Under the pieces are notes generated by a model. It worked only from the letters and a program-made list of their open reading frames with translations, ran no database searches and had not been told where the DNA came from. Positions 1 to 53,180 of a stretch of DNA of 53,180 nucleotides are shown here, in pieces (position 1 is the stretch's first letter; each line of letters starts with the position of its first letter). Origin of the DNA: a virus. Taxonomy: Duplodnaviria; Caudoviricetes. Location: the IMG/VR virus record IMGVR_UViG_3300012041_000025, positions 1 through 53,180 of that record; one strand, given 5' to 3'. The position numbers were made by a program, and so were the translations under genes.

Positions 1-24
1 AATAACCACCAAAAACAAACTACC

Positions 25-273
25 ATGGAACCAACTACACTTTGGATTTACCTGTTCGCCGCGATCGTCAGTTTAATAATTAGTTATCATCTTATCGCTA
101 GTGCCGTATCCGCCGGGATGCGAAAAACCAACGACATCTTAAAAAAACAAAATGAAATCTTATTGAAGACATTGAATGAGCAGGGAACTGATAAAGATGA
201 ATTGAATGACATTTTCCTGGTTGAGAAGAAAGCACTGTGGCCATCAATGAAAAGTAAAAATCAACCAGTGTGA
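25..273 (+). CDS. Small membrane protein (N-terminal TM helix), probable immunity-region moron
   Basis: 82 aa, hydrophobic LWIYLFAAIVSLIISYHLIA, A-rich upstream region. Confidence 0.6.
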   Translation: MEPTTLWIYLFAAIVSLIISYHLIASAVSAGMRKTNDILKKQNEILLKTLNEQGTDKDELNDIFLVEKKALWPSMKSKNQPV

Positions 274-694
274 GCTTCACATTAAAGCTGAAGCTAAAGC
301 TGCCTTTGTGACTCCAGGTATCGAATACGATACCTCGCAGGGAAGCTATATTACTGTTTCCTAAGCATCTACAGCTTGAAAGTTTTTTTGGCTAAATTTT
401 TGCCGGTAATCATTTTTTTAATTTCTTTGTCTGGATTTTTGTGTAAATTACTTGGAGAACAACCTAAAATAAACCACCATCACTATGTGCAGCCACATCC
501 AAAAAATACGTCAATGCGATGTATTCCTTCCAAAATGTAAACCCGAATCACGCAAGCTGCCAAAAAGAAAATGAGTCTGTATTTGATGAGTGCTGCTGCA
601 ATATGTTGCAGCAATCGTGTTCAGCTATTAAGCAATATCCTAAAGAGAAGATCGTTAATCAGACCGTACAGCCATCTTTTTTTATTAAGATCTT

Positions 695-770
695 AAAATA
701 AAAGACCCCCGCAGGTGAAAACTACGGAGGTCTGGTGCCTGAGTCAATCAGGACTTTGACATATGGAACG
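695..770 (-). ncRNA. Putative small RNA or terminator unit (CCAUA, CUGA/UCAG hairpin, terminator)
   Basis: Hairpin 703-733 has G-U pairs valid on the minus strand plus a U tract. Small hairpin at 738-752. Same layout as 2893-2950. Confidence 0.35.
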
Positions 771-915
771 AATGCTCCTGCCACCAGCAGTGCATTCACT
801 CGGAAAGCATCCTACGGATGATATCTAAGTACACCGTTGATCAATCGACCAACTGTATAAACGATACCAACTTTCAGATAGCTTTTTCGAGCTTTCCTAA
901 ATTGGAACAACATAG

Positions 916-987
916 AGGCCGGGATGAGATTCGAACTCATGTACCATCATTGCAAAGGACGTACCTGAACCACTCGGACACCCGGCC
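916..987 (-). tRNA. Degenerate tRNA or pseudo-tRNA with Cys-type body; anticodon loop UUUGCAA
   Basis: Acceptor GGCCGGG/CCCGGCC plus U73. T-arm ATGAG-TTCGAAT-CTCAT. D-loop AGTGG. Mismatches in the D and anticodon stems. No encoded CCA. Confidence 0.75.
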
Positions 988-1016
988 GCAGCTTCTCGTT
1001 CAGAGAAGATGTTTAT

Positions 1017-1055
1017 AAGCCATTGGCATTAAAATGCTGGTGGCTTTTTTATTTT
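1017..1055 (+). terminator. Intrinsic terminator-like hairpin
   Basis: AAGCCATTGGCAT-TAAA-ATGCTGGTGGCTT followed by a T tract. Confidence 0.5.
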
Positions 1056-1113
1056 AACCCCCGGTATATTCACAAATGTGACTACCCGCGGTGGATAATT
1101 GATTATTAATCTA

Positions 1114-1235
1114 TTTGGAAAATGGATAGAGAAGGAAGTAACTTTGTGGTCTCAGATACAAAGTTTATTCCTAGATCCATTTTCTAAAATCTTTTAAAGA
1201 ATTTCCCGATGGTCAAAAGCTATCGGGATTTTCCA
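1114..1235 (+). ncRNA. Putative ~85-nt small RNA with its own promoter
   Basis: TTTG(1114)-N21-TAACTTTG(1139) consensus Bacteroidota promoter, no ORF, hairpin 1204-1228 followed by TTTT. Confidence 0.5.
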
Positions 1236-1383
1236 TTAATAGCATAGCGAAGTTCAGTTAGAAAAGGTAATTTCTGCAAATATTTATTTGATTCTTTTGC
1301 ACGGCTTTCACACTCAGTGTGTAAAGAATCCGTACTAATAAATTTGGTAAACCGGAAAACTAGTCGTATATATTACTAGTTGC

Positions 1384-2592
1384 TTATTTAGATATTTGTT
1401 TCATCTTCACGACCTTTGCAAACGCCGGCGCATTATCAATGATCTTTTGTTTGTATTTTCCTTTCACCGCTTTCGCATAGATCTCCGTCATCTGTTTGCT
1501 TTTGTGTCCGTATAGCGTTCGCAATACATCCAGGTCGATATCCGCCATGATCTTATCATCAGCACCCTTATGTTTCAATGAATACATTTTGCAATCGATC
1601 TTCAGGCCTTTGATCACCAGGTCACGCCACCAGTTGGTTGGTGTGTTGGGATGATAAGCCACGGGACCCGGTTTGAATTTTTCATTGGAAAATAGATAGT
1701 GAGTACCTGGGTAATTCCATATCTGTCGTTGCAATAGTATCTGCATGATCGTGTCAGTGATCGGAACAATCCTGGCTTTGTTGGTCTTGGCGACTTCCGG
1801 CCGGATATGGATCTCGCGGGTAGTCAGGTTGAAGTCCTGGATCTGCAGGAGTAATGTTTCTTTGCGCCGGATCCCATCGTCATAAATGAACATCAGGTAT
1901 TCGAAGAAATCTGGAGCATTCAATAACAAGTGATCAGCGATCGTTTCCTTCTCAGCATCCGTCAGGCGTTTGTAACCCATGCTTTCTTCCATAGGTTCAT
2001 CCTTTATTCCTTTGGCCGGGTTGAACTTCATTACTTCCTTTTCATCCACCAGGACTGACAGCAATGCGCGGAAGATGGATAGGTATTTATTGCGTGCCTG
2101 GTTGGTCCATCCATTTTCTTCCCTGGCGGCATTTAATATTTCCCGGATATCTTTTCGCTCCAGGGAACTTACTTTGGTAAAGTAGTGCCCAGTTATCTTA
2201 GCAGCTGCTTTCATAAATCGGACACAACCGTTGTAATCATACATTGAATAGCGGGATAGGATCCGTTTCTTTTCCGCCACGGCAATATCCAAGGCATCGG
2301 CAAACAAAACGATCGATGGTGCCGGGTCAGCTTGCTTATTAAAGTTGGGGTACTTTTCCAGCAGGGGATTCCATTTGTTTTGCAGCGCATCCCACAATAC
2401 ATCGGCATTAGCTTCGGCCTGTAGCTTCCGTTTGGATTTGACCAGGCAGTTGATCCCATGCTTGTAGCGCATGTTGTGTTTTTTGCCGGTGGAATCGTAT
2501 AGCGCAAAAAAAACCTCCCAGATGTTTTTGGATACATCTGCGAGGCGAGCCACGGGTTTAGTTGCCCGAAAGCCAGAGAATTGATAAGCCAT
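1384..2592 (-). CDS. int: Tyrosine recombinase (phage integrase)
   Basis: 402 aa; motifs GIRRKE (R), AKTNK (K), YSLKH, YGH, TEIY (Y); adjacent to attP. Confidence 0.93.
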   Translation of the reverse strand: MAYQFSGFRATKPVARLADVSKNIWEVFFALYDSTGKKHNMRYKHGINCLVKSKRKLQAEANADVLWDALQNKWNPLLEKYPNFNKQADPAPSIVLFADALDIAVAEKKRILSRYSMYDYNGCVRFMKAAAKITGHYFTKVSSLERKDIREILNAAREENGWTNQARNKYLSIFRALLSVLVDEKEVMKFNPAKGIKDEPMEESMGYKRLTDAEKETIADHLLLNAPDFFEYLMFIYDDGIRRKETLLLQIQDFNLTTREIHIRPEVAKTNKARIVPITDTIMQILLQRQIWNYPGTHYLFSNEKFKPGPVAYHPNTPTNWWRDLVIKGLKIDCKMYSLKHKGADDKIMADIDLDVLRTLYGHKSKQMTEIYAKAVKGKYKQKIIDNAPAFAKVVKMKQISK

Positions 2593-2609
2593 AACAAAGC
2601 GGTTAATTT

Positions 2610-2805
2610 AGTACACTTTTCAGTACACTTTTTAGGGTGCATGCTATCTGAAATCCGCTACTGATCTGACTTTGAATGAACTAGTGTTGCGAAGGGGAGG
2701 TTCAGCCGCCCGATCGTCCGCTTATATAACTTGTTATAAATCAGTATCGAATTTTAATGAACTCCTGCAAATATAGGGGTTTGGTACACCCAGTAGTACA
2801 CTTTT
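2610..2805. other. attP: arm-type repeats flanking a tRNA-3'-end core
   Basis: AGTACACTTTT at 2610, 2622 and 2795, with variant GGTACACCC at 2783. The core at 2685-2703 reads GAACCTCCCCTTCGCAACA on the minus strand, matching T-loop end, T-stem, acceptor stem and discriminator. Confidence 0.7.
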
Positions 2806-2892
2806 CAAAAAGACAAGTTTTGTCTCCGAGTATCAACCTATTGCGGGTTTGACCTTGCCATACTGCGGCACATTCACTAAACCGGGATGCTG

Positions 2893-2985
2893 AATAAAAG
2901 CCAGGGGGTAATCCCTGGCCCCGGCTGATGCCTCAGCCTATGGATCCACTGATGCAAATTTATTTTTCCACCGCTGCATTCCAAA
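2893..2985 (-). ncRNA. Putative ~57-nt small RNA with consensus promoter
   Basis: TTTG-N19-TAAATTTG (2985-2955). Hairpins GGCTGA/TCAGCC and GCCAGGG/CCCTGGC plus T tract. Confidence 0.55.
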
Positions 2986-3014
2986 GTGAAAAACACGATA
3001 GTTTCCCGTTTTTT

Positions 3015-3251
3015 ATGGATCGTATCCCAATCAACTTTGAACGTGGAGGGAAACAATACTCCGGTTACTTTGTCCAGATTGCCGGCAGCGGTGATACTTC
3101 AACACGCCATTTATATGATCATAGAAATTTTTACTTAGGTCGGCTCCGCATAGATGCAAATGATGATTGGGTATTTGATGAATCCAACCCGAAGGATGAA
3201 TTGAAATACCTGGCCAGGTTCTTTGGAAATTACATCGCAGAACGGATTTAA
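3015..3251 (+). CDS. Hypothetical protein (78 aa, MDRIPINF...), moron
   Basis: 3' part of ORF 2928-3251; the upstream part overlaps the sRNA and its promoter. Confidence 0.65.
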   Translation: MDRIPINFERGGKQYSGYFVQIAGSGDTSTRHLYDHRNFYLGRLRIDANDDWVFDESNPKDELKYLARFFGNYIAERI

Positions 3252-3286
3252 TTATTTGCATATCTTAGGACATTAATCACCTCTTC

Positions 3287-3373
3287 ATGCTAGAAGTAGC
3301 GTTCATCCTGATTGCTCTATCTGTAATTACTTACATTTATTTCTTAGATAAGGGAAAACGTCGCAAACGTTAA
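3287..3373 (+). CDS. 28-aa single-TM peptide MLEVAFILIALSVITYIYFLDKGKRRKR (type I toxin-like)
   Basis: Hand-translated. Hydrophobic helix with a basic tail. -7-like TATCTTAG at 3261. Confidence 0.55.
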   Translation: MLEVAFILIALSVITYIYFLDKGKRRKR

Positions 3374-3379
3374 TACAAC

Positions 3380-3491
3380 AAAAAAACCTCCCGAAGTACA
3401 TCGGGAGGGCACTAATCAAAATCCATTAACCATTAAACCTTAAATTATGAAAATACGTGACCAATATAGCATTTAATGCTAATACGCCAAA
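3380..3491 (-). ncRNA. Putative ~75-nt small RNA (paralogue at 37816)
   Basis: TTTG-N19-TATATTGG promoter. Terminator CCTCCCGA/TCGGGAGG plus T7. 36/41 nt identical to 37816-37856. Confidence 0.65.
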
Positions 3492-3498
3492 TAGCAAC

Positions 3499-3646
3499 AA
3501 AAAGCCTACTGCGTTACCAACAGTAGGCTCAAAATTAGGGAACGGTTTGGCGAAAAACTATTTGTTTGACCGGTAGTAACTCAAAAAGTTCAGTGTAAAA
3601 AAAGCCTACCTCGTTAGGGTAGGCTAGAACAGGACGGTCATAAAAC
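3499..3646 (-). repeat. Two paralogous hairpin/terminator units (AGCCTAC..TAACG..GTAGGCT + T tract)
   Basis: Hairpins 3503-3529 and 3603-3625, each preceded by ACCGT(T)CC on the minus strand. Confidence 0.6.
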
Positions 3647-3649
3647 ATT

Positions 3650-3841
3650 TTAATGCGTCAGCGCAGCGCCAATTTTCTTTTCAGTGATCACTTTATAAAG
3701 CATCTTCAAATCCGCCCGCTTTTCTTTTAAATAAATGCTCTCTTTGTTAAATTTTTCCAACACCAAATAGTCTTTTATGGCACTTATCATCATACAACAA
3801 ATCTCATCCACTGAAAGCATTTTCACAGATTCTTCCGACAT
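3650..3841 (-). CDS. Hypothetical protein (63 aa), moron
   Basis: ORF with A-rich leader, followed by a terminator. Confidence 0.6.
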   Translation of the reverse strand: MSEESVKMLSVDEICCMMISAIKDYLVLEKFNKESIYLKEKRADLKMLYKVITEKKIGAALTH

Positions 3842-4007
3842 AGTAATTGATTTGAGATTTTGTTTAATAACGGTAACGTCGTGAATTTAATGGGAGAACT
3901 AGCCGGTAGAGGAAGTATGTATTACCGGCAGTGTAGAGCCGTACTATAAATCTAATTCAATTGGAGCATTCTTTTAAAATAAATCTTTGCACAGGTAACG
4001 GCACCAT

Positions 4008-4196
4008 AAAAAAGGCAGGAGTAAGAATACCCCCGCCGTCGTACGACTGCTTTTCACAGGAAACCCATTACCGATCACACCAAAGAAACCAGCCATTTCA
4101 CTGTGATCTCAGCCATTCATTTAATAACCTTTAAAAGCTCCCCATCTTTTAAAAAAAGGCAGGAGTGGAAACTCCCGCCGCGAACATTACTGCTTG
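4008..4196 (-). terminator. Two paralogous terminator units ending the late operon
   Basis: GGCGGG..ACTCCTGCC plus T tract at 4014-4037 and 4158-4179, each preceded by AAGCAGT. Confidence 0.65.
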
Positions 4197-4211
4197 CTGA
4201 TGAGAAAAACT

Positions 4212-4766
4212 TTATAAATTCCGATACAAAGCCCGGTAGGCCCACACCTTTTGTGAATAATCCCCACCATGCGTATACCGGTCAACATCATACCCTTTCT
4301 TCAGCGCTTTCAATACATTTCCCTGTCCGCAATTATACGCCGCGGTAATCGATCGATGCCCTGTGACCTCATCCAGCTTCTCTAACCCATACTGTGTTTG
4401 CAAATATTTTCTTTTCTCTTCCAATACCTGGATGGCTTTCAGGCAACACAACAAAGGATCCTTCCAGTCACCACTTCTTATGAACAAAGGATAACTCCCG
4501 ATATCAATCTGCCAATACCCATACCCATGATAAGAAAATTCATCTTCTCCCGGGCGTTTGCCATAATCACCTCTTGCATGATCATGCATCCTGGAGGGGA
4601 TCGCCACCTTATCTTCATGCTTTGAAATCACGGTCCACGTTTCGCGATAGGCCATGGCTGCCAGCCAATCTTCTGTATAAATGACACCAGTGTTTTTTGC
4701 CAATGCCTCCCTGATAACCGGACCCAGCGCTGTTCTATACCACAACATGATTTGCTTCTGTGTCAT
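4212..4766 (-). CDS. Endolysin, g-type lysozyme / GH23-like
   Basis: AMAYRET (catalytic E), GYGYWQID, AAYNCGQGNV, DYSQKV motifs. Confidence 0.85.
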   Translation of the reverse strand: MTQKQIMLWYRTALGPVIREALAKNTGVIYTEDWLAAMAYRETWTVISKHEDKVAIPSRMHDHARGDYGKRPGEDEFSYHGYGYWQIDIGSYPLFIRSGDWKDPLLCCLKAIQVLEEKRKYLQTQYGLEKLDEVTGHRSITAAYNCGQGNVLKALKKGYDVDRYTHGGDYSQKVWAYRALYRNL

Positions 4767-4930
4767 ACGCGTTTGATTTCATCAACCGTGGAAAATTTTT
4801 TAATATCCTCATTGATGGACTTCAACAGTTCCGTCAGCAATGGTTCCTCACATACTTTGATAGCCAATTCCAGTTTAAAAAGAATCATCTTGAGCAGTAA
4901 ATCTTTTCTGATGAAATAGCTGCTGTTCAT
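4763..4930 (-). CDS. Small lysis-cassette protein (55 aa, MNSSYF...)
   Basis: ATGA overlaps with both the spanin stop and the endolysin start. Confidence 0.55.
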   Translation of the reverse strand: MNSSYFIRKDLLLKMILFKLELAIKVCEEPLLTELLKSINEDIKKFSTVDEIKRV

Positions 4931-5511
4931 TTGATAAGCTTTATAAATGTTACCGTGGCAAGGGATAAAAACCGCTGGAGGTATTTCAGTCTGTATTCTC
5001 CAATGGAGCCGATTAAAATACACAGTAAAAACAACCACCAGGGAGGGGCCTTTTTTTTCACCTCCTTTGTATGAACGGATTCTGTTTTGGAAACATTCGC
5101 CCTCGCCTTTTCCAGTTCCACCACCAGGCTGTCCCTGCTATAAAGCGCTTCAATCAACTCGGTGTTTTTTTCGTACAGTGATTGGTTTAACGCCCGGACA
5201 TTTCCTTCGATTGATTTTAGTTTGCCATTGTCGAAGATGATCTTTGTTGACGGCTTTACGCTGGTCGGGCTATCCGGGCAGGGCGTATCATTAAAAACAA
5301 CGCCTGTACTTTCCCACTGCTCGATTTGCCTTTCATAATGCTCAATGGTTTCCTGCAAGGTTTTATGCAAGGCTTCATTCTGCATGATCGCCGCACTGTC
5401 GTAGATCGTTTCCATTTTCACCACCTCTTTCGTTGTCCGGCACCCGAACAATGACAGCAGCATCCACATAACCGGAATAAAGAAAGTGGTCGTTATTTTT
5501 TTCATGATCAA
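4927..5511 (-). CDS. Unimolecular spanin-like lipoprotein
   Basis: Lipobox LFG-C, coiled periplasmic region, C-terminal TM helix WWLFLLCILIGSIG. Confidence 0.75.
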   Translation of the reverse strand: MIMKKITTTFFIPVMWMLLSLFGCRTTKEVVKMETIYDSAAIMQNEALHKTLQETIEHYERQIEQWESTGVVFNDTPCPDSPTSVKPSTKIIFDNGKLKSIEGNVRALNQSLYEKNTELIEALYSRDSLVVELEKARANVSKTESVHTKEVKKKAPPWWLFLLCILIGSIGEYRLKYLQRFLSLATVTFIKLIK

Positions 5512-5537
5512 TATTTTGCTAATTCACCAGCGTTCCA

Positions 5538-5927
5538 TTAATTTAATTTCGAACCCGAATCGGTTCCTTTCATGGCATCGAGCTCATTTGTTTTTTGGTC
5601 GACAATACTCCTGATCTGCTTTTTTGCCTTACTCAATCCGAGCTGGATAATATAGGATCCGATTGCGCCCATCGTCACAAAAGACACCCGCGCAAAATCT
5701 GAGATGCCGTGATACTGGGCCGCCACTTCATGAAAAATAAGGTACCAGATACCCACGGACAGGAACGATAGCAGAATACTTGGAAAATCCTTGTACACAT
5801 AATCCCGGTACCATTTGAAATTGATGTTGGCTTTTCGTGCATCCACTAATAGCCCATTCAATTTCAAAAGTGAATGGAACAGTACGCCGGCAACGCCGCA
5901 TACAATAAAGGAAAAATCTGTTGTCAT
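5538..5927 (-). CDS. Putative holin (3 TM)
   Basis: Three hydrophobic segments, charged C-terminus, lysis-cassette position. Confidence 0.65.
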   Translation of the reverse strand: MTTDFSFIVCGVAGVLFHSLLKLNGLLVDARKANINFKWYRDYVYKDFPSILLSFLSVGIWYLIFHEVAAQYHGISDFARVSFVTMGAIGSYIIQLGLSKAKKQIRSIVDQKTNELDAMKGTDSGSKLN

Positions 5928-5945
5928 AGTTTTAGGTTTATGTAG

Positions 5946-6188
5946 TTAATCTTTTCTCATTTTGAAAATCGCTTCGATGATGCCTTCCTGGTTGGATAGC
6001 TTTTCATTCATATCCTTCTGATTCGTTTCCAGGGTTTCGATCCGTTTGATTATTTTTTCGTTGGCAGATGCGCCAAGACCTTCAATATGCCGTTCTTTTT
6101 CGTACCGGAAATAATCCTTGATCGCTTTACTGGCGGCTACCAGTGCGGCGGTGGATAAGAATAAGGATGCTATTAATTCTCCGCTCAT
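5946..6188 (-). CDS. Membrane-anchored coiled-coil protein (holin- or antiholin-like)
   Basis: N-terminal hydrophobic helix plus heptads; overlaps the REC stop. Confidence 0.55.
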   Translation of the reverse strand: MSGELIASLFLSTAALVAASKAIKDYFRYEKERHIEGLGASANEKIIKRIETLETNQKDMNEKLSNQEGIIEAIFKMRKD

Positions 6189-6625
6189 TTTATAACATGT
6201 TTTGATTGCTGATATTCGATGAATGGCGCTAACAACTCAATGGCTCGTTTTACGTAGTTCACGCATTTCTCCAGGTCATTTTGCTCATTTTTCTTGATCC
6301 ATTTGTAGATGCCGATATTAATAGCCCTGATCGGCACATCGTCATCTTCAATGGATGACCGGATAATTATTTTACAATAAGGATTTTTCTCCAACAGCTT
6401 TTCGGCGATATCCAATCCATTGCCCGGCTTAATCAGGTAATCCAACACGGCTACATGAACGTCCCGGTGATAGTGATTCCAAAACTCTGCTTCGTTGGTG
6501 AACAACATAAAGTTTTCAATGCCCGAATTTTTGAATACTCTATCTATCACGTTGAGCTCAATCTTGCTATCGTCCAGGATAAACGTGACGATATTCACAT
6601 CGCTGGTATTTTTCATGAACTTCAT
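6185..6625 (-). CDS. Stand-alone response regulator receiver (CheY-like) domain
   Basis: FILDD acidic pocket, VAVLD phospho-Asp, PGNGLD, IIRSS, WIKK. Confidence 0.88.
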   Translation of the reverse strand: MKFMKNTSDVNIVTFILDDSKIELNVIDRVFKNSGIENFMLFTNEAEFWNHYHRDVHVAVLDYLIKPGNGLDIAEKLLEKNPYCKIIIRSSIEDDDVPIRAINIGIYKWIKKNEQNDLEKCVNYVKRAIELLAPFIEYQQSKHVIK

Positions 6626-6676
6626 TTTACTTTTTTTTCTTTCTTGCTGTTGCTGCTATCATCATGGCCTTTCATT

Positions 6677-8251
6677 TTAGTTGTATTTTCTGCTCCATAT
6701 CCAGCGCCTTCTGCTGCCAGGTGGCGGTGGTGGCGGTGTTCCTGTTTCCACCGTGATGGATGACAACAAATAAGCGCCGTCAGCGGTTCTTCCCGCTATC
6801 GCTAATGGCAATGGCAACCGGTAATTATTAGGATCGGTAATTTTTACATACAGATCATAAGCACCCTCATTAATGGCCGGCATTGAATAAGCATCAACAA
6901 CCGTACTGTCCCCGGGAAGAAAAAGTTTGGGAGCGAAGTAGCTCACCGTATCCCAAACCGTAACGCCTGCACCTGTCCGTAGAGAATATTCCACCGTCCA
7001 ATTTTCGTAAGTAGGTGCTATGCCGACATTCTCCCAATCCAGATTAATAGTGAGCCCTGCTGCGACTACGGCGGAGCCTCCTGTCAATTCAAACCTGTAA
7101 CCGGCTTTCTTAAAGGCCGCTCTTGCCAGGTCAGCATCTTCTGTGCTCATGACAGTGCCCCAATTCCCGTTACCAAAGGAAGTGGCATGGTAAGTAGTAA
7201 TCTGATTCATCAGGTCACCATAGTAGGGCAAGGGAGGGCCAACGTAAGCAGGAGGCTCACCGGTGACCGGTCCATATTTATATGAATTCACGACGATCGT
7301 TCCGAAAGGATCTGAGCCGAGATAAGTCTCAGTATTGCCAGCTAAAAGACCATCTAAATACAAATCCCTGGCACCCCACTGATCACGCCGCCAACCAAAC
7401 CTTCCCCAAGCGTTAGAGCCGGTGAGTAATTCATAAGCCACTGAAGGATATACCTGGAAAAGATTAATACCTGAGTTTCTTCCATGAAATCCTGCTATCA
7501 TTGCAGACAACGGCCAATCAGGTAACTCATCCCTGTGAATGTCGATTATCTCTAAAAGAGTCGCTTCGGTGGGTTGTCTTCCGGTTGGGTGGCTATCCCA
7601 TGTTGCGTAGCCTCCACTGTGCCATTCATTATAATTCCCGTAACCTCTTATATCTATAGATAAAATAACATCTTCAAAATCTATCACCTCACCATCATGC
7701 GGACCAGCTTCAGCTTCATAGCTGGTTGTTTTTATATGAGCGTATAAAGCAGCGTATAGCGCTCTCAGTCTTGTAAGGTAATTCGTCGAGTTATAATTCG
7801 GTATCCAATCGCCACCGCTTAACCAATCCCTGTTATTCACACTTTCCGCTTGCATTAAATTGTGCAGGTACAAAGGATACACCGACCGGGCGCCGTCATA
7901 AAAGACTTCATTGTAGCCGGTGAACACCGTCATGATACCGAAGGAAAATTTCTGCCCGTTGTCAATGGCTTCCTGCACTAATCCGTCGAAGTACGTCCAG
8001 GTATAAGAACCGAGAGTAGGTCCTTCCAGTTTGTTCCATACAAACCGATAGTACAAGTCCTGCGAAGGAAGGTGGTATTCAGCATGTGGATTTGACACTC
8101 CTTCCGTTCCGTTGTGCCACTGCTCAGCACCCCTCCCAGGAGAAATAATATCAGGATCACCAAACGGTATTTGCGTAAAGGAAAAATTATAGGTCTGCGC
8201 CGTTGCGGTGAAGTAGAATGGTAGTAGTAATATGAAGATCAGTAATCTCAC
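6677..8251 (-). CDS. Secreted glycoside hydrolase-like protein (TIM-barrel plus DUF4832-like C-terminus)
   Basis: Signal peptide ATA|Q. YRFVWNKLE..GSYTW motif. C-terminal GYRFEL..WENVGIAPTY..LFLPG..LPLAIAGR. Confidence 0.7.
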   Translation of the reverse strand: MRLLIFILLLPFYFTATAQTYNFSFTQIPFGDPDIISPGRGAEQWHNGTEGVSNPHAEYHLPSQDLYYRFVWNKLEGPTLGSYTWTYFDGLVQEAIDNGQKFSFGIMTVFTGYNEVFYDGARSVYPLYLHNLMQAESVNNRDWLSGGDWIPNYNSTNYLTRLRALYAALYAHIKTTSYEAEAGPHDGEVIDFEDVILSIDIRGYGNYNEWHSGGYATWDSHPTGRQPTEATLLEIIDIHRDELPDWPLSAMIAGFHGRNSGINLFQVYPSVAYELLTGSNAWGRFGWRRDQWGARDLYLDGLLAGNTETYLGSDPFGTIVVNSYKYGPVTGEPPAYVGPPLPYYGDLMNQITTYHATSFGNGNWGTVMSTEDADLARAAFKKAGYRFELTGGSAVVAAGLTINLDWENVGIAPTYENWTVEYSLRTGAGVTVWDTVSYFAPKLFLPGDSTVVDAYSMPAINEGAYDLYVKITDPNNYRLPLPLAIAGRTADGAYLLSSITVETGTPPPPPPGSRRRWIWSRKYN

Positions 8252-8517
8252 TTTTGTTTTCGTTTTTGTTCTGCCTCAGCAAGAATATCCTGTAATACTT
8301 TCAGGATGGCATCATACCTTGGCTTTTCAGCGATAGTAAATTGCGCCTTGGCGGTTCCGTCTATCCGTTGCAAATAACCAAGCAGCTCACGTTTAGAAAT
8401 AATCTTCATGTCCAGGCTGTCAATCGTTGTGGGGGTTTTTATTTTGTCAGATTTTTTAACCTGTGCATTGCCCGCCACTGAAATAAGAATGGCTATTATA
8501 ATGATCGTTCCTTTCAT
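8248..8517 (-). CDS. Small secreted helical protein (possible fibre chaperone)
   Basis: Signal peptide GNA|Q; follows the fibre gene. Confidence 0.6.
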   Translation of the reverse strand: MKGTIIIIAILISVAGNAQVKKSDKIKTPTTIDSLDMKIISKRELLGYLQRIDGTAKAQFTIAEKPRYDAILKVLQDILAEAEQKRKQK

Positions 8518-8529
8518 ATTGCTTCTTTT

Positions 8530-11205
8530 TTAATTGACGGTCCTGCTTACTTCTCTCCACCGTTGAGTGCCCCCAATCTCACTTAGTAAAAGGGTAATAA
8601 CATCATCTGCTGTTGCAGAAAAATTAGCATTGCCGGCCAGCTCCATTCCTATGTTGGTGCCGCTATTAGCAGTGCCGTCTGTCAGCGTAGCCGTCGAAGT
8701 AAATATCAATGTTACCTGCGATCCTTGCTGCCAAATAAGATTTGAGATCAACGTGATTGCGCTTGTTCCTGTTATTTCAAATACGTCGCCATCGCCACCT
8801 AATGTTATTGCGCCTGCAGCCGAAGCGACGTCTGCACCTTGCTTTCCTCCCAGGACATTTCGCACATTTGCTTTAGATGCCGCAGTATCCGCATTATTAT
8901 TAAATCTTATTAAATCTTTCTGAACGTTCATGAACGTTTCTTCAACAGCGTTGTCCATACCCATTAAATCCACCTGTGATGTGCGGGTAGCATGGTCGAC
9001 CGTTGAAAATTTTGAAACGAACCTGTTTGAAATAAGGCCTTCTGCTCCACCAGTGCCGGCGGTTTCAAGAAAAAAGCCCAGGTCGGCGGCAATGCCATCC
9101 GTTGGCGTCCCAGTTGAGTAGCGGGCAAAATTCATAATTCTGCCTGGACCAGTTGTGGATGATAACGACGTGTTTGCAAACGAAGCGACTGCTCCCTCGC
9201 TACTGGCAGTTCTGGCGAAAAAGTTTGACGTGCCACTATAATTTGTCGTAAGACCAAGCGTAGGTGCGCTTGAAGTATTTAACGCCAAGCCTCCTGTTGC
9301 GGAATTAAAGGAGCCGCTATTTATATAAAAGCCAGTTAAAGAAAGTGGATTTGATCCAAGCGCAATCGTTTCGCTACCCGTCAAGGTACTTCCCGCATCC
9401 AAGACTTGTTGGAATGTTGGTGTGCTCACGCTTGCACTCCATATTAGTTTGCCATCATTATTGACTGTAACATTTCCTGAACCAAAGCCAGATAAAGCCC
9501 CTATATATGTGTCACCGGTAATATCTGCCCGCCCATCCGATACTCCAATGATGGCATTTCCTTCCGCAGAGTATAAGGAAGTAGACAGTGCATCCGCAAC
9601 TATTCTTGTAGTAGTGCCAGGTGACTTTACAGTGAATTCAGATAAATCTATAAATGATAATGAATTATTGTCGCCATCCAAAGTTCTATTGGACGTAAGG
9701 TTTGAATTGCCTGTATAAAGGGTAGTGCCGCCACCGCCACTTGCATTGATCGTTATACTTTCACCATCTACGCCAAATGTTACATTCGTGCCGGCTATCA
9801 ATGATTTTATTTTTGATGTAAACGGATCGACATACACTAATAACGTATCGCCTCCCGTTCCATTCTCAACTGATCTTAACGACGAAGAATCAAACCTTCT
9901 GAAACTCAAGGCCGATAATAAACCAGGATACGTAGCATCGGCGTATTGTTGATAGAAGATATTACCACTAACCCCAAAACCGAAAGCAGTTTTCGCCACG
10001 CCATCGATCGCTCCCTGTGTGTGCCAGGCCGTGAAACTTCTTAAAGCTCCCGTTCCATCAATGTACTGTGACGTGCTGCCAGCTCCTGTCACCGTGTGCG
10101 TCCCATTATTGGTAACGGTAGCCGGTGACGTTTGAAATGCCGACGGCATGGTCAGCGTATAGCTAAACTCACTGGTACCACCGCCGCCTGTTGGCACAAA
10201 GCCAGATATCAAATCAATATCATCCAAATACGCACCAGGATGAATAGCTGCACCAGCACTATTCGTATACCTTATCCGTACCCTGTCAATATTATAATTG
10301 GAAAAAACAAAGTCCGAAGTCGGTACATCGATCGCCTGGTAGACCAGCGAATTCCTGTTCAGGTTAATCGGTCGCTCATTCGATACCTGCAGGCTGCCAT
10401 TGAAAAAAGTAACCCGTACAAAAGATGTTATTGGCAGTATCGCTTTGAGTTGAATAGAAATGGAGATGGCCTGCCAGCTGAGCATATTCAGCGATCCCAA
10501 TGGCCTTGTCAAATAAATCAAATCCCCCTGGTTGATATTGGTCCAATTAATGGACTTACTACCGATCCATACATTGGAAGTATTGTCAGCATCAACGGTG
10601 GCGCCGCTTTGCGTGACGGTCCATTCTATGTTCTCATTATAGATTACTTCCTGCCCCAGGGCTGGAGTGGTGGACCCTGCCGGAATATCAATCACCGTCA
10701 GCTTAATTTGGTCACCGTCCAACTGTGGTTCTGCCGCTGATGGTGCCGCCACACCTTGCATTACATGCACCGCCCCGTCTGTCGCCAAATAAATGACATC
10801 TTTTCGCGGATTATCGGGATCACTGGCCGAAAGCGTGATCGAAGCAGAATCGCTGTTATAAATAAGATTAGCGATGCGGTAAACGGCTTCCTGTACATAG
10901 AAATGAAAGCCATACCCTTTATAGGATACCGATCCTTTATCCAGTACCTTATCGACCAGGCTTGAGCCCGTACCCGTACCGGATACTGGCTGCCAATACC
11001 CTAATTTTTGATACAGTACAAAATTGACAATGGCAATGGATGAATCAGGAGCCGACGCCAGCGTATCCTTCGGAATGCCTAATGACTTACCCACTTTGAG
11101 GTGGTTGGCAAAATCGTAGTTGCTGTAATTAATATTATATTTCGGGACCTGTGCCGATGCCAGGAATGATACCAACACTCCCAGGACAACAAATATTTTT
11201 TTCAT
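8530..11205 (-). CDS. Tail-fibre-like protein with Sec signal peptide
   Basis: MKKIFVVLGVLVSFLASA|Q. G/S/T-rich. PTFQQVLDAG motif. Fibre-type C-terminus ending WREVSR. Confidence 0.65.
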   Translation of the reverse strand: MKKIFVVLGVLVSFLASAQVPKYNINYSNYDFANHLKVGKSLGIPKDTLASAPDSSIAIVNFVLYQKLGYWQPVSGTGTGSSLVDKVLDKGSVSYKGYGFHFYVQEAVYRIANLIYNSDSASITLSASDPDNPRKDVIYLATDGAVHVMQGVAAPSAAEPQLDGDQIKLTVIDIPAGSTTPALGQEVIYNENIEWTVTQSGATVDADNTSNVWIGSKSINWTNINQGDLIYLTRPLGSLNMLSWQAISISIQLKAILPITSFVRVTFFNGSLQVSNERPINLNRNSLVYQAIDVPTSDFVFSNYNIDRVRIRYTNSAGAAIHPGAYLDDIDLISGFVPTGGGGTSEFSYTLTMPSAFQTSPATVTNNGTHTVTGAGSTSQYIDGTGALRSFTAWHTQGAIDGVAKTAFGFGVSGNIFYQQYADATYPGLLSALSFRRFDSSSLRSVENGTGGDTLLVYVDPFTSKIKSLIAGTNVTFGVDGESITINASGGGGTTLYTGNSNLTSNRTLDGDNNSLSFIDLSEFTVKSPGTTTRIVADALSTSLYSAEGNAIIGVSDGRADITGDTYIGALSGFGSGNVTVNNDGKLIWSASVSTPTFQQVLDAGSTLTGSETIALGSNPLSLTGFYINSGSFNSATGGLALNTSSAPTLGLTTNYSGTSNFFARTASSEGAVASFANTSLSSTTGPGRIMNFARYSTGTPTDGIAADLGFFLETAGTGGAEGLISNRFVSKFSTVDHATRTSQVDLMGMDNAVEETFMNVQKDLIRFNNNADTAASKANVRNVLGGKQGADVASAAGAITLGGDGDVFEITGTSAITLISNLIWQQGSQVTLIFTSTATLTDGTANSGTNIGMELAGNANFSATADDVITLLLSEIGGTQRWREVSRTVN

Positions 11206-11215
11206 AGAACAGTTA

Positions 11216-12559
11216 TTATTTTTTCATGACCCAGTAGACCCCGATATTATCCATCCTTGTTTCTGCGCCGCCAGCTGCCACGGTCAGGTGTCCACTTTGC
11301 GGTGTCGGCCCATTATCATTATTTAGGTAAAAAGTATTTTGCTGGCTACCGCCGTCAGAGTCGTTCGTATAATGCCCCAAGTCGTGCTGGTGGGCTGCAA
11401 ACTCATGGCGCTGATAGCCGCCGGGTTTATTGAGGTGCCGCTCCGTGTCGCTACCGGATTCAGAGACCAGCCCACGAAGGGATTGACCCATCAGGTCAGG
11501 CAGGCGGAAAGTGGTGCTGCCATCACCGGGCGTGAAACAACCGCGATAAGGAAAAGCCACGGTACGTCCAGCCACTGTAACGGATGCAGTAGCCCAGGTG
11601 GCTTCACTCACCAGGGAGAAACCAAGGTTGGCTACTTTCTCCCAGATACGTGGATAATCAGCACGGTTCACCAATTGCCCTTTACAGAGCACTTCATCAA
11701 AACCTACTTCATAACTGGCGACGGGTTGGCAAAGACCACGGTAGTGTTTGTAAAAATCATTGATGATATAAAGGCCGTCATCATCGCGGAAAAGCCAGCA
11801 GACTTCTCCTGGATGCATGTGGATCGTGTTCCTCGATACATTATTGAAATAAATGTATTGCCCGCCGGTGGTCGTGATGGCTGTCGGCTTGGTATTGTTG
11901 ATGCTGGTTTCAATTGGGATCAGCGCATTCACCGGTATATCATCCACATTGGGGATGGTAATGGTGATGGCTGTGGCATCGCTCCTGACCTGGATGATCT
12001 TATTCATATCCAGCACCGGATCCAGGGTAGTGTTGGTGGTGACTAATTTTTTCCCACCAATAAAGGATCCTGCGACGGTAGATGGACCGGAGGTGCCGGA
12101 ACCGATCAGGGCAAATATGCTCAGCTTGAAACGTTCATTTTCATTTAGCACATCGCCAGCCTGGAGTAATTTAAAACCCCCGGCATCCAGGATCTCGTAC
12201 TCAGCAATATCCACATTGCTGTTATCATCCAGTAACGCGATCAGGGGAAAACCACCTCTTTCCAGGGTAAAATCTTTACCAGCTAAGGAAGGAATATAAG
12301 CGGTGTCGGTGTCGGCGGCGGCATTGGGCACCACATAGATCATCTCGCCGCCATAAGATACCGGTGCATGGGAGCCGCTGCCACCACCGGTGTTGAAAAA
12401 AGTGTTGAGGAGGGATAGCGGAACCTTCTTTGTCAGGTTTTCACTCGCTATATAAATAGGTACCTGATCTGCCAGCTCGAGCGGCAGATCCACAGTCAAC
12501 GGTGACAATTCCGGAATCCTGGCGGTCTCTATGGACATGCCGGCAATGAGAGTACCCAT
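11216..12559 (-). CDS. Tail fibre protein with tail-collar domain
   Basis: CKGQLVNRADYP..GDGSTTFRLPDLMG..ETRMDNIG motifs. Confidence 0.85.
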   Translation of the reverse strand: MGTLIAGMSIETARIPELSPLTVDLPLELADQVPIYIASENLTKKVPLSLLNTFFNTGGGSGSHAPVSYGGEMIYVVPNAAADTDTAYIPSLAGKDFTLERGGFPLIALLDDNSNVDIAEYEILDAGGFKLLQAGDVLNENERFKLSIFALIGSGTSGPSTVAGSFIGGKKLVTTNTTLDPVLDMNKIIQVRSDATAITITIPNVDDIPVNALIPIETSINNTKPTAITTTGGQYIYFNNVSRNTIHMHPGEVCWLFRDDDGLYIINDFYKHYRGLCQPVASYEVGFDEVLCKGQLVNRADYPRIWEKVANLGFSLVSEATWATASVTVAGRTVAFPYRGCFTPGDGSTTFRLPDLMGQSLRGLVSESGSDTERHLNKPGGYQRHEFAAHQHDLGHYTNDSDGGSQQNTFYLNNDNGPTPQSGHLTVAAGGAETRMDNIGVYWVMKK

Positions 12560-12631
12560 AGCGCTAAACTATATAGCGCAGATTAAGCCGGGAGCCCATT
12601 GTTGCAAACCTGCCAAGGAGTTTAGAACTTC

Positions 12632-14185
12632 TCAAATCTTGCGATAGATCTTACCGGTGGCATCTTCCATCAGCACTTCGGAAAAGCCGGTGTAGGTATT
12701 GGTCGTAGGCATATTCTGAAACACCAGGGTACCCACCACATTATTATTCAGGATGCTGTTATTGACCAGTTTGTTATCGATATCCCGCACATCGCGGTCG
12801 GTAGAGCTCTGGGCATTGATGATCCGCTGTACCGTGCCGGCAGTTACGGTGTCGGAGATCTCCACCTGCAGCTGGAATTCATTGACGATATTTCGGATGA
12901 CACTGATCACCCGGATCTTCCGTTGCAGCTCCAGCTCCTGGTCAAGGATCCACACCAGGTCGCCGATCTTCAAGAGCTTACTATAGCGGCGAACGAATAC
13001 GGGATCGAGCACAATATTATATGCCAGCTGCGGCTCACTGAGCTGGTTCAGCAGCGTGTTGGCCCGGACGGCTAAGTCTGCCTCAGCCGCATCAATATAA
13101 CTTTGCGGCAAATAAATATCGACCAGGACATATTCATCACCGATGGCTGGTCGGATCAGGGCGCTGGGCAGATCCAGCACCTTCTCCTCGGCATTTTTCT
13201 GTATCCGGAATATTTTGGTGCCATTATTGAACGACTCGACTTCAAACTCGTAGCCGGCTAACTGGCCGGTATTAAAGGCCACTTTCGCTACGAGCCCGGG
13301 TAACAGGTAATCGTTAACGTTGAAATCAATATCAGCATCGGTAAAAACAAATGGATCGCCCCCGTTCACGGCGGTCACTATGCCGGTGCGGTGCGGAAAA
13401 ATATCTTCGAATATTTCCGTGTGCTCGATCACACCATAGGCCGCTGTATTATGTTCCAGGAAATAAACAGCAGGCAGCTTTAAACGACGGCTGGTGACCA
13501 GGTACGCCTCCGGCAGGTTTTTCTCGCTTCCAAACGCATAGAGCCGGGTAACAATGCTGCTGTTGTTTAGGGTTTGCCGGGTGATCTCGTACAGGCCTTT
13601 GTTGCGGCCATGTTTGAAGGTATAGCCGGTATCATTGCTGCGTTTGGTCAAATGGATGGTCTTGCCTTCGATCCAGAATTCCGTTTCAAATTCTTCTGCC
13701 AGGCGGCTTAATGCGTTGTAACAATTTTCCCGTGAAAAGGTGATGTTCTTGTATTCGGATAAGATCACTTGTCCTTTGATCCATCCACTGCTGACGCGGT
13801 TGATATTGGCAAGGACCAGGTTTATAAAATCATCCGCATTGCCCATCAGTGAAAAGTCAGATTCACGAAGGGTATTATCCGCTCCGAGGAAAAGAAATTG
13901 CGCTTTGGCAAGGTCATATCCCCGTGCTTCCATCACCAGGGTATAGCGCCACAGGAAACGGCTAACTTTTGTCACCAGCGGTAGTCGGTTGATGATGTAT
14001 GTTTCCCCAAAAACAGAACAGTAGTCGTTTATTTTAAACTGGATGTAATGGTTTTCCTCAAAGGCGATGTTCAGCAGGTTATCGCCCATGATCCGCTTCA
14101 CCTGGGTGCTGTTGTTGTCCGGCTTAATGGTGACAAAAGCAGTTGGCGCCGATGCTACATCCCGCAATATATCTATTGTATTCAT
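12632..14185 (-). CDS. Baseplate hub / Tal-like tail protein
   Basis: IVTRLYAFGSEKNL, YGVIE, IGDLV motifs; follows Dit. Confidence 0.8.
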   Translation of the reverse strand: MNTIDILRDVASAPTAFVTIKPDNNSTQVKRIMGDNLLNIAFEENHYIQFKINDYCSVFGETYIINRLPLVTKVSRFLWRYTLVMEARGYDLAKAQFLFLGADNTLRESDFSLMGNADDFINLVLANINRVSSGWIKGQVILSEYKNITFSRENCYNALSRLAEEFETEFWIEGKTIHLTKRSNDTGYTFKHGRNKGLYEITRQTLNNSSIVTRLYAFGSEKNLPEAYLVTSRRLKLPAVYFLEHNTAAYGVIEHTEIFEDIFPHRTGIVTAVNGGDPFVFTDADIDFNVNDYLLPGLVAKVAFNTGQLAGYEFEVESFNNGTKIFRIQKNAEEKVLDLPSALIRPAIGDEYVLVDIYLPQSYIDAAEADLAVRANTLLNQLSEPQLAYNIVLDPVFVRRYSKLLKIGDLVWILDQELELQRKIRVISVIRNIVNEFQLQVEISDTVTAGTVQRIINAQSSTDRDVRDIDNKLVNNSILNNNVVGTLVFQNMPTTNTYTGFSEVLMEDATGKIYRKI

Positions 14186-14195
14186 GTGTCAATGA

Positions 14196-14690
14196 TCAAG
14201 TGATGATAAAAACATTGTCTTCAGCCACCAGGAAAACATGCGACGAATCGACCTGTGGCTCCGGCTCCACGACGACGATGGAAAATCGGTAGGCGACCAG
14301 GTTAGCCTCGCCGTTACCGGTCAGCGGTTTTCCCTTCTTATAATTATTGCACTCCTTATAATATATGTAGTAGGACCGTTCGCCATGCGACTTCAGTGTT
14401 AACCTGTGAGTACCGGGTTGGATCATCTGGCTGATAAACTGGTTGTGACGGGTCCAGAACTCATCTTCAGTGGTTGCAAAGATGGCCATGTTCAGCACGC
14501 CTTCCCGCTGGTCGAAAAAGATCCGGGAAAGGTCCACTTCCCGGCCATTGGCATCCATCCAATCGTGTTCGATACCGGCTTTCTTGGGAGGGTATTTCAG
14601 GAAGTCAGCACTACCCTCTTCGATGATCATCCCGAAGGTGGTGAACAGATCAATCCCGTCAATAAAAAAGTACCCGCTTACGTCTCTCAT
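14196..14690 (-). CDS. Distal tail protein (Dit)-like
   Basis: FIDGIDLF..FG, HDW.DANG.EVDLS, VVEPEP; likely start MRDVSG. Confidence 0.7.
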   Translation of the reverse strand: MRDVSGYFFIDGIDLFTTFGMIIEEGSADFLKYPPKKAGIEHDWMDANGREVDLSRIFFDQREGVLNMAIFATTEDEFWTRHNQFISQMIQPGTHRLTLKSHGERSYYIYYKECNNYKKGKPLTGNGEANLVAYRFSIVVVEPEPQVDSSHVFLVAEDNVFIIT

Positions 14691-14706
14691 GATATTAGTT
14701 TTTTTC

Positions 14707-16509
14707 TTACATAAATATGGCCTGTACAAATTCCCGGGTGGAGGGGATATAAATTATATCAATGACCTGACCGGAAAGATTAAACGAACCTGGATCTACT
14801 ACAAATATTTGCGCTTTTAGAATGGCAACATCTTGCCCGTTGATAACAAAAGAGCCGGCATTCGCACTTAATATTTTTTCAGCTAGTAAGTTGACATTCT
14901 GCCCCGTTAATGAAAATGATCCTGGCTGAGCTGACACCGTTCTACCAAATCTCAATGCAACATCACTGCCCGTTAGATTGTAAACTCCGCTGTCGCCTGA
15001 TATCTTCAACCCTCTCAGCAATGATGCAGCCTGGCCATTGACATTTAAACTGCCGGCACTGGCCGCCATCACCCGGGTGTAGCGAAACGCGACATCCTGC
15101 CCGCTTACGATGAATGATCCAGCTGCGGCCGAAAGGATTGCCTCACTATCAAACGCTACAGTGCCACCTGTTAAAATGTAACTACCGGCCACTGGTGACA
15201 GCAATCGACTCAATGAGAAATTTGCGGCTTGACCTGCCAGGCTGAATGAACCAGCATTGGAAAGTATTTTGCGCTGTGCTCTCAGCGAAGCCGCCTGCCC
15301 CGTTATCAAATAGCTGGCCGCATCAGTAGTTATTTTCCTTTGGACTGTAAGCGTAGCAGTTGATCCATTAATGGAATAACTACCAGCATCAAGCATTAAC
15401 CGTTCACCCCTGGTAAGCGTTACATTCTGGCCGTTGATCAAATACGAACCGGCATCACCAGCTATCCTGCGATGGACTCTGAATGTTACATCCTGACCTG
15501 TCACCGCAAAGGATCCTGCATCGGCAATTACCTTCCTGGCATATACGAAGTTTACATCCTGCCCGGTAAGTAAATAGCTGCCAGCTTCTGCATTGAGTCG
15601 AATGACACTAATAAGATTTACATCCTGCCCGTTCAATAAGTATGAACCGGCATTAGTAAGAATCTTGCGCTGTACCGTTAACCCTACTGAGCTTCCACTA
15701 AAAGCAAATGAACCGGAATCGGCCCTCACCTTGCGATGCAGCAATACCGTTTGCCCGGTTACTACAAATGAACCTGAGTCAGTTAATATCTTTCTTTGGA
15801 TGGATAAAGTCGCGGCTTGCCCGGTCAATGCATAGCTTCCTGCATCAATGGATAATTTTACACCCTTCCTAAAGGTTATATCCTGACCGGTAAGATTGAA
15901 TGCACCGGAATCAACTATTAGCCGTTGTGCCGCTATTAAGTTGACATCCTGGCCGGTCAATACATAAGCGCCTGAATCAGCCCTTACGCTTCGCTGGAAC
16001 TTCACCGATTGGCCACTCAAAGCATAGCTGCCTGAGTCAGCTGCAATCTTTACCCCTCTCTTGAATGTTACCGCTTGCCCACTGAGTGAATATGATCCTG
16101 CATCACTGGTGATCTTTCTGTCTGCCCTCAACGTTGCAGCCTGGCCACTAAGCGCAAAAGATCCTGAATCACTGATAATCTTCCTGGTGATCGGTAGGTT
16201 TACAGTCTGCCCGGTAAATGAGAAGCTACCTGAATCTGCCGCTATCTTTCTGGCTGCTTTTAAGCTAACAGTCTGACCAGTTACATTGAACGTACCTGCA
16301 TCTGCTGTCAGCGTAAGATTTCTGATCAGTGATTGCGGATTAAAAAAGAACAACGAACCGGCAAGGATCGCTGTCTTTAATGTTTTCCTGAGAACCGGAT
16401 TATCTCGCGGCTGATACCACTTATCAATAGTAATAGTCTCAGGCGCTGCCGGCGTAGATACCGGCGTGATCGCTTCGGTGAAATCCTGATATATTACATA
16501 CTTTCTCAT
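14707..16509 (-). CDS. Tandem-repeat virion protein (24 x 20-22 aa), probable filament or fibre
   Basis: Repeat consensus D[SA]GS[FY]xLxGQxVxL, counted 24 times. Confidence 0.75.
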   Translation of the reverse strand: MRKYVIYQDFTEAITPVSTPAAPETITIDKWYQPRDNPVLRKTLKTAILAGSLFFFNPQSLIRNLTLTADAGTFNVTGQTVSLKAARKIAADSGSFSFTGQTVNLPITRKIISDSGSFALSGQAATLRADRKITSDAGSYSLSGQAVTFKRGVKIAADSGSYALSGQSVKFQRSVRADSGAYVLTGQDVNLIAAQRLIVDSGAFNLTGQDITFRKGVKLSIDAGSYALTGQAATLSIQRKILTDSGSFVVTGQTVLLHRKVRADSGSFAFSGSSVGLTVQRKILTNAGSYLLNGQDVNLISVIRLNAEAGSYLLTGQDVNFVYARKVIADAGSFAVTGQDVTFRVHRRIAGDAGSYLINGQNVTLTRGERLMLDAGSYSINGSTATLTVQRKITTDAASYLITGQAASLRAQRKILSNAGSFSLAGQAANFSLSRLLSPVAGSYILTGGTVAFDSEAILSAAAGSFIVSGQDVAFRYTRVMAASAGSLNVNGQAASLLRGLKISGDSGVYNLTGSDVALRFGRTVSAQPGSFSLTGQNVNLLAEKILSANAGSFVINGQDVAILKAQIFVVDPGSFNLSGQVIDIIYIPSTREFVQAIFM

Positions 16510-18002
16510 TGTACTCCACGGCTTAAACTATCTTGAAAAGACTCGACTATCGAATTTAAACCAGCTGCTTCTGTTGCAGTTAATGAACTTCCAATAGTTA
16601 CAAAAGCAACTTCTCTATCTGAAAACACCTGAGCTCCATTGTTTACAGAAGATATTTTAAGACTATTCGTACTTAATGTCCCGCTTGCATCTGAGCTACT
16701 TTGCAAAACTGCACCATTTCTATAAACTGCTCTTGCATTTGATGCCGTTCTGCTTAATATGAAAAATCCAAGTGAAGTTGTATTTGCCACTGTGCCATAG
16801 CTTACATCATTATCATTTATATTATAAACTAATTCATTAACAGTAGTTCTTATTACAAGTCGAACCATTGATAATTCTTCACCAATATCAATATTATTCT
16901 GCGCTATGTTTGTTCTTGAATAAAAAGAAACGTGGGCACTATTAAGCGATAACACTGCGCTTGGGGTTAAAAATGTATCTGCAGAAGTATCTACCCCGTT
17001 GGGGAGTGCACCAGTTGATGAATGGGTCCATCCTCCGTAAAAGACTAATCGAAACGCTGCATCTGAGTCAACCGGGTTTTTTAAATTCCATTTATGTTTG
17101 GCTGCCGTACCTCCAATGAAAGGATATATCGCATTACACTTCGTCCAAAGACCTGCCCCTTTCAAAGCTCCAACTAATTGATTAATGGAGTTCTTATGCA
17201 AATCGCTACTTAACCCTGTCGTATCTATGAAAGTCTGTGCATCGGTGTCAAAGGGAGTAATCCCTAAATTTCTGAGGCCTGCACCTATCACTAATCTTTT
17301 TGAACGATATGGTTGTTCAATGTTTCGTGGTATAAATTCTCCAGGGGGAAATTCCCAAAATGTTATGAGCCTGGTTGCAGCACCATCACTTGCTGACATA
17401 TTCTGACTAACATTTGCTAATGTAGCAATAGATGTTTGAATGTTATACGCATAACTACTGCTTGAATCCTGCCCGGCCAAATTTCTGTATTGTGCCGATA
17501 AACTTGTTTTAACCCATCCACTGCCTGATAGAGATCCAAATGTGTTATCATCGGAGGTAAACCAACCAGCGATTGAAACTGTAGAGGCATGGGTCGTGGT
17601 TCTACCGGTAATTGTAATGGTAAAAGGACTAGCTGGAGCGGCAATGTCTGCATATGTTGCTGCTTCATACCCAAAAATGTACCCCGGGCCAGTTGGGGCA
17701 AAAACTAACATAATCAATGATAAATTAACTGTTCCGGTATAATCAAAAACCGGGTCGGTTGTCCAAGTACCATTAAAAACACACCAGTATGTTTCACCCC
17801 ATCCATTTGACAGCTTCGTCCATGTTTGTCCAGCAGCGTTACTTACCGAATGACTGGATGTACCGGCTCTGTCAACCGAAAACACGACACACAACTGACC
17901 TGCAACCATGCTGGCTACTGGCGTAATGGACAATGTTGGATTACCATCAGCAGTACCATTATCAGCCGGGTTACTTGTTGCACCAAATAACGTAATAGCC
18001 AT
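16506..18002 (-). CDS. Two-domain virion protein, possible lectin-like receptor-binding protein
   Basis: Beta-rich N-terminal domain. C-terminal DTDAQTFI..GLWTK..IYPFIGGTAAKHKWNLKNP domain typical of phage structural proteins. Confidence 0.55.
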   Translation of the reverse strand: MAITLFGATSNPADNGTADGNPTLSITPVASMVAGQLCVVFSVDRAGTSSHSVSNAAGQTWTKLSNGWGETYWCVFNGTWTTDPVFDYTGTVNLSLIMLVFAPTGPGYIFGYEAATYADIAAPASPFTITITGRTTTHASTVSIAGWFTSDDNTFGSLSGSGWVKTSLSAQYRNLAGQDSSSSYAYNIQTSIATLANVSQNMSASDGAATRLITFWEFPPGEFIPRNIEQPYRSKRLVIGAGLRNLGITPFDTDAQTFIDTTGLSSDLHKNSINQLVGALKGAGLWTKCNAIYPFIGGTAAKHKWNLKNPVDSDAAFRLVFYGGWTHSSTGALPNGVDTSADTFLTPSAVLSLNSAHVSFYSRTNIAQNNIDIGEELSMVRLVIRTTVNELVYNINDNDVSYGTVANTTSLGFFILSRTASNARAVYRNGAVLQSSSDASGTLSTNSLKISSVNNGAQVFSDREVAFVTIGSSLTATEAAGLNSIVESFQDSLSRGVQ

Positions 18003-18289
18003 TAGCGAAGTGTTTTTAATTTTCCTTTCTCATAATCATCAAGCCTCTTCTCAAATGGATAGCAGGTATGGCATGCATGGCTTCCACAAGTGACACCGCC
18101 GCAGCTATTGCACCAGCCCCTTATCTTGCCGCTGCCAACTACCGGTATCCAAACATGACCACAATGCACACAACGAAGCGTATCAGCCAGGTGCATACCA
18201 TCCAAGATAATTGCGCCACTTGGCTTTCTCACACTTTCGGCTTCAAACTTTTGGCTGCCACCGATAATTAATATATCCGATGCTTTCAT
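18002..18289 (-). CDS. Cys/His-rich zinc-finger-like protein
   Basis: CVHC..CNSC..C..HAC..C. Confidence 0.65.
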   Translation of the reverse strand: MKASDILIIGGSQKFEAESVRKPSGAIILDGMHLADTLRCVHCGHVWIPVVGSGKIRGWCNSCGGVTCGSHACHTCYPFEKRLDDYEKGKLKTLR

Positions 18290-18300
18290 GCCAATATGTT

Positions 18301-18747
18301 TTATTCCTGCCAGTAAAAAGAAACATTGATGTTTGGTGTACCGCCCGATGCAATACTTTCCAAGCCTACCCAGTTGTCACTCGTTGCGGGAACGATAATC
18401 TCACCATCAGGTACCGCTACCCATCGAAAGGTCGCCCTCTGATTCAACGCGATATTCATCAGCGATGTACTTGATGTTTTTGTCTGTCCGGTAAATGTTC
18501 CCACTTCAAGGCTTAATAGTGATGCGGGATCAGCCGGATCCAACGCCCTTGGTGTTACGGTTGTAGTGGGCGTACCCGAAACAGTACCACGAATGATATT
18601 GAACTCGGTCGCAATATCTGCAGGCGAAGCATCTGAACCAATAATCAGGTCATAGATTCGTCCCCTGGTTGTCGTTGCTGCCACCACTTCTGCAATGGTT
18701 AAGTTAGTGCCAGCCGCCGTTTGGCCGTCCGCTGCATATCTACGCAT
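18301..18747 (-). CDS. Putative virion structural protein (148 aa)
   Basis: T/A/G-rich beta protein in the tail block. Confidence 0.55.
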   Translation of the reverse strand: MRRYAADGQTAAGTNLTIAEVVAATTTRGRIYDLIIGSDASPADIATEFNIIRGTVSGTPTTTVTPRALDPADPASLLSLEVGTFTGQTKTSSTSLMNIALNQRATFRWVAVPDGEIIVPATSDNWVGLESIASGGTPNINVSFYWQE

Positions 18748-18767
18748 AATTTTAGTTTTTTAATTTA

Positions 18768-19193
18768 TTAAACGATTGTTGCAATGCCTGTGGTGAAGTC
18801 AATAGTAAGGGTTTCACCGTTGGCCAACGTCAGGTCACTTCCATAATCCCACCATCCTATCAAAGGATCTGCCGGCGATGTCGGATCATCATTATAGATC
18901 ACTACATACCTGAATGCTGCCACTGCTCCACCCGATGCCGTTAGCACCAGGTCATCTGCTGTGATCGTTACTGTACCTGATGCATGCTCTGCCGTTACTC
19001 CTGTTATTATACGGGAAGAAAGGTTCGTATACGAGATCTGCGTAAGGTTGGCTAATATCGAATTCGATGCTACCGGTGCATTGGCAGCAGCGCAAAGTGC
19101 TACTGTAATGGTGCTAGTAGCGTCCGATGTGAAGTTGTGAACACCTTTACAAAGATCTTCGACAAATTGCTGGAACTTATTAAAGCTGGCCAT
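18768..19193 (-). CDS. Putative virion structural or fibre-anchor protein (141 aa)
   Basis: MASFNKF..FRYVVIYND..LIGWWDYG..LANGETLTIDF family pattern. Confidence 0.6.
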   Translation of the reverse strand: MASFNKFQQFVEDLCKGVHNFTSDATSTITVALCAAANAPVASNSILANLTQISYTNLSSRIITGVTAEHASGTVTITADDLVLTASGGAVAAFRYVVIYNDDPTSPADPLIGWWDYGSDLTLANGETLTIDFTTGIATIV

Positions 19194-19227
19194 AGTGTTG
19201 AGTTTTAATTATTATTAAAATTTTTAG

Positions 19228-19725
19228 TTATTGTTTATTGAATCTAAAAGCTATTGTGACTTTGTTTACATCGCTGGCACTGTCAACATTGAATGCCCAG
19301 ATATCACCCTCTAAAACTGTGGTCGAAAAGCTTGTCAAGGTTAAATCCTGGTTCTTTTGAGTGTTGAATAATGTCGGTTTTTCGCTCCCTGCAATCGTAT
19401 CGTCAACCGTTGGCGCGAAATTTCCGTAATTATCTTTCCAAACATCCACAACGATATCGCCCACTTGATCGGCTAATATTGTCCATCCGGTTATTGTTGC
19501 GGCAAACCCCCATTCAATAAAACCCTTTAATCCGGTAGTAATAACTGAGCTGCCGCCGTCAATGACGAAATTCAAAGACCCTTCCGATGGTCCTGTTGGT
19601 CCCGGATCTCCTTTCTCACCCACCGCACTGACATTCACCAACACGGGTTGCGCCGCCGGCATCGTTACATTGATACTCACCGGTGTGAGAGCAGGCTGTA
19701 TAATATTGATGAGCGTTGTATCCAT
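19228..19725 (-). CDS. Virion protein with short collagen-like segment
   Basis: GEKGDPGPTGP followed by a beta domain. Confidence 0.55.
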   Translation of the reverse strand: MDTTLINIIQPALTPVSINVTMPAAQPVLVNVSAVGEKGDPGPTGPSEGSLNFVIDGGSSVITTGLKGFIEWGFAATITGWTILADQVGDIVVDVWKDNYGNFAPTVDDTIAGSEKPTLFNTQKNQDLTLTSFSTTVLEGDIWAFNVDSASDVNKVTIAFRFNKQ

Positions 19726-20078
19726 TATCGGGTGATATCATTTACGATTTCAAAAGTTCCTTCCACATACGTATTCGTGACACCATTGGCCAGCACTACA
19801 TTCAAGTCATATAAATATTTGGCGGCTTCCACTTCCATCTGCAAGCCTGTCTTGACTCCCATGTTGATGATATTGGAAGAGGGACCGGAGATAGTGATGC
19901 TGCCATCTGCAGTGGACCATTCTAATACTGACGCCACTCCAGCCTTTCTGCGCAACTGTATTTTTATGGTGGCTCCGGTAAAATCAACCGGGACACTATT
20001 TAGCGATACTTCAAACTGATGACCATTAAACGTGTCGCCACGTTTGTGAGGTTTAAAGTTGTATACGCCTGGTGTCAT
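19725..20078 (-). CDS. BppU-N-like baseplate adaptor
   Basis: KRGDTF, PVDFTGATIK, YLYDL..TYVEGTFEI..DITR. Confidence 0.65.
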   Translation of the reverse strand: MTPGVYNFKPHKRGDTFNGHQFEVSLNSVPVDFTGATIKIQLRRKAGVASVLEWSTADGSITISGPSSNIINMGVKTGLQMEVEAAKYLYDLNVVLANGVTNTYVEGTFEIVNDITR

Positions 20079-20096
20079 ATTGTTGTCGTTAACTGA

Positions 20097-23000
20097 TTAT
20101 ATAATTTTTATTCCTTTCACTTCATACCAGAACTGCAATTTTTCCAATAACATGTTCATCCGGACGATCTGTGTACCGGTATTCACCTGGATCATATTCA
20201 TCGTGGTTAGTTGCACCCTGGCGATATTCAATTGTTCAAGGGCAGTGATCCTTAGACCACCAAACTGACCAGCGAGCAGATCCGCTTGTGTCTCTGTTAT
20301 TCCTTTGATAGCGCCGGTAAGGTTTCGACCCTGCCCGCCTGATCCAGCTGCCAGGTCAATCCCGCTGATCTGCTGCAATTGGTCAAACTGTGCCTGCGCA
20401 TTGGTGATAATGGAATTGTATAACGATTGCAGCTGGTCGATTTCACTGCTGGTTAGTTGGTCACCTGATTGAGCAGCGCCGGCAAACTCTTCAAAGAAAG
20501 CCTGCAAAGGACCTTCGAGGAAACGGAGTTTTAGCGACTCGATCATGGCATTGCGCATCAGGTCCTTGAAGTTGTCGGCGAAATCGGATGCGCTGCGCTT
20601 GCCGCTGGCAAAACCATCAGCAATGCTGTCCACAATTGAATCAGCCGTGGTACCGGTGAAGATCTCCTTCGCGGCTTCCGCATTTTCCGCCAGCAAGCCA
20701 TCGATGTCGGCGCCTTCCTGTTTTATTTTCCGCAGGATTTCAAACAACTCCTTGGCGCGACCGGTCAGCTTTCCTTCCGAGAATAGTTTTTCCATTTCAT
20801 CAAAGGATAGTCCATTCAGCGTTTCGCGGATCTCCACGGTCTTCGTCTTGCGACCAATACCTAATACGCCACCTGATTTTTTTGTCACCAGGTCGGCCAC
20901 AAAGGTTTCCTGGTTCAGCTGCGATAGTATTTGATCATACTGGCTGAGGATGGCATTTTTCTGTTCCTCCAGTAATCTTTTTTCTGACTGCAGTCCCTCC
21001 AGCTTGAGCTCATTGAGTTTGGCCTGCTCCCGCTGACGGTTGCGGTATTCCTGCGTGATATCAATTTCTCCTGATAATATCCGCTGGTTAAAGTCCAGGA
21101 TCTCCTGCTCAGCCTGTTTGCGACTTTCTTTAGCCTTCTTACCGATGGAGAAAAGTCCGACGATAGCACTGACGGCACTACCAATACCACCGATGATATT
21201 ACCGGAAGCGAACTGTGCAATAGCACCCGCCGCATTGGCGGCGACACCAGTAATATCTGACAAGGTTTGCAGCGTATCGGCTAACCCATCATTAAGTCCT
21301 TCTAAAGCTCCGGCGAGATTACCAAAGATGCCACTGACAGAAGCCAGGTCCCCCGCTAATTGATTATATTTTTTTGCCGTGGCATTGGTAGAGTCGAGTA
21401 AGCCATTATACTGATCGATGACACCCTGGATATCGGCTTTCATCTGTGGCGTCAGCGAGGTATCATCCTTCAGTTGCTTTTGAAAATCTTTTATCTGCTG
21501 TTTAATGGTTTCCCGGGAGAAGCCTAAAATATCCTGGTTAAGTTTTTTATAGAGGGCCGATTTGCGGATGAGGTCATTATTTAATTGATCCAGCTCTTCC
21601 TGGCGGCCCTCTTTCAATAATCTTTTCCGCTCAGCAACCTCTTCAACTGTTAGTTCTTTGGACAATGTTTTTTCTAGCCGATCATATTTCTCATTGACGG
21701 CTCCCTTCTGCTGGTTGAAGGTTGACGTGGCGGTCAACAGCTCAATAAATTGCCGCTTTTGTTCCTCGATATTTTCCTCGTATTTTTTCTTATTGTAAGC
21801 ATTCACCTGGTCGGTGATGGCTTTGAACTTCTCTATCTCCCCAACATTGGCGATACCAAATTGTATCTTCGGCAGCAGGCGTAAACCTTCCTCCTGCAGT
21901 AATTTCAGGAAGGACTCATAGCCTTTCGTCTGCTCCGCAAATAACTCCTTCGTTTTTTCAATGCCCACCTGTTTTTTGGCTTCTTCGAATTGTTCAAAAA
22001 CCCGTTGCTTATCTTCCAGGCTTTTTTTAAACTTCTCGGCATCGGCCCTTAGCGTCGCATTGTCCAATTCGGTGGTACGGGCCTGGTTTAATTCAACGAT
22101 GGCAACCTGGCCAATTTGCTGCACCTGCTTTTTAGGGTTGGTCTTATTAAAGGCCTGCACCTTTTTATTATACTCATCAATGTTATCGATCAACGCATCA
22201 TACCGCTCATTGATCTTATCGAGTTCCGTTTGTTCTTTGGTGCGATTGGTAACCGCAGCATCTTTGACGCGATCGGCGATCTGCTCCAGCAGGTCCTTCC
22301 TTTTTTCCAGCAATGCCAGCGCTTTGTTATCCTCGGCGTTCTGGGCACGTGTTTCAGCTTTCGTTTCGCCAACAATTCGTTTACGTTCCTCTTCCAGTTT
22401 ATTGATGCTCGCCTGGTATTGCTGGTATTGCACGGAAGAGGTAGAAAAATTGCGTTGCTTTTCTTTTTCCGCTTTGATCTCCTCATCAATTACCGCCAGG
22501 GTGCGGAGCTTCGCTTCCTGTTTGACGGTTTCCGCTTTCACCTGCACGGATCCTAATTCTTCACTGACTTTTTTTTGCGCTTCCAAGTCGGCGAGCAATA
22601 CTTTCTGATCCGTGCCGGATTCAACGATGGAAAACTGGAGCAAACCGATACCTTCCTTATCGCCTGATTTTTTTAGATCCGATAGCTTTTTATTGAGCTC
22701 CTCCTGTTTTTTAATTTTCCGGTCGATGGACTTTTGGATCTCCTGCTCATTCTTTATGCTGGCCTGCAGCGCTTCTTTATTCGCTTCCAGGGCATACTGG
22801 TTTCGTAACGCAGTAAGATATCCCTTTACACGTTCTGTGATATTTTCATAGGCGATCGTTTTAGCATTCAGTCCTTCGACGATCTTGGGATCAATTTCTT
22901 TGAGCTTATTGTAAATGTTGATCCTTTCCTCTTCAGAAAGGTTAGCATTCTTTAACGCTTCGACATAAGGCCGGATCTTCGCTTCCTGGTCGGCCATCGA

Positions 23001-24158
23001 ATCAGCGACTTTTTCCTGCGCATCAGCCAGTAGTTCGGCTTTTGATTTTGCCAGCGTGGCTTGTTTTCCGAATACGGCCAGCGCACTGACCAGTAACCCT
23101 ATGCCAGCCGCTACAGCCACCGCCGGATTAGCCAGCATGGTTCTGTTTAACAAGGCCTGCGCCCCCTGGGCTATCTGCAATGCCTTTGCTTTTAAGAAAA
23201 GCGCAACCGTCAAACCCTGCTCTCTTGCCGCCGAGATGGCACTCAATGCGTTGGTGGCAATAATCGCAGCGCGATAAGATCCATACGTGATCACCAGGAC
23301 TTTCAGGATATCGATGATCGTCTGGTAATTGTCGACAAGGAACTTCACTGAGCTGATGGCGTCGGCAAATATGCCTTCTCCACTCCTGCCAATTTCGTTC
23401 AGCATCTGGCTAAAGGCGTCCCGCAGGTTACTGATCTGGCCCAAAAGTGTTTTGCTTTGCGCTTCCATCAAGCCACCGAATTGAGATCCTTCGGCGGTCA
23501 AGTTCTTAAAGACCTGTTCGATCTCCGGGAATCCTACTTTGCCGGCTTCAATAAAATCCTGGACTCTATCAGTTGTGACGTCAAAGATTTTAGCCAACTC
23601 CTGGTAGATAGGAATACCGCGTTGTGCAAACTGCCTAACGTCCACGGTCATCGCACGTCCCTGCGTTTTGATAGTCCCAAACAGGTAAGCGATCTCACCC
23701 AAAGGTGCGCCAATCCCGGAGCTGATATCACCCAGGCTTCGTAGCGTGTCTTTTACTTTATCGGAGGAAATGCCAAAGGCGAGGAGTTGTTTGGTAGCGG
23801 CCGCAACATCCTTTAATTCAAAAGGAGTCGTCGCTGCAAACTCGGTGATCTCTGCCAGCAGCTGATCAGCTTTTTGCTTGCTGCCCAGCATGGTTTCGAA
23901 CGCGACTTCCAGTTGCTGGAATTCACCTCTGACCCGAACAATATCGGACACAAAGTTGGTGGCGGCCGCAAAGCTGGCATACGCCGCTATGGCCGTGGCG
24001 GATTTGCGAACCAGGCTATCAATAGCGCCGGCTTCTTTATTGGCTGTTTCAGTAAGACCGGCCAGCTGGCGCTCGATGCTGCCAATGGCCGCATTGAACT
24101 GCGACGCATTGATGACTGCATCAAACTGGAGCGCTCCCCCATTTACACTTACTGCCAT
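20097..24158 (-). CDS. Tape measure protein
   Basis: 1353 aa helical; FETMLGS..FAATTPF tape-measure domain; hydrophobic segments. Confidence 0.95.
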   Translation of the reverse strand: MAVSVNGGALQFDAVINASQFNAAIGSIERQLAGLTETANKEAGAIDSLVRKSATAIAAYASFAAATNFVSDIVRVRGEFQQLEVAFETMLGSKQKADQLLAEITEFAATTPFELKDVAAATKQLLAFGISSDKVKDTLRSLGDISSGIGAPLGEIAYLFGTIKTQGRAMTVDVRQFAQRGIPIYQELAKIFDVTTDRVQDFIEAGKVGFPEIEQVFKNLTAEGSQFGGLMEAQSKTLLGQISNLRDAFSQMLNEIGRSGEGIFADAISSVKFLVDNYQTIIDILKVLVITYGSYRAAIIATNALSAISAAREQGLTVALFLKAKALQIAQGAQALLNRTMLANPAVAVAAGIGLLVSALAVFGKQATLAKSKAELLADAQEKVADSMADQEAKIRPYVEALKNANLSEEERINIYNKLKEIDPKIVEGLNAKTIAYENITERVKGYLTALRNQYALEANKEALQASIKNEQEIQKSIDRKIKKQEELNKKLSDLKKSGDKEGIGLLQFSIVESGTDQKVLLADLEAQKKVSEELGSVQVKAETVKQEAKLRTLAVIDEEIKAEKEKQRNFSTSSVQYQQYQASINKLEEERKRIVGETKAETRAQNAEDNKALALLEKRKDLLEQIADRVKDAAVTNRTKEQTELDKINERYDALIDNIDEYNKKVQAFNKTNPKKQVQQIGQVAIVELNQARTTELDNATLRADAEKFKKSLEDKQRVFEQFEEAKKQVGIEKTKELFAEQTKGYESFLKLLQEEGLRLLPKIQFGIANVGEIEKFKAITDQVNAYNKKKYEENIEEQKRQFIELLTATSTFNQQKGAVNEKYDRLEKTLSKELTVEEVAERKRLLKEGRQEELDQLNNDLIRKSALYKKLNQDILGFSRETIKQQIKDFQKQLKDDTSLTPQMKADIQGVIDQYNGLLDSTNATAKKYNQLAGDLASVSGIFGNLAGALEGLNDGLADTLQTLSDITGVAANAAGAIAQFASGNIIGGIGSAVSAIVGLFSIGKKAKESRKQAEQEILDFNQRILSGEIDITQEYRNRQREQAKLNELKLEGLQSEKRLLEEQKNAILSQYDQILSQLNQETFVADLVTKKSGGVLGIGRKTKTVEIRETLNGLSFDEMEKLFSEGKLTGRAKELFEILRKIKQEGADIDGLLAENAEAAKEIFTGTTADSIVDSIADGFASGKRSASDFADNFKDLMRNAMIESLKLRFLEGPLQAFFEEFAGAAQSGDQLTSSEIDQLQSLYNSIITNAQAQFDQLQQISGIDLAAGSGGQGRNLTGAIKGITETQADLLAGQFGGLRITALEQLNIARVQLTTMNMIQVNTGTQIVRMNMLLEKLQFWYEVKGIKII

Positions 24159-24369
24159 AGTGATTGGTCTTTAAAAATATCATCGAACGTATATTCTTCA
24201 TTCCCTTCCTCCGTTTCCCGGTCCTCCGGGTTCTCATACACCGGTATGGTGGCCAGCAGCATGTTCAGGTTGGTAAAACTGATCTGCCATAGCACATACT
24301 CCCACGTGAACCGAAAGTATTTTATCACCGCACCGATGAGGTGCCAGGGGCTATTTTCTCCCCCACTTA
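24149..24369 (-). CDS. Tail assembly chaperone T-frame (gpGT-like, probably reached by -1 frameshift)
   Basis: -1 frame open from ~24556 to the stop at 24149; encodes SPWHLIGAVIKYFRFTWEYVLWQISFTNLNML... Confidence 0.6.
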
Positions 24370-24906
24370 CAGGCTCACCCCGCTGCCGTTTACAATTGTC
24401 GCAGGAGCAGGTTTCCCATTCTCCAGAACATTCAGGCCTTTTACTGAGATGATAGAGCGCATAAAATTCGTCAGGTCCATTTGTTGCAGCACCAGGGCCA
24501 ATACGCCCTGCATTTCGTGCGTCGTGAAGTTCTCCATGATGAAGTTGACCATGGACTTACTGGCCGGCTGGCGGTTATTCTGAAAAGCAATGGCAATGAT
24601 CTCCGCCATCTGTTCCGTGTGTTTTTCAATCGCCTCATAATTCATCTGCAGCAGGGCGCCTTCTTTGCCGTCCAGGGACTGCCCGGGTAAGCGCAGGTGG
24701 ATACCGAGTAACAACTTAGAGATCCGGATCAGGCTGCCCAGGGTGATCGGCGCCAGCAAAAAGACCCGTTGCTTTGGCCGTACGCCCCATGTTTGCAAGC
24801 GGCCATGGATCTTACCCTGCGGACGGATATCCACGGTGATGGTCAATGGCTCCTGCAGGGTGGCGTCACTGACCTGGCGCAATGTTTCTTTTGAATTTGG
24901 TTCCAT
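24367..24906 (-). CDS. Tail assembly chaperone (gpG-like)
   Basis: Position between the tail tube gene and the tape measure gene. Confidence 0.7.
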   Translation of the reverse strand: MEPNSKETLRQVSDATLQEPLTITVDIRPQGKIHGRLQTWGVRPKQRVFLLAPITLGSLIRISKLLLGIHLRLPGQSLDGKEGALLQMNYEAIEKHTEQMAEIIAIAFQNNRQPASKSMVNFIMENFTTHEMQGVLALVLQQMDLTNFMRSIISVKGLNVLENGKPAPATIVNGSGVSL

Positions 24907-24914
24907 ATTTAATT

Positions 24915-24945
24915 AAAAAGGCCATAAACTTTATGGCCTGTTTTT
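24915..24945 (-). terminator. Terminator after the major tail gene
   Basis: AGGCCATAA/TTATGGCCT stem with T tracts on both strands. Confidence 0.6.
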
Positions 24946-24964
24946 ATATAGGATTGAACAGAGA

Positions 24965-25738
24965 TTAGGCGGCAAATTTCACCGTGATCCTCTTTTCCCC
25001 GCTCTTTTCCGGCTGCAGCACCGTGGCGACGATGTCGAGCTGACCGAGCTTATCCTTGGCAAAAGAAAGGGCCATCTTGGCGCTGATCTTCGCTCTGGGT
25101 ATCAGGACAACGTTTCCTTTTTTGTCGGTGAGCTGTAATGATTTTTCCACGTCGGTGAAAGCGTCAGGGGCTTCCCATTTTTCCAGCGCCAGTACTGTTT
25201 GCACGGTGAGGATATCCTGGCTAAAACCAGTACCCGTTCCACCGATATCGGCGTTGGAGGCGGTGAGGTCATTGCCAGCGGCATATCCTTCGCCGAGGCT
25301 GGTAAACTCCACTAAGGTCACCGCGGCACCTGTGACGGTGATATTGGCTCTTGCGCCAATACCGCTACCACCTGTGAGGGCGACGTTTTCATAAAACCCT
25401 GGTGTATATCCCGTGCCCCCGGTTAATGCACCCGCGGTTAGAATCGCACCGACAGGCTGAGGGAGGTTACCGGTACCACCAAACAATTTATACAACGTGC
25501 TATACGATACGTTGTACGAGCTCCAGTTGAAAGCAATCTTTCCGGCCACAGAAACAATTGACTCAACCGGTGAATCGGATTCCTCGATGGTAAAATCTGT
25601 GACGGTATTGTCTTCCTGAGTCATGGTAGCCGTACCACTGACGGTTTCACCAACCGTCGTCAGGGTGGTACTCATGCCGCCATCGCCTGCGATAGCGCCG
25701 ATTTTAACGGATGCCAAGCCAAATATTTTCTTTGCCAT
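24965..25738 (-). CDS. Major tail (tube) protein with Gly/Thr-rich insertion
   Basis: Position; FGLASVKIG..IPRAKISAK. Confidence 0.8.
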   Translation of the reverse strand: MAKKIFGLASVKIGAIAGDGGMSTTLTTVGETVSGTATMTQEDNTVTDFTIEESDSPVESIVSVAGKIAFNWSSYNVSYSTLYKLFGGTGNLPQPVGAILTAGALTGGTGYTPGFYENVALTGGSGIGARANITVTGAAVTLVEFTSLGEGYAAGNDLTASNADIGGTGTGFSQDILTVQTVLALEKWEAPDAFTDVEKSLQLTDKKGNVVLIPRAKISAKMALSFAKDKLGQLDIVATVLQPEKSGEKRITVKFAA

Positions 25739-25751
25739 TGTAAAAGATGAT

Positions 25752-26159
25752 TTAGATGTTTAGAATAAAAAATTCGAGTTTAATATTGATGTAATGATCC
25801 GGGCTATCTTTTCCACTGACCAGTCCTTGTTCTTTGATGTCATAGTTTAAATCTTCGGTCCAGTTGTCTCTTAGTAGGTCCGCTGCCAGGCTCTCCAAAA
25901 ACTGTAGCCGGCCGTGGTTGGGCTGTTTGTCCTCGACTTCGTTCATCATTACCACCAGGTCCGGGACGTAGATGTTAACTTCGGCCAGGGCCCGCTGCAG
26001 TTGCTCATTCGAAACCGGCTGGCAACTGATCACCACATCCTCCTGGTTGCTGTCAGGATCCCGGCGATGCTTGCAAAGGCTACCCGTGATCTCCATCTCT
26101 AAATCACTACCGTCCAGTTTTTCCCATAATAGATCGACGATTTCCAGCGCTGTTTTCAT
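25752..26159 (-). CDS. Tail terminator / completion protein
   Basis: Position; EDVVI..VNIYVPD..HYINIKL. Confidence 0.7.
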   Translation of the reverse strand: MKTALEIVDLLWEKLDGSDLEMEITGSLCKHRRDPDSNQEDVVISCQPVSNEQLQRALAEVNIYVPDLVVMMNEVEDKQPNHGRLQFLESLAADLLRDNWTEDLNYDIKEQGLVSGKDSPDHYINIKLEFFILNI

Positions 26160-26605
26160 TTCAGTTTATTACCGATTTTCGATATAGCCTGTCGCAAAGA
26201 GCTTTCCGCGATACTGGCACTTTTGCTGATCACGTCGTATCCTTTTGCTTCCACCGCGGCGGCATAATCCATCCCGGCCACACCGATCAGCACAAAGCCG
26301 GTAGGGAAATTCTTTTTGGCATCACTGATGACATCCCTGGCAGCACTGACGCCCTCTTTGCCTCCCTTTCGCTCTTCGAAATTGGAATCGATCTGCACAC
26401 CATCTTTGAGGATGACATAGGCAATCGACGAACGCAGGTTACCGGTGCGGTCCGTGAAGCTGGCGCTGTTGCGGGCATTGGTGACAAATTGCTCACCGAT
26501 ACGCTGTAAGCGCAGCAGGATGGCAGCTTCAATATTACCTTTCCGCTCCTGGATCACATTGGCGATCTGCTGTCGGTTGAATTTCGGAACCAAGCTTACA
26601 GCCAT
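26156..26605 (-). CDS. Neck / tail-completion protein (HK97 gp10-like)
   Basis: DRTGNLRSSI, AGMDYAAAVE. Confidence 0.8.
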   Translation of the reverse strand: MAVSLVPKFNRQQIANVIQERKGNIEAAILLRLQRIGEQFVTNARNSASFTDRTGNLRSSIAYVILKDGVQIDSNFEERKGGKEGVSAARDVISDAKKNFPTGFVLIGVAGMDYAAAVEAKGYDVISKSASIAESSLRQAISKIGNKLK

Positions 26606-26922
26606 ATTTTTGCATTTAACTGTCCGGCATTGAATTTTTTGACCGTGTTTTTTAAAAGAACTGTTGCGCCTTTTTTAACGATGACCGGTGTCCCTGGCGC
26701 AATCGGATCCATCGGTAGTGGCAGGTATATAATACCATCGTAATTAATTCGTGTTCCATCAGCAGCTTGTACCGTACCATTCCCACTGTTCGGTTCATAC
26801 CTACCGGATTTGTTGACCGTGGTGGCAGATCCGGGAATCCAATTACCCGATCCATCTTTACTAGCCGCCGCCGTAGTGGTCAGGCTAATCGTATGCGGGT
26901 ATTGCGTTATCATAGCTACCAA
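26596..26922 (-). CDS. Head closure protein
   Basis: Size and position; KDGSGNWIPG. Confidence 0.65.
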   Translation of the reverse strand: MVAMITQYPHTISLTTTAAASKDGSGNWIPGSATTVNKSGRYEPNSGNGTVQAADGTRINYDGIIYLPLPMDPIAPGTPVIVKKGATVLLKNTVKKFNAGQLNAKIWL

Positions 26923-27239
26923 ACCGATGGGCTTTTAATCGTTGGTGTGGGCGTCGCGAGTGGATCGTCCAACCCCAGCGAAGCCGCCAACTGTTTTAAC
27001 CGCTCCCTGACCTTATCCAGGAAACCCGGATGCGACAGGCTATATCCACCCTCCACGATATCGGGTTGAGTTAAGATCATCACCAGTACATCCATGACCG
27101 TTTTGTCGACATCTGTTTTATGAGTTACTGCCGAATAGGTAGTAGCTCCTGTCAGTGACCGGTCCAGTAACGCTACATCGAGTGTGGCATCACTAACCGG
27201 GCACATTACTTTGGCGGCCAGGGCTTCTTTTATTGTCAT
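26916..27239 (-). CDS. Head-tail connector (adaptor)
   Basis: Follows the capsid gene; EGGYSLS motif. Confidence 0.7.
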   Translation of the reverse strand: MTIKEALAAKVMCPVSDATLDVALLDRSLTGATTYSAVTHKTDVDKTVMDVLVMILTQPDIVEGGYSLSHPGFLDKVRERLKQLAASLGLDDPLATPTPTIKSPSVW

Positions 27240-27254
27240 AATTGAAAAGAACTT

Positions 27255-28346
27255 TTAAGAGAATGCCAGCGTCGTACTCAACAGGTAGATCCTGTCGATC
27301 GCTTCCAGGGCCGGGAAAGCATTGATCTCACCTTTCGTCCACTCACCAAAGGGATCGTTCTCGCTCCATTTGCTCAGCAATACCCTTTGGAACGAACCAT
27401 ATTTCACCTGGTCAACCGGGCGGATCTGTTCGATTAAAATACAGTTCTTGATCGTTCCCAACTGACCATCAGGAATGAAGGCCACGTTGGCATCTGCCCA
27501 CGGCTTGATGGTCGTGATCACCCCATCTTTTTCAATCCCGATCGTTTCATCTACGATTTCAATGATGGGATATTTATTGGCCGCCAGCAAAGTGTTGATA
27601 CTATCCAGGGTCACCAGGATATTACCAGCTTGCTTAAAGCCGAGATAGTTGCTCAACAGGGTTTTCACCTCGGTGATCAACTGGAATTGCATGAATTTGG
27701 TGCGGCTCATCAGCATTTTACTGAACGTGATGCCACGGGCCTGGCCAGCTGAAACGATACCAGGAATATCTACCGTAATGGGATTGGCGGCTATGTTGGA
27801 CCAGGCGGTGCCAGCATTTACCTTATTGCCGGATGGCATCAGCAGGTCGATATCGTCAGCTACCACGCCATCAGGGTTATTGGTGGTGTTGATGGTGATC
27901 TTACCAGTGGAAAGACCTTCCAAACACATAAAGTCAATCCGTTTCATCGGTGCGTCGCCGCATTTCTTCATATCGTCGAACATCAGGTCCAGCAGCTGCT
28001 GTTTCTTGGTGGCTTCATCGACGCCAGTGATTGCCTGCAGCGCCATGAAGTCATAGTAGTCACTGGCGGTCATCTTGAATTTTTCGCTGATGGCAGGAAT
28101 CTCACCACTGAGTTTTTCCAACCCGATACGCGCACGCAATGGCGCGGGACCATCACGATCGACGACAGAAGCGGCTGCTTCCACGCGGCTCTTACCGATC
28201 ACACTCACATAGGTGAGGGTGGTTTGGGTGATACCCCAGCGAAAATATTTCTGGAACCAGGTGGGGGCAAACCGGTCCAGGCTGTTGTCTATGACTACCT
28301 GTAAACGGTCGGCATAGGTTCCGAAGATGGATTTTACCTTGCTCAT
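27255..28346 (-). CDS. Major capsid protein (lambda gpE-like family)
   Basis: 363 aa; follows scaffold and decoration genes. Confidence 0.88.
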   Translation of the reverse strand: MSKVKSIFGTYADRLQVVIDNSLDRFAPTWFQKYFRWGITQTTLTYVSVIGKSRVEAAASVVDRDGPAPLRARIGLEKLSGEIPAISEKFKMTASDYYDFMALQAITGVDEATKKQQLLDLMFDDMKKCGDAPMKRIDFMCLEGLSTGKITINTTNNPDGVVADDIDLLMPSGNKVNAGTAWSNIAANPITVDIPGIVSAGQARGITFSKMLMSRTKFMQFQLITEVKTLLSNYLGFKQAGNILVTLDSINTLLAANKYPIIEIVDETIGIEKDGVITTIKPWADANVAFIPDGQLGTIKNCILIEQIRPVDQVKYGSFQRVLLSKWSENDPFGEWTKGEINAFPALEAIDRIYLLSTTLAFS

Positions 28347-28368
28347 AATTTAGTCCTCCTGGTTTTAT

Positions 28369-28971
28369 TTAATAAGATTGTGAATAGATGATGTGAGGCA
28401 ATAGCAACTTGATGGCTGCTGTAGCTTGTGGAACGCGGCGGGCATACACCGTTCCGCGGATGACGATCGAACAGGTTGCCTGGTCCTGTCCGGCTACCAC
28501 TTCGGTATCTTCGAACAACAAGCCATCGGCTGATTGCGCATACACGGCAGCGGCAGCGCCGGCAGCAGATGATTCAAACAGGACATCGCCGGCAGTGAGT
28601 GCCACAGCGAGTGTGGTACCTACCGTGAATTCATCATACGCGGCGTTGCTGGTATTGATCGCGGTGATAGCGTATGCCTTACCACCCACGACTGAAGCGA
28701 TGATGGTACCTACTTTAGCCAGGTGACCTTTCTTTACGCGGTAAGCAACGGCATCGTCTGCAGCATTGGCCTGCAGCTCGAAGGTCTGCACGATTCGGGC
28801 AATACGTGTCGCCTCATTATAGGCGACCGGCGTTCCCGCCTTGATCGTGTTGCCGGCACTGGTGTCGGTCAACAAGTTATCCAAGGTAAAACCGCCCTGC
28901 GCGTATTCTAATATTTTCTGATACACCGGAATGCCGCCATTGACGGTGGTCTTAACTGGTTGTAAGTACAT
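28369..28971 (-). CDS. Head decoration protein
   Basis: GGFTLD..IKAGTPV..GLLFED..GTVYARR. Confidence 0.7.
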   Translation of the reverse strand: MYLQPVKTTVNGGIPVYQKILEYAQGGFTLDNLLTDTSAGNTIKAGTPVAYNEATRIARIVQTFELQANAADDAVAYRVKKGHLAKVGTIIASVVGGKAYAITAINTSNAAYDEFTVGTTLAVALTAGDVLFESSAAGAAAAVYAQSADGLLFEDTEVVAGQDQATCSIVIRGTVYARRVPQATAAIKLLLPHIIYSQSY

Positions 28972-28982
28972 GATAAAAAATT

Positions 28983-29639
28983 TTATTTTTTAGTAGAAGT
29001 ATCTGTGACTGGCTTACTCTTTTCCGCCCATTCCTTGATCTCTGCATCGATCGCCTTTTCAGCGGCCGGCGTTATTTTAGCGCCATCTCCTGATCCGCCA
29101 CCGGCGGGTGGTGTAGCGACCATCAACCCTGCATCAATCTGTTCCTGTTTGAACGCGGTGTAATCCGTTTTGACCTCATCAACAAATACCTGCAGCTCGT
29201 CTTCTTTTTCCGGTAACGCTCTTTTGCCCCAGTAACTGGCCGGTACTTCTTTAAGCAATTCCGTAGCCTTGCTCTTCATGGTACCCTGCACTTTTTCCTT
29301 GGTCAAGGTGTTGATTTGATCATGCAACACTTTTGCCCAGGCTGGCATTTCATCGCCGGTTGGTTTGGGTGGGTCGTCCTGTTTTGGGGGATCACTTGGC
29401 TTGGGTGGGTTTTTCTTCTCCCACTCTTTTTTAGCTTCCCCAACCCTGCGGTCGGCTTCCCGTTGTAAGTCTGCTGCGAATTCTGTAATGGGTATGGCGT
29501 TATCGAAATCAGTAATGGCCTGGTCGATCCCGCTTTCTTCTGTTACTTTCTTGCTGAGCTTATCAGCAATCAGTCCCAGTGCTGTCTTTGACACCCCTGC
29601 ATATTTAGTTATGAGTTGTGCCAGGATTTTTTCACGCAT
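28983..29639 (-). CDS. Capsid scaffolding protein
   Basis: Charged helical protein with Pro-rich linker and MPAWAK motif. Confidence 0.75.
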   Translation of the reverse strand: MREKILAQLITKYAGVSKTALGLIADKLSKKVTEESGIDQAITDFDNAIPITEFAADLQREADRRVGEAKKEWEKKNPPKPSDPPKQDDPPKPTGDEMPAWAKVLHDQINTLTKEKVQGTMKSKATELLKEVPASYWGKRALPEKEDELQVFVDEVKTDYTAFKQEQIDAGLMVATPPAGGGSGDGAKITPAAEKAIDAEIKEWAEKSKPVTDTSTKK

Positions 29640-29718
29640 AAGAGTAAAGAACTTTTAATGGATGTGAAAGTATAAGAGGCGTTTTTAAAATTCCTGGTGA
29701 GATAGCAAACCTGCGTAA

Positions 29719-30114
29719 ATGTTTGTAAAATTGCAGATGCAGGGAGTGTCGATGCATAGCTTATGGGATGATCCGCTGGCGGGCTGCTGGCCTTTGGTAC
29801 AAGAAACAGCAAACGGTACCAATTTGCTTCGGTCCCTGCTGTTGAGGCTTAGAATCTATTATACAGGAGACACTGCCACCGCAATTGGTGACCAGATCAT
29901 TAATGAATCTCTTGTCGTTACCATCAACCGGTGGGAATACATGATCAATGAATGCCTGCATGAGCTTCGGGTGCCTGCAAAGGGATATTCACCAGCCTAT
30001 GAGGTTGAAGTGCTCAATAAGTGGATTGCTGATCTGATGAGCAGGCATGATCAGGACCTGGTATTGGAGTGGGTATCGATGGTAAAGCGGAACCGAGAAC
30101 ATCGGAAACGCTAA
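29719..30114 (+). CDS. Hypothetical protein, antisense to the head operon (start may be 29737)
   Basis: Fills the gap between scaffold and MuF; helical sequence. Confidence 0.6.
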   Translation: MFVKLQMQGVSMHSLWDDPLAGCWPLVQETANGTNLLRSLLLRLRIYYTGDTATAIGDQIINESLVVTINRWEYMINECLHELRVPAKGYSPAYEVEVLNKWIADLMSRHDQDLVLEWVSMVKRNREHRKR

Positions 30115-30165
30115 AGTTTCGCAAATGGCTATAAATATCCCGAGAAATGATTATACTTTTGTAAT

Positions 30166-30348
30166 ATGATATCAGGAGAAAAAAACCCATTCGCAAACCC
30201 TGACGGATCACCTCAAAAAGGCAAAGAATTTGAATACCTTGATTGGTCAATACAAAGGGATAAAGAACGTATATCTAAACTATCAACCGAGGGAAAAAAA
30301 AGGGAAATCAAAGCCAGTAATCATTTGAAAGACAAAATGGAATCTTAG
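30166..30348 (+). CDS. 60-aa protein convergent with MuF-ART (candidate immunity protein)
   Basis: TACTTTTG -7 box at 30154-30161; its stop overlaps the ART stop. Confidence 0.55.
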   Translation: MISGEKNPFANPDGSPQKGKEFEYLDWSIQRDKERISKLSTEGKKREIKASNHLKDKMES

Positions 30349-32102
30349 ATTTCCGTTAACCTAATTAATGTCCTCTTGCTTTTTTTGTCAGTCCACTTAT
30401 CTGTAACTATTTCTTGTCTTACCTCTGTTACTTTAAATTTTGAACCAGCTTTAAACACTACTTCCGCTTCGTTCGCACCTCCTTCTGAGCCGAATTCCAT
30501 TATTTCTTCTACACTTTTGCCGGATTTTGATTCAATGACAAAAAAAGTATCACCTTCCATTGCTGTACCAGTATATTTTGATGTTGACATGAAAGCTTTT
30601 TCTGTAAGTATGGAGCCTTTTTTAAAGGCCTCCCGATACTCATCGATTACAGTCTTGCTAAAATCACCACCTCTATATACGGTACCTTCAAAAGATGGCA
30701 TTTTGTCCAAGGCATCGTTCAGCAGTTTTGCAAAATTTTCCTCATATGGCATAGGGCCAAAATAATCAGGATTTCGCAAGAAACTATTTACATTTCTGTA
30801 ACTAGTGTTACCGTACATATCAATAGCAACAATTTCTTCTCGCTTCATATTCGGAAACTTTTCCATTAGCTGATTTACCTTACTATTGGTCTCCTTCATA
30901 TTGAATCCGAATGTCTGATATTGATCATTCACCAATAAGTCAAGATCATAGCCTTTATTTGGCGGCAACGGGTTTACTACTGGCTGTGGTGGTACTATCG
31001 GTCGCGGTTTAGGACTTGGCGCCGGTGCCGGAGTAGGTGATGGTTTGGGCGATGGTGTCTTTAACGTCACATACTGCGGATTGTCACGCATCCAATATGG
31101 TGGATTCTTCAATCTTGCTAATGCGCCTTTATTATCCTGCAGGTATTTGCCAAATGCCCCCGGTGGTTGCTGTGTGTATTGGGACGCCGGTACACTGATC
31201 GGCTGGCCAGCGAGTAGGTGGTCCTCGATTTTGTCATATTCCGCATCACTCATTTGTTCCGGCGTAGCGAAGCAGATACACTGCGGGTGCCAACCACTCC
31301 ATTGAAAGTCTTTGGGGTATAGACCCACCAGGTTATCACAGATATCATACCTGGGATGCGCATTGGAAAGTTTGATCCGGATCCCGGTGACAAAGGGTAA
31401 TTTATTCCACCGTTCATGGTCAGCATTGCGATAAGCGCCATTGGTTTCAGTCCGTGCAACACGCAACGCATTTTTATAGCTACTGCGATAAACACCCTGG
31501 CCAGGATGATAGTCACGAGCTGCCTTAGACAGGACCAGCTTGCCTTCCTCATCACGAACCCGGCGAAATAGCTTATCCGGCTCCACCAGGTACTTTTTCA
31601 AATCGCTGGCCATGGATGCCGCTGACTGTCCCTTGCTGATTCCAAAGCCGAGGCCTTGTTCCAACTCTTTTTTAAATGGATCCAACAGGTTCCATACGCG
31701 GTCGCTTAATCCAAGGCCTTTTTCCTGGCGCTGCAGATAATTGGTTAGTGCTTTGCTGTTAGGATCATACAACACCTGCCTGACTTTAGGATTGAGTCTC
31801 TTTCCCGCCAGTCTTTTATCGACAAACACATCATTTTTTTTATTGCTCAGGTCCCAGGAGTCTTTAATGCCATTGATCACCGTCGTATTGATCTGGGCCT
31901 GCATCTTTTTAATCAACTTTTCCACCTTCTCATTGAGTTGGGGATAGTCGGCGAGATTAAATAGCTTTCCCTTGTAGCGGATGGAGCTGATACCAACAGT
32001 CACCGTTTGTATTCCATCCTGGTAAATCTTCAGGATACGCCGGTTGATAGCTACCTGGTTACGGAGGAGCTGCTGATCATATGGATTCAGGGGATTGGGC
32101 AA
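30345..32102 (-). CDS. MuF (SPP1 gp7-like) head protein fused to a C-terminal ADP-ribosyltransferase
   Basis: RVARTE..CD.L.G..WHPQCIC MuF motifs; Pro linker; YRG, FMSTS, EAEVVF R-S-E motifs. Confidence 0.9.
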   Translation of the reverse strand: MPNPLNPYDQQLLRNQVAINRRILKIYQDGIQTVTVGISSIRYKGKLFNLADYPQLNEKVEKLIKKMQAQINTTVINGIKDSWDLSNKKNDVFVDKRLAGKRLNPKVRQVLYDPNSKALTNYLQRQEKGLGLSDRVWNLLDPFKKELEQGLGFGISKGQSAASMASDLKKYLVEPDKLFRRVRDEEGKLVLSKAARDYHPGQGVYRSSYKNALRVARTETNGAYRNADHERWNKLPFVTGIRIKLSNAHPRYDICDNLVGLYPKDFQWSGWHPQCICFATPEQMSDAEYDKIEDHLLAGQPISVPASQYTQQPPGAFGKYLQDNKGALARLKNPPYWMRDNPQYVTLKTPSPKPSPTPAPAPSPKPRPIVPPQPVVNPLPPNKGYDLDLLVNDQYQTFGFNMKETNSKVNQLMEKFPNMKREEIVAIDMYGNTSYRNVNSFLRNPDYFGPMPYEENFAKLLNDALDKMPSFEGTVYRGGDFSKTVIDEYREAFKKGSILTEKAFMSTSKYTGTAMEGDTFFVIESKSGKSVEEIMEFGSEGGANEAEVVFKAGSKFKVTEVRQEIVTDKWTDKKSKRTLIRLTEI

Positions 32103-32322
32103 TGGCTTTTGGTTTCAACATTAGTTTGAAATAGCACACTGTCTTGCGTACAATTCGCTCCTGCTTCCAGCGGGGGTTGCGGGCCTGCATTCCGATCGCA
32201 TAGGTCAGAATCGTTTCCAGTTTCTCATCAGGGATATTATACGGCTCCAGCAACGCACCAATGCGCTCACCTTGCTGTTGAAATATCTGCCGGCCTTTCT
32301 GTTCGATCGTCTGGGGAAGCAT
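32077..32322 (-). CDS. Hypothetical protein (81 aa)
   Basis: Co-directional ORF between portal and MuF. Confidence 0.6.
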   Translation of the reverse strand: MLPQTIEQKGRQIFQQQGERIGALLEPYNIPDEKLETILTYAIGMQARNPRWKQERIVRKTVCYFKLMLKPKAIAQSPESI

Positions 32323-32334
32323 AACGGTTTTATT

Positions 32335-33720
32335 TTATGGTAATTCAAGGGGTAATGCGGCGCCTTCATCCTCGATGCGCTGCATTTCCTGTTCGGCATT
32401 GTTGACCAACGGATTTAAACTGACGGCTGTCTCCGTACTCATGATGGCTTTGCCACCACCGGTGGCACTGACCAACATATCGACCATTTCTCCTTCGTTC
32501 TTCGGTAGGAAGTATTCGAATTTGGGTGATATCTCCATTGCAGTAGCTTTCTCCAGACTTATGTTAATGGTAGCCATCGCCGCTTTAATAAAATTGATGC
32601 GGCGCTGTATCGTTTTGCCAAAGGTTTCTTCTTTGTCGGCCGCTTTGAGGTGTGGCGCCAGGAATAACATCTTTAAAGCAATGCCGGAGAATGTTCCCAA
32701 CCCTTTCATGGTTTCGATGCTGATATCAGGTGTATCCGTCATGTCATAAATCAGCGATCGCAGGTTATTAAACTCCAATTCCATGCTTTTGGGACTCTGG
32801 TCCCAGCTCATGTACTCCGCCGTGGCACCATCCTTCAGCTTGATCACTTTACCACTCTCCCCTTTACTGGCAAACCCTTCAATTTCACCGTTGACTTTCA
32901 CCATCGGACTGCAGAAATAATCGTTGGTATCGGAGTGATTGCTGAGGGTTAGCTCAAAGCGTTCCACTAAAGTTTGCACATCGGCCCACTCGGGTTTGGG
33001 TTGGTAGTAATACATCACGGGTATCTTGCCGATCATATTCGTTTCAGTGATGACATCCCAACTGGCGACGTTCTTCACGGCTTTGTAAGTAGTGGCTTCT
33101 GTATAGATATCAAAATGCTCTTCCGTCTTATTATCGACTTTCAACGTATAGCCCCGGGCAAACGCGATCATGTCACCGCTGTTGTTGAAAACTGGATACA
33201 GGCTATCGCCGAGTGAATTGGCTAATATTTTCATCCGCAAGCGAAATCGCTTGCCGGCATTGGGCGTATTATTCCAGTAGACAGTATCCGCTTCTTCCGT
33301 ATACCACACTTCTGCCACTTCGGTTTCACTCATCATCATTTTTGCCAGCCCTTTGCTTTCATAATTGAGCTTATTGCTGTCCCAGGTCTTTTGGATCACC
33401 GCCAGCAGATCCTTTTGTTGTTGGTCGGCCGGTGTCGCTGATAGCTTTATGGGATTGCCACATAGGAAGGCTGCCGCTAGTGCAACGATCTTTTTCTGCA
33501 GCGGCAGTGCTAGCCTGGTCACGGGTACCAACCTGGTTCCGGCTTCATCGGTCGTGATTGTTTTATCCGGACGCAGCCCTTTGTCCATGATGGCATGGTC
33601 CACTGGTTGGTATTGTTTCAGGAAATCATTGACTGCGGTGGCATTGGTTTTCGAAGCCTGGATCTTCTGCCGAAGCTTGTCAAAATCGGGCAGGTAGCTT
33701 TGTAAATCGGTTAATTCCAT
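32335..33720 (-). CDS. Portal protein, SPP1 gp6-like
   Basis: GKIPV, TPDIS..SGIALK, LPKN, S.ETAV motifs. Confidence 0.92.
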   Translation of the reverse strand: MELTDLQSYLPDFDKLRQKIQASKTNATAVNDFLKQYQPVDHAIMDKGLRPDKTITTDEAGTRLVPVTRLALPLQKKIVALAAAFLCGNPIKLSATPADQQQKDLLAVIQKTWDSNKLNYESKGLAKMMMSETEVAEVWYTEEADTVYWNNTPNAGKRFRLRMKILANSLGDSLYPVFNNSGDMIAFARGYTLKVDNKTEEHFDIYTEATTYKAVKNVASWDVITETNMIGKIPVMYYYQPKPEWADVQTLVERFELTLSNHSDTNDYFCSPMVKVNGEIEGFASKGESGKVIKLKDGATAEYMSWDQSPKSMELEFNNLRSLIYDMTDTPDISIETMKGLGTFSGIALKMLFLAPHLKAADKEETFGKTIQRRINFIKAAMATINISLEKATAMEISPKFEYFLPKNEGEMVDMLVSATGGGKAIMSTETAVSLNPLVNNAEQEMQRIEDEGAALPLELP

Positions 33721-33759
33721 TTGTCCTGGTTTTGGCTAAGTTGGATAGCAATTATTTTA

Positions 33760-33772
33760 CTAAGGTATTTAG
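33760..33772. promoter_or_regulatory. Palindromic operator CTAA-N5-TTAG upstream of the portal gene
   Basis: CTAAGGTATTTAG; near copies at 1335, 12613 and 36993. Confidence 0.4.
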
Positions 33773-33791
33773 TTTCATGTGAAATCAACAC

Positions 33792-35399
33792 TCAATGAAA
33801 AAACTGCCCAATGTTGGATTTCTTTTTTTTGCTGATTAGGATATCCGATATCGGCCAGAATGTATTGGCCAACGCATCTGACTTATCCGGGCTCCGCTTT
33901 AATCGTTTCTTCAGATCTTCCTTCGCCTCGATCTGGATCTTGCCGTCACTGCGAAACTTCCATTGTGTTTCACTCAGTTCCTGGAAGAGCTGATCATCCA
34001 CCGGCAGCTTCGCGTTGCTTTCCTTATTTGGATCCAACCAATCACGCACTGCCCAGTAGGCCCAGGCCCGCATGTTTAAGAACTCAAACACATTGGTACT
34101 ATCCTTTAAAGAATTGCCGGCTCCATCGGTAGCCGCCTCACTGAACTTGCAGCTGTGCGCTTTATCCTTTAACCAGGCGTTCGGTTTATGGCCGTTCTTA
34201 TCCAGTTCATCCACCAATTCTACTAATCGGCTGTAGGATCCTGCGCCCTCACCAATGGTGTCGATGAACGCCTGCGCATAGGTACCATTGAAAGTATCGG
34301 TATGCTTTTTTAGTATGGCCAGGGTATTGCCGGTCACCTCCATATGGTTGGCGGTCCCACCACCCTGCATACTGGTGAACTTCTCGACATAATCACCGAA
34401 ACGAAAACAGAAGCAACTGGAATCTCTGCCCATGCCGGCAACATCGACACCGAGGCGCAGCGGTTTATTAATTTTCCATCCCTGCTCCTGCTGTAGCTTC
34501 CATCGTTCATTGGCCAGGGTGATCCATTCGGGTGGAACCAAGACGCCTTCTGAAACTTTGGGAAACAGCCCAAGGATCTTCGCCCGGAACAGGTCATTCG
34601 GTCGGTACCACAACCCCTCAAATTCAAAGTCTCCTTCCTCGGCGCGATATTCTGATTTTGGTATGATAGCACACCAGTTTTCCAGTCGACCTTTCAACCA
34701 TTCATAGTCCACCTGCCCAGGGTGAATGATCTTTTTAGCAACGACATTGGGAGCGTGTAATGAATTCAGCCGGATCTTCTTAAAGTCAGGTGACTTAAAA
34801 GCAGATGCCGCATAGCCATGGTTAATGTTAGGGTTGAACACCAGCACCAGGCGGCTATTACCCTGCAGGTTTCCCTCGATCGCATCAAATACTTTTTGTG
34901 GAAGACCGGTGGCTTCCGTGACACCAAAGAATACGTTGGCAGCATGGAAACCGGTCCATGCTTCCGTGTTAGTGTCATCGGCTTTGAAACCGGTGAGGAA
35001 CCACTCTTCGTATTCTTCAAAACGGATATCATTGCCGGACAAATAGCCAGGCAGATAAGGTGACTGGTTGAATATACGGGCGATCTCCGGTCGCATGATA
35101 TCCTTGACCTGTCTTCCGGTTGGGGCTGTCAGTGCAACTTTGGTATTGCCGATCAGCTTACCATTCTCGTCGAATTCTGGTGTTAAGTAGAGAAAACAAA
35201 CGGCTGCAACGGCCATCAGGTAATCCTTGCCGCGGCTGGTTCCGGATGCGATCGCCGTTTTGGCATTGTGTCGTATAGTATACAATGCTTCATCCTGTTC
35301 TTCATCCAGGTTCACGCCAAGGTAGTCCCGTGCGAACATGTTCCATCCACGATCATGATGGATCCAGTTATCAAACATTTCAATGTACTCCGGTTCCAT
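33792..35399 (-). CDS. terL: Terminase large subunit
   Basis: SGTSRGKD Walker A; LGVDVA and DKSDALA nuclease motifs. Confidence 0.92.
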   Translation of the reverse strand: MEPEYIEMFDNWIHHDRGWNMFARDYLGVNLDEEQDEALYTIRHNAKTAIASGTSRGKDYLMAVAAVCFLYLTPEFDENGKLIGNTKVALTAPTGRQVKDIMRPEIARIFNQSPYLPGYLSGNDIRFEEYEEWFLTGFKADDTNTEAWTGFHAANVFFGVTEATGLPQKVFDAIEGNLQGNSRLVLVFNPNINHGYAASAFKSPDFKKIRLNSLHAPNVVAKKIIHPGQVDYEWLKGRLENWCAIIPKSEYRAEEGDFEFEGLWYRPNDLFRAKILGLFPKVSEGVLVPPEWITLANERWKLQQEQGWKINKPLRLGVDVAGMGRDSSCFCFRFGDYVEKFTSMQGGGTANHMEVTGNTLAILKKHTDTFNGTYAQAFIDTIGEGAGSYSRLVELVDELDKNGHKPNAWLKDKAHSCKFSEAATDGAGNSLKDSTNVFEFLNMRAWAYWAVRDWLDPNKESNAKLPVDDQLFQELSETQWKFRSDGKIQIEAKEDLKKRLKRSPDKSDALANTFWPISDILISKKKKSNIGQFFH

Positions 35400-35937
35400 C
35401 GGCTGGCGGTTGTTGTTTTTTTAATTGATGCACTTTCTTCATCGCTTCAATGAAACTATCGCCCAGCTCATGGCGAATCTTCTTTTCGGCAAAGGATCCT
35501 TTTCGTTTATAGAGCAGGTTAGCGGCGCCGATAACGGCAGTCTCATCGGGCTCCACCTCAACCGTCACGGTTTGGTGCTTCTTTGTATCCGGATTGAATA
35601 CCACAATCTTCTTATTCCGGCGCCGTATGCCAAGCGCTATCTGACTAAGGGTTGCGTCCAACTGTAACTCGCTGGCCACCTGCTCCCGGGCCACTCTTTC
35701 AATTTCTTTCAACTTGGCTTTCTTAATAGCCTCTTCTTTCTCCCGTTTCAGCTTATCAATGGCTTGCACGATAGTGTTGTCCTGTAGCAGCCTGTATGCA
35801 GAAATTCGGGCCGTCTCATCCTTCTTACACACCGGGTATGCTGACTTGTAAGCCCGGACCATTTCCGCAACTGTGTTCACCTCGATCATGGCCTGTATGA
35901 ACAATTGCCTCCTATGGTGAATGACGCCCTTAGTCAT
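35380..35937 (-). CDS. terS: Terminase small subunit
   Basis: AYKSAY..ARISAYRLL HTH-like N-terminus; overlaps terL. Confidence 0.8.
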   Translation of the reverse strand: MTKGVIHHRRQLFIQAMIEVNTVAEMVRAYKSAYPVCKKDETARISAYRLLQDNTIVQAIDKLKREKEEAIKKAKLKEIERVAREQVASELQLDATLSQIALGIRRRNKKIVVFNPDTKKHQTVTVEVEPDETAVIGAANLLYKRKGSFAEKKIRHELGDSFIEAMKKVHQLKKQQPPADGTGVH

Positions 35938-36500
35938 GGCTTACCTTTTATGGTGACAACAGCTCCCGGGTAATGTTTATCCAGGAAAACTTTCAGGTCC
36001 ATCTCGGCTGCCTGCAGGAAATCTTTGCTCGGAAATTCTATTTTGATGACTGCTGTGCTGCCGGTAGTAAATGAAACGCGACGGTCTTCTTCCGGAACCT
36101 TTAGTCCGTAGGCTGTTAGATTCACGATGTTGGCTTCCTCGCATAACGCTTCCGCCACTTGTGCATCTTCCAGATAGTTGTGAACCGAGACGGTATTATC
36201 CAGGATCTTGGCTTTGATGCCGCGTTCACTGTCAATATCGAGGTCCATCCGTTTGACCACGATGATCTCGTGTCCATCCGTTTCTACCTCCACCACTTTT
36301 TCGATGCCGAGCGCAGCAGCAGCCTCAAGTGTTTTGTTGCCGGCAATGAGGACACCGTTCTTATCTGCGAGCAGGGAACGTCCCATACCGGTTTCAGTGA
36401 TGGATCGGCCGAGCAGGGATTGTCCGAACTCGGATCCCAGGTTGATGTTGCGATCGTCGAAGTGGAGATTTTTGATATGACTTTTTTTAAGCGTCGCCAT
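35934..36500 (-). CDS. ParB-like N-terminal domain protein
   Basis: RSITETGMGRSLLADKNGVLIAGN..LDN. Confidence 0.75.
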   Translation of the reverse strand: MATLKKSHIKNLHFDDRNINLGSEFGQSLLGRSITETGMGRSLLADKNGVLIAGNKTLEAAAALGIEKVVEVETDGHEIIVVKRMDLDIDSERGIKAKILDNTVSVHNYLEDAQVAEALCEEANIVNLTAYGLKVPEEDRRVSFTTGSTAVIKIEFPSKDFLQAAEMDLKVFLDKHYPGAVVTIKGKP

Positions 36501-36960
36501 GAGAAGATGGTTGCAATATTTTTACCAGCTGGTCGACGTCTGATTTGAACTCATCATAGTTTTTATATTCGAATAGCACCTGTCGGAACAGCTGACTACT
36601 GTAAGCCTTTTTCAAAAGGACGCACTCTGATACTTTTTTTACGATGCCGAATTTCAAGACCGGGCTGGCACAAGGCTGGTTAAATACCTCCCGGCAATAC
36701 AAGTGAATGATGGCGGCAAAAAATAACCGGCGGGAACGCATTCTTTCCTGGTTGGCCAAACGCCCCCGCAGATCCTGCGGCTGGAATTCCATAAACTGAC
36801 AGATCTGTTCATAGTAACGTGGAATTAGTTCGAGTTTCGTTTCATTTTCCGGGTGACTATAGAGCGACATCAATTCTTCTGCTAGAGCGGGATGTTTGTG
36901 GAAGACTATCTTTCCGAGGGCCATGTACCGCTTTTTGACGTGGATATAGGTCGATGACAT
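36487..36960 (-). CDS. Hypothetical protein, first gene of the late operon
   Basis: Likely start MSSTY, downstream of the -7 box. Confidence 0.65.
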   Translation of the reverse strand: MSSTYIHVKKRYMALGKIVFHKHPALAEELMSLYSHPENETKLELIPRYYEQICQFMEFQPQDLRGRLANQERMRSRRLFFAAIIHLYCREVFNQPCASPVLKFGIVKKVSECVLLKKAYSSQLFRQVLFEYKNYDEFKSDVDQLVKILQPSSHGDA

Positions 36961-36984
36961 GCAGGAACTGGATTGAATAAGTAC

Positions 36985-37017
36985 CAAACCTACTAAATAT
37001 GTTTAGTAATATGCAAT
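36985..37017 (-). promoter_or_regulatory. Putative packaging-operon promoter with overlapping palindrome
   Basis: ATTG-N21-TAGGTTTG; TACTAAA-N4-TTTAGTA at 36991-37008. Confidence 0.55.
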
Positions 37018-37153
37018 GGCGTCAAGGCTTTAGGGGATGCGAACTATGCAAAAAGACAACTGTGATGGTAACAAGTTACTAAAGAATAGTAAACACAAAA
37101 ATCAAGTTGAAGAGAGCTGCACAAATTGATTGTAGATTTTCAAAGAAAATGTA

Positions 37154-37390
37154 TCATACCGGATTTTCACGGTAAAAGTTCTCAAACGCTTCAAACATAC
37201 TCTCCCGCTTCTCCTTTAGTTCTGCCTTATCCTCAAGAGGATTATATCCTGCATCAAGAATATTCGGATTATCGACGGCTGGGGAAAATATCAGATTATC
37301 AGAAAAATATTCTTCAAGGTCAGGGTGGTGCGCTCGCAAAAACTTATAAAACTTATCCTTCCACTCTGAAATCCTTTTACTGTAATCCAT
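37154..37390 (-). CDS. Hypothetical acidic protein with own promoter
   Basis: TAGTTTTG -7 box at 37410-37417. Confidence 0.65.
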   Translation of the reverse strand: MDYSKRISEWKDKFYKFLRAHHPDLEEYFSDNLIFSPAVDNPNILDAGYNPLEDKAELKEKRESMFEAFENFYRENPV

Positions 37391-37469
37391 AATTGTTGAT
37401 TTGAGCCTACAAAACTAAACTAATTATATGTGCCATTTTATAAAGGAATTTCAGCTGGCAAGATTCATC

Positions 37470-37778
37470 CTATTGTTGTTTGATGAATTGTTCCAACTTT
37501 TGTATTGAAAGTCTTGCTTCATGTTTATTGATGACCATAATTCTCCGATCGTTCGCCAAGTCTTTTTCGATCATTGCCAAGACATCCGTAAAATGAAGGA
37601 CAGCACACATGCCAGGCATCTTTTCCAAGTTCGGCATGGCTCGCCCTTCCTCGTAACTATTCCACGAACTTAAATTGATACCAGCTCGTTCGGCAGCTTC
37701 CTTCCTCGTCAAACGTTGTTGGTTTCTAAGGAAGTTGATGTTCCTGGCGAATTGCGATTTCTGGGAGAGTTTATTCAT
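37470..37778 (-). CDS. XRE-family HTH regulator
   Basis: NINFLR..LTRKEAAERAGINLSSWNSYEEGRAMP. Confidence 0.88.
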   Translation of the reverse strand: MNKLSQKSQFARNINFLRNQQRLTRKEAAERAGINLSSWNSYEEGRAMPNLEKMPGMCAVLHFTDVLAMIEKDLANDRRIMVINKHEARLSIQKLEQFIKQQ

Positions 37779-37792
37779 ATTTTTTAATTTCT

Positions 37793-37888
37793 GTTGTACA
37801 TATAAATATTACGTACTATATTGGACACTTATTTTCATAGGATAAGGTTTAATGGTAGCCTGGTGTTTCTACACCGGGTTCCTTTTTT
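37793..37888 (+). ncRNA. Putative ~60-nt small RNA, paralogue of 3380-3491
   Basis: GTTG-N20-TATATTGG promoter, shared 41-nt block, hairpin 37857-37880 plus T6. Confidence 0.65.
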
Positions 37889-38327
37889 AAAAGCCAAACA
37901 CTAGCATGGCCGCATCTCGTCCATGTTCGTTTGTACCTAATGACCACCCTGTTATTTTCTTAAAATAGTCGGCTTTCAATTTCGTCTTATTATTTTTTGG
38001 GGCCACCAACTCGTAGGGTATCCGGTATTTGTCCAAAAACTCCTCCCATATCTGGGCGTCACGCATCACGCTGCCGGCACCGCGATTCCTGCCACGTTCT
38101 GCTTTTTCGTCTTTCTGTTTGGGGATCCATTTACGCTGCCTGGCATCTTCCAACCGTACGAACAATTCGCCAGGATGCATTAAATTGATTAATTGTACTG
38201 CATCCATGGCGTCAACAATACCCATACTAGACACCTGGATTAACTTCCGTTCTGCCTTGTGGTAAAGACTATACCCGGTGGAAACTCCGCAGTCAATACC
38301 GATGTAATATTTGTAGTGTCTGTTCAT
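37887..38327 (-). CDS. RuvC-like Holliday junction resolvase
   Basis: YIGIDCG, VRLED, HGRDAA. Confidence 0.8.
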   Translation of the reverse strand: MNRHYKYYIGIDCGVSTGYSLYHKAERKLIQVSSMGIVDAMDAVQLINLMHPGELFVRLEDARQRKWIPKQKDEKAERGRNRGAGSVMRDAQIWEEFLDKYRIPYELVAPKNNKTKLKADYFKKITGWSLGTNEHGRDAAMLVFGF

Positions 38328-38716
38328 CAGGATGGAATAGGGGATGATTCGTTGGCCGTTAATGCCTTTTTTATTCTTTTCATTTCAGGAGATTGGCTTT
38401 CATAGATTGCCCACATTTTTTGCTCCATTTCTTTTGGCATACCCATTCCATGCCAACTACGAATTATTTGTATTGCTTCATTTAACGCTTCCAATAATTC
38501 AGCGTTCCCCTCCTGCACCTTTGATGAGTAGCCAGCTAATAGTTTTTCAGTTTCAGATTTTCCAAGATTATTCCAATAATCCGTAAACGTATGTTTATTA
38601 TCGGGGTACATTCGATAAGCGTTAGCGGCACTTAACCAAGCTGCCCAAGCCGCTTCACGTAATAAGTCCTCAATGCTTTGTTCTTTTGTCTCTTTGTTTT
38701 TATTTTCTACGCTCAT
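38327..38716 (-). CDS. Hypothetical protein
   Basis: Co-directional ORF; ELLEAL motif common in phage early genes. Confidence 0.65.
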   Translation of the reverse strand: MSVENKNKETKEQSIEDLLREAAWAAWLSAANAYRMYPDNKHTFTDYWNNLGKSETEKLLAGYSSKVQEGNAELLEALNEAIQIIRSWHGMGMPKEMEQKMWAIYESQSPEMKRIKKALTANESSPIPS

Positions 38717-38731
38717 ACAGGTAAGGTTTTA

Positions 38732-38860
38732 TTAACGTTTAGGTTTTTTACTATTACGGCATGGCTTACTTTTCTTAAAGCCGCCACAGGTCAAACATCT
38801 CTTTGTCATTTTACCGAACTGTGGATGTTTGCATTTGCAATATTTAATAATTCTAATCAT
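38732..38860 (-). CDS. 42-aa basic Cys-rich protein (MIRIIKYCKC...)
   Basis: 3' part of the 74-aa ORF; overlaps the preceding gene's stop. Confidence 0.45.
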   Translation of the reverse strand: MIRIIKYCKCKHPQFGKMTKRCLTCGGFKKSKPCRNSKKPKR

Positions 38861-38984
38861 CGTCGGGGTGAATTTTTTTACAGTAAATACAAATTCGTTC
38901 ATTAATCCACCATTGAGGCGGCCCACTTCCTTCATTCTTCCATTTATGAAATCCAAACCAACATAAAAAACGTCTTAGCTTCAT
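38853..38984 (-). CDS. 43-aa Zn-binding peptide MKLRRFLCWFGFHKW...CIYC (DUF1660-like)
   Basis: Hand-translated; LCxxGxHKW..CxxC pattern; start context shared with 38716. Confidence 0.6.
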   Translation of the reverse strand: MKLRRFLCWFGFHKWKNEGSGPPQWWINERICIYCKKIHPDDD

Positions 38985-39001
38985 ACAGGTAAATAGGGGG
39001 T

Positions 39002-39253
39002 TTAAGGGTTATTGTTTTGGTTGCCATCGTTCGGTTCATTGGGCATCTTCGTTGCGACGCTCCGTTCATCTTCCTGTTCATTACTCAACATTTCATAGTA
39101 ACATCCGAAATCTTCACAAGCTGGATGACCGTCGCACTCCGAGCAAGGGATGAATTGTGTAAATTCAAAGTCATCGGCAAAGTCGTTCCTGCAATCATCA
39201 CAGATAATATTATCTCCAATAGTAGGCATCCCGCAATTTTGACAAGTAATCAT
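39002..39253 (-). CDS. Cys-rich zinc-binding hypothetical protein
   Basis: Several CxxC motifs. Confidence 0.6.
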   Translation of the reverse strand: MITCQNCGMPTIGDNIICDDCRNDFADDFEFTQFIPCSECDGHPACEDFGCYYEMLSNEQEDERSVATKMPNEPNDGNQNNNP

Positions 39254-39756
39254 TTATCTTCTTTTATTGGTTGAGATTTGAGGCTACGATAGACTTTAAA
39301 CAATTCAACTTTCGCTTTAGCCAACAAACCACTAATGGGGTTATATTCTTCTCTTGGAAGCGTTGATTTTGCCAATAGATTATGAGCCTCCCCGAAATCC
39401 GTCATAGCTGATTCCAAAATTTCAATCAACTCTACGGCATCTGTCTTTTCTTCTGCGGGTGGGATGGGTGGTCGCATGAACGGTTTGCTGATTTTCCATG
39501 CAACTCTTATTTTTTTAGCCAGCCGGAATGTTATGCCGGATGATTGTAAAAGAATATCACCTATATCTACCCGTTCTCCGTCAATATCTTTAATACCATC
39601 TTTTCTAAATTTCAAAGTAAGGTTATCAAATAATTCTACCATTGCTTCATAATGCAAATCCCCAATAGCTTCAGCCACTACTTTCATATCTGATCGTCCA
39701 AACAAATCTTTTCGATGATTTGAGCAACCCAATTCTTGTTCCTTATCTGTATTCAT
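39250..39756 (-). CDS. Hypothetical protein
   Basis: Coupled ORF; AEAIGDLHYEA motif. Confidence 0.65.
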   Translation of the reverse strand: MNTDKEQELGCSNHRKDLFGRSDMKVVAEAIGDLHYEAMVELFDNLTLKFRKDGIKDIDGERVDIGDILLQSSGITFRLAKKIRVAWKISKPFMRPPIPPAEEKTDAVELIEILESAMTDFGEAHNLLAKSTLPREEYNPISGLLAKAKVELFKVYRSLKSQPIKEDK

Positions 39757-39767
39757 GGCTTTTGTTT

Positions 39768-41282
39768 CTAGTTGAATGGTAAATCACTTTGGCTTTTTTC
39801 TTCCACCGGTCGCCATTTTCCTGATGGCAACCCAGGAACCAATGTTATCTTCTCAACTGGATCATCCACCCATTCTGTAAATTTTTGGATGTGCAATTGT
39901 GCCCTCAGCTTAATAGCCTCATTGCGCTCCGCCAGGGATCCATTGCGATGTTTGGCGATCGACAGCTCCACCTGGCCTTGTGTATTTTCTCCCAGCTCAT
40001 TGCTATCCTCAGAGCGATAAAGGAACATCACCACGTCCGCGTCTTGTTCGATGGCGCCACTGTCGCGCAGGTCACTCAGCATTGGCTTTTTACTTTCACC
40101 TTTTCGTTGCTCAACGTTCCGGCTCAATTGACTAAGGGCTATGATAGGGATGTTTAATTCCTTTGCCAGTAGTTTCAGGTTGCGCGAAATATTGCTGATC
40201 TCCTGCTCACGGTTGTTGATCTTCCGGTCCTCGACGCCACTCATCAGCTGCAGGTAGTCGATGATGATCATCTTCACGCCAAACTTCCGGATCATGTACC
40301 TGGCTTTAGATCTCAACTGATATACATTCAGGGCGCCGGTATCATCGATGTAAATTCCCAGCGATGACAATGGTTGTATACCGTATTGGTAGATCCGCTG
40401 CAGGTGATCTGCTTCCAGCTGCCCGGTCATAATCTTATCCAGTGATGTTTCGCTCTCGCAGGCGATGACTCGATCCACCAATTGCCCTTTACTCATCTCG
40501 AGGGAAAACAATCCGACAGGCACTGGTCGCTTATTGCCAATCTGTAACTTGGCGGCATTGCGAGCCAGGTTAAGGGCAAAAGCTGTCTTCCCAACCGATG
40601 GACGGGCTGCCAGAATGATCAGATCTGTATTCTGCCAGCCATGGGTTTTTTTATCCAGTTTATAAAATCCTGATGGAATACCGGTGATGTGCTGGTCCTG
40701 CTTCTGGAGCTCCACCATCCGCTTGAACCTGGTCACCAATTCACCATCTATTCCCGTTATGTTTTGACCGCCACGGTTCATCGTCATCGCCTGCCAGTTC
40801 TTTTCAAACCCATCGAGCAATTCAAAAGCATCCGTACTGTCTTCATATGCTTCCTGAAGAAGCTGGCCACCGAGGCGAATCATTTCCCGCTTCATGAATT
40901 TCTCATAGACGTTGCGGCAATGGGTGATTGTGTGAGCGCTATTCACCACGGAATTGGTTAGCTGGACGATGTAATACTTTCCGCCTACGAGATCTAATTG
41001 CTCCCGGCGGATTAATTCTTCAGCGACAGTGTGATAATCGATCGGTTGGTGATTACGGTTGAGGTGTTGCATTGACTCGAAAATCATCCGATGTGCATCA
41101 ACATAAAAACAGTTGGGCTGTAAGGTTTCACTCACGACGTCGTACGCATCTCTTTCGATCAAAATCGCTCCGAGAATAGCCTGTTCTACATCGCGGCTTT
41201 GTGGTGGCACTTTCCCATACACAACTTCCGGAGCGGGCAACTGCTTTTTATTTCTGTTTCTATTGTCCATTGTTAATTCCAA
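39768..41282 (-). CDS. dnaB: Replicative DNA helicase
   Basis: AARPSVGKT, FSLEM, IIIDYLQL, DLRDSGAIEQDAD, KHRNG. Confidence 0.97.
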   Translation of the reverse strand: MELTMDNRNRNKKQLPAPEVVYGKVPPQSRDVEQAILGAILIERDAYDVVSETLQPNCFYVDAHRMIFESMQHLNRNHQPIDYHTVAEELIRREQLDLVGGKYYIVQLTNSVVNSAHTITHCRNVYEKFMKREMIRLGGQLLQEAYEDSTDAFELLDGFEKNWQAMTMNRGGQNITGIDGELVTRFKRMVELQKQDQHITGIPSGFYKLDKKTHGWQNTDLIILAARPSVGKTAFALNLARNAAKLQIGNKRPVPVGLFSLEMSKGQLVDRVIACESETSLDKIMTGQLEADHLQRIYQYGIQPLSSLGIYIDDTGALNVYQLRSKARYMIRKFGVKMIIIDYLQLMSGVEDRKINNREQEISNISRNLKLLAKELNIPIIALSQLSRNVEQRKGESKKPMLSDLRDSGAIEQDADVVMFLYRSEDSNELGENTQGQVELSIAKHRNGSLAERNEAIKLRAQLHIQKFTEWVDDPVEKITLVPGLPSGKWRPVEEKSQSDLPFN

Positions 41283-42163
41283 CCTTCTGGACGTTCCAGG
41301 ATTTTATTATAGTTCGTGTCGTTCTTAATGATCCAATCGAATCCAAACCAATTACTTGTCTTTAAGAATTCGCTTTTTCTAACTATACCAAGGATTGTAA
41401 AAAAATCGAATCCTGGCTCTTTTAACCTGACCCGTATTTTTTTTCGCCTATCCTGGTTGATGGCTTTGACTGTCGGCAGGTTATAAAAACTGGAAAAAAT
41501 ATTCCATGCGACAACGTATGGATCTGGGAATTGTGGCTTTTTTTGTTCGATCCAGTCTCGAATAAAAATCCAAGCCTCTTTCTGATCTGCGGGAATTTGG
41601 AGCTTTTCAAATTCTAGCTTTACCTTTTTTTCCTCATCATCAAAACTCATCATTGCTGGTTTTCCAGCAGGAGAACCTTTAGGTTCTGTACTTAACTTCT
41701 CTTCACTTATACTTCTCTTCTCTTCATCCACGACTACTCCCCGACTGTTCCCCGAATGGTTGCTGACTTTATGCCAACTACCGTTGTCTGTTTCTCGATA
41801 ACCCATTGATTGTAAAACTCCTGTCAGTTCCTCCTCTTTGCAGTTTCTTGTTTTCGAGGGTTTTTCTACGCTCTGGTGCTGTCGAAAGGTCCGGATGAAG
41901 TAGAATTTTTCACCCCGCAAGGTGAAAGGGATCAACATCTCCTGTCCTTCGAGTGCTTCCAGCCACTTCGAAAAAGTCTCAATTCTTAATGCCTGCTTGT
42001 AAGGAAATATTTGGTTTTTAAGCCATATAGGATTTCCTTTTACAACACCATAGTCATCTGAGAAAGTCCATGTACCGATATAAGTCAATTGAATAGATTC
42101 TGGTTCGGATCCAAGTTTCTCATCGTTCCAATATTCTGGTTTAATCATTCGGTTTCGGGGCAT
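41273..42163 (-). CDS. Phage replication initiator / replisome organizer
   Basis: MPRNRMIKPEYW..SDDYG..FRQHQ N-terminus; FDWII..NYNKILE C-terminus; upstream of dnaB. Confidence 0.8.
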   Translation of the reverse strand: MPRNRMIKPEYWNDEKLGSEPESIQLTYIGTWTFSDDYGVVKGNPIWLKNQIFPYKQALRIETFSKWLEALEGQEMLIPFTLRGEKFYFIRTFRQHQSVEKPSKTRNCKEEELTGVLQSMGYRETDNGSWHKVSNHSGNSRGVVVDEEKRSISEEKLSTEPKGSPAGKPAMMSFDDEEKKVKLEFEKLQIPADQKEAWIFIRDWIEQKKPQFPDPYVVAWNIFSSFYNLPTVKAINQDRRKKIRVRLKEPGFDFFTILGIVRKSEFLKTSNWFGFDWIIKNDTNYNKILERPEGWN

Positions 42164-42173
42164 AGTAATTCCG

Positions 42174-42644
42174 TCATTTTACATCCACATTCGTGTCGGA
42201 TGCGCTTGTTCTTTCAATTAAATATTTTCTTTCTTTTTGAATTAAATCGATTACGTCGGACCGAAGCTGTTTGCTGAGAGCAATCCTGGTAATTAAGAAA
42301 TCAAAGTCATCTTTGCCTAACGCTTTCAATGCATCCTCAAGCAACAGGGAAAATGGCTCCTGTATATCCGTGTAGAAAAAACCCGCGTTTAAAAAGACGG
42401 TCAATAATTTACTTTTCGCCTCCTTTGCTATACCTTCCTCCTCTTCATGACAAACAAAACATACGGTGACTAATGCCTCGTCTGGAACTTCCCAGGGTTC
42501 ACACCCAAATACATAGTATCGATGGTGAACGTGTAAGGTGGAGTCTTTATCCTTGCATTTTTGACACGTCCATTGGTCCCTGTTAAGTATTTCCAACCTC
42601 CTTTTTTGCCATCGGGGATCCTTTAATTTCTCTGCGTAAGTCAT
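42174..42644 (-). CDS. HNH endonuclease
   Basis: RWQKRR..RD..CQKC..LHVHH..C..CH. Confidence 0.88.
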   Translation of the reverse strand: MTYAEKLKDPRWQKRRLEILNRDQWTCQKCKDKDSTLHVHHRYYVFGCEPWEVPDEALVTVCFVCHEEEEGIAKEAKSKLLTVFLNAGFFYTDIQEPFSLLLEDALKALGKDDFDFLITRIALSKQLRSDVIDLIQKERKYLIERTSASDTNVDVK

Positions 42645-42654
42645 GGTTGTAGTT

Positions 42655-44004
42655 TTATGCGTTCACTAATTTTTCACAAGCTTCTTTTAAATACATGTTG
42701 CTGTCATTCCAGGTAAAATTTCCAAGGATATACTCCAGATATCCGCGCGGAACTTCCGTTAACTGTTTCCCCTTATACTTTCCGAATTGTAATACCACGC
42801 CACCGGTGGTGGCTGCATCGATCACCGTCCCGATCTGGTCCATCGCCAGTCCGGTCAGCAGCCGCCCACCTTCACCATAGGCCTGCCAGGTCTTTTTCTT
42901 TTTGAAATAAATATGCTCAATGCGGCCAAACTTGCTGACATTGCCGGCAAAGTCAATGATCAGGCAATCTTGTTTCAATGGATCTATACGGGTACCTCGT
43001 CCCAGCGCCTGGTAAAACCAAGCCAGTGATGCTGTAGGACGAGCTGAGATAATACAATCAACACCCGGGTGATCAAAACCGGTGGCCAGGATATTTACAT
43101 TAAACACATACCGTATGGATCCGGCACGGAAACCATCAATGATGTTTTTTCTTTTTTCCGGATGAAGGTTAGAATGAACAGCATAGGCACCAAGCACCTG
43201 CCTTGCTAACGTTTCCGCTTCATCAATCGTCGGGACGAATATGATCACGGACTTGCGATCCAATTGTTGTAACCGGTAAAGGATCTTACCGCCGATCCCC
43301 TGGTCCTCGAAATTGAACAGCAATGATTGTTCGGTGTAATCCGATTTGGCGCTGTTATACACTAATCCCCGCTGATTAAACTCATGCAGCTCATAATCCA
43401 GCTGACTCCAATAACCAAGTCCTACGATCTCCTGTATTTGGGTCACGTGGATGATATCCTGGAAGAACTGGCCCATCTTACTGCGGCTGGTGAGCATTTG
43501 TAATTTGGAAAACCGTTCGCCATTCATATCGATATTGCTCTGTAGCTTGAATGGTGTGGCAGTTAAACCCAATACTTTTTTAATGCCGGAGTCTTCCATG
43601 AATTTTCCCAACATGCTATCCGTACCCCTTGGATATAAGTGCACCTCGTCAATGATCATATTGGCGAATCCAAGGGTGCCGAATGTCTTCCCTATGTTTT
43701 TTATACTGCCGATGGTGGCATAAACAGTGTTGCTAAGCTTTTTCTTTCCAAAGCTGGCGGAATAAATGGAGGCATAGCCACCCAGGCTGATGTACTTATT
43801 GTAATTCTGCTCCAGCAATTCTTTACTGGGTTGCAATACCAACGTGCGGCCCTCAATATTATTTGCCAGGTGAGCGATCAGTACCGACTTACCATAGGCA
43901 GTTGGCGCCACGAGGATCCCTGGCCTGGGTGCTTCCTGTTGGAAGAAGGCCATTGCGTCTTCGTATCCGGATACCTGGTATTCCCTGAGATCAAACATGG
44001 TCAA
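42655..44004 (-). CDS. SF2 DExH helicase (RadD/YejH-like) with C-terminal FGKYKG domain
   Basis: LREYQ, PTAYGKS, DEVH, TATP, TGFD, QALGRGTR. Confidence 0.92.
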   Translation of the reverse strand: MTMFDLREYQVSGYEDAMAFFQQEAPRPGILVAPTAYGKSVLIAHLANNIEGRTLVLQPSKELLEQNYNKYISLGGYASIYSASFGKKKLSNTVYATIGSIKNIGKTFGTLGFANMIIDEVHLYPRGTDSMLGKFMEDSGIKKVLGLTATPFKLQSNIDMNGERFSKLQMLTSRSKMGQFFQDIIHVTQIQEIVGLGYWSQLDYELHEFNQRGLVYNSAKSDYTEQSLLFNFEDQGIGGKILYRLQQLDRKSVIIFVPTIDEAETLARQVLGAYAVHSNLHPEKRKNIIDGFRAGSIRYVFNVNILATGFDHPGVDCIISARPTASLAWFYQALGRGTRIDPLKQDCLIIDFAGNVSKFGRIEHIYFKKKKTWQAYGEGGRLLTGLAMDQIGTVIDAATTGGVVLQFGKYKGKQLTEVPRGYLEYILGNFTWNDSNMYLKEACEKLVNA

Positions 44005-44213
44005 AATAATTTGTTTTGTTCAGTCGTCGATTGCTGGCTTTCCGGTTTATACCCAAGCCGTCTCAATTGCTGCAGGTATTTATCCAGGCTTGTTTCTAAT
44101 CCCATACTGATCCTGCGGTTGGTAGCGTTGGGCTGGCGGAAATAGGTATTCTGCGCCTGCCGTACCTGCGCAGCTTTTAGCATTAAGGATTCTATGATTT
44201 GTTTTTCCGTCAT
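44001..44213 (-). CDS. Hypothetical protein
   Basis: Coupled ORF. Confidence 0.65.
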   Translation of the reverse strand: MTEKQIIESLMLKAAQVRQAQNTYFRQPNATNRRISMGLETSLDKYLQQLRRLGYKPESQQSTTEQNKLF

Positions 44214-44647
44214 ACATGTATTTGTTTAGAGGGTGTACCAACCATGATGGCTTCTGGTAATGGAAATCCGACATCTGGCTTCCATAAGTGCAGACAATAA
44301 TGGTGATTGCTGACATAGTCCCTTTCCGGTGGATGAATTTGCATGACGGCCTCATCCTTACTCCAGAATATATCCTTTATGAAACACATTTCCTCCCAGT
44401 TTGGGCAACGTTCTACTGTTTCAACAACCACCTTTCCGGTTGGCTTTCCATTACCGGTCAGAATCCGTTTGTCTTTCGTCAATGTGATGGAGACATGCTG
44501 CCATCCCATTCCGTCACTGATCATACAGTTGTAGTAATATCCGATGATCTTGTGGTGTGGTATTACAAAAAAACCATTGCAACCATAGCTGGCATCACTT
44601 CCTAAAGTGGGGTGATTTTTGAGTCTGAATTTTTCCGGCGCTCTCAT
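44210..44647 (-). CDS. Conserved phage protein (GWxHVS..RCPxWEEMC..LHLW family)
   Basis: Recognisable motif pattern. Confidence 0.75.
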   Translation of the reverse strand: MRAPEKFRLKNHPTLGSDASYGCNGFFVIPHHKIIGYYYNCMISDGMGWQHVSITLTKDKRILTGNGKPTGKVVVETVERCPNWEEMCFIKDIFWSKDEAVMQIHPPERDYVSNHHYCLHLWKPDVGFPLPEAIMVGTPSKQIHV

Positions 44648-44862
44648 GATTTTACTTTTTGAAATATTTTTTGCCCTTCTTCATCCAACAGCAGGATATT
44701 GTCCACTTCTCTTTCCAGGCGCCGCATTCGCAAATGATCATCTTTAGCCAGCAGGATCCCGTATCGCATGAGCTCATCCTTCTTCTTCTGCCAGGCACGC
44801 ATCCGCTTGAGCTTTTCGCAAAGCTTTTCATAAAGGATCTTATAGTCTACCGCGTCATTCAT
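44644..44862 (-). CDS. Hypothetical protein
   Basis: Coupled ORF. Confidence 0.6.
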   Translation of the reverse strand: MNDAVDYKILYEKLCEKLKRMRAWQKKKDELMRYGILLAKDDHLRMRRLEREVDNILLLDEEGQKIFQKVKS

Positions 44863-45058
44863 TTTTTATCACCATCCTGATCTCAAACTTTTTTTGTTTA
44901 TTGTGGTCTTTGCAATGATCCCCAAACAACTGTTCCCGGGATGTTAACGTCCTGCCACATCCAAACCACTTACAAATGGCGGGCTCCTGCTCGATATACA
45001 ATACAATTTGATGATGCATTTCTTCCTTGTCATCGTTATTTCGGTTAACAGGATACAT
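44855..45058 (-). CDS. Small Cys/His protein
   Basis: CKWFGC..C..H. Confidence 0.55.
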   Translation of the reverse strand: MYPVNRNNDDKEEMHHQIVLYIEQEPAICKWFGCGRTLTSREQLFGDHCKDHNKQKKFEIRMVIKNE

Positions 45059-45814
45059 TTAAAAAATGACTTTGCGGATCCGATTACTCTGATTGTAGAT
45101 CGTCTCCAGATCCACCAAATATTCTTTTACGGATGAACGCTTCGTCAATTGTTTGGGATCCTTCTGCCATTTTTTATGCAGGTCTTTGATATCAATTTTT
45201 TCCGCCCGCAGTATGCGACAAATCGCTTCGCAAAAAGCACCCTGGGTGTGCCCATCAAAATCTTTGAACAGTTTGATAACAGCAGACGTCCGTTGGGCCC
45301 CTGCCAGGTCCTTCACTTCATAAGTGCCGCTGATAAATCTTGGTTTTAGATGGGTGCTGCTGCCGCCCTCACCTTTCATGGTTCCTGTATATAACAACTG
45401 CAAACAGGTGCTCAATGGGAAACCGGTATCATCCATAAACTGCTGGATCATTTTATAATTCTCATTGTCCTGCTGGATGTAGCAATTGATAAAATCCTTA
45501 TCCTTCCACCGCTCCGTGTTGGAATTAATCTTGGCTATTTCCATCAGCGTCATATCTGATGCAATGATGTACCACACCTGGCTTTTCATTTTCTTAGCCA
45601 CAAAAAAGCGGTGCTGGCCATCGATGATCTCCAGCCGCTCCTTTTTCTCGCTGACGATGATGGGGCAAAATTTCAGGACATCAATACCATTGTTGATATC
45701 CTTGATGATCCGGTTGATCTTTTGATTATTTAGCTGACGATTGCCATTGATAGTTTTAAAACGGCCATATTCATTCGTGAAGAAAACCTTCACGGTGCTT
45801 TCCTTATGTGTCAT
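45059..45814 (-). CDS. ParB/Srx N-terminal domain protein
   Basis: NRQLN, PIIVS, IIDGQHR. Confidence 0.85.
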   Translation of the reverse strand: MTHKESTVKVFFTNEYGRFKTINGNRQLNNQKINRIIKDINNGIDVLKFCPIIVSEKKERLEIIDGQHRFFVAKKMKSQVWYIIASDMTLMEIAKINSNTERWKDKDFINCYIQQDNENYKMIQQFMDDTGFPLSTCLQLLYTGTMKGEGGSSTHLKPRFISGTYEVKDLAGAQRTSAVIKLFKDFDGHTQGAFCEAICRILRAEKIDIKDLHKKWQKDPKQLTKRSSVKEYLVDLETIYNQSNRIRKVIF

Positions 45815-47940
45815 TTTTTAGCCAGAGATTTTACAGGATTTTTGGATTTAGGTTTTTCATTCACCAGTGCTTCTTTTTTCTTTCCTTCCAGGTCAGTGAT
45901 CTTAGCCAGGATAGTCTGCTCCTGCTTTTTGATATCAGCAAGTGCCTGCTCTTCTATTTTAGAAATGTCAATCCCTTTGAACAAACCCGCGGCTTTCCGG
46001 ATGGCGATGCCACACAGTCTGAATGGATCATCGAGATCATATATCTCGACACTCATAAACTGCCGCAGCAGGAGATTCTTAACCATACCAGGAGCTTTGG
46101 TCATACGTTCCACCATCTGTTCGTCCTTGCTTAGTGCAGGATCGACTTCGACATTCATTTTATTTAAGACGGTTTTGATTGCAGACTGGGTTTTAATACC
46201 AGCTTCATCGTACAGGTGCAAATACACACAAGCCTCCTCGTAACGGTTGAGCGGAATATCACTCAGCTCCACATATGGTTTCAGGTCCTGCAGCTTTTCC
46301 ACGATCGCTTCCTGCGTTTTTACCTGGCCATCCTGCTTTAATTTTTTCAGCGTGGCTTTGCAGGCATTGATCTGCTCTTCATAGGCGGCGGATTTACTAT
46401 GACCACCCGGCGTGATCATGGGCGAATCCGCATCGTCGCTTTTAGTTTTCTTCACAAACTTGATATAAACCACTTTGCCGATTTTGCTACCACCCACCGC
46501 AAAGGACTTCACCGATCCCTTTTCAGCTTTGTTGCTTTCATTGTACTCCGCATATTCCTTCAGCAGTTTGATGTTATTTTTCTTCAGGTAATTCTTTACA
46601 ATGCTATCGACATGATGGGCGTCCGCACTGTGGCCACCGACCACCGGCATATCCGGATCATCGGCTCGCAGCTCTTCCAGTTTTTGAACCAGGTACTTCG
46701 ATGTTTTCAGCTGGAAGCAGGCGCCATCAAAGCAGCGATCCTTTTCTTTGATATCGGTGAATAATACATTACCGCCACCTGATTTTTTTGGACAGGTAGA
46801 ACAGGCGCCGGCGGCGACATACAATTCTGCATCATTGGGATTGAACACTGCATCGTTGATCTTCCGGACCAGCCTATCCTGGATATATTGCTGGACGGTT
46901 TTCAGTGGCTCATACATATCTACTGACGGACCATACTTCGGTTTGCAATCTTTCATGCAAAGCTTTTGATCCGCTTCTGTCAGCCTGGAGAAAACGATCG
47001 CATGACCGATTAGCATTTTGCCGCCATAAAATTCCTTACGCATATCCGGAATAAGGTTATTGAACGAAAGGCGCTGCGCGATATACTCCGGAGTCTTTCC
47101 GAATCGAGCTGCTAATTCACTGACGCTATTCTTTGCAGGATCCACTTCCATCAATGCCTTATAGGCCTGCGCTTCCTTCATTGGATGGACATCCTTACGT
47201 TGCAGGTTCTCGGTGATCTGCAGGTCGAAGGCTTCTTCATCCGTCAGGTTTTTAATGAAGGCTGGAATCTCAGCCTGTCCAGCCATCAGTGATGCCTGGT
47301 AGCGACGTTCACCACACACCAGGAAGTATTTGCCCGGTTTACCATTCGGCCGTAATACGATCGGTTGGATCACCCCTTTCTGTTTGATGCTTTCCGCCAG
47401 CTCCTTCAATGCCGGCTCCTGCAGCTCCCAGTCTTCCCGCTGGTGATGGTTGGTGTCAGATGAATTGATATCGGACATTTTCACGAATTGGAGTTCAGAT
47501 TGTAGCATAGCATTTTTATTTATGTTAGAGGAAGTTTTTTTTGCAGTTTTGACTTTCACCGATACTGAATCATTTTCTCGGAGTTGCTTATTCATCTCGA
47601 TAATAAGGTTGCGCAGTGGATTAAAACTCAAATCCTGGGCTTTCAATTGTGGAGCATTTATAAAATATCGATTGAACTTCTCGAGTATTTTTTGGGCGCC
47701 AACCAACGCCGCTTTTTCTTTTGTTTCGAAAGCATCATCGTCGAGGCCAACACCGCTGGCACCGCCGCCGGTACCCGTCAACGATGAATTGCATGAGTAA
47801 TCATAGCCATAGGCCCAACCAAATTTATTTTGAGCCACGACTATCTCATAACTGATCTTCTTTTTTTCAATATGAGAGAGCACCCGAGTAGGATTGATAC
47901 AGACGCCATGCTTGTTGTAATTGTATTGACCAATATTCAT
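45811..47940 (-). CDS. Large ParB/Spo0J-family protein (PRTRC-ParB-like) with N-terminal extension
   Basis: ELAESIKQKGVIQPI, GERRYQA, ENLQRKD, HTH, CSTCPK..CFD.AC; likely start MNIGQ. Confidence 0.88.
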   Translation of the reverse strand: MNIGQYNYNKHGVCINPTRVLSHIEKKKISYEIVVAQNKFGWAYGYDYSCNSSLTGTGGGASGVGLDDDAFETKEKAALVGAQKILEKFNRYFINAPQLKAQDLSFNPLRNLIIEMNKQLRENDSVSVKVKTAKKTSSNINKNAMLQSELQFVKMSDINSSDTNHHQREDWELQEPALKELAESIKQKGVIQPIVLRPNGKPGKYFLVCGERRYQASLMAGQAEIPAFIKNLTDEEAFDLQITENLQRKDVHPMKEAQAYKALMEVDPAKNSVSELAARFGKTPEYIAQRLSFNNLIPDMRKEFYGGKMLIGHAIVFSRLTEADQKLCMKDCKPKYGPSVDMYEPLKTVQQYIQDRLVRKINDAVFNPNDAELYVAAGACSTCPKKSGGGNVLFTDIKEKDRCFDGACFQLKTSKYLVQKLEELRADDPDMPVVGGHSADAHHVDSIVKNYLKKNNIKLLKEYAEYNESNKAEKGSVKSFAVGGSKIGKVVYIKFVKKTKSDDADSPMITPGGHSKSAAYEEQINACKATLKKLKQDGQVKTQEAIVEKLQDLKPYVELSDIPLNRYEEACVYLHLYDEAGIKTQSAIKTVLNKMNVEVDPALSKDEQMVERMTKAPGMVKNLLLRQFMSVEIYDLDDPFRLCGIAIRKAAGLFKGIDISKIEEQALADIKKQEQTILAKITDLEGKKKEALVNEKPKSKNPVKSLAKK

Positions 47941-48129
47941 AGAAATCTTGATTTTTAATAATGCCGGTCTTTCCCGGCTGTCAGTCTGTTTCGTTCTCTC
48001 AGTTACACCACTCACAGGAGCTAAGGGTATCCCTCTTTCATCAGTGGTGCTGATTAATCCTGCTTTGTACCTGAGCCATTGCCGTTAAACGACTACGGTT
48101 GGAATTTTTATCTTGAATTAATTAAAGAG

Positions 48130-48873
48130 CTAAAAAGGTTGTTTATTAAAATTTCCAATGACCATTCCCGCGTCTGCTACATAAACCACCTTTCCCGTTA
48201 CTTCCTGCACTTCGTTCCTAAACCGCTTCGCATCGCTATTACCATCACTCAAATGTATCAGCACAATGTTATTCACCTGGCTGAGATCATTCGCCTGCAG
48301 TAATTGTTTGCAAGTAGCAAGTGACATATGCGAAGTGATCACGCGATCACGCAAGAATTTTGGATTGGCACCATCCTGCACTCTTTTATCAAGGATCGTT
48401 TGGCAATAGTTCGCTTCAATGATGATATTGTTCAATCCCTTAAAGGTGTACTCGCTATAGTAGCTATCGGTGAGGAAAAGAACGTTGCCACACTCCTGGT
48501 GATGTATGAGGTAGCCAACCGGATCCGCGCAGTCGTGCTTCACGCTAAAAGGAAGTATTTTATATTCTCCCAGTGAAAAAGACTGACCAGGAACAATAGC
48601 ATTAGTGCGGTGGCTGATCGATACGCCCATGGCATTCAGTGAACCGAAAGTCGAATAGACATTAATACCGGCTTTAATTACTTCGTTTACAGACTTGCAG
48701 TGATCAAAGTGCTCGTGACTTATAATGCACCCTACCACTTTCAGAAAATTGAAGTTCAGTGCCTTTTTAATTTTGTCGAACTGAACACCGCACTCAATAA
48801 GTAACGCCTCATGCTCGTTTTCCAGCACGTAAGCGTTACCCGAAGAGTTGCTATTGATAATGGTTAGTCGCAT
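48130..48873 (-). CDS. MBL-fold metallo-hydrolase (putative exonuclease)
   Basis: SSGNAY, SHEHFDH, HD, TD, IEANY, HLS. Confidence 0.9.
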   Translation of the reverse strand: MRLTIINSNSSGNAYVLENEHEALLIECGVQFDKIKKALNFNFLKVVGCIISHEHFDHCKSVNEVIKAGINVYSTFGSLNAMGVSISHRTNAIVPGQSFSLGEYKILPFSVKHDCADPVGYLIHHQECGNVLFLTDSYYSEYTFKGLNNIIIEANYCQTILDKRVQDGANPKFLRDRVITSHMSLATCKQLLQANDLSQVNNIVLIHLSDGNSDAKRFRNEVQEVTGKVVYVADAGMVIGNFNKQPF

Positions 48874-48875
48874 GA

Positions 48876-49727
48876 TTAAAATGGCGCTGTTGCTTGCTGT
48901 CCGTTGTTGGAAAATTGCTCCTGCTGATCTTCATGAACCTGGTCGGCTTCATCCACCGCATTGAATGACATTTCCTTTTTGTTGGCATTAGTTTTTATTT
49001 CGGTCAACGTTTTTTCTGCCACGTCACGATCGTCATCCGTGATGGCTGTTTGTAATTCCGTCGACATGATGCCCCAATGGCTGATCAATCCACGCAACAC
49101 CGTTTTGATAGCCATGGCGTCGAATTCTGTTTTCCATGGCGAGAATGATTGGTTATAGGACTTACTGTATTTCTGAGCGTGTGCCGTTACCCGCTCCTTT
49201 GACATGAACAGGGTTTTGGAAAATCCTTCCTTGGTTTCGAAGTAAGCGAAGTAACCAACGATGGTATCATTCTTTTTGGTGCCGTTAAGATCATACTCAC
49301 CAGTCAGTTTATTGGCCGACCTGAACTCACCATCATACACCACATCAGCATTGATGATGCGGTATTGATTGGTCCGGATGGCCAATTGTAATAGGCCCTT
49401 ATAACCGATCATAAATTGCGGGATCTGCTTGCCATCTTTTTTGAACGGGACGATGTAGGCAAAGCCCAGGGCTTTAATGATAGGGAGTTTTAAGACAGCC
49501 GCTTTCAACGCCTGCATACCTACCAATTCCGGGTGGCAATCCCTGAGAGTGTCATCACCGGTATACAGGTCGATCACGGATGCGATAAACGAATCAGCGT
49601 TATCCTGCATCGCATTCTTTAATTGTGTTTTCACGGTATCCTTTTCAAAAAAGGAAAGCATTACTTCTGATTTCGTTGCTGGTTTTTTGTCCGGCAGGTT
49701 TGCCGCATTGTTTGTCGTAGTACTCAT
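48876..49727 (-). CDS. recT: RecT-family single-strand annealing protein
   Basis: AYIVPF, QFMIGYKGLLQLA, W..FDAMAIKTV. Confidence 0.92.
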   Translation of the reverse strand: MSTTTNNAANLPDKKPATKSEVMLSFFEKDTVKTQLKNAMQDNADSFIASVIDLYTGDDTLRDCHPELVGMQALKAAVLKLPIIKALGFAYIVPFKKDGKQIPQFMIGYKGLLQLAIRTNQYRIINADVVYDGEFRSANKLTGEYDLNGTKKNDTIVGYFAYFETKEGFSKTLFMSKERVTAHAQKYSKSYNQSFSPWKTEFDAMAIKTVLRGLISHWGIMSTELQTAITDDDRDVAEKTLTEIKTNANKKEMSFNAVDEADQVHEDQQEQFSNNGQQATAPF

Positions 49728-49757
49728 TGTATAATTATTAAAAGTTTACAAATTGAT

Positions 49758-51767
49758 TTAAGCCATGGCCATTTCTTCGGTGCGCAGTACCGTCAGCTTT
49801 TTATGCTTCTCCGATACGATCAGGTTGATCAGCTGTGATTTTGTTTCTGGCAGCCGGATAACACTTTCCCGGTTGTCGACCCATACTGGCCCATAGGTAT
49901 CGTAATGATCAGAGAGCGTATTGATGATATCTAATCCGGCTTGTATTTTGGCAGCGGTGTTAGCGTCGGCATAAGGCACACCGTTGATCAGCGTGGTGCA
50001 GGCTTCTACCTGGCCACCATTGATCTGCTCTTCGAATAATTTGAATCGAACGATCTTAAAGCGGCCATTGATCCTACTCTCCAGTGTATCCATTTTTGCT
50101 TTGATGAATTGCTCGATGGAAAACTCGGTTCCTTCCAGGCTGGCCAGCTCCTGCGCCATCGTACTTTCCTGTTCATTCAGTTCTTTGATACGGGCAAGGA
50201 TCCTTTCGCGTTGATCTTTGCCGGATAATTGTTTTTTCCAGTCATCGATCTCCAGCTGCAGTGTCCTTTTACGGCTGACCAGGTCGCTGTTGTTATCGTC
50301 CGGCAATTTGGTGGTGACTTCTTCATTGCGCAGCGTAATCATTTCCTGGATGGCCTTGTACTCTGTATTGTTGCGGATGGCATCATTCACATGCAGCTGC
50401 TCATCGAGCAACAGGCGGTTGTGTTCTTCTTCCAGGGCCACCATATCATTTTGTGCTACTTCCATCACCTCATTCAAAGCCTGGCCCTTATGGGCAATGT
50501 TGCCAAGCTTGGCTTCAATCACTTTTATTTCATCAGCCAATGTCTTCCCTCTTCCAGTTACATCGGCCAGGCGACGGGATTTATCGCCATTGAAGTTGTG
50601 GACCAGTTCAACTTTTTTAGCTTCTACATCAGTTGCTTCGTAGGCTCTCTTACAAGCCGGGCAGTGAAATTCTTTTTCATCGAACACCAGTTGTTCGGCA
50701 TTGATGGATTCCCACTTGGTAACCAATTCGGTTTTTTCTGCCACCAGGTTAATCTTCCTACGCTCCTCATTCAGGTAGTCAGCAGTAAGACGGGACTTAT
50801 CATCGCGCATCGTATTCAATTCACGTTTCTTAAAAAGAATAACTTGTTCCCGGTTGCGCTTGCTGTCCTGCACTTTATTAGCCTCATTGAATTCGATCTG
50901 CAGCGCTTGTTGTTTCAGCTGGCCGATCTCCTTGGTTATGGCCAGCATGTTATCCTGGTAATCTTTCTGCGCCTTGCTTTTACTTTGTAACAAGCTTTCG
51001 ATATTTTCGATATCAATCTGCGCCTGGGCAATCTGGCCTAATAAAACATCGTAGTCTTTAGGTTCCGGGAGTGAACGGTTGGCTTCATCGATTCGTGCCG
51101 GCAGGAGCTCCAGTTCATCTTTCAGCTTTTTCTTTTTAGCAGCAATCTCTTTTTTGAATTCGTCAACTGATTTCTTTTGGGTGAGGGCATTGATCAGCGC
51201 CGTAAAGTTTCCCTTATTCCCGGGAGTGATGATGGCCTCAAACACTTCGTCATTCGATATAGCACCACCAAGCTGCATTAACACGCCACGACGATCCTGC
51301 CACTTCAGTGAATTAAAGTAGTCGGTGTTGGTGATGAGCTTAAAAATATTCTCATTAAATACGTTGGCCACCTTGGCCTGGAACTCACCTTCCTTCAGGG
51401 GCACTTCATTCCAAAAGAAAGATGTTTCATGACCAGAAAAGATGGCTTCCTGTTCACCGCGTTTCTTCACCCACTTCTCGCGCATGGACCGGCGGATATT
51501 TAATTCTTCGCCATCCAGGTTAATGATAGCTTCCACTTCATGGTCCAGTTTGTGGAAGGGTTGATTGTTTTCATCAAGCGTTTTTATTTCAAAGTCTTTT
51601 CGGTCGCTGCTATCCTTACCAAAGAACAGCCAGAGGAAGGCATCCTTCAATGTTGTTTTACCAGTGGCATTGTCGCCACAGATGTTAGTGACCTGGTTGA
51701 ATCCGGTGCTAAAGGACCGGATCCCTTTGAAGTTGGTCAGGGTGAGTTTTTTTAATTCTATTTTCAT
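49758..51767 (-). CDS. SMC/Rad50-like AAA ATPase
   Basis: NFKG, GDNATGKTT, coiled coil, CPAC hook, VWVDNRES; likely start MKIELKK. Confidence 0.88.
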   Translation of the reverse strand: MKIELKKLTLTNFKGIRSFSTGFNQVTNICGDNATGKTTLKDAFLWLFFGKDSSDRKDFEIKTLDENNQPFHKLDHEVEAIINLDGEELNIRRSMREKWVKKRGEQEAIFSGHETSFFWNEVPLKEGEFQAKVANVFNENIFKLITNTDYFNSLKWQDRRGVLMQLGGAISNDEVFEAIITPGNKGNFTALINALTQKKSVDEFKKEIAAKKKKLKDELELLPARIDEANRSLPEPKDYDVLLGQIAQAQIDIENIESLLQSKSKAQKDYQDNMLAITKEIGQLKQQALQIEFNEANKVQDSKRNREQVILFKKRELNTMRDDKSRLTADYLNEERRKINLVAEKTELVTKWESINAEQLVFDEKEFHCPACKRAYEATDVEAKKVELVHNFNGDKSRRLADVTGRGKTLADEIKVIEAKLGNIAHKGQALNEVMEVAQNDMVALEEEHNRLLLDEQLHVNDAIRNNTEYKAIQEMITLRNEEVTTKLPDDNNSDLVSRKRTLQLEIDDWKKQLSGKDQRERILARIKELNEQESTMAQELASLEGTEFSIEQFIKAKMDTLESRINGRFKIVRFKLFEEQINGGQVEACTTLINGVPYADANTAAKIQAGLDIINTLSDHYDTYGPVWVDNRESVIRLPETKSQLINLIVSEKHKKLTVLRTEEMAMA

Positions 51768-51966
51768 AAATCTTATTTTTTTTAGATCCTTAGAAATGGG
51801 AGCCGCCGAACAAACGGCTCCCTTACAAGCCACCATCCCTCTTCCACCTAAGAGGTATCTTTGTTGAGTTAGTAAAAGAACTTTTAAGGAGGCCTGCATA
51901 GACATACAGGCCGTTTTTAATCCAGGTATATAGAAAGCTTCATTGATTGCTCCCTCCTGCCAAACA

Positions 51967-52206
51967 TCATAATTTTGCCAGCGTAGCTGAATCTGGCTTA
52001 CACTCAAATACTATTGTTGATCTATCGCTAAAACCGTGTATCGTTGTCACTACCCAATAGCCATCACTGCGTTGATTCATCCACTGTCTTACCGCATAGT
52101 CCTTTGATCTTTTCGAAGGCTGACACCTGTAGGTAGTACATGATATGACCATCGAAATCATCAATGATAAGTAAACGATGTATAGGATATACCTGGCGGT
52201 TTTCAT
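51967..52206 (-). CDS. Small lipoprotein (79 aa)
   Basis: MKTARY..hydrophobic..VIS-C lipobox. Confidence 0.6.
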   Translation of the reverse strand: MKTARYILYIVYLSLMISMVISCTTYRCQPSKRSKDYAVRQWMNQRSDGYWVVTTIHGFSDRSTIVFECKPDSATLAKL

Positions 52207-52298
52207 TGTATAAATTTTAAAAGGTTTGAAGAGCGGGGCGATAAGAATAAAGCCCCGTTTGTAAGGAACATAATTGACTGAACTTATGAAAAGACTCT

Positions 52299-52466
52299 TT
52301 AATCCGGTTCCAGTAACCAATCTACCTCTTCGGCATATTTATTTTTGTTTGCCTGTTGCTTGCGATCCGCTTTCATCGACACCGCTGTCCAAAGGGCTAT
52401 GACAAAAGCTGCCATGGCAAAAAGAAAAGCAACGATGAATAAGACGGCGGTGATGAGGACTACCAT
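52299..52466 (-). CDS. 55-aa single-TM protein (MVVLITAVLF...)
   Basis: Hand-translated; A-rich start region. Confidence 0.55.
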   Translation of the reverse strand: MVVLITAVLFIVAFLFAMAAFVIALWTAVSMKADRKQQANKNKYAEEVDWLLEPD

Positions 52467-52685
52467 AATTTTTTGTTTTTGTCTTTACAATCGGCGCAAT
52501 AATAGCCGATCAGAAATAATAGGATGGAGGGTAGCAGGATCATCAGTTCTTATAGCCAACATGAATGCAATAATGATTAAAGCAACGACAGATATCTTCC
52601 CATCGGTTCATGTTAAAGGGCAGCTTGTGTGCCCGGGCATATTGGGTTAAAATTTTTACCATCGGAATAACAGGTATACCTCTTG

Positions 52686-52910
52686 TCATATAGGTTGCTT
52701 TAATTGTTCTTTCAAATGAAGGCGTGTGAACATGAGGCGGGCACGGTTGCGACGATCATTCATCGTCATCTCTTCTTCGGCCTTCCCGGGTGGCGCCGCA
52801 TCACTGCGGCGTCCCAGTAAGGATGAAAGTCTCTCGTTTAACTCTGGCCTTCCGGCCAGCGCTGTAGCAAGGATTTCAGATAGCTCAGTGGTAATGTTTT
52901 TTTTAGTCAC
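52686..52910 (-). CDS. Hypothetical protein
   Basis: Co-directional ORF after the Cro-like gene. Confidence 0.55.
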   Translation of the reverse strand: MTKKNITTELSEILATALAGRPELNERLSSLLGRRSDAAPPGKAEEEMTMNDRRNRARLMFTRLHLKEQLKQPI

Positions 52911-52973
52911 GTCTTTATGATAACTTTTGGTTAATGCCCTTAATGAACTTTTGGAGATGTGGAGGCAGGTACC

Positions 52974-53180
52974 TTACTTTGTTGTCTCCCCCGTTGAAAC
53001 CTCTTGCTCCAATACCTGGTCTATTGGAATCCCCGTTTCCTCTGAGATCGCCATTAAGGCTATCATTTTGGTAAGTGGACCATCGTCAGCATTATTTTTA
53101 ATGTGCTTGTAAAGCATCTGGTCGCCGATACCCAATTTTTCTGATATCCCCCTGCGAGACTCGACGTTGTTGATCTGGTC
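52974..53180 (-). CDS. Cro-like HTH protein, 5'-truncated by the window edge
   Basis: ..SRRGISEKLGIGDQMLYKHIKNN..ISEETGIPIDQVLE. Confidence 0.65.
   Translation of the reverse strand, partial: DQINNVESRRGISEKLGIGDQMLYKHIKNNADDGPLTKMIALMAISEETGIPIDQVLEQEVSTGETTK

Follow-up and report, generated by a model that had tools for sequence, protein, structure and literature searches.

Why would a phage keep a response-regulator receiver (REC) domain, and no kinase to phosphorylate it, among the genes that lyse its host? This question is raised by the window, i.e. the whole stretch of DNA analysed here, a virus record of 53,180 bp that CheckV estimates to be 95% complete. It belongs to a phage of Bacteroidota-type hosts, which is temperate since an integrase gene (1384-2592) is found with an adjoining tRNA-Ala gene. 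Two genes of the minus strand, which open the lysis cassette, are at issue: the REC gene (6185..6625) and the gene of an 80-aa protein (5946..6188), hereafter called the partner. Both ORFs lie where the initial annotation of this DNA had placed them.

The REC gene encodes a stand-alone protein of 146 aa, residues 15-120 of which match Pfam PF00072 with 42.5 bits (cut-off 30.2; E 8.4e-11). This cut-off is also exceeded by its relatives in three other loci (L006, L010 and L011). In HMMER alignments to solved response regulators, D18/D19, D62, S90 and K112 fall on the columns of the acidic pair, the phospho-Asp, the Ser/Thr and the Lys, respectively. All these residues, as well as W109, which is the aromatic switch residue, are invariant in a four-sequence family alignment. 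In the AF2 model (mean pLDDT 81, pTM 0.79), five strands and five helices are predicted to alternate in a (beta-alpha)5 fold whose last helix (residues 117-145) is long. According to Pfam and to this model, the protein consists of the REC domain and one helix, without any output domain. The window REC is therefore a chemically intact, single-domain receiver, as the initial annotation had described it when noting the retained phosphorylation residues (DD, D, S and K) and the missing output domain. Furthermore, the gene is under purifying selection (dN/dS of 0.05 against the related locus L002). None of the named NCBIfam regulator families is reached by the REC, all 16 matches being far under the cut-offs of these families. 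Pro commonly follows the conserved Lys in receivers; in these RECs, the residue found after the Lys is Asn, Asp, Gly or Ser.

The family to which the REC belongs had not been named before. A length-unrestricted HMMER search recovered 105 clusters at E<=1e-10, nearly all of 130-185 aa, and 148 of the 152 family representatives do not exceed 185 aa. The active site seen in the window is conserved well beyond it: in the 159-row family alignment, the phospho-Asp (D62) is found in all rows, the Lys (K112) in 158 and Ser or Thr at position 90 in 157, whereas the residues at D+2 and T+2 vary widely across the family. Acidic residues occupy positions 18 and 19 in 157 and 156 rows, position 109 is aromatic in 146, and the positions of the active-site quintet are conserved in 154-159 of the 159 rows. 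No fusion of a REC to a membrane coiled coil was detected by a Rosetta-stone search among nine longer family members. Other searches returned few or no relatives. For instance, a word search of 5.8 billion proteins recovered only three clusters with the REC, tblastn detected no close relatives in GenBank phages, and peptide patterns derived from the protein or from alignment A1 gave none in IMG/VR, as did A1 in GTDB genomes. P0008 used as the sole query had no match in GenBank phages or IMG/VR. Alignments A6, A9 and A10, which are narrower subsets, were used for pattern scans. Among 401 genomes of the phylum of the metagenome-assembled genome (MAG) that carries L006, a family member (E<=1e-18) was found in that MAG alone, a survey that says little because the genomes are small and perhaps not from Bacteroidota.

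The partner has a single hydrophobic segment (residues 3-19), which is rich in Ala and Ser and is followed by a positively charged flank and then by a charged, helical coiled-coil region. Its C-terminus (EGIIEAIFKM) is conserved in alignments A3 and A8, and its dN/dS of 0.065 against L002 also indicates purifying selection. The partners have 68-94 aa in seven of the eight loci, the L006 partner reaching 178 aa. In all eight, the 15 residues after the segment contain three to five Lys or Arg, against none to two before it. An N-out/C-in topology is therefore predicted for the eight partners, with the positive-inside rule as its sole basis, and this insertion would make the coiled coil face the cytoplasm. 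Searches of Pfam, PHROG, NCBIfam and PADLOC assigned the 80-aa protein to no family; the cluster search returned its own cluster only and IMG/VR returned nothing. In the ESM Atlas, only unnamed small viral clusters were retrieved, with scores of 0.91 that are within the reach of chance.

The two genes are closely joined. The REC stop and the partner start share 4 nt in an ATGA overlap (6185..6188, minus strand; read directly as TCAT on the plus strand). The same overlap is found in L002 and L003, and overlaps of 1-32 nt are deduced from the ORF coordinates in L006, L010, L011, L014 and L015. This junction had already been pointed out in the initial annotation, and the two genes are probably translationally coupled. 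The cassette of the window is tightly packed as a whole, with ATGA overlaps at three junctions. On the minus strand, no strong terminator was detected between 8700 and 4212 and no Bacteroidetes-type -7 motif between 36985 and 3537. At its end (4014..4179, minus strand), the late/lysis transcription unit has two strong terminator-like hairpins with T-runs, one at 4179-4158 with a 9-pair stem and one at 4037-4014 with a 10-pair stem. Tight packing, lack of a -7 motif or internal terminator and the terminal hairpins all fit expression of the REC/partner pair on the late transcript, which we consider probable. Genes may occupy a late operon for reasons of timing instead of function.

Downstream of the partner gene, the cassette encodes a small membrane protein of 129 aa (5538..5927, minus strand) with two or three hydrophobic segments and a charged C-terminal tail. 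Its homologues in L010 (5735-6121) and L011 (4111-4527) share the motif D.KTN..D with it, and no Pfam, PHROG or NCBIfam family, holin families included, was matched. From its size, membrane segments, charged tail and position only, it would be holin-like. The initial annotation had described the 80-aa gene as a membrane coiled-coil gene that precedes the holin: its membrane segment, its coiled coil and its adjacency to the 129-aa gene all hold, whereas the holin label found no family match and is kept here as putative. The next gene (4927..5505, minus strand) encodes a protein of 192 aa with an N-terminal signal of lipoprotein type (Cys22) and, at the other end, a membrane segment. Both Cys22 and the C-terminal hydrophobic stretch are kept in the L003 homologue, which shows 47% identity (alignment A2). 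No Pfam, PHROG or NCBIfam family was found for this protein, whose architecture is that expected of a unimolecular spanin, its putative function. A weak IMG/VR match to the spanin-like alignment A2, L004, was dropped as unrelated after its ORFs were read. The gap between the spanin-like and lysozyme genes is filled by a 55-aa ORF (4763..4930, minus strand; sequence read directly), which has an ATGA overlap at each end and is part of a longer ORF of 91 aa. Finally, a 184-aa protein (4212..4766, minus strand) resembles SLT-type lysozymes/transglycosylases. Its match to Pfam SLT is under the cut-off (E 0.0094) and no meaningful match to PDB sequences was obtained, but its feature and structure neighbours in the ESM Atlas are mostly viral clusters with SLT and/or PG_binding_1 domains (TM up to 0.92). 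Its assignment as a lysozyme is drawn from these neighbours together with the sub-threshold Pfam match, and it is likely the endolysin.

The linkage of REC to lysis genes, proposed from this one phage, recurs elsewhere. Besides the window, seven loci were recovered (L002, L003, L006, L010, L011, L014 and L015), with REC identities ranging from 90% to 28%. In all eight, the gene immediately after REC overlaps it and encodes a small coiled-coil protein with an N-terminal anchor. Since the seven other loci were all found by short peptide patterns and six of them come from viral or metagenome collections, this sample is small and biased; gene context covers eight loci, against roughly 100 other family clusters. 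A peptidoglycan hydrolase is encoded downstream of the pair in each of the seven long loci. These hydrolases are of at least four kinds, SLT-like, GH19, Peptidase_M15_3 and Peptidase_M15_4, to which an NlpC/CHAP-like 'tail lysozyme' PHROG is added. Small membrane-protein genes flank the pair in 8/8 loci, the pair being upstream of them or, in L011, between them. In the latter locus, a holin-like gene lies on one side of the pair and the spanin-like and endolysin genes on the other. The holin-like gene beside the pair in the window is of another family than in L002 and L003, despite REC identities of 90% and 63%, respectively. Moreover, searches with the TerL and capsid proteins of the window, run without a positive control, retrieved nothing from the MAG or the four further phage records. 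The pair thus appears to have been kept through mosaicism of the cassette, persisting while the holin-like and endolysin genes change family. To judge from gene order and sequence, the REC and 80-aa genes make up a late, conserved module of two genes within the lysis cassette. Its recurrence in seven other phage-derived lysis regions suggests that a host phosphorylation signal is fed into lysis.

Where would this signal come from? Six-frame searches of the entire record detected a single REC and no HATPase_c, HisKA or Hpt domain, in agreement with the absence of a kinase noted at first. Furthermore, the kinase ATPase domain (HATPase_c) is missing from all five near-complete phage records, i.e. 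the window and four related ones. Any phosphoryl donor must therefore come from the host.

These data lead us to propose, tentatively and with a confidence that falls a little short of even, that REC is a phospho-switchable, membrane-tethered regulator of holin triggering. The partner would insert N-out/C-in, with its coiled coil on the cytoplasmic side, and REC would dock on it, probably via its long C-terminal helix. The phosphoryl group on D62 would come from acetyl phosphate or from a histidine kinase of the host, and the phosphorylation state of REC would alter the action of the partner membrane segment on the holin-like protein, the partner acting like an antiholin or a holin co-factor. 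Holin triggering, and hence the time of lysis, would then track a physiological signal of the host. It is also possible, although we hold this wider claim as rather doubtful, that a whole phage family, with at least about 100 receiver clusters, times lysis by such a two-component-type input, a membrane-tethered, kinase-less receiver phosphorylated by host kinases or acetyl phosphate making its partner either restrain the holin or let it go. If true, a holin clock gated in this way by phosphorylation would be the first of its kind, and the envelope or metabolic state of the host would set burst timing.

Lysis timing and a phosphate sink are the two functions suggested in the initial annotation, and the present data fit both. 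The absence of a phage kinase in 5/5 records also suits REC as a membrane-tethered phosphate sink or decoy. Anchored by the partner in the inner membrane, beside histidine kinases of the host, it would drain or block host phosphotransfer (e.g. envelope-stress signalling) late in infection, its place in the cassette reflecting timing only. An intact phospho-acceptor site conserved across the family, a membrane partner encoded in 8/8 loci and probable expression on the late transcript all suit such a function. However, a sink needs no dedicated anchor that stays among lysis genes while its holin-like and endolysin neighbours change family. In addition, the residues at D+2 and T+2 are linked to the dephosphorylation rate of receivers, and their wide variation gives no uniform sign of fast turnover. 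We consider this explanation unlikely. If it were true, host signalling would be silenced at the moment of lysis instead of being read.

The small size of the partner, its one membrane segment and its charged C-terminus would also fit a structural lysis protein, for example a subunit of the holin or a short inner-membrane spanin of the Rz type, with REC as an adaptor for its stability or assembly, for instance by handing it to a host protease. The single-domain regulator CpdR, which primes ClpXP, offers a precedent for such an adaptor. The L011 partner weakly matches PHROG 739, an 'Rz-like spanin' family (E 3.6e-5), and the 178-aa L006 partner has the size of an i-spanin and is followed, two genes later, by a lipoprotein gene. 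Should the L011 match be genuine, the coiled coil would lie in the periplasm, beyond the reach of REC. Nevertheless, this PHROG was matched by only one of the six partners scanned, and for all eight partners the coiled coil is predicted, from flank charges, to be cytoplasmic. Most cassettes also have a separate spanin-like gene. In the window and L003, its product is a lipoprotein anchored at the C-terminus; in L011, the product has N- and C-terminal anchors. Rz-like i-spanins do share with the partners an N-terminal membrane segment, a subsequent coiled coil and a gene in the lysis cassette, but the partners are mostly much shorter, with the opposite predicted topology and spanin-like genes besides. 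As for the pairing that an i-spanin requires, a lipoprotein gene does exist in the window, but its product has its own C-terminal anchor. A structural role of the partner is thus improbable.

Since the phage is temperate, the pair might be made by the prophage and serve the lysogen, through superinfection exclusion or altered host signalling, instead of lysis. The junction between tail-fibre and lysis genes, where the pair lies, is a common site for accessory genes. However, the pair has neither a Bacteroidetes -7 motif nor a flanking terminator of its own, and it is on the late-gene strand, tightly packed and joined by ATGA; in L011, it is even inside the lysis block. PADLOC defence families were not matched either. 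A lysogeny-expressed accessory function is very unlikely. Equally improbable is a receiver that acts independently of phosphorylation, its fold being a mere scaffold to which the partner binds. Such proteins do occur elsewhere and the phages encode no kinase, but phosphorylation-independent receivers usually lose active-site residues, whereas the phospho-Asp, Lys and Ser/Thr of this family are nearly invariant and the REC gene is under strong purifying selection. A defence system was rejected, as PADLOC gave no match for the REC of the window, L006 or L010, nor for the partners of the window and L006, its two weak matches, of coiled-coil type, being to the L010 partner only.

Several known systems resemble parts of this module. 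CheY, Spo0F, DivK and CpdR are single-domain response regulators whose action is exerted on partner proteins, without DNA binding. Like them, the window REC consists of a receiver only, with the (beta-alpha)5 fold, acidic pair, phospho-Asp, Ser/Thr, aromatic switch and Lys. Unlike them, it is encoded by a phage without kinase or Hpt, has an extra long C-terminal helix and is paired with a membrane coiled-coil gene in a lysis cassette. Another parallel is XhlA of PBSX, which is small and membrane-associated and whose gene immediately precedes that of the holin XhlB, both being needed for lysis. As in the 80-aa partner, one membrane segment and a coiled coil are present and the gene directly precedes a holin or holin-like gene, but XhlA has its membrane segment at the other end of the protein and no receiver-domain partner. 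XhlA was not matched in Pfam by any cassette protein of the window.

Lysis timing sets the burst size and fitness of phages. The controls described in PMC6116005 are the own clock of the holin and a few antiholins, with T4 lysis inhibition by superinfection as the one well-understood signal. According to the same paper, holin triggering is tuned by the T4 antiholins RI (membrane/periplasmic) and RIII (cytoplasmic) and by lambda S107. The putative module resembles RI/RIII in that separate small genes, one for a membrane-associated and one for a cytoplasmic component, would tune the holin on a signal. However, T4 senses superinfection via the periplasmic RI, whereas the cytoplasmic component of the window is a phospho-acceptor domain, with no sequence relation to the T4 proteins. 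If an antiholin role is assumed for the module, this component would, unlike in T4, link lysis to host phosphorylation signalling. A response regulator without its kinase has also been described in Alteromonas phage R8W, where a PhoB-like protein is thought to exploit host two-component signalling (PMC8228385). As presented there, the R8W regulator is annotated as DNA-binding and grouped with auxiliary metabolic genes in relation to phosphate limitation, whereas the window REC has no output domain and belongs to a lysis cassette.

In the literature searched, outside subscription journals, we came across no phage lysis cassette described as having a receiver domain. Conserved kinase-less, phosphorylation-competent receivers in such cassettes would be a new route for reading host kinase activity or acetyl-phosphate level at lysis. 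The module is compact, with two genes in about 680 bp, and genetically tractable. Since it is also present in phages that gave no match to the packaging and head genes of the window, it is directly testable.

The region 5946-6625 contains two minus-strand ORFs encoding proteins of 146 and 80 amino acids. The 146-aa protein (6185-6625, minus strand; hereafter REC) matches the Pfam receiver domain PF00072 over residues 15-120 (E = 8.4e-11, 42.5 bits for a curated cut-off of 30.2), and a phmmer search against solved structures retrieved 13 response regulators at E ≤ 0.01. Alignments to solved regulators place D18 and D19 in the acidic-pair columns, D62 as the phospho-acceptor aspartate, S90 as the Ser/Thr and K112 as the lysine. 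We take these residues to be equivalent to D12, D13, D57, T87 and K109 of CheY, and W109 to Y106 of CheY. An AlphaFold2 model based on a four-sequence alignment (mean pLDDT 81) consists of five strands alternating with five helices, the last helix being unusually long (residues 117-145), and has no second domain within the 146 residues. The initial annotation had described a lone receiver domain retaining all its phosphorylation residues (DD, D, S, K) and devoid of output domain: the Pfam match, the alignments and the model agree with this description. The ATGA junction that it reported is also real, plus-strand positions 6185-6188 reading TCAT, so that the REC stop codon and the start codon of the 80-aa gene overlap as ATGA.

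REC belongs to a sizeable unnamed family. A profile of four close sequences, searched against 1.84 billion representatives without restriction on length, gave 1,097 matches at E ≤ 1e-3, 105 at E ≤ 1e-10 and one at E ≤ 1e-30. Almost all of the best 150 of these 1,097 matches are 130-185 aa long, and 148 of the 152 stored representatives do not exceed 185 aa. These 152 proteins were aligned with the REC of seven loci, giving 159 rows that include a few duplicates (the stored protein P0026 is that of locus L014, and P0017 is that of locus L015 minus its first two residues). The phospho-Asp at position 62 is found in every row (159/159), Lys at position 112 in 158, Ser/Thr at position 90 and an acidic residue at position 18 in 157 each, an acidic residue at position 19 in 156 (Asp in 154) and an aromatic residue at position 109 in 146. 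REC is, as a protein, a receiver-domain superfamily member that would work like a single-domain response regulator, and it reaches no named NCBIfam regulator family. Considering the conserved sites, the short lengths and the lack of any such named family, its relatives form a distinct group of stand-alone, chemically intact receivers.

The virus record is linear (53,180 bp) and 95% complete according to CheckV. PHROG scans, used to name its genes, almost all of which are on the minus strand, identified an integrase (1384-2592, minus strand), a tail fibre (11216-12559), a tape measure (20097-24158), a major head protein (27255-28346), a portal (32335-33720) and a large terminase (33792-35399), as well as replication and recombination genes. 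The tail protein encoded at 12632-14185 matches 73 GenBank phage records, nearly all from Bacteroidota phages (Bacteroides 28, Riemerella 14, Porphyromonas 12, Elizabethkingia 1, Phocaeicola 1; the others are labelled 'Bacteriophage sp.' for 14, 'Phage' for 1, Shigella for 1 and 'Dulem' for 1), and no relative of the large terminase above 30% identity was found. On the basis of this gene content and of these comparisons, the record is that of a temperate phage, siphovirus-like and infecting a Bacteroidota-type host, with no cultured phage closely related to it. Six-frame searches of the whole record detected exactly one receiver domain and no HATPase_c, HisKA or Hpt domain, in agreement with the absence of kinase noted initially. 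Some 400 bp separate the integrase gene from a tRNA-Ala (TGC) gene (915-987, minus strand), which is probably the site of attachment; host DNA or the att region may thus make up the left end of this sequence. The 585-aa head-morphogenesis-type protein encoded at 30345-32102 (minus strand) also matches the PHROG 'Bxa ADP-ribosyl transferase' (E = 1.4e-74, best over residues 194-345), and its C-terminal part matches a head maturation protease PHROG. Three separate proteins with ParB-like/nuclease domains are encoded at 35934-36500, 45059-45814 and 45811-48015 (minus strand).

On the coding strand, REC is followed by genes encoding proteins of 80, 129, 192, 55 and 184 aa, all on the minus strand. 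The 80-aa partner (5946-6188) has a hydrophobic segment (residues 3-19) followed by a charged helical region, the 129-aa protein (5538-5927) combines two or three hydrophobic segments with a charged tail, and the 192-aa protein (4927-5505) has a lipoprotein-type signal leading to Cys22 and a C-terminal hydrophobic anchor. Since none of the three has a Pfam, PHROG or NCBIfam family match, 'holin-like' for the 129-aa protein and 'unimolecular-spanin-like' for the 192-aa protein are readings of architecture; T1 gp11 is a precedent for a unimolecular spanin. The 55-aa ORF (4763-4930) lies between the spanin-like and lysozyme genes with an ATGA overlap at each end, the cassette having three ATGA junctions in all. 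The 184-aa protein (4212-4766) has an SLT match below the Pfam threshold, and a comparison with PDB sequences gave nothing useful. Its feature and structure neighbours in the ESM Atlas are mostly viral clusters with SLT and/or PG_binding_1 domains (TM up to 0.92), from which it is read as a putative endolysin. The neighbourhood of REC is thus probably a lysis cassette, as initially proposed: the membrane-protein, lipoprotein and endolysin-type genes support this proposal, but the label 'holin' has no family match behind it.

Two strong terminator-like hairpins (4179-4158 and 4037-4014, minus strand) are located past the 184-aa gene, and no comparable minus-strand terminator was detected from 8700 to 4212. 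The motif TAnnTTTG, which we take to be the Bacteroidetes -7 consensus, is absent from the minus strand from 36985 to 3537. REC therefore probably shares a long late transcript with the structural and lysis genes, and this speaks against a moron with its own expression. The interval from the tail-fibre region to REC contains the gene of a 524-aa protein (6677-8251, minus strand) in which a DUF4832 domain (E = 2e-10, above cut-off) follows an N-terminal signal peptide. This protein may degrade glycans as a secreted or virion-associated enzyme; its gene is preceded by an 89-aa signal-peptide ORF (8248-8517) and by an 891-aa ORF without family match (8530-11205).

Close relatives of REC are rare, with three clusters (90, 63 and 55% identity) in 5.8 billion proteins and none in GenBank phages, IMG/VR or GTDB genomes. 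A metagenome scan recovered two loci. L002 (1,184 bp) carries REC, an ATGA overlap, an 80-aa gene and a gene encoding a 124-aa membrane protein. L003 (7,762 bp) encodes a 536-aa repetitive protein, REC, an 80-aa protein (again with an ATGA overlap), a 121-aa membrane protein, a 47% identical homologue of the 192-aa protein keeping both the Cys22 signal and the C-terminal anchor, two more ORFs and, last, a GH19 protein (Pfam 27.8 bits vs 25.5; PHROG 'endolysin', E = 1.2e-34). The membrane proteins that follow the pair in both loci have no detectable similarity to the 129-aa protein of the window (E = 0.07), and the endolysin of L003 also belongs to a family different from that of the window. 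The pair persists while its lysis neighbours are swapped. An IS1595-family (ISXO2-like) transposase is encoded just past the L003 cassette (6856-7572, minus strand).

Five further loci were found by pattern scans with three narrow sub-alignments; like the previous two, they were located by short peptide patterns, and four of them belong to a viral collection. In L006, a MAG contig, REC (161 aa, 28% identical to the query) is preceded by beta-helix tailspike-like proteins, then by a 105-aa ORF. The REC stop codon is overlapped by the start of a 178-aa partner (N-terminal anchor and coiled coil), followed by 102-aa and 127-aa membrane proteins, a lipoprotein, a Peptidase_M15_3 endolysin and a Bacteroidetes-type integrase. 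In this prophage, the 105-aa ORF (4657-4974, plus strand) overlaps the REC gene start and by eye resembles a LuxR/GerE-type helix-turn-helix, with no Pfam match; if real, this single locus could have a split NarL-type regulator arrangement. The four IMG/VR records are 99% (L010) or 100% complete (L011, which has terminal repeats, L014 and L015). In L010, two very large ORFs precede REC (165 aa), which overlaps by 11 nt a 94-aa partner with anchor and coiled coil; downstream are a 128-aa homologue of the 129-aa protein, spanin-like ORFs and a 185-aa NlpC/CHAP-like protein matching the PHROG 'tail lysozyme'. In L011, ORFs of 930 and 438 aa, a 138-aa homologue of the 129-aa protein and a coiled-coil ORF lie upstream of REC (171 aa), and a 94-aa partner (32 nt overlap), a 215-aa protein anchored at both ends and a Peptidase_M15_4 protein downstream. 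L014 has, in this order, a 1,501-aa ORF, REC (147 aa), a 94-aa partner (17 nt overlap), a 94-aa membrane protein and a 179-aa lysozyme-like protein, and L015 a 1,180-aa ORF, REC (150 aa), a 68-aa partner (26 nt overlap), a 135-aa membrane protein and a GH19 endolysin (PHROG E = 3e-43).

An overlapping small gene encoding an anchor and a coiled coil thus directly follows REC in all eight loci, window included, and a peptidoglycan hydrolase lies downstream of the pair in the seven loci of sufficient length. The four IMG/VR records have no HATPase_c domain, and those of L010 and L011 have one receiver domain (PF00072) each. The terminase and capsid proteins of the window had no match in these four records and the MAG in searches run without positive control, which suggests that these phages are distant. 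The observation made initially is therefore real and stronger than could be seen from the window alone: receiver and membrane partner make up a lysis-cassette module, its phosphorylation site preserved and no kinase encoded by the phage, that is conserved across phages which appear distantly related. Proteins of 253 aa in L010 (6486-7247) and 239 aa in L014 (6033-6752), which have no family match, combine a membrane segment at the N-terminus and a long coiled coil with a Gly/Tyr-rich, beta-like C-terminus; they may represent another kind of lysis protein, spanning the envelope in one piece. Furthermore, an ORF of 165-175 aa of no known family, missing from the window cassette, is conserved directly upstream of the endolysin in L003 (4384-4911) and L010 (7767-8264) despite different endolysin types.

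Alignment of the partners from the window, L002, L003, L010 and L011 gives identities of 24-93% and reveals a common C-terminal motif. In all eight partners, the 15 residues past the hydrophobic segment include 3-5 Lys/Arg (net charge +1 to +3), and the short N-terminal flank includes 0-2 (net charge -2 to +1). According to the positive-inside rule, these charges predict an N-out/C-in orientation, which would put the coiled coil in the cytoplasm, within reach of the soluble REC. The L011 partner, alone among six scanned, weakly matches the PHROG 'Rz-like spanin' (E = 3.6e-5), which counts against this topology. No natural fusion of REC to its partner was found among nine longer family members inspected.

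The reading that we tentatively prefer makes the pair a phospho-switchable regulator that controls when the holin triggers. A host kinase or acetyl phosphate would phosphorylate D62, REC would dock, plausibly with its long last helix, on the coiled coil that the partner exposes to the cytoplasm, and the partner membrane segment, rich in small residues in several loci, would then restrain or aid the holin-like protein. Alternatively, the pair could be a membrane-tethered phosphate sink muting host signalling late in infection, which we consider unlikely. It is less probable still that the partner has a structural role in lysis, REC being an adaptor for its stability. A phosphorylation-independent scaffold is very improbable, being disfavoured by the active-site residues conserved in the 159-row alignment and by the dN/dS between the window and L002 (0.05 for REC, 0.065 for the partner). 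An accessory pair expressed in lysogeny is equally improbable, given strong terminators past the cassette but none around the pair, the missing -7 motif, the ATGA packing and the lack of any PADLOC defence match for the REC and partner of the window.

Built on a receiver domain, the pair would be a regulator of lysis, or possibly a decoy for host signalling, and its nearest system-level analogy is with the T4 antiholins. In the review PMC6116005, RI is a membrane/periplasmic antiholin and RIII a cytoplasmic one, and other separately encoded antiholins are comparable to the pair; unlike REC, none of them is described there with a phospho-acceptor domain. Full-text searches of literature outside subscription-only journals brought up neither a phage lysis cassette with a receiver domain nor an antiholin controlled by phosphorylation. 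REC matches four PHROGs of unknown function with longer profiles (227-1,030 positions), and phage receiver domains are therefore not new in themselves. For instance, Alteromonas phage R8W encodes a PhoB-like DNA-binding response regulator, treated as an auxiliary metabolic gene (PMC8228385), whose architecture and location differ from those of REC.

Follow-up and report, generated by a model that had tools for sequence, protein, structure and literature searches.

Genomic context of the gene block

The window (the whole analysed stretch of 53,180 nucleotides) represents a prophage of a Bacteroidota host, probably from the family Chitinophagaceae; its integrase gene (1384-2592) adjoins a tRNA-Ala gene, which points to a temperate element. 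Three consecutive genes for proteins of 891, 89 and 524 aa are arranged on the minus strand behind a collar-type tail fibre gene and ahead of the lysis genes, which are located on the same strand:

11216..12559, minus strand: leaderless collar-type tail fibre (447 aa), 10 nt upstream of the 891-aa gene
8530-11205, minus strand: 891-aa ORF, ATG start (ORF list)
8248-8517, minus strand: 89-aa ORF, ATG start (ORF list)
6677-8251, minus strand: 524-aa ORF, GTG start (ORF list)
6185..6625, minus strand: stand-alone response-regulator receiver gene between the three-gene cassette and the lysis block
4212..6188, minus strand: putative lysis block (from sequences; weak family matches only), with the following four genes
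5946-6188, minus strand: 80-aa membrane protein
5538-5927, minus strand: 129-aa holin-like protein with three hydrophobic stretches
4927-5511, minus strand: 194-aa lipoprotein with a C-terminal hydrophobic stretch
4212-4766, minus strand: 184-aa SLT-like protein

The 447-aa protein matches tail and tail-fibre families of PHROG (E 1.7e-12 to 7e-8) and reaches 23 bits with Pfam Collar, under the cut-off of 24. The product of the receiver gene matches Pfam Response_reg (E 8.4e-11, 42.5 bits vs. a cut-off of 30.2). Within the lysis block, the spanin-like (NCBIfam spanin2, E 0.027) and SLT-like (Pfam SLT, E 0.0094, under its cut-off) matches are weak, and a search for a solved structural relative of the 184-aa protein found none; homologues hold the same position in L057, L061, L062, L064 and L066. 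The placement of the three genes between collar fibre and lysis genes is as described in the first-pass annotation of this DNA.

Spacing within the block is tight, with 10 nt between the 447-aa fibre and the 891-aa gene, 12 nt between the latter and the 89-aa gene, and a GTG start of the 524-aa gene that overlaps the 89-aa stop by 4 nt. Lysogenic-conversion or auxiliary-metabolism cargo, expressed from the prophage, represents an improbable explanation of the block; such cargo could change the surface of the lysogen (superinfection exclusion) or serve its nutrition by an additional glycosidase and sugar binder in the periplasm. The temperate nature of the element agrees with this, as do the cellular occurrence of the DUF4832 family (see below) and the position, since cargo is classically carried between tail fibre and lysis genes (e.g., lom/bor of phage lambda). 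However, the gaps and overlap leave no room for an own promoter or terminator, and the three genes resemble their neighbours in GC content and composition.

Predicted signal peptides of the three proteins

All three proteins start with a predicted signal peptide:

11152..11205, minus strand: signal peptide of the 891-aa protein (residues 1-18), predicted cut between A18 and Q19
8464-8517, minus strand: signal peptide of the 89-aa protein, predicted cut between A18 and Q19
8198-8251, minus strand: signal peptide of the 524-aa protein, predicted cut between A18 and Q19

The N-termini read MKKIFVVLGVLVSFLASA before and QV behind the predicted cut (891-aa protein), MKGTIIIIAILISVAGNA and QV (89-aa protein), and MRLLIFILLLPFYFTATA and QT (524-aa protein). 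Each leader opens with a basic n-region and continues into a hydrophobic core of 10 to 13 residues; positions -3 and -1 hold small residues, and position +1 is Gln. By these features, the leaders are predicted to be of the textbook Sec/signal-peptidase-I type following the Q-rule of Bacteroidota (PMC5837995, PMC10653852), matching the A/Q cleavage proposed earlier for three consecutive proteins. Leaders were called with our own crude rule, standing in for SignalP, which was passed by 7 of the 62 minus-strand ORFs of at least 80 aa in the window: the three proteins, the 194-aa lipoprotein (4927-5511) and three ORFs that overlap longer genes or lie within them. The 447-aa tail fibre fails the rule. 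Cys is absent from all 1504 residues of the three proteins, which means that export cannot serve disulfide formation; on location, this is neutral.

The leaders cannot be removed by an alternative start, answering the objection that translation may begin downstream: in the 524-aa gene, the stretch behind the GTG start up to FSFTQIPF, the conserved N-terminus of the mature protein, contains no ATG, GTG or TTG, and alignments of the 891-aa protein with its relatives begin at Met1. Leader and Gln+1 are present in 51 of these 59 relatives by the same rule; in one further case (P0033) the rule missed the leader, and 7 of 59 lack it. Among the top 149 representatives sharing the C-terminal domain of the 891-aa protein, 111 carry leader and Gln+1 (own rule) and 31 have no leader, 22 of the latter being shorter than 400 aa and many fragment-like. 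Q19 is nearly invariant (at least 90 %) in a 42-row alignment (A4), and the n/h/c features together with Gln+1 are kept although the leader sequences diverge among relatives. Selection for Gln at +1 would be sensible only if the leader is cut.

It is very unlikely that these N-terminal stretches are not working signal peptides but mis-called starts, uncleaved anchors or folding aids of proteins assembled in the cytoplasm. Tailed-phage virions are normally built in the cytoplasm, and leaders are lacking in the mentioned 7 of 59 relatives as well as in many more distant proteins with the C-terminal domain. On the other hand, neither the absence of an alternative start before the mature N-terminus of the 524-aa protein nor the maintenance of n/h/c features and Gln+1 despite sequence divergence agrees with such a reading, and the model of the 891-aa protein displays a helical leader (residues 2-15) followed by a disordered linker (17-58). 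Export of the three proteins to the periplasm, as claimed in the first-pass annotation, thus appears very likely, being strongly supported by the conservation of leader and Gln+1 and by the late-operon position.

The 891-aa protein

The 891-aa protein has no family match in Pfam, PHROG or NCBIfam. Structure prediction and comparison with relatives delineate the following parts:

10186..10968, minus strand: N-module (residues ~80-340), confidently folded (pLDDT about 85-97)
8533..9180, minus strand: C-terminal region (residues 676-891), modelled as a homotrimer (three-copy complex prediction)
8533-8841, minus strand: conserved C-terminal domain (last 103 residues), common to leaderless phage tail fibres

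In the model, residues ~180-340 form a CBM-like β-sandwich. Structural matches of the N-module by VIA-align include (i) CBM8 (7t7z; Z 16.9, rmsd 2.5, 145 aligned), (ii) the N-domain of chondroitinase ABC (Z 15.1), (iii) the turret of HFTV1 (8qpg_TC; Z 14.4 over residues 101-346), and (iv) a baseplate protein of siphophage R4C (8gtc_M; Z 11.9). The three-copy model of residues 676-891 scores 0.80 vs. 0.00 for the best control, with at least 87 % of contacts in common between runs and a pLDDT of at least 85; the mark of the score calibration was reached by 20 of 30 solved pairs and 1 of 23 solved single chains, counts that apply only roughly to the trimer, for which three copies and an own alignment were used.

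The C-terminal domain keeps 60–88 % identity between proteins that otherwise differ, and 1779 representatives were found at E<=1e-3. The final 111 residues of the 891-aa protein align with the C-terminal end of a protein annotated as tail fibre in Alteromonas phage XX1924 (33.6 % identity, E 1e-4), which together with the trimer model upholds the earlier proposal of tail-fibre-like motifs. Relatives carry SASA, GDSL and pectate-lyase domains, as in tailspikes. The 891-aa protein has a few conserved motif types at its N-terminus, like fibre adaptors. On a small contig with portal and DNA-polymerase genes (L019), a leader-bearing 594-aa protein is the only one among 12 proteins scanned to match a tail-fibre family, albeit weakly (phrog_9942, E 5.7e-5). 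Of 301 genomes searched in the host family (that of the genome L003), just 2 contain the C-terminal domain, indicating that it is phage-borne and also arguing against host-serving cargo. Taken together, the models suggest that the 891-aa protein is a trimeric fibre with a CBM-like sugar-binding module.

The 524-aa and 89-aa proteins

The 524-aa protein matches Pfam DUF4832 (PF16116; E 2e-10, 41.2 bits vs. a cut-off of 29.2). Its model (pLDDT 86, pTM 0.84) comprises two domains:

~7097-8140, minus strand: TIM barrel
~6749-7093, minus strand: C-terminal β-sandwich

Foldseek relates the model to GH35 and β-amylase (E about 2e-8, TM about 0.35), and VIA-align to β-amylase 3voc (Z 19.2) and to GH42/GH35/GH5 (Z 13–15). 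E209-W210-H211 and T330-G331-E332-P333 are invariant in alignment A3. The modelled fold thus fits a TIM-barrel glycosidase-like protein. The 89-aa protein has no match in Pfam, PHROG or NCBIfam and no relative by word-based search; its only relatives are weakly similar (22–30 % identity), small leader-bearing proteins at the same position in other phages (L068, L069, L071). From models, it may be a small soluble partner. Of the fibre/chaperone/glycosidase set envisaged initially, fibre (891 aa) and glycosidase (524 aa) are retained, while a chaperone role of the 89-aa protein found no support.

Cellular DUF4832 proteins of Chitinophagaceae share the TIM barrel plus β-sandwich and 42–56 % identity over nearly the full length with the phage form. 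They differ in being lipoproteins (lipobox) or large T9SS cargo with PKD repeats and Por_Secre_tail, whereas the phage form carries a type-I leader only and no surface-sorting domain by Pfam and NCBIfam. In 2 of 5 non-phage chromosomal loci inspected, they adjoin polysaccharide-synthesis genes, namely Bac_transf and GFO_IDH_MocA (L083) or UDP-GlcNAc 2-epimerase and Asn synthase (L085). Viral DUF4832 ORFs at 18 loci have a leader in 5 cases and none in 13 (five of the latter representing one phage type and two another), and several leaderless ones begin exactly at the mature N-terminus.

Conservation of the cassette

The order of leader-bearing fibre, leader-bearing small protein and DUF4832 protein recurs in diverged phages, with leaders on all three in L068, L069 and L071; the cassette is also found in L061, L063, L065 and L066, and in a prophage within a host-family genome (L084), where neighbouring genes encode leader-bearing GDSL/SGNH esterases. 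In L071, the cassette is followed by more tail genes. Such conservation across diverged phages, and the location among tail genes in L071, disagree with an accessory cargo.

Proposed function of the exported proteins

We propose that the three genes constitute a late-operon, Sec-exported module for recognition and degradation of host sugars; for the complete chain from export through virion association, we see about an even chance. Each precursor would cross the inner membrane by Sec and, with high confidence, be cut by signal peptidase I between A18 and Q19, the new N-terminal Gln probably being cyclised to pyroglutamate as in other exported proteins of Bacteroidota. According to the models, the 891-aa protein would then fold in the periplasm as a trimeric fibre with its CBM-like module, and the 524-aa protein as a TIM-barrel glycosidase with a C-terminal β-sandwich. 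Co-transcription with tail genes and the position just before the lysis genes suggest, with moderate confidence as for the following steps, that the proteins build up in the periplasm during late infection. They would meet the cytoplasm-built particles only once the envelope has been breached by holin, endolysin and spanin; the fibre would most probably dock on, or stay associated with, released virions, and the glycosidase may cut surface or extracellular polysaccharide of the host, on the virion or free. Given the leaders, this host-recognition gear very probably matures outside the cytoplasm. Counting against the proposal, the leaderless collar fibre of the window could serve as the only fibre, leaderless variants imply that the DUF4832 enzyme works without export in some relatives, and we know of no mechanism by which periplasmic fibres dock on cytoplasmic particles.

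Sequence alone cannot separate joining of virions at lysis from surface remodelling or aid in release. The proteins may instead be exported without ever entering the particle, a tentative reading to which we assign some weight: as free late enzymes and lectins, they would bind and cut surface or extracellular polysaccharide of the host, from within the periplasm and, once the cell has lysed, outside it, as a receptor-destroying or release function extending the lysis cassette. If so, progeny would get free of the matrix and avoid loss to debris. The block borders on the lysis genes, cellular DUF4832 relatives are secreted enzymes and in the two loci named above lie beside polysaccharide-synthesis genes, the esterases in L084 are leader-bearing, the window already has its collar fibre, leaderless variants would be set free at lysis anyway, and virion assembly is cytoplasmic. 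However, the 891-aa protein retains a full fibre architecture, with a trimer-forming C-terminal domain common to leaderless virion fibres and a few adaptor-like motif types at the N-terminus, and proteins with neither T9SS nor lipoprotein signal would stay periplasmic, i.e., have no access to surface polymers before lysis.

Comparison with known systems

The proposed module has partial counterparts in several systems. Phage tailspikes and tail fibres with receptor-modifying enzymes, including virion-borne or free depolymerases, resemble the module in their variable sugar-binding and enzymatic modules and in their position at the end of the tail genes. Classical representatives possess no signal peptide and assemble in the cytoplasm.

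Leaders followed by Gln+1 link all three proteins and most relatives to known Q-rule substrates. Among the latter are genes of Porphyromonas gingivalis prophages, with no function assigned and suggested by the authors to modify the outer membrane of the host (PMC10367356), which would suit a cargo function; in the window, the leaders belong to a tail-fibre-type protein, modelled as a trimer, and to its partners, all encoded within the tail operon. Mosaic adhesive trimer (MAT) fibres of Bdellovibrio bacteriovorus are phage-tail-fibre-like, trimeric and sugar-binding; their signal peptide precedes a conserved N-terminal domain, and the tips vary. They show that trimers of this kind are able to fold following Sec-dependent export in a Gram-negative bacterium (PMC10769870). 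They are cellular, are displayed on the predator surface and in many cases end in an S74 chaperone-protease (PMC10769870), whereas the 891-aa protein is phage-encoded and has no S74 match in Pfam, the likeness being one of description.

The closest organisational analogues are present in the Cellulophaga baltica phages phi18:3 (NC_021794, Pachyviridae) and phi10:1 (KC821618, Assiduviridae), which encode three to five consecutive proteins with leader and Gln+1 at the end of the structural genes, just before holin-like/lysis genes, as in the window; some of these are pectate-lyase-like, i.e., sugar-active. Queries of the isolate collection with the 891-aa and 524-aa proteins failed to retrieve these proteins, which are analogues by organisation only and not detectable homologues. 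These phages are lytic and marine with hosts of the class Flavobacteriia, in contrast to the temperate element studied here with its probable Chitinophagaceae host, and the same arrangement in lytic phages is a further argument against cargo. In phi18:3, gp085, gp086 and gp087 start with leader and Gln+1 and are recorded as virion or tail proteins by an experimental MS/MS proteomics note, while a leader is absent from 9 of 9 other MS/MS-annotated virion proteins checked (gp099, 104, 112-115, 120, 121, 123). In the siphovirus phi10:1, gp091-094 have leaders and the MS/MS virion note, and gp095 (pectate lyase) is also leader-bearing. The notes reportedly go back to Holmfeldt et al. 2013; the records leave the leaders unmentioned. 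As a general observation on such notes, proteins that bind sugars can be carried along when particles are purified. In Cellulophaga phages, the first 118 residues (leader and first domain) are 82–83 % identical between siphoviruses and podoviruses, which would be odd for an anchor specific to one baseplate and counts against virion docking. Nevertheless, the MS/MS notes that place such analogues in virion preparations from both cultured phages speak against purely free enzymes and, by analogy, favour joining of virions over a role in surface remodelling or release.

Genomic context and probable host

Almost every gene of the 53,180-base window, whose completeness is put at 95 % in the IMG/VR virus record, is carried on the minus strand. 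The presence of an integrase gene together with a tRNA-Ala gene at one end indicates a temperate phage. The following features are of relevance here:

915-987, tRNA-Ala at one window end
1384-2592, tyrosine integrase (Pfam Phage_integrase, E 1.9e-15; PHROG integrase, E 2.6e-40)
4927-5511, minus strand, 194-aa protein that starts like a lipoprotein (…LLSLFGC) and has a hydrophobic stretch (…PPWWLFLLCILIGSIG…) in its C-terminal part
late operon after the 194-aa lipoprotein gene, minus strand, 184-aa putative endolysin (weak, sub-threshold SLT similarity)
6185-6625, minus strand, stand-alone response-regulator receiver (Pfam, E 8.4e-11), between the cassette and the lysis genes
6677-8251, minus strand, 524-aa protein of the cassette
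8248-8517, minus strand, 89-aa protein of the cassette
8530-11205, minus strand, 891-aa protein of the cassette
11216-12559, minus strand, 447-aa tail fibre (PHROG tail-fibre, E 1.7e-12; Collar match sub-threshold)
12632-14185, minus strand, Prophage_tail protein, one of several tail proteins
20097-24158, minus strand, putative tape measure (1353-aa ORF), assigned from size and place

The 891-aa gene starts 10 nt past the collar-type fibre gene, downstream of the genes for the tape measure and the Prophage_tail protein, and small membrane proteins come next after the receiver gene in the late operon. The 194-aa protein has the predicted layout of a unimolecular spanin; homologues (37-42 % identity) occupy the equivalent position in three related loci (L061, L064 and L066), and the sole family match is a weak one to NCBIfam spanin2 (E 0.027). 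The endolysin label of the 184-aa protein, for which no relative was found among solved structures, also leans on motifs that we take to be endolysin-like. In Alteromonas phage XX1924, a gene annotated as 'response regulator' (L077, 2044-2457) is located three genes past a tail fibre ending with the C-terminal domain of the 891-aa protein. The 600-aa tail gene of the window (14707-16509) contains a 26-nt repeat occurring six times at 14891-16224; the spacings are multiples of 66 nt, hence a 22-residue protein repeat.

No attachment-site direct repeat was found within the window (positions 1-1400 and the far end included), and the opposite end of the prophage is probably located outside the record. 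Judged by relatedness of the proteins, the host is probably a member of the Bacteroidota, class Chitinophagia, since Chitinophagaceae are the source of the closest named relatives of the 524-aa protein and loci with the fibre C-terminal domain are found in a Chitinophagaceae genome bin and in Sediminibacterium (one each).

Signal peptides of three adjacent fibre-region proteins

According to the first-pass annotation, three consecutive ORFs between the collar fibre and the lysis genes would encode an exported fibre/chaperone/glycosidase set. The ORFs lie precisely where they had been placed, and signal peptides were recognized on all three: (i) a basic n-region with one or two basic residues, (ii) a hydrophobic core of 10-13 residues, and (iii) small residues at -3 and -1 (A-S-A, G-N-A and A-T-A) followed by Gln+1, the predicted cut falling between A18 and Q19 in each protein. 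Leaders were called by a crude heuristic rule of our own, which in the window is passed by 7 of the 62 minus-strand ORFs of at least 80 aa; besides the trio and the lipoprotein at 4927-5511, the rule picks up only three ORFs that lie within longer genes or overlap them. Leaders on three adjacent genes are therefore no chance feature of this genome. Translation from a downstream start is argued against by the 524-aa gene, which begins with GTG in a 4-nt overlap with the preceding stop and offers no alternative ATG, GTG or TTG ahead of the conserved mature N-terminus; relatives of the 891-aa protein likewise align from the first Met. Export of all three proteins is very probable, and their cleavage and a pyroglutamate N-terminus are predicted. 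Disulfide formation was rejected as reason for export, since the trio contains no Cys.

The leader is also conserved in homologues. Among 59 relatives of the 891-aa protein retrieved by a word-based search, 51 were found by our rule to possess a leader, a small residue and Gln; seven are without leader, and in one (P0033) a leader is present though missed by the rule. Q19 is among only three nearly invariant positions in the 42-row fibre alignment. When the last 103 residues were used in an exhaustive HMMER scan, 1779 representatives were obtained at E<=1e-3 (155 at E<=1e-30), and among the best 149 of these 1779 (query left out) 111 carry leader plus Gln+1, 7 another hydrophobic start and 31 none, 22 of the leaderless ones being shorter than 400 aa and many looking like fragments. 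The leader sequences vary, the physico-chemical pattern and the Gln being kept. As described in the available parts of two reports, this Q-rule is a trait of Bacteroidetes signal-peptidase-I substrates, the exposed Gln being cyclised to pyroglutamate (PMC5837995, PMC10653852). Since selection for Gln+1 would otherwise be senseless, the leader is most likely cut. It is highly improbable that the leaders of the trio are non-functional.

Distant carriers of the C-terminal domain on viral and genome contigs mostly have no leader (present at the first start in 4 of 36 ORFs, and at an internal Met in locus L010). Hence an ordinary family of phage fibres seems to have gained the leader in one lineage. 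At locus L003, from the Chitinophagaceae genome bin, the fibre is seemingly split into a 214-aa leader ORF (8682-9326) and a 285-aa ORF with the C-terminal domain (9455-10312), for which a frameshift, a misassembly or a genuine split could account.

The 891-aa fibre-like protein

The 891-aa protein had no family match in Pfam, PHROGs or NCBIfam, and for this and the 89-aa protein a sequence search of solved structures gave nothing beyond chance-level matches. The designation of the 891-aa protein as a fibre is supported by a trimer model and by the match of its C-terminal domain to a tail fibre. As a monomer, it is modelled with confident fold only at residues ~80-340. Residues ~180-340 form a CBM-like beta-sandwich (CBM8 7t7z: Z 16.9, rmsd 2.5, 145 aligned residues; chondroitinase ABC N-domain: Z 15.1), and the two domains at residues 101-346 resemble the Haloferax tailed virus 1 turret protein (Z 14.4), a siphophage R4C baseplate protein (Z 11.9) and surface glycan-binding proteins of Bacteroides (Z about 11).

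Residues 676-891 reach a pLDDT of about 40-55 as monomer; modelled in three copies, they scored 0.80 versus 0.00 for the best control, with at least 87 % of contacts shared between runs and a pLDDT of at least 85. Of the proteins used for calibration, 20 of the 30 solved as pairs and 1 of the 23 solved as single chains attained the mark, counts which are only rough for this region because three copies and our own alignment were used. The model supports, but does not prove, a homotrimeric C-terminal region.

An annotated tail fibre, that of Alteromonas phage XX1924, ends with the C-terminal domain (E 1e-4, 33.6 % identity), which is also present in leaderless fibre-like ORFs of viral contigs. 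XX1924 was the sole match of the 891-aa protein in the isolate phage collection, in which P0056 had no match and P0007 short matches only. The family is mosaic: an N-module (residues 85-490) is common to one set of relatives and the last 103 residues (60-88 % identity) to a second set, the remaining parts differing. Some relatives carry SASA, GDSL or pectate-lyase-type domains, as do tailspikes. As the C-terminal domain occurred in only 2 of the 301 genomes searched from the family to which the L003 genome belongs, it is regarded as phage-borne. A search of genomes with a further alignment (A2) gave one weak match in Actinomycetota, and a protein atlas provided sub-threshold leads to viral fibre clusters (scores <=0.81).

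The 103-residue domain itself (8533-8841, minus strand) is 70-88 % identical between carriers (P0182, P0183, P0014 and P0303 among them), far above the rest of these proteins, and is present in two to four copies or internally in some carriers. Its conservation and copy pattern are more in keeping with a module for trimerisation or docking than with a variable tip for receptor binding.

The 89-aa and 524-aa proteins

No family was found for the 89-aa protein in Pfam, PHROGs or NCBIfam, and a word-based search returned only the protein itself. The earlier chaperone label was rejected on these grounds. Positional counterparts in three other phages are leader-bearing proteins of 81-82 aa with 22-30 % identity.

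In case of the 524-aa protein, the supposed glycosidase function agrees with a match to Pfam DUF4832 (41.2 bits, cut-off 29.2) and with a TIM-barrel fold resembling glycoside hydrolases. The model (pLDDT 86, pTM 0.84) comprises a (beta/alpha)8 barrel and a C-terminal beta-sandwich. Foldseek retrieved GH35 beta-galactosidases and beta-amylases (E about 2e-8, TM only about 0.35), and VIA-align a beta-amylase (3voc, Z 19.2) as well as GH42, GH35 and GH5 enzymes (Z 13-15). Two glutamates, E209 (G/N-E-W-H) and E332 (T-G-E-P), are invariant in 17 sequences and represent candidate catalytic residues; the residue ahead of E209 is not always Asn. In glycoside hydrolases of clan GH-A, to which the protein may be akin, the catalytic Glu pair follows strands 4 and 7 of the barrel. 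The protein had no match among solved structures by sequence, nor in the isolate phage collection, and relatives on viral contigs were retrieved only with the DUF4832 alignment (A3), the single sequence returning nothing. Among the 119 listed of its 340 relatives, a type-I leader with Gln+1 is present in 60, a lipobox in 32, another hydrophobic start in 6 and no leader in 21.

A search of 101 genomes of the host family detected DUF4832 proteins in 4 of them, with up to six copies per genome. At chromosomal, non-phage loci, the proteins scanned are T9SS cargo of large size that contain PKD repeats and Por_Secre_tail; they measure up to 1751 aa with 12 PKD repeats (L083, 4454-9709; L085, 1-5505; L081, 8755-12948). 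In two of five such loci, DUF4832 adjoins genes for polysaccharide synthesis (Bac_transf and GFO_IDH_MocA in L083; UDP-GlcNAc 2-epimerase and Asn synthase in L085). Based on these neighbours, the substrate may be a surface or extracellular polysaccharide, and there are hints that the family acts on the cell's own surface polysaccharide.

Recurrence of the cassette

The nearest relatives of the 524-aa protein, P0062 (77 %) and P0063 (73 %), have longest contigs of 26,325 and 10,339, matching those of the fibre relatives P0005 and P0004, which suggests that the respective pairs share contigs. The order leader-bearing fibre, leader-bearing small protein and DUF4832 protein, all with leaders, recurs on three viral contigs (L068, L069 and L071), and four further loci (L061, L063, L065 and L066) contain an equivalent cassette with a leaderless DUF4832 protein. 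The cassette is preceded by a collar-type fibre in L063 and L065; in L061 and L066 it lies ahead of genes for a holin-like protein, a lipoprotein and an endolysin, and in L071 more tail genes follow. In L084, a prophage in a genome of the host family, a leader-bearing fibre sharing 39 % identity with the N-module of the window's fibre is followed by a GDSL esterase and a DUF4832 protein, both with leaders, and these in turn by an Amidase_2 endolysin and an S49 protease. Moreover, a leader-bearing 580-aa protein of L063 has its C-terminal ~260 residues in common with the window's leaderless 498-aa tail protein (16506-18002); therefore, modules move between leaderless and leader-bearing proteins.

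Across 18 viral loci examined, the DUF4832 ORF has a leader in 5 and none in 13, of which five represent one phage type and two another. Several of the leaderless ORFs begin at the residue right after the position of the window's leader. These forms count against a simple picture.

O-glycosylation sequons

In Bacteroidota, exported proteins are modified by a general O-glycosylation system at the motif D-(S/T)-(A/I/L/V/M/T), as far as described in the available parts of two reports (PMC8550257, PMC12871550). Such sequons occur four times in the 891-aa protein (including D47-T-L), once in the 89-aa and twice in the 524-aa protein, a weak excess of 4.7 per 1000 residues (7 in 1504, about 3.7 expected) versus 2.4 in the other genes of the window. 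The fibre family shows a stronger pattern: within the first 60 mature residues, a sequon is present in 46 of 53 leader-bearing fibre relatives versus 208 of 716 background windows taken from these proteins, and in 19 of 26 N-terminal clusters (shuffled expectation 0.19); the clusters may be remote homologues, so that the counts are not independent. The window's D47-T48-L49 falls in a stretch modelled as disordered, and the motif could be structural instead. Near the mature N-terminus, a sequon is also found in the 89-aa protein and in four of six positional analogues.

Final location of the exported proteins

No match to T9SS sorting models (Por_Secre_tail and the type A and type B models TIGR04183 and TIGR04131) was obtained for the trio (Pfam at E<=0.01, NCBIfam at E<=0.05). 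T9SS sorting was rejected on this basis and because the 891-aa C-terminal domain is also present in an Alteromonas phage; Alteromonas is not known to possess a T9SS. Since a lipobox is likewise absent from all three proteins, they should be soluble in the periplasm from cleavage until lysis.

Expression as prophage cargo (moron or lysogenic conversion genes) would be signalled by an own promoter and terminator, deviant composition and patchy presence. Against this stand gaps of 10 nt and 12 nt and the 4-nt overlap, which tie the trio to the tail operon, a GC content (0.44-0.49) like that of the neighbours, and the conservation of the cassette across diverged phages. Separately expressed cargo is thus disfavoured, and we regard it as improbable.

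Association with virions is suggested by analogy with cultured Cellulophaga phages. The record of podovirus phi18:3 (NC_021794) lists gp085 as virion structural protein, gp086 as structural protein and gp087 as tail protein, each 'based on experimental MS/MS proteomics analysis'; all three have a leader with Gln+1 and are encoded just upstream of small membrane proteins and an endolysin, and leaders were found in none of nine other virion proteins with MS/MS annotation checked in this phage. The same note is attached to gp091-gp094 of siphovirus phi10:1 (KC821618), all with leaders, and its pectate lyase gp095 has a leader, too; phi46:3 has five such genes in a row, annotated by similarity only. 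These records are the strongest indication available that, in Bacteroidota phages, proteins of the fibre region which bear a leader may travel with virions, although the Cellulophaga proteins are without detectable relation to those of the window.

Alternatively, the three proteins may act as free exported enzymes aiding release, and sugar-binding proteins may co-purify with particles, which limits the reading of the MS/MS annotations. Over the first 118 residues of gp086 (leader and first domain), siphoviruses (phi10:1, phi19:1) share 82-83 % identity with podoviruses (phi18:3, phi19:3, phi13:2) that have the same host genus, the rest of the structural/pectate-lyase protein differing (shared stretch at 6001-6354 in phi10:1 and 4545-4898 in phi18:3); this identity fits a host-directed N-terminal function equally well as a virion anchor. 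We consider free enzymes a serious, if less favoured, reading, and give about even chances to the module, or at least the fibre, ending on or with virions after periplasmic maturation. Of the first-pass interpretation, export, fibre and glycosidase can be retained, but not the chaperone.

A possible extracytoplasmic assembly line

More tentatively, one may speculate about a second, extracytoplasmic assembly line for fibres and depolymerases of Bacteroidota tailed phages, of which the window would represent the temperate, siphovirus-like version from Chitinophagaceae. Fibres and depolymerases would be exported by Sec and capped with pyroglutamate, then decorated by the host's general O-glycosylation, e.g., at the conserved D-T-L/T sequon just past the leader, and would dock on cytoplasm-built particles only when the envelope opens during lysis; the 89-aa protein might serve as periplasmic docking or holding factor. 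If fibres are indeed routed through the periplasm, the textbook view of wholly cytoplasmic assembly would fail for a major bacterial phylum. Phage fibres could then bear host-made pyroglutamate and O-glycans affecting stability, host range and antigenicity, active receptor-binding proteins and depolymerases from phages of Bacteroidota would have to be produced by expression in a periplasm, and pipelines dropping proteins with signal peptides as non-structural would miss such fibres and depolymerases.

Comparison with known systems

Leader-bearing tail fibres as a route of virion assembly were not mentioned in the available parts of the papers retrieved (PMC6199706, PMC5723332 and PMC3338817 included); the supplements of Holmfeldt et al. 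2013 might bear on this. The only related remark found in print, again from the available part of the source, concerns prophages of P. gingivalis, in which Q-rule genes without assigned function were noted (PMC10367356). As far as described in the available part of the report (PMC10769870), the MATs of Bdellovibrio are trimers resembling phage fibres that bear a signal peptide and are able to fold once exported. The MATs possess a ~130-aa beta-rich domain after the signal peptide and many have a C-terminal S74 domain, whereas the trio had no match to Peptidase_S74 in Pfam; the likeness proposed is one of working rather than of a single family. The window adds (i) a temperate, siphovirus-like case from a probable Chitinophagaceae host, (ii) a linked DUF4832 glycosidase with leader-bearing and leaderless forms, (iii) a very large and highly conserved family of C-terminal domains predicted to form trimers, and (iv) a conserved sequon directly after the leader.
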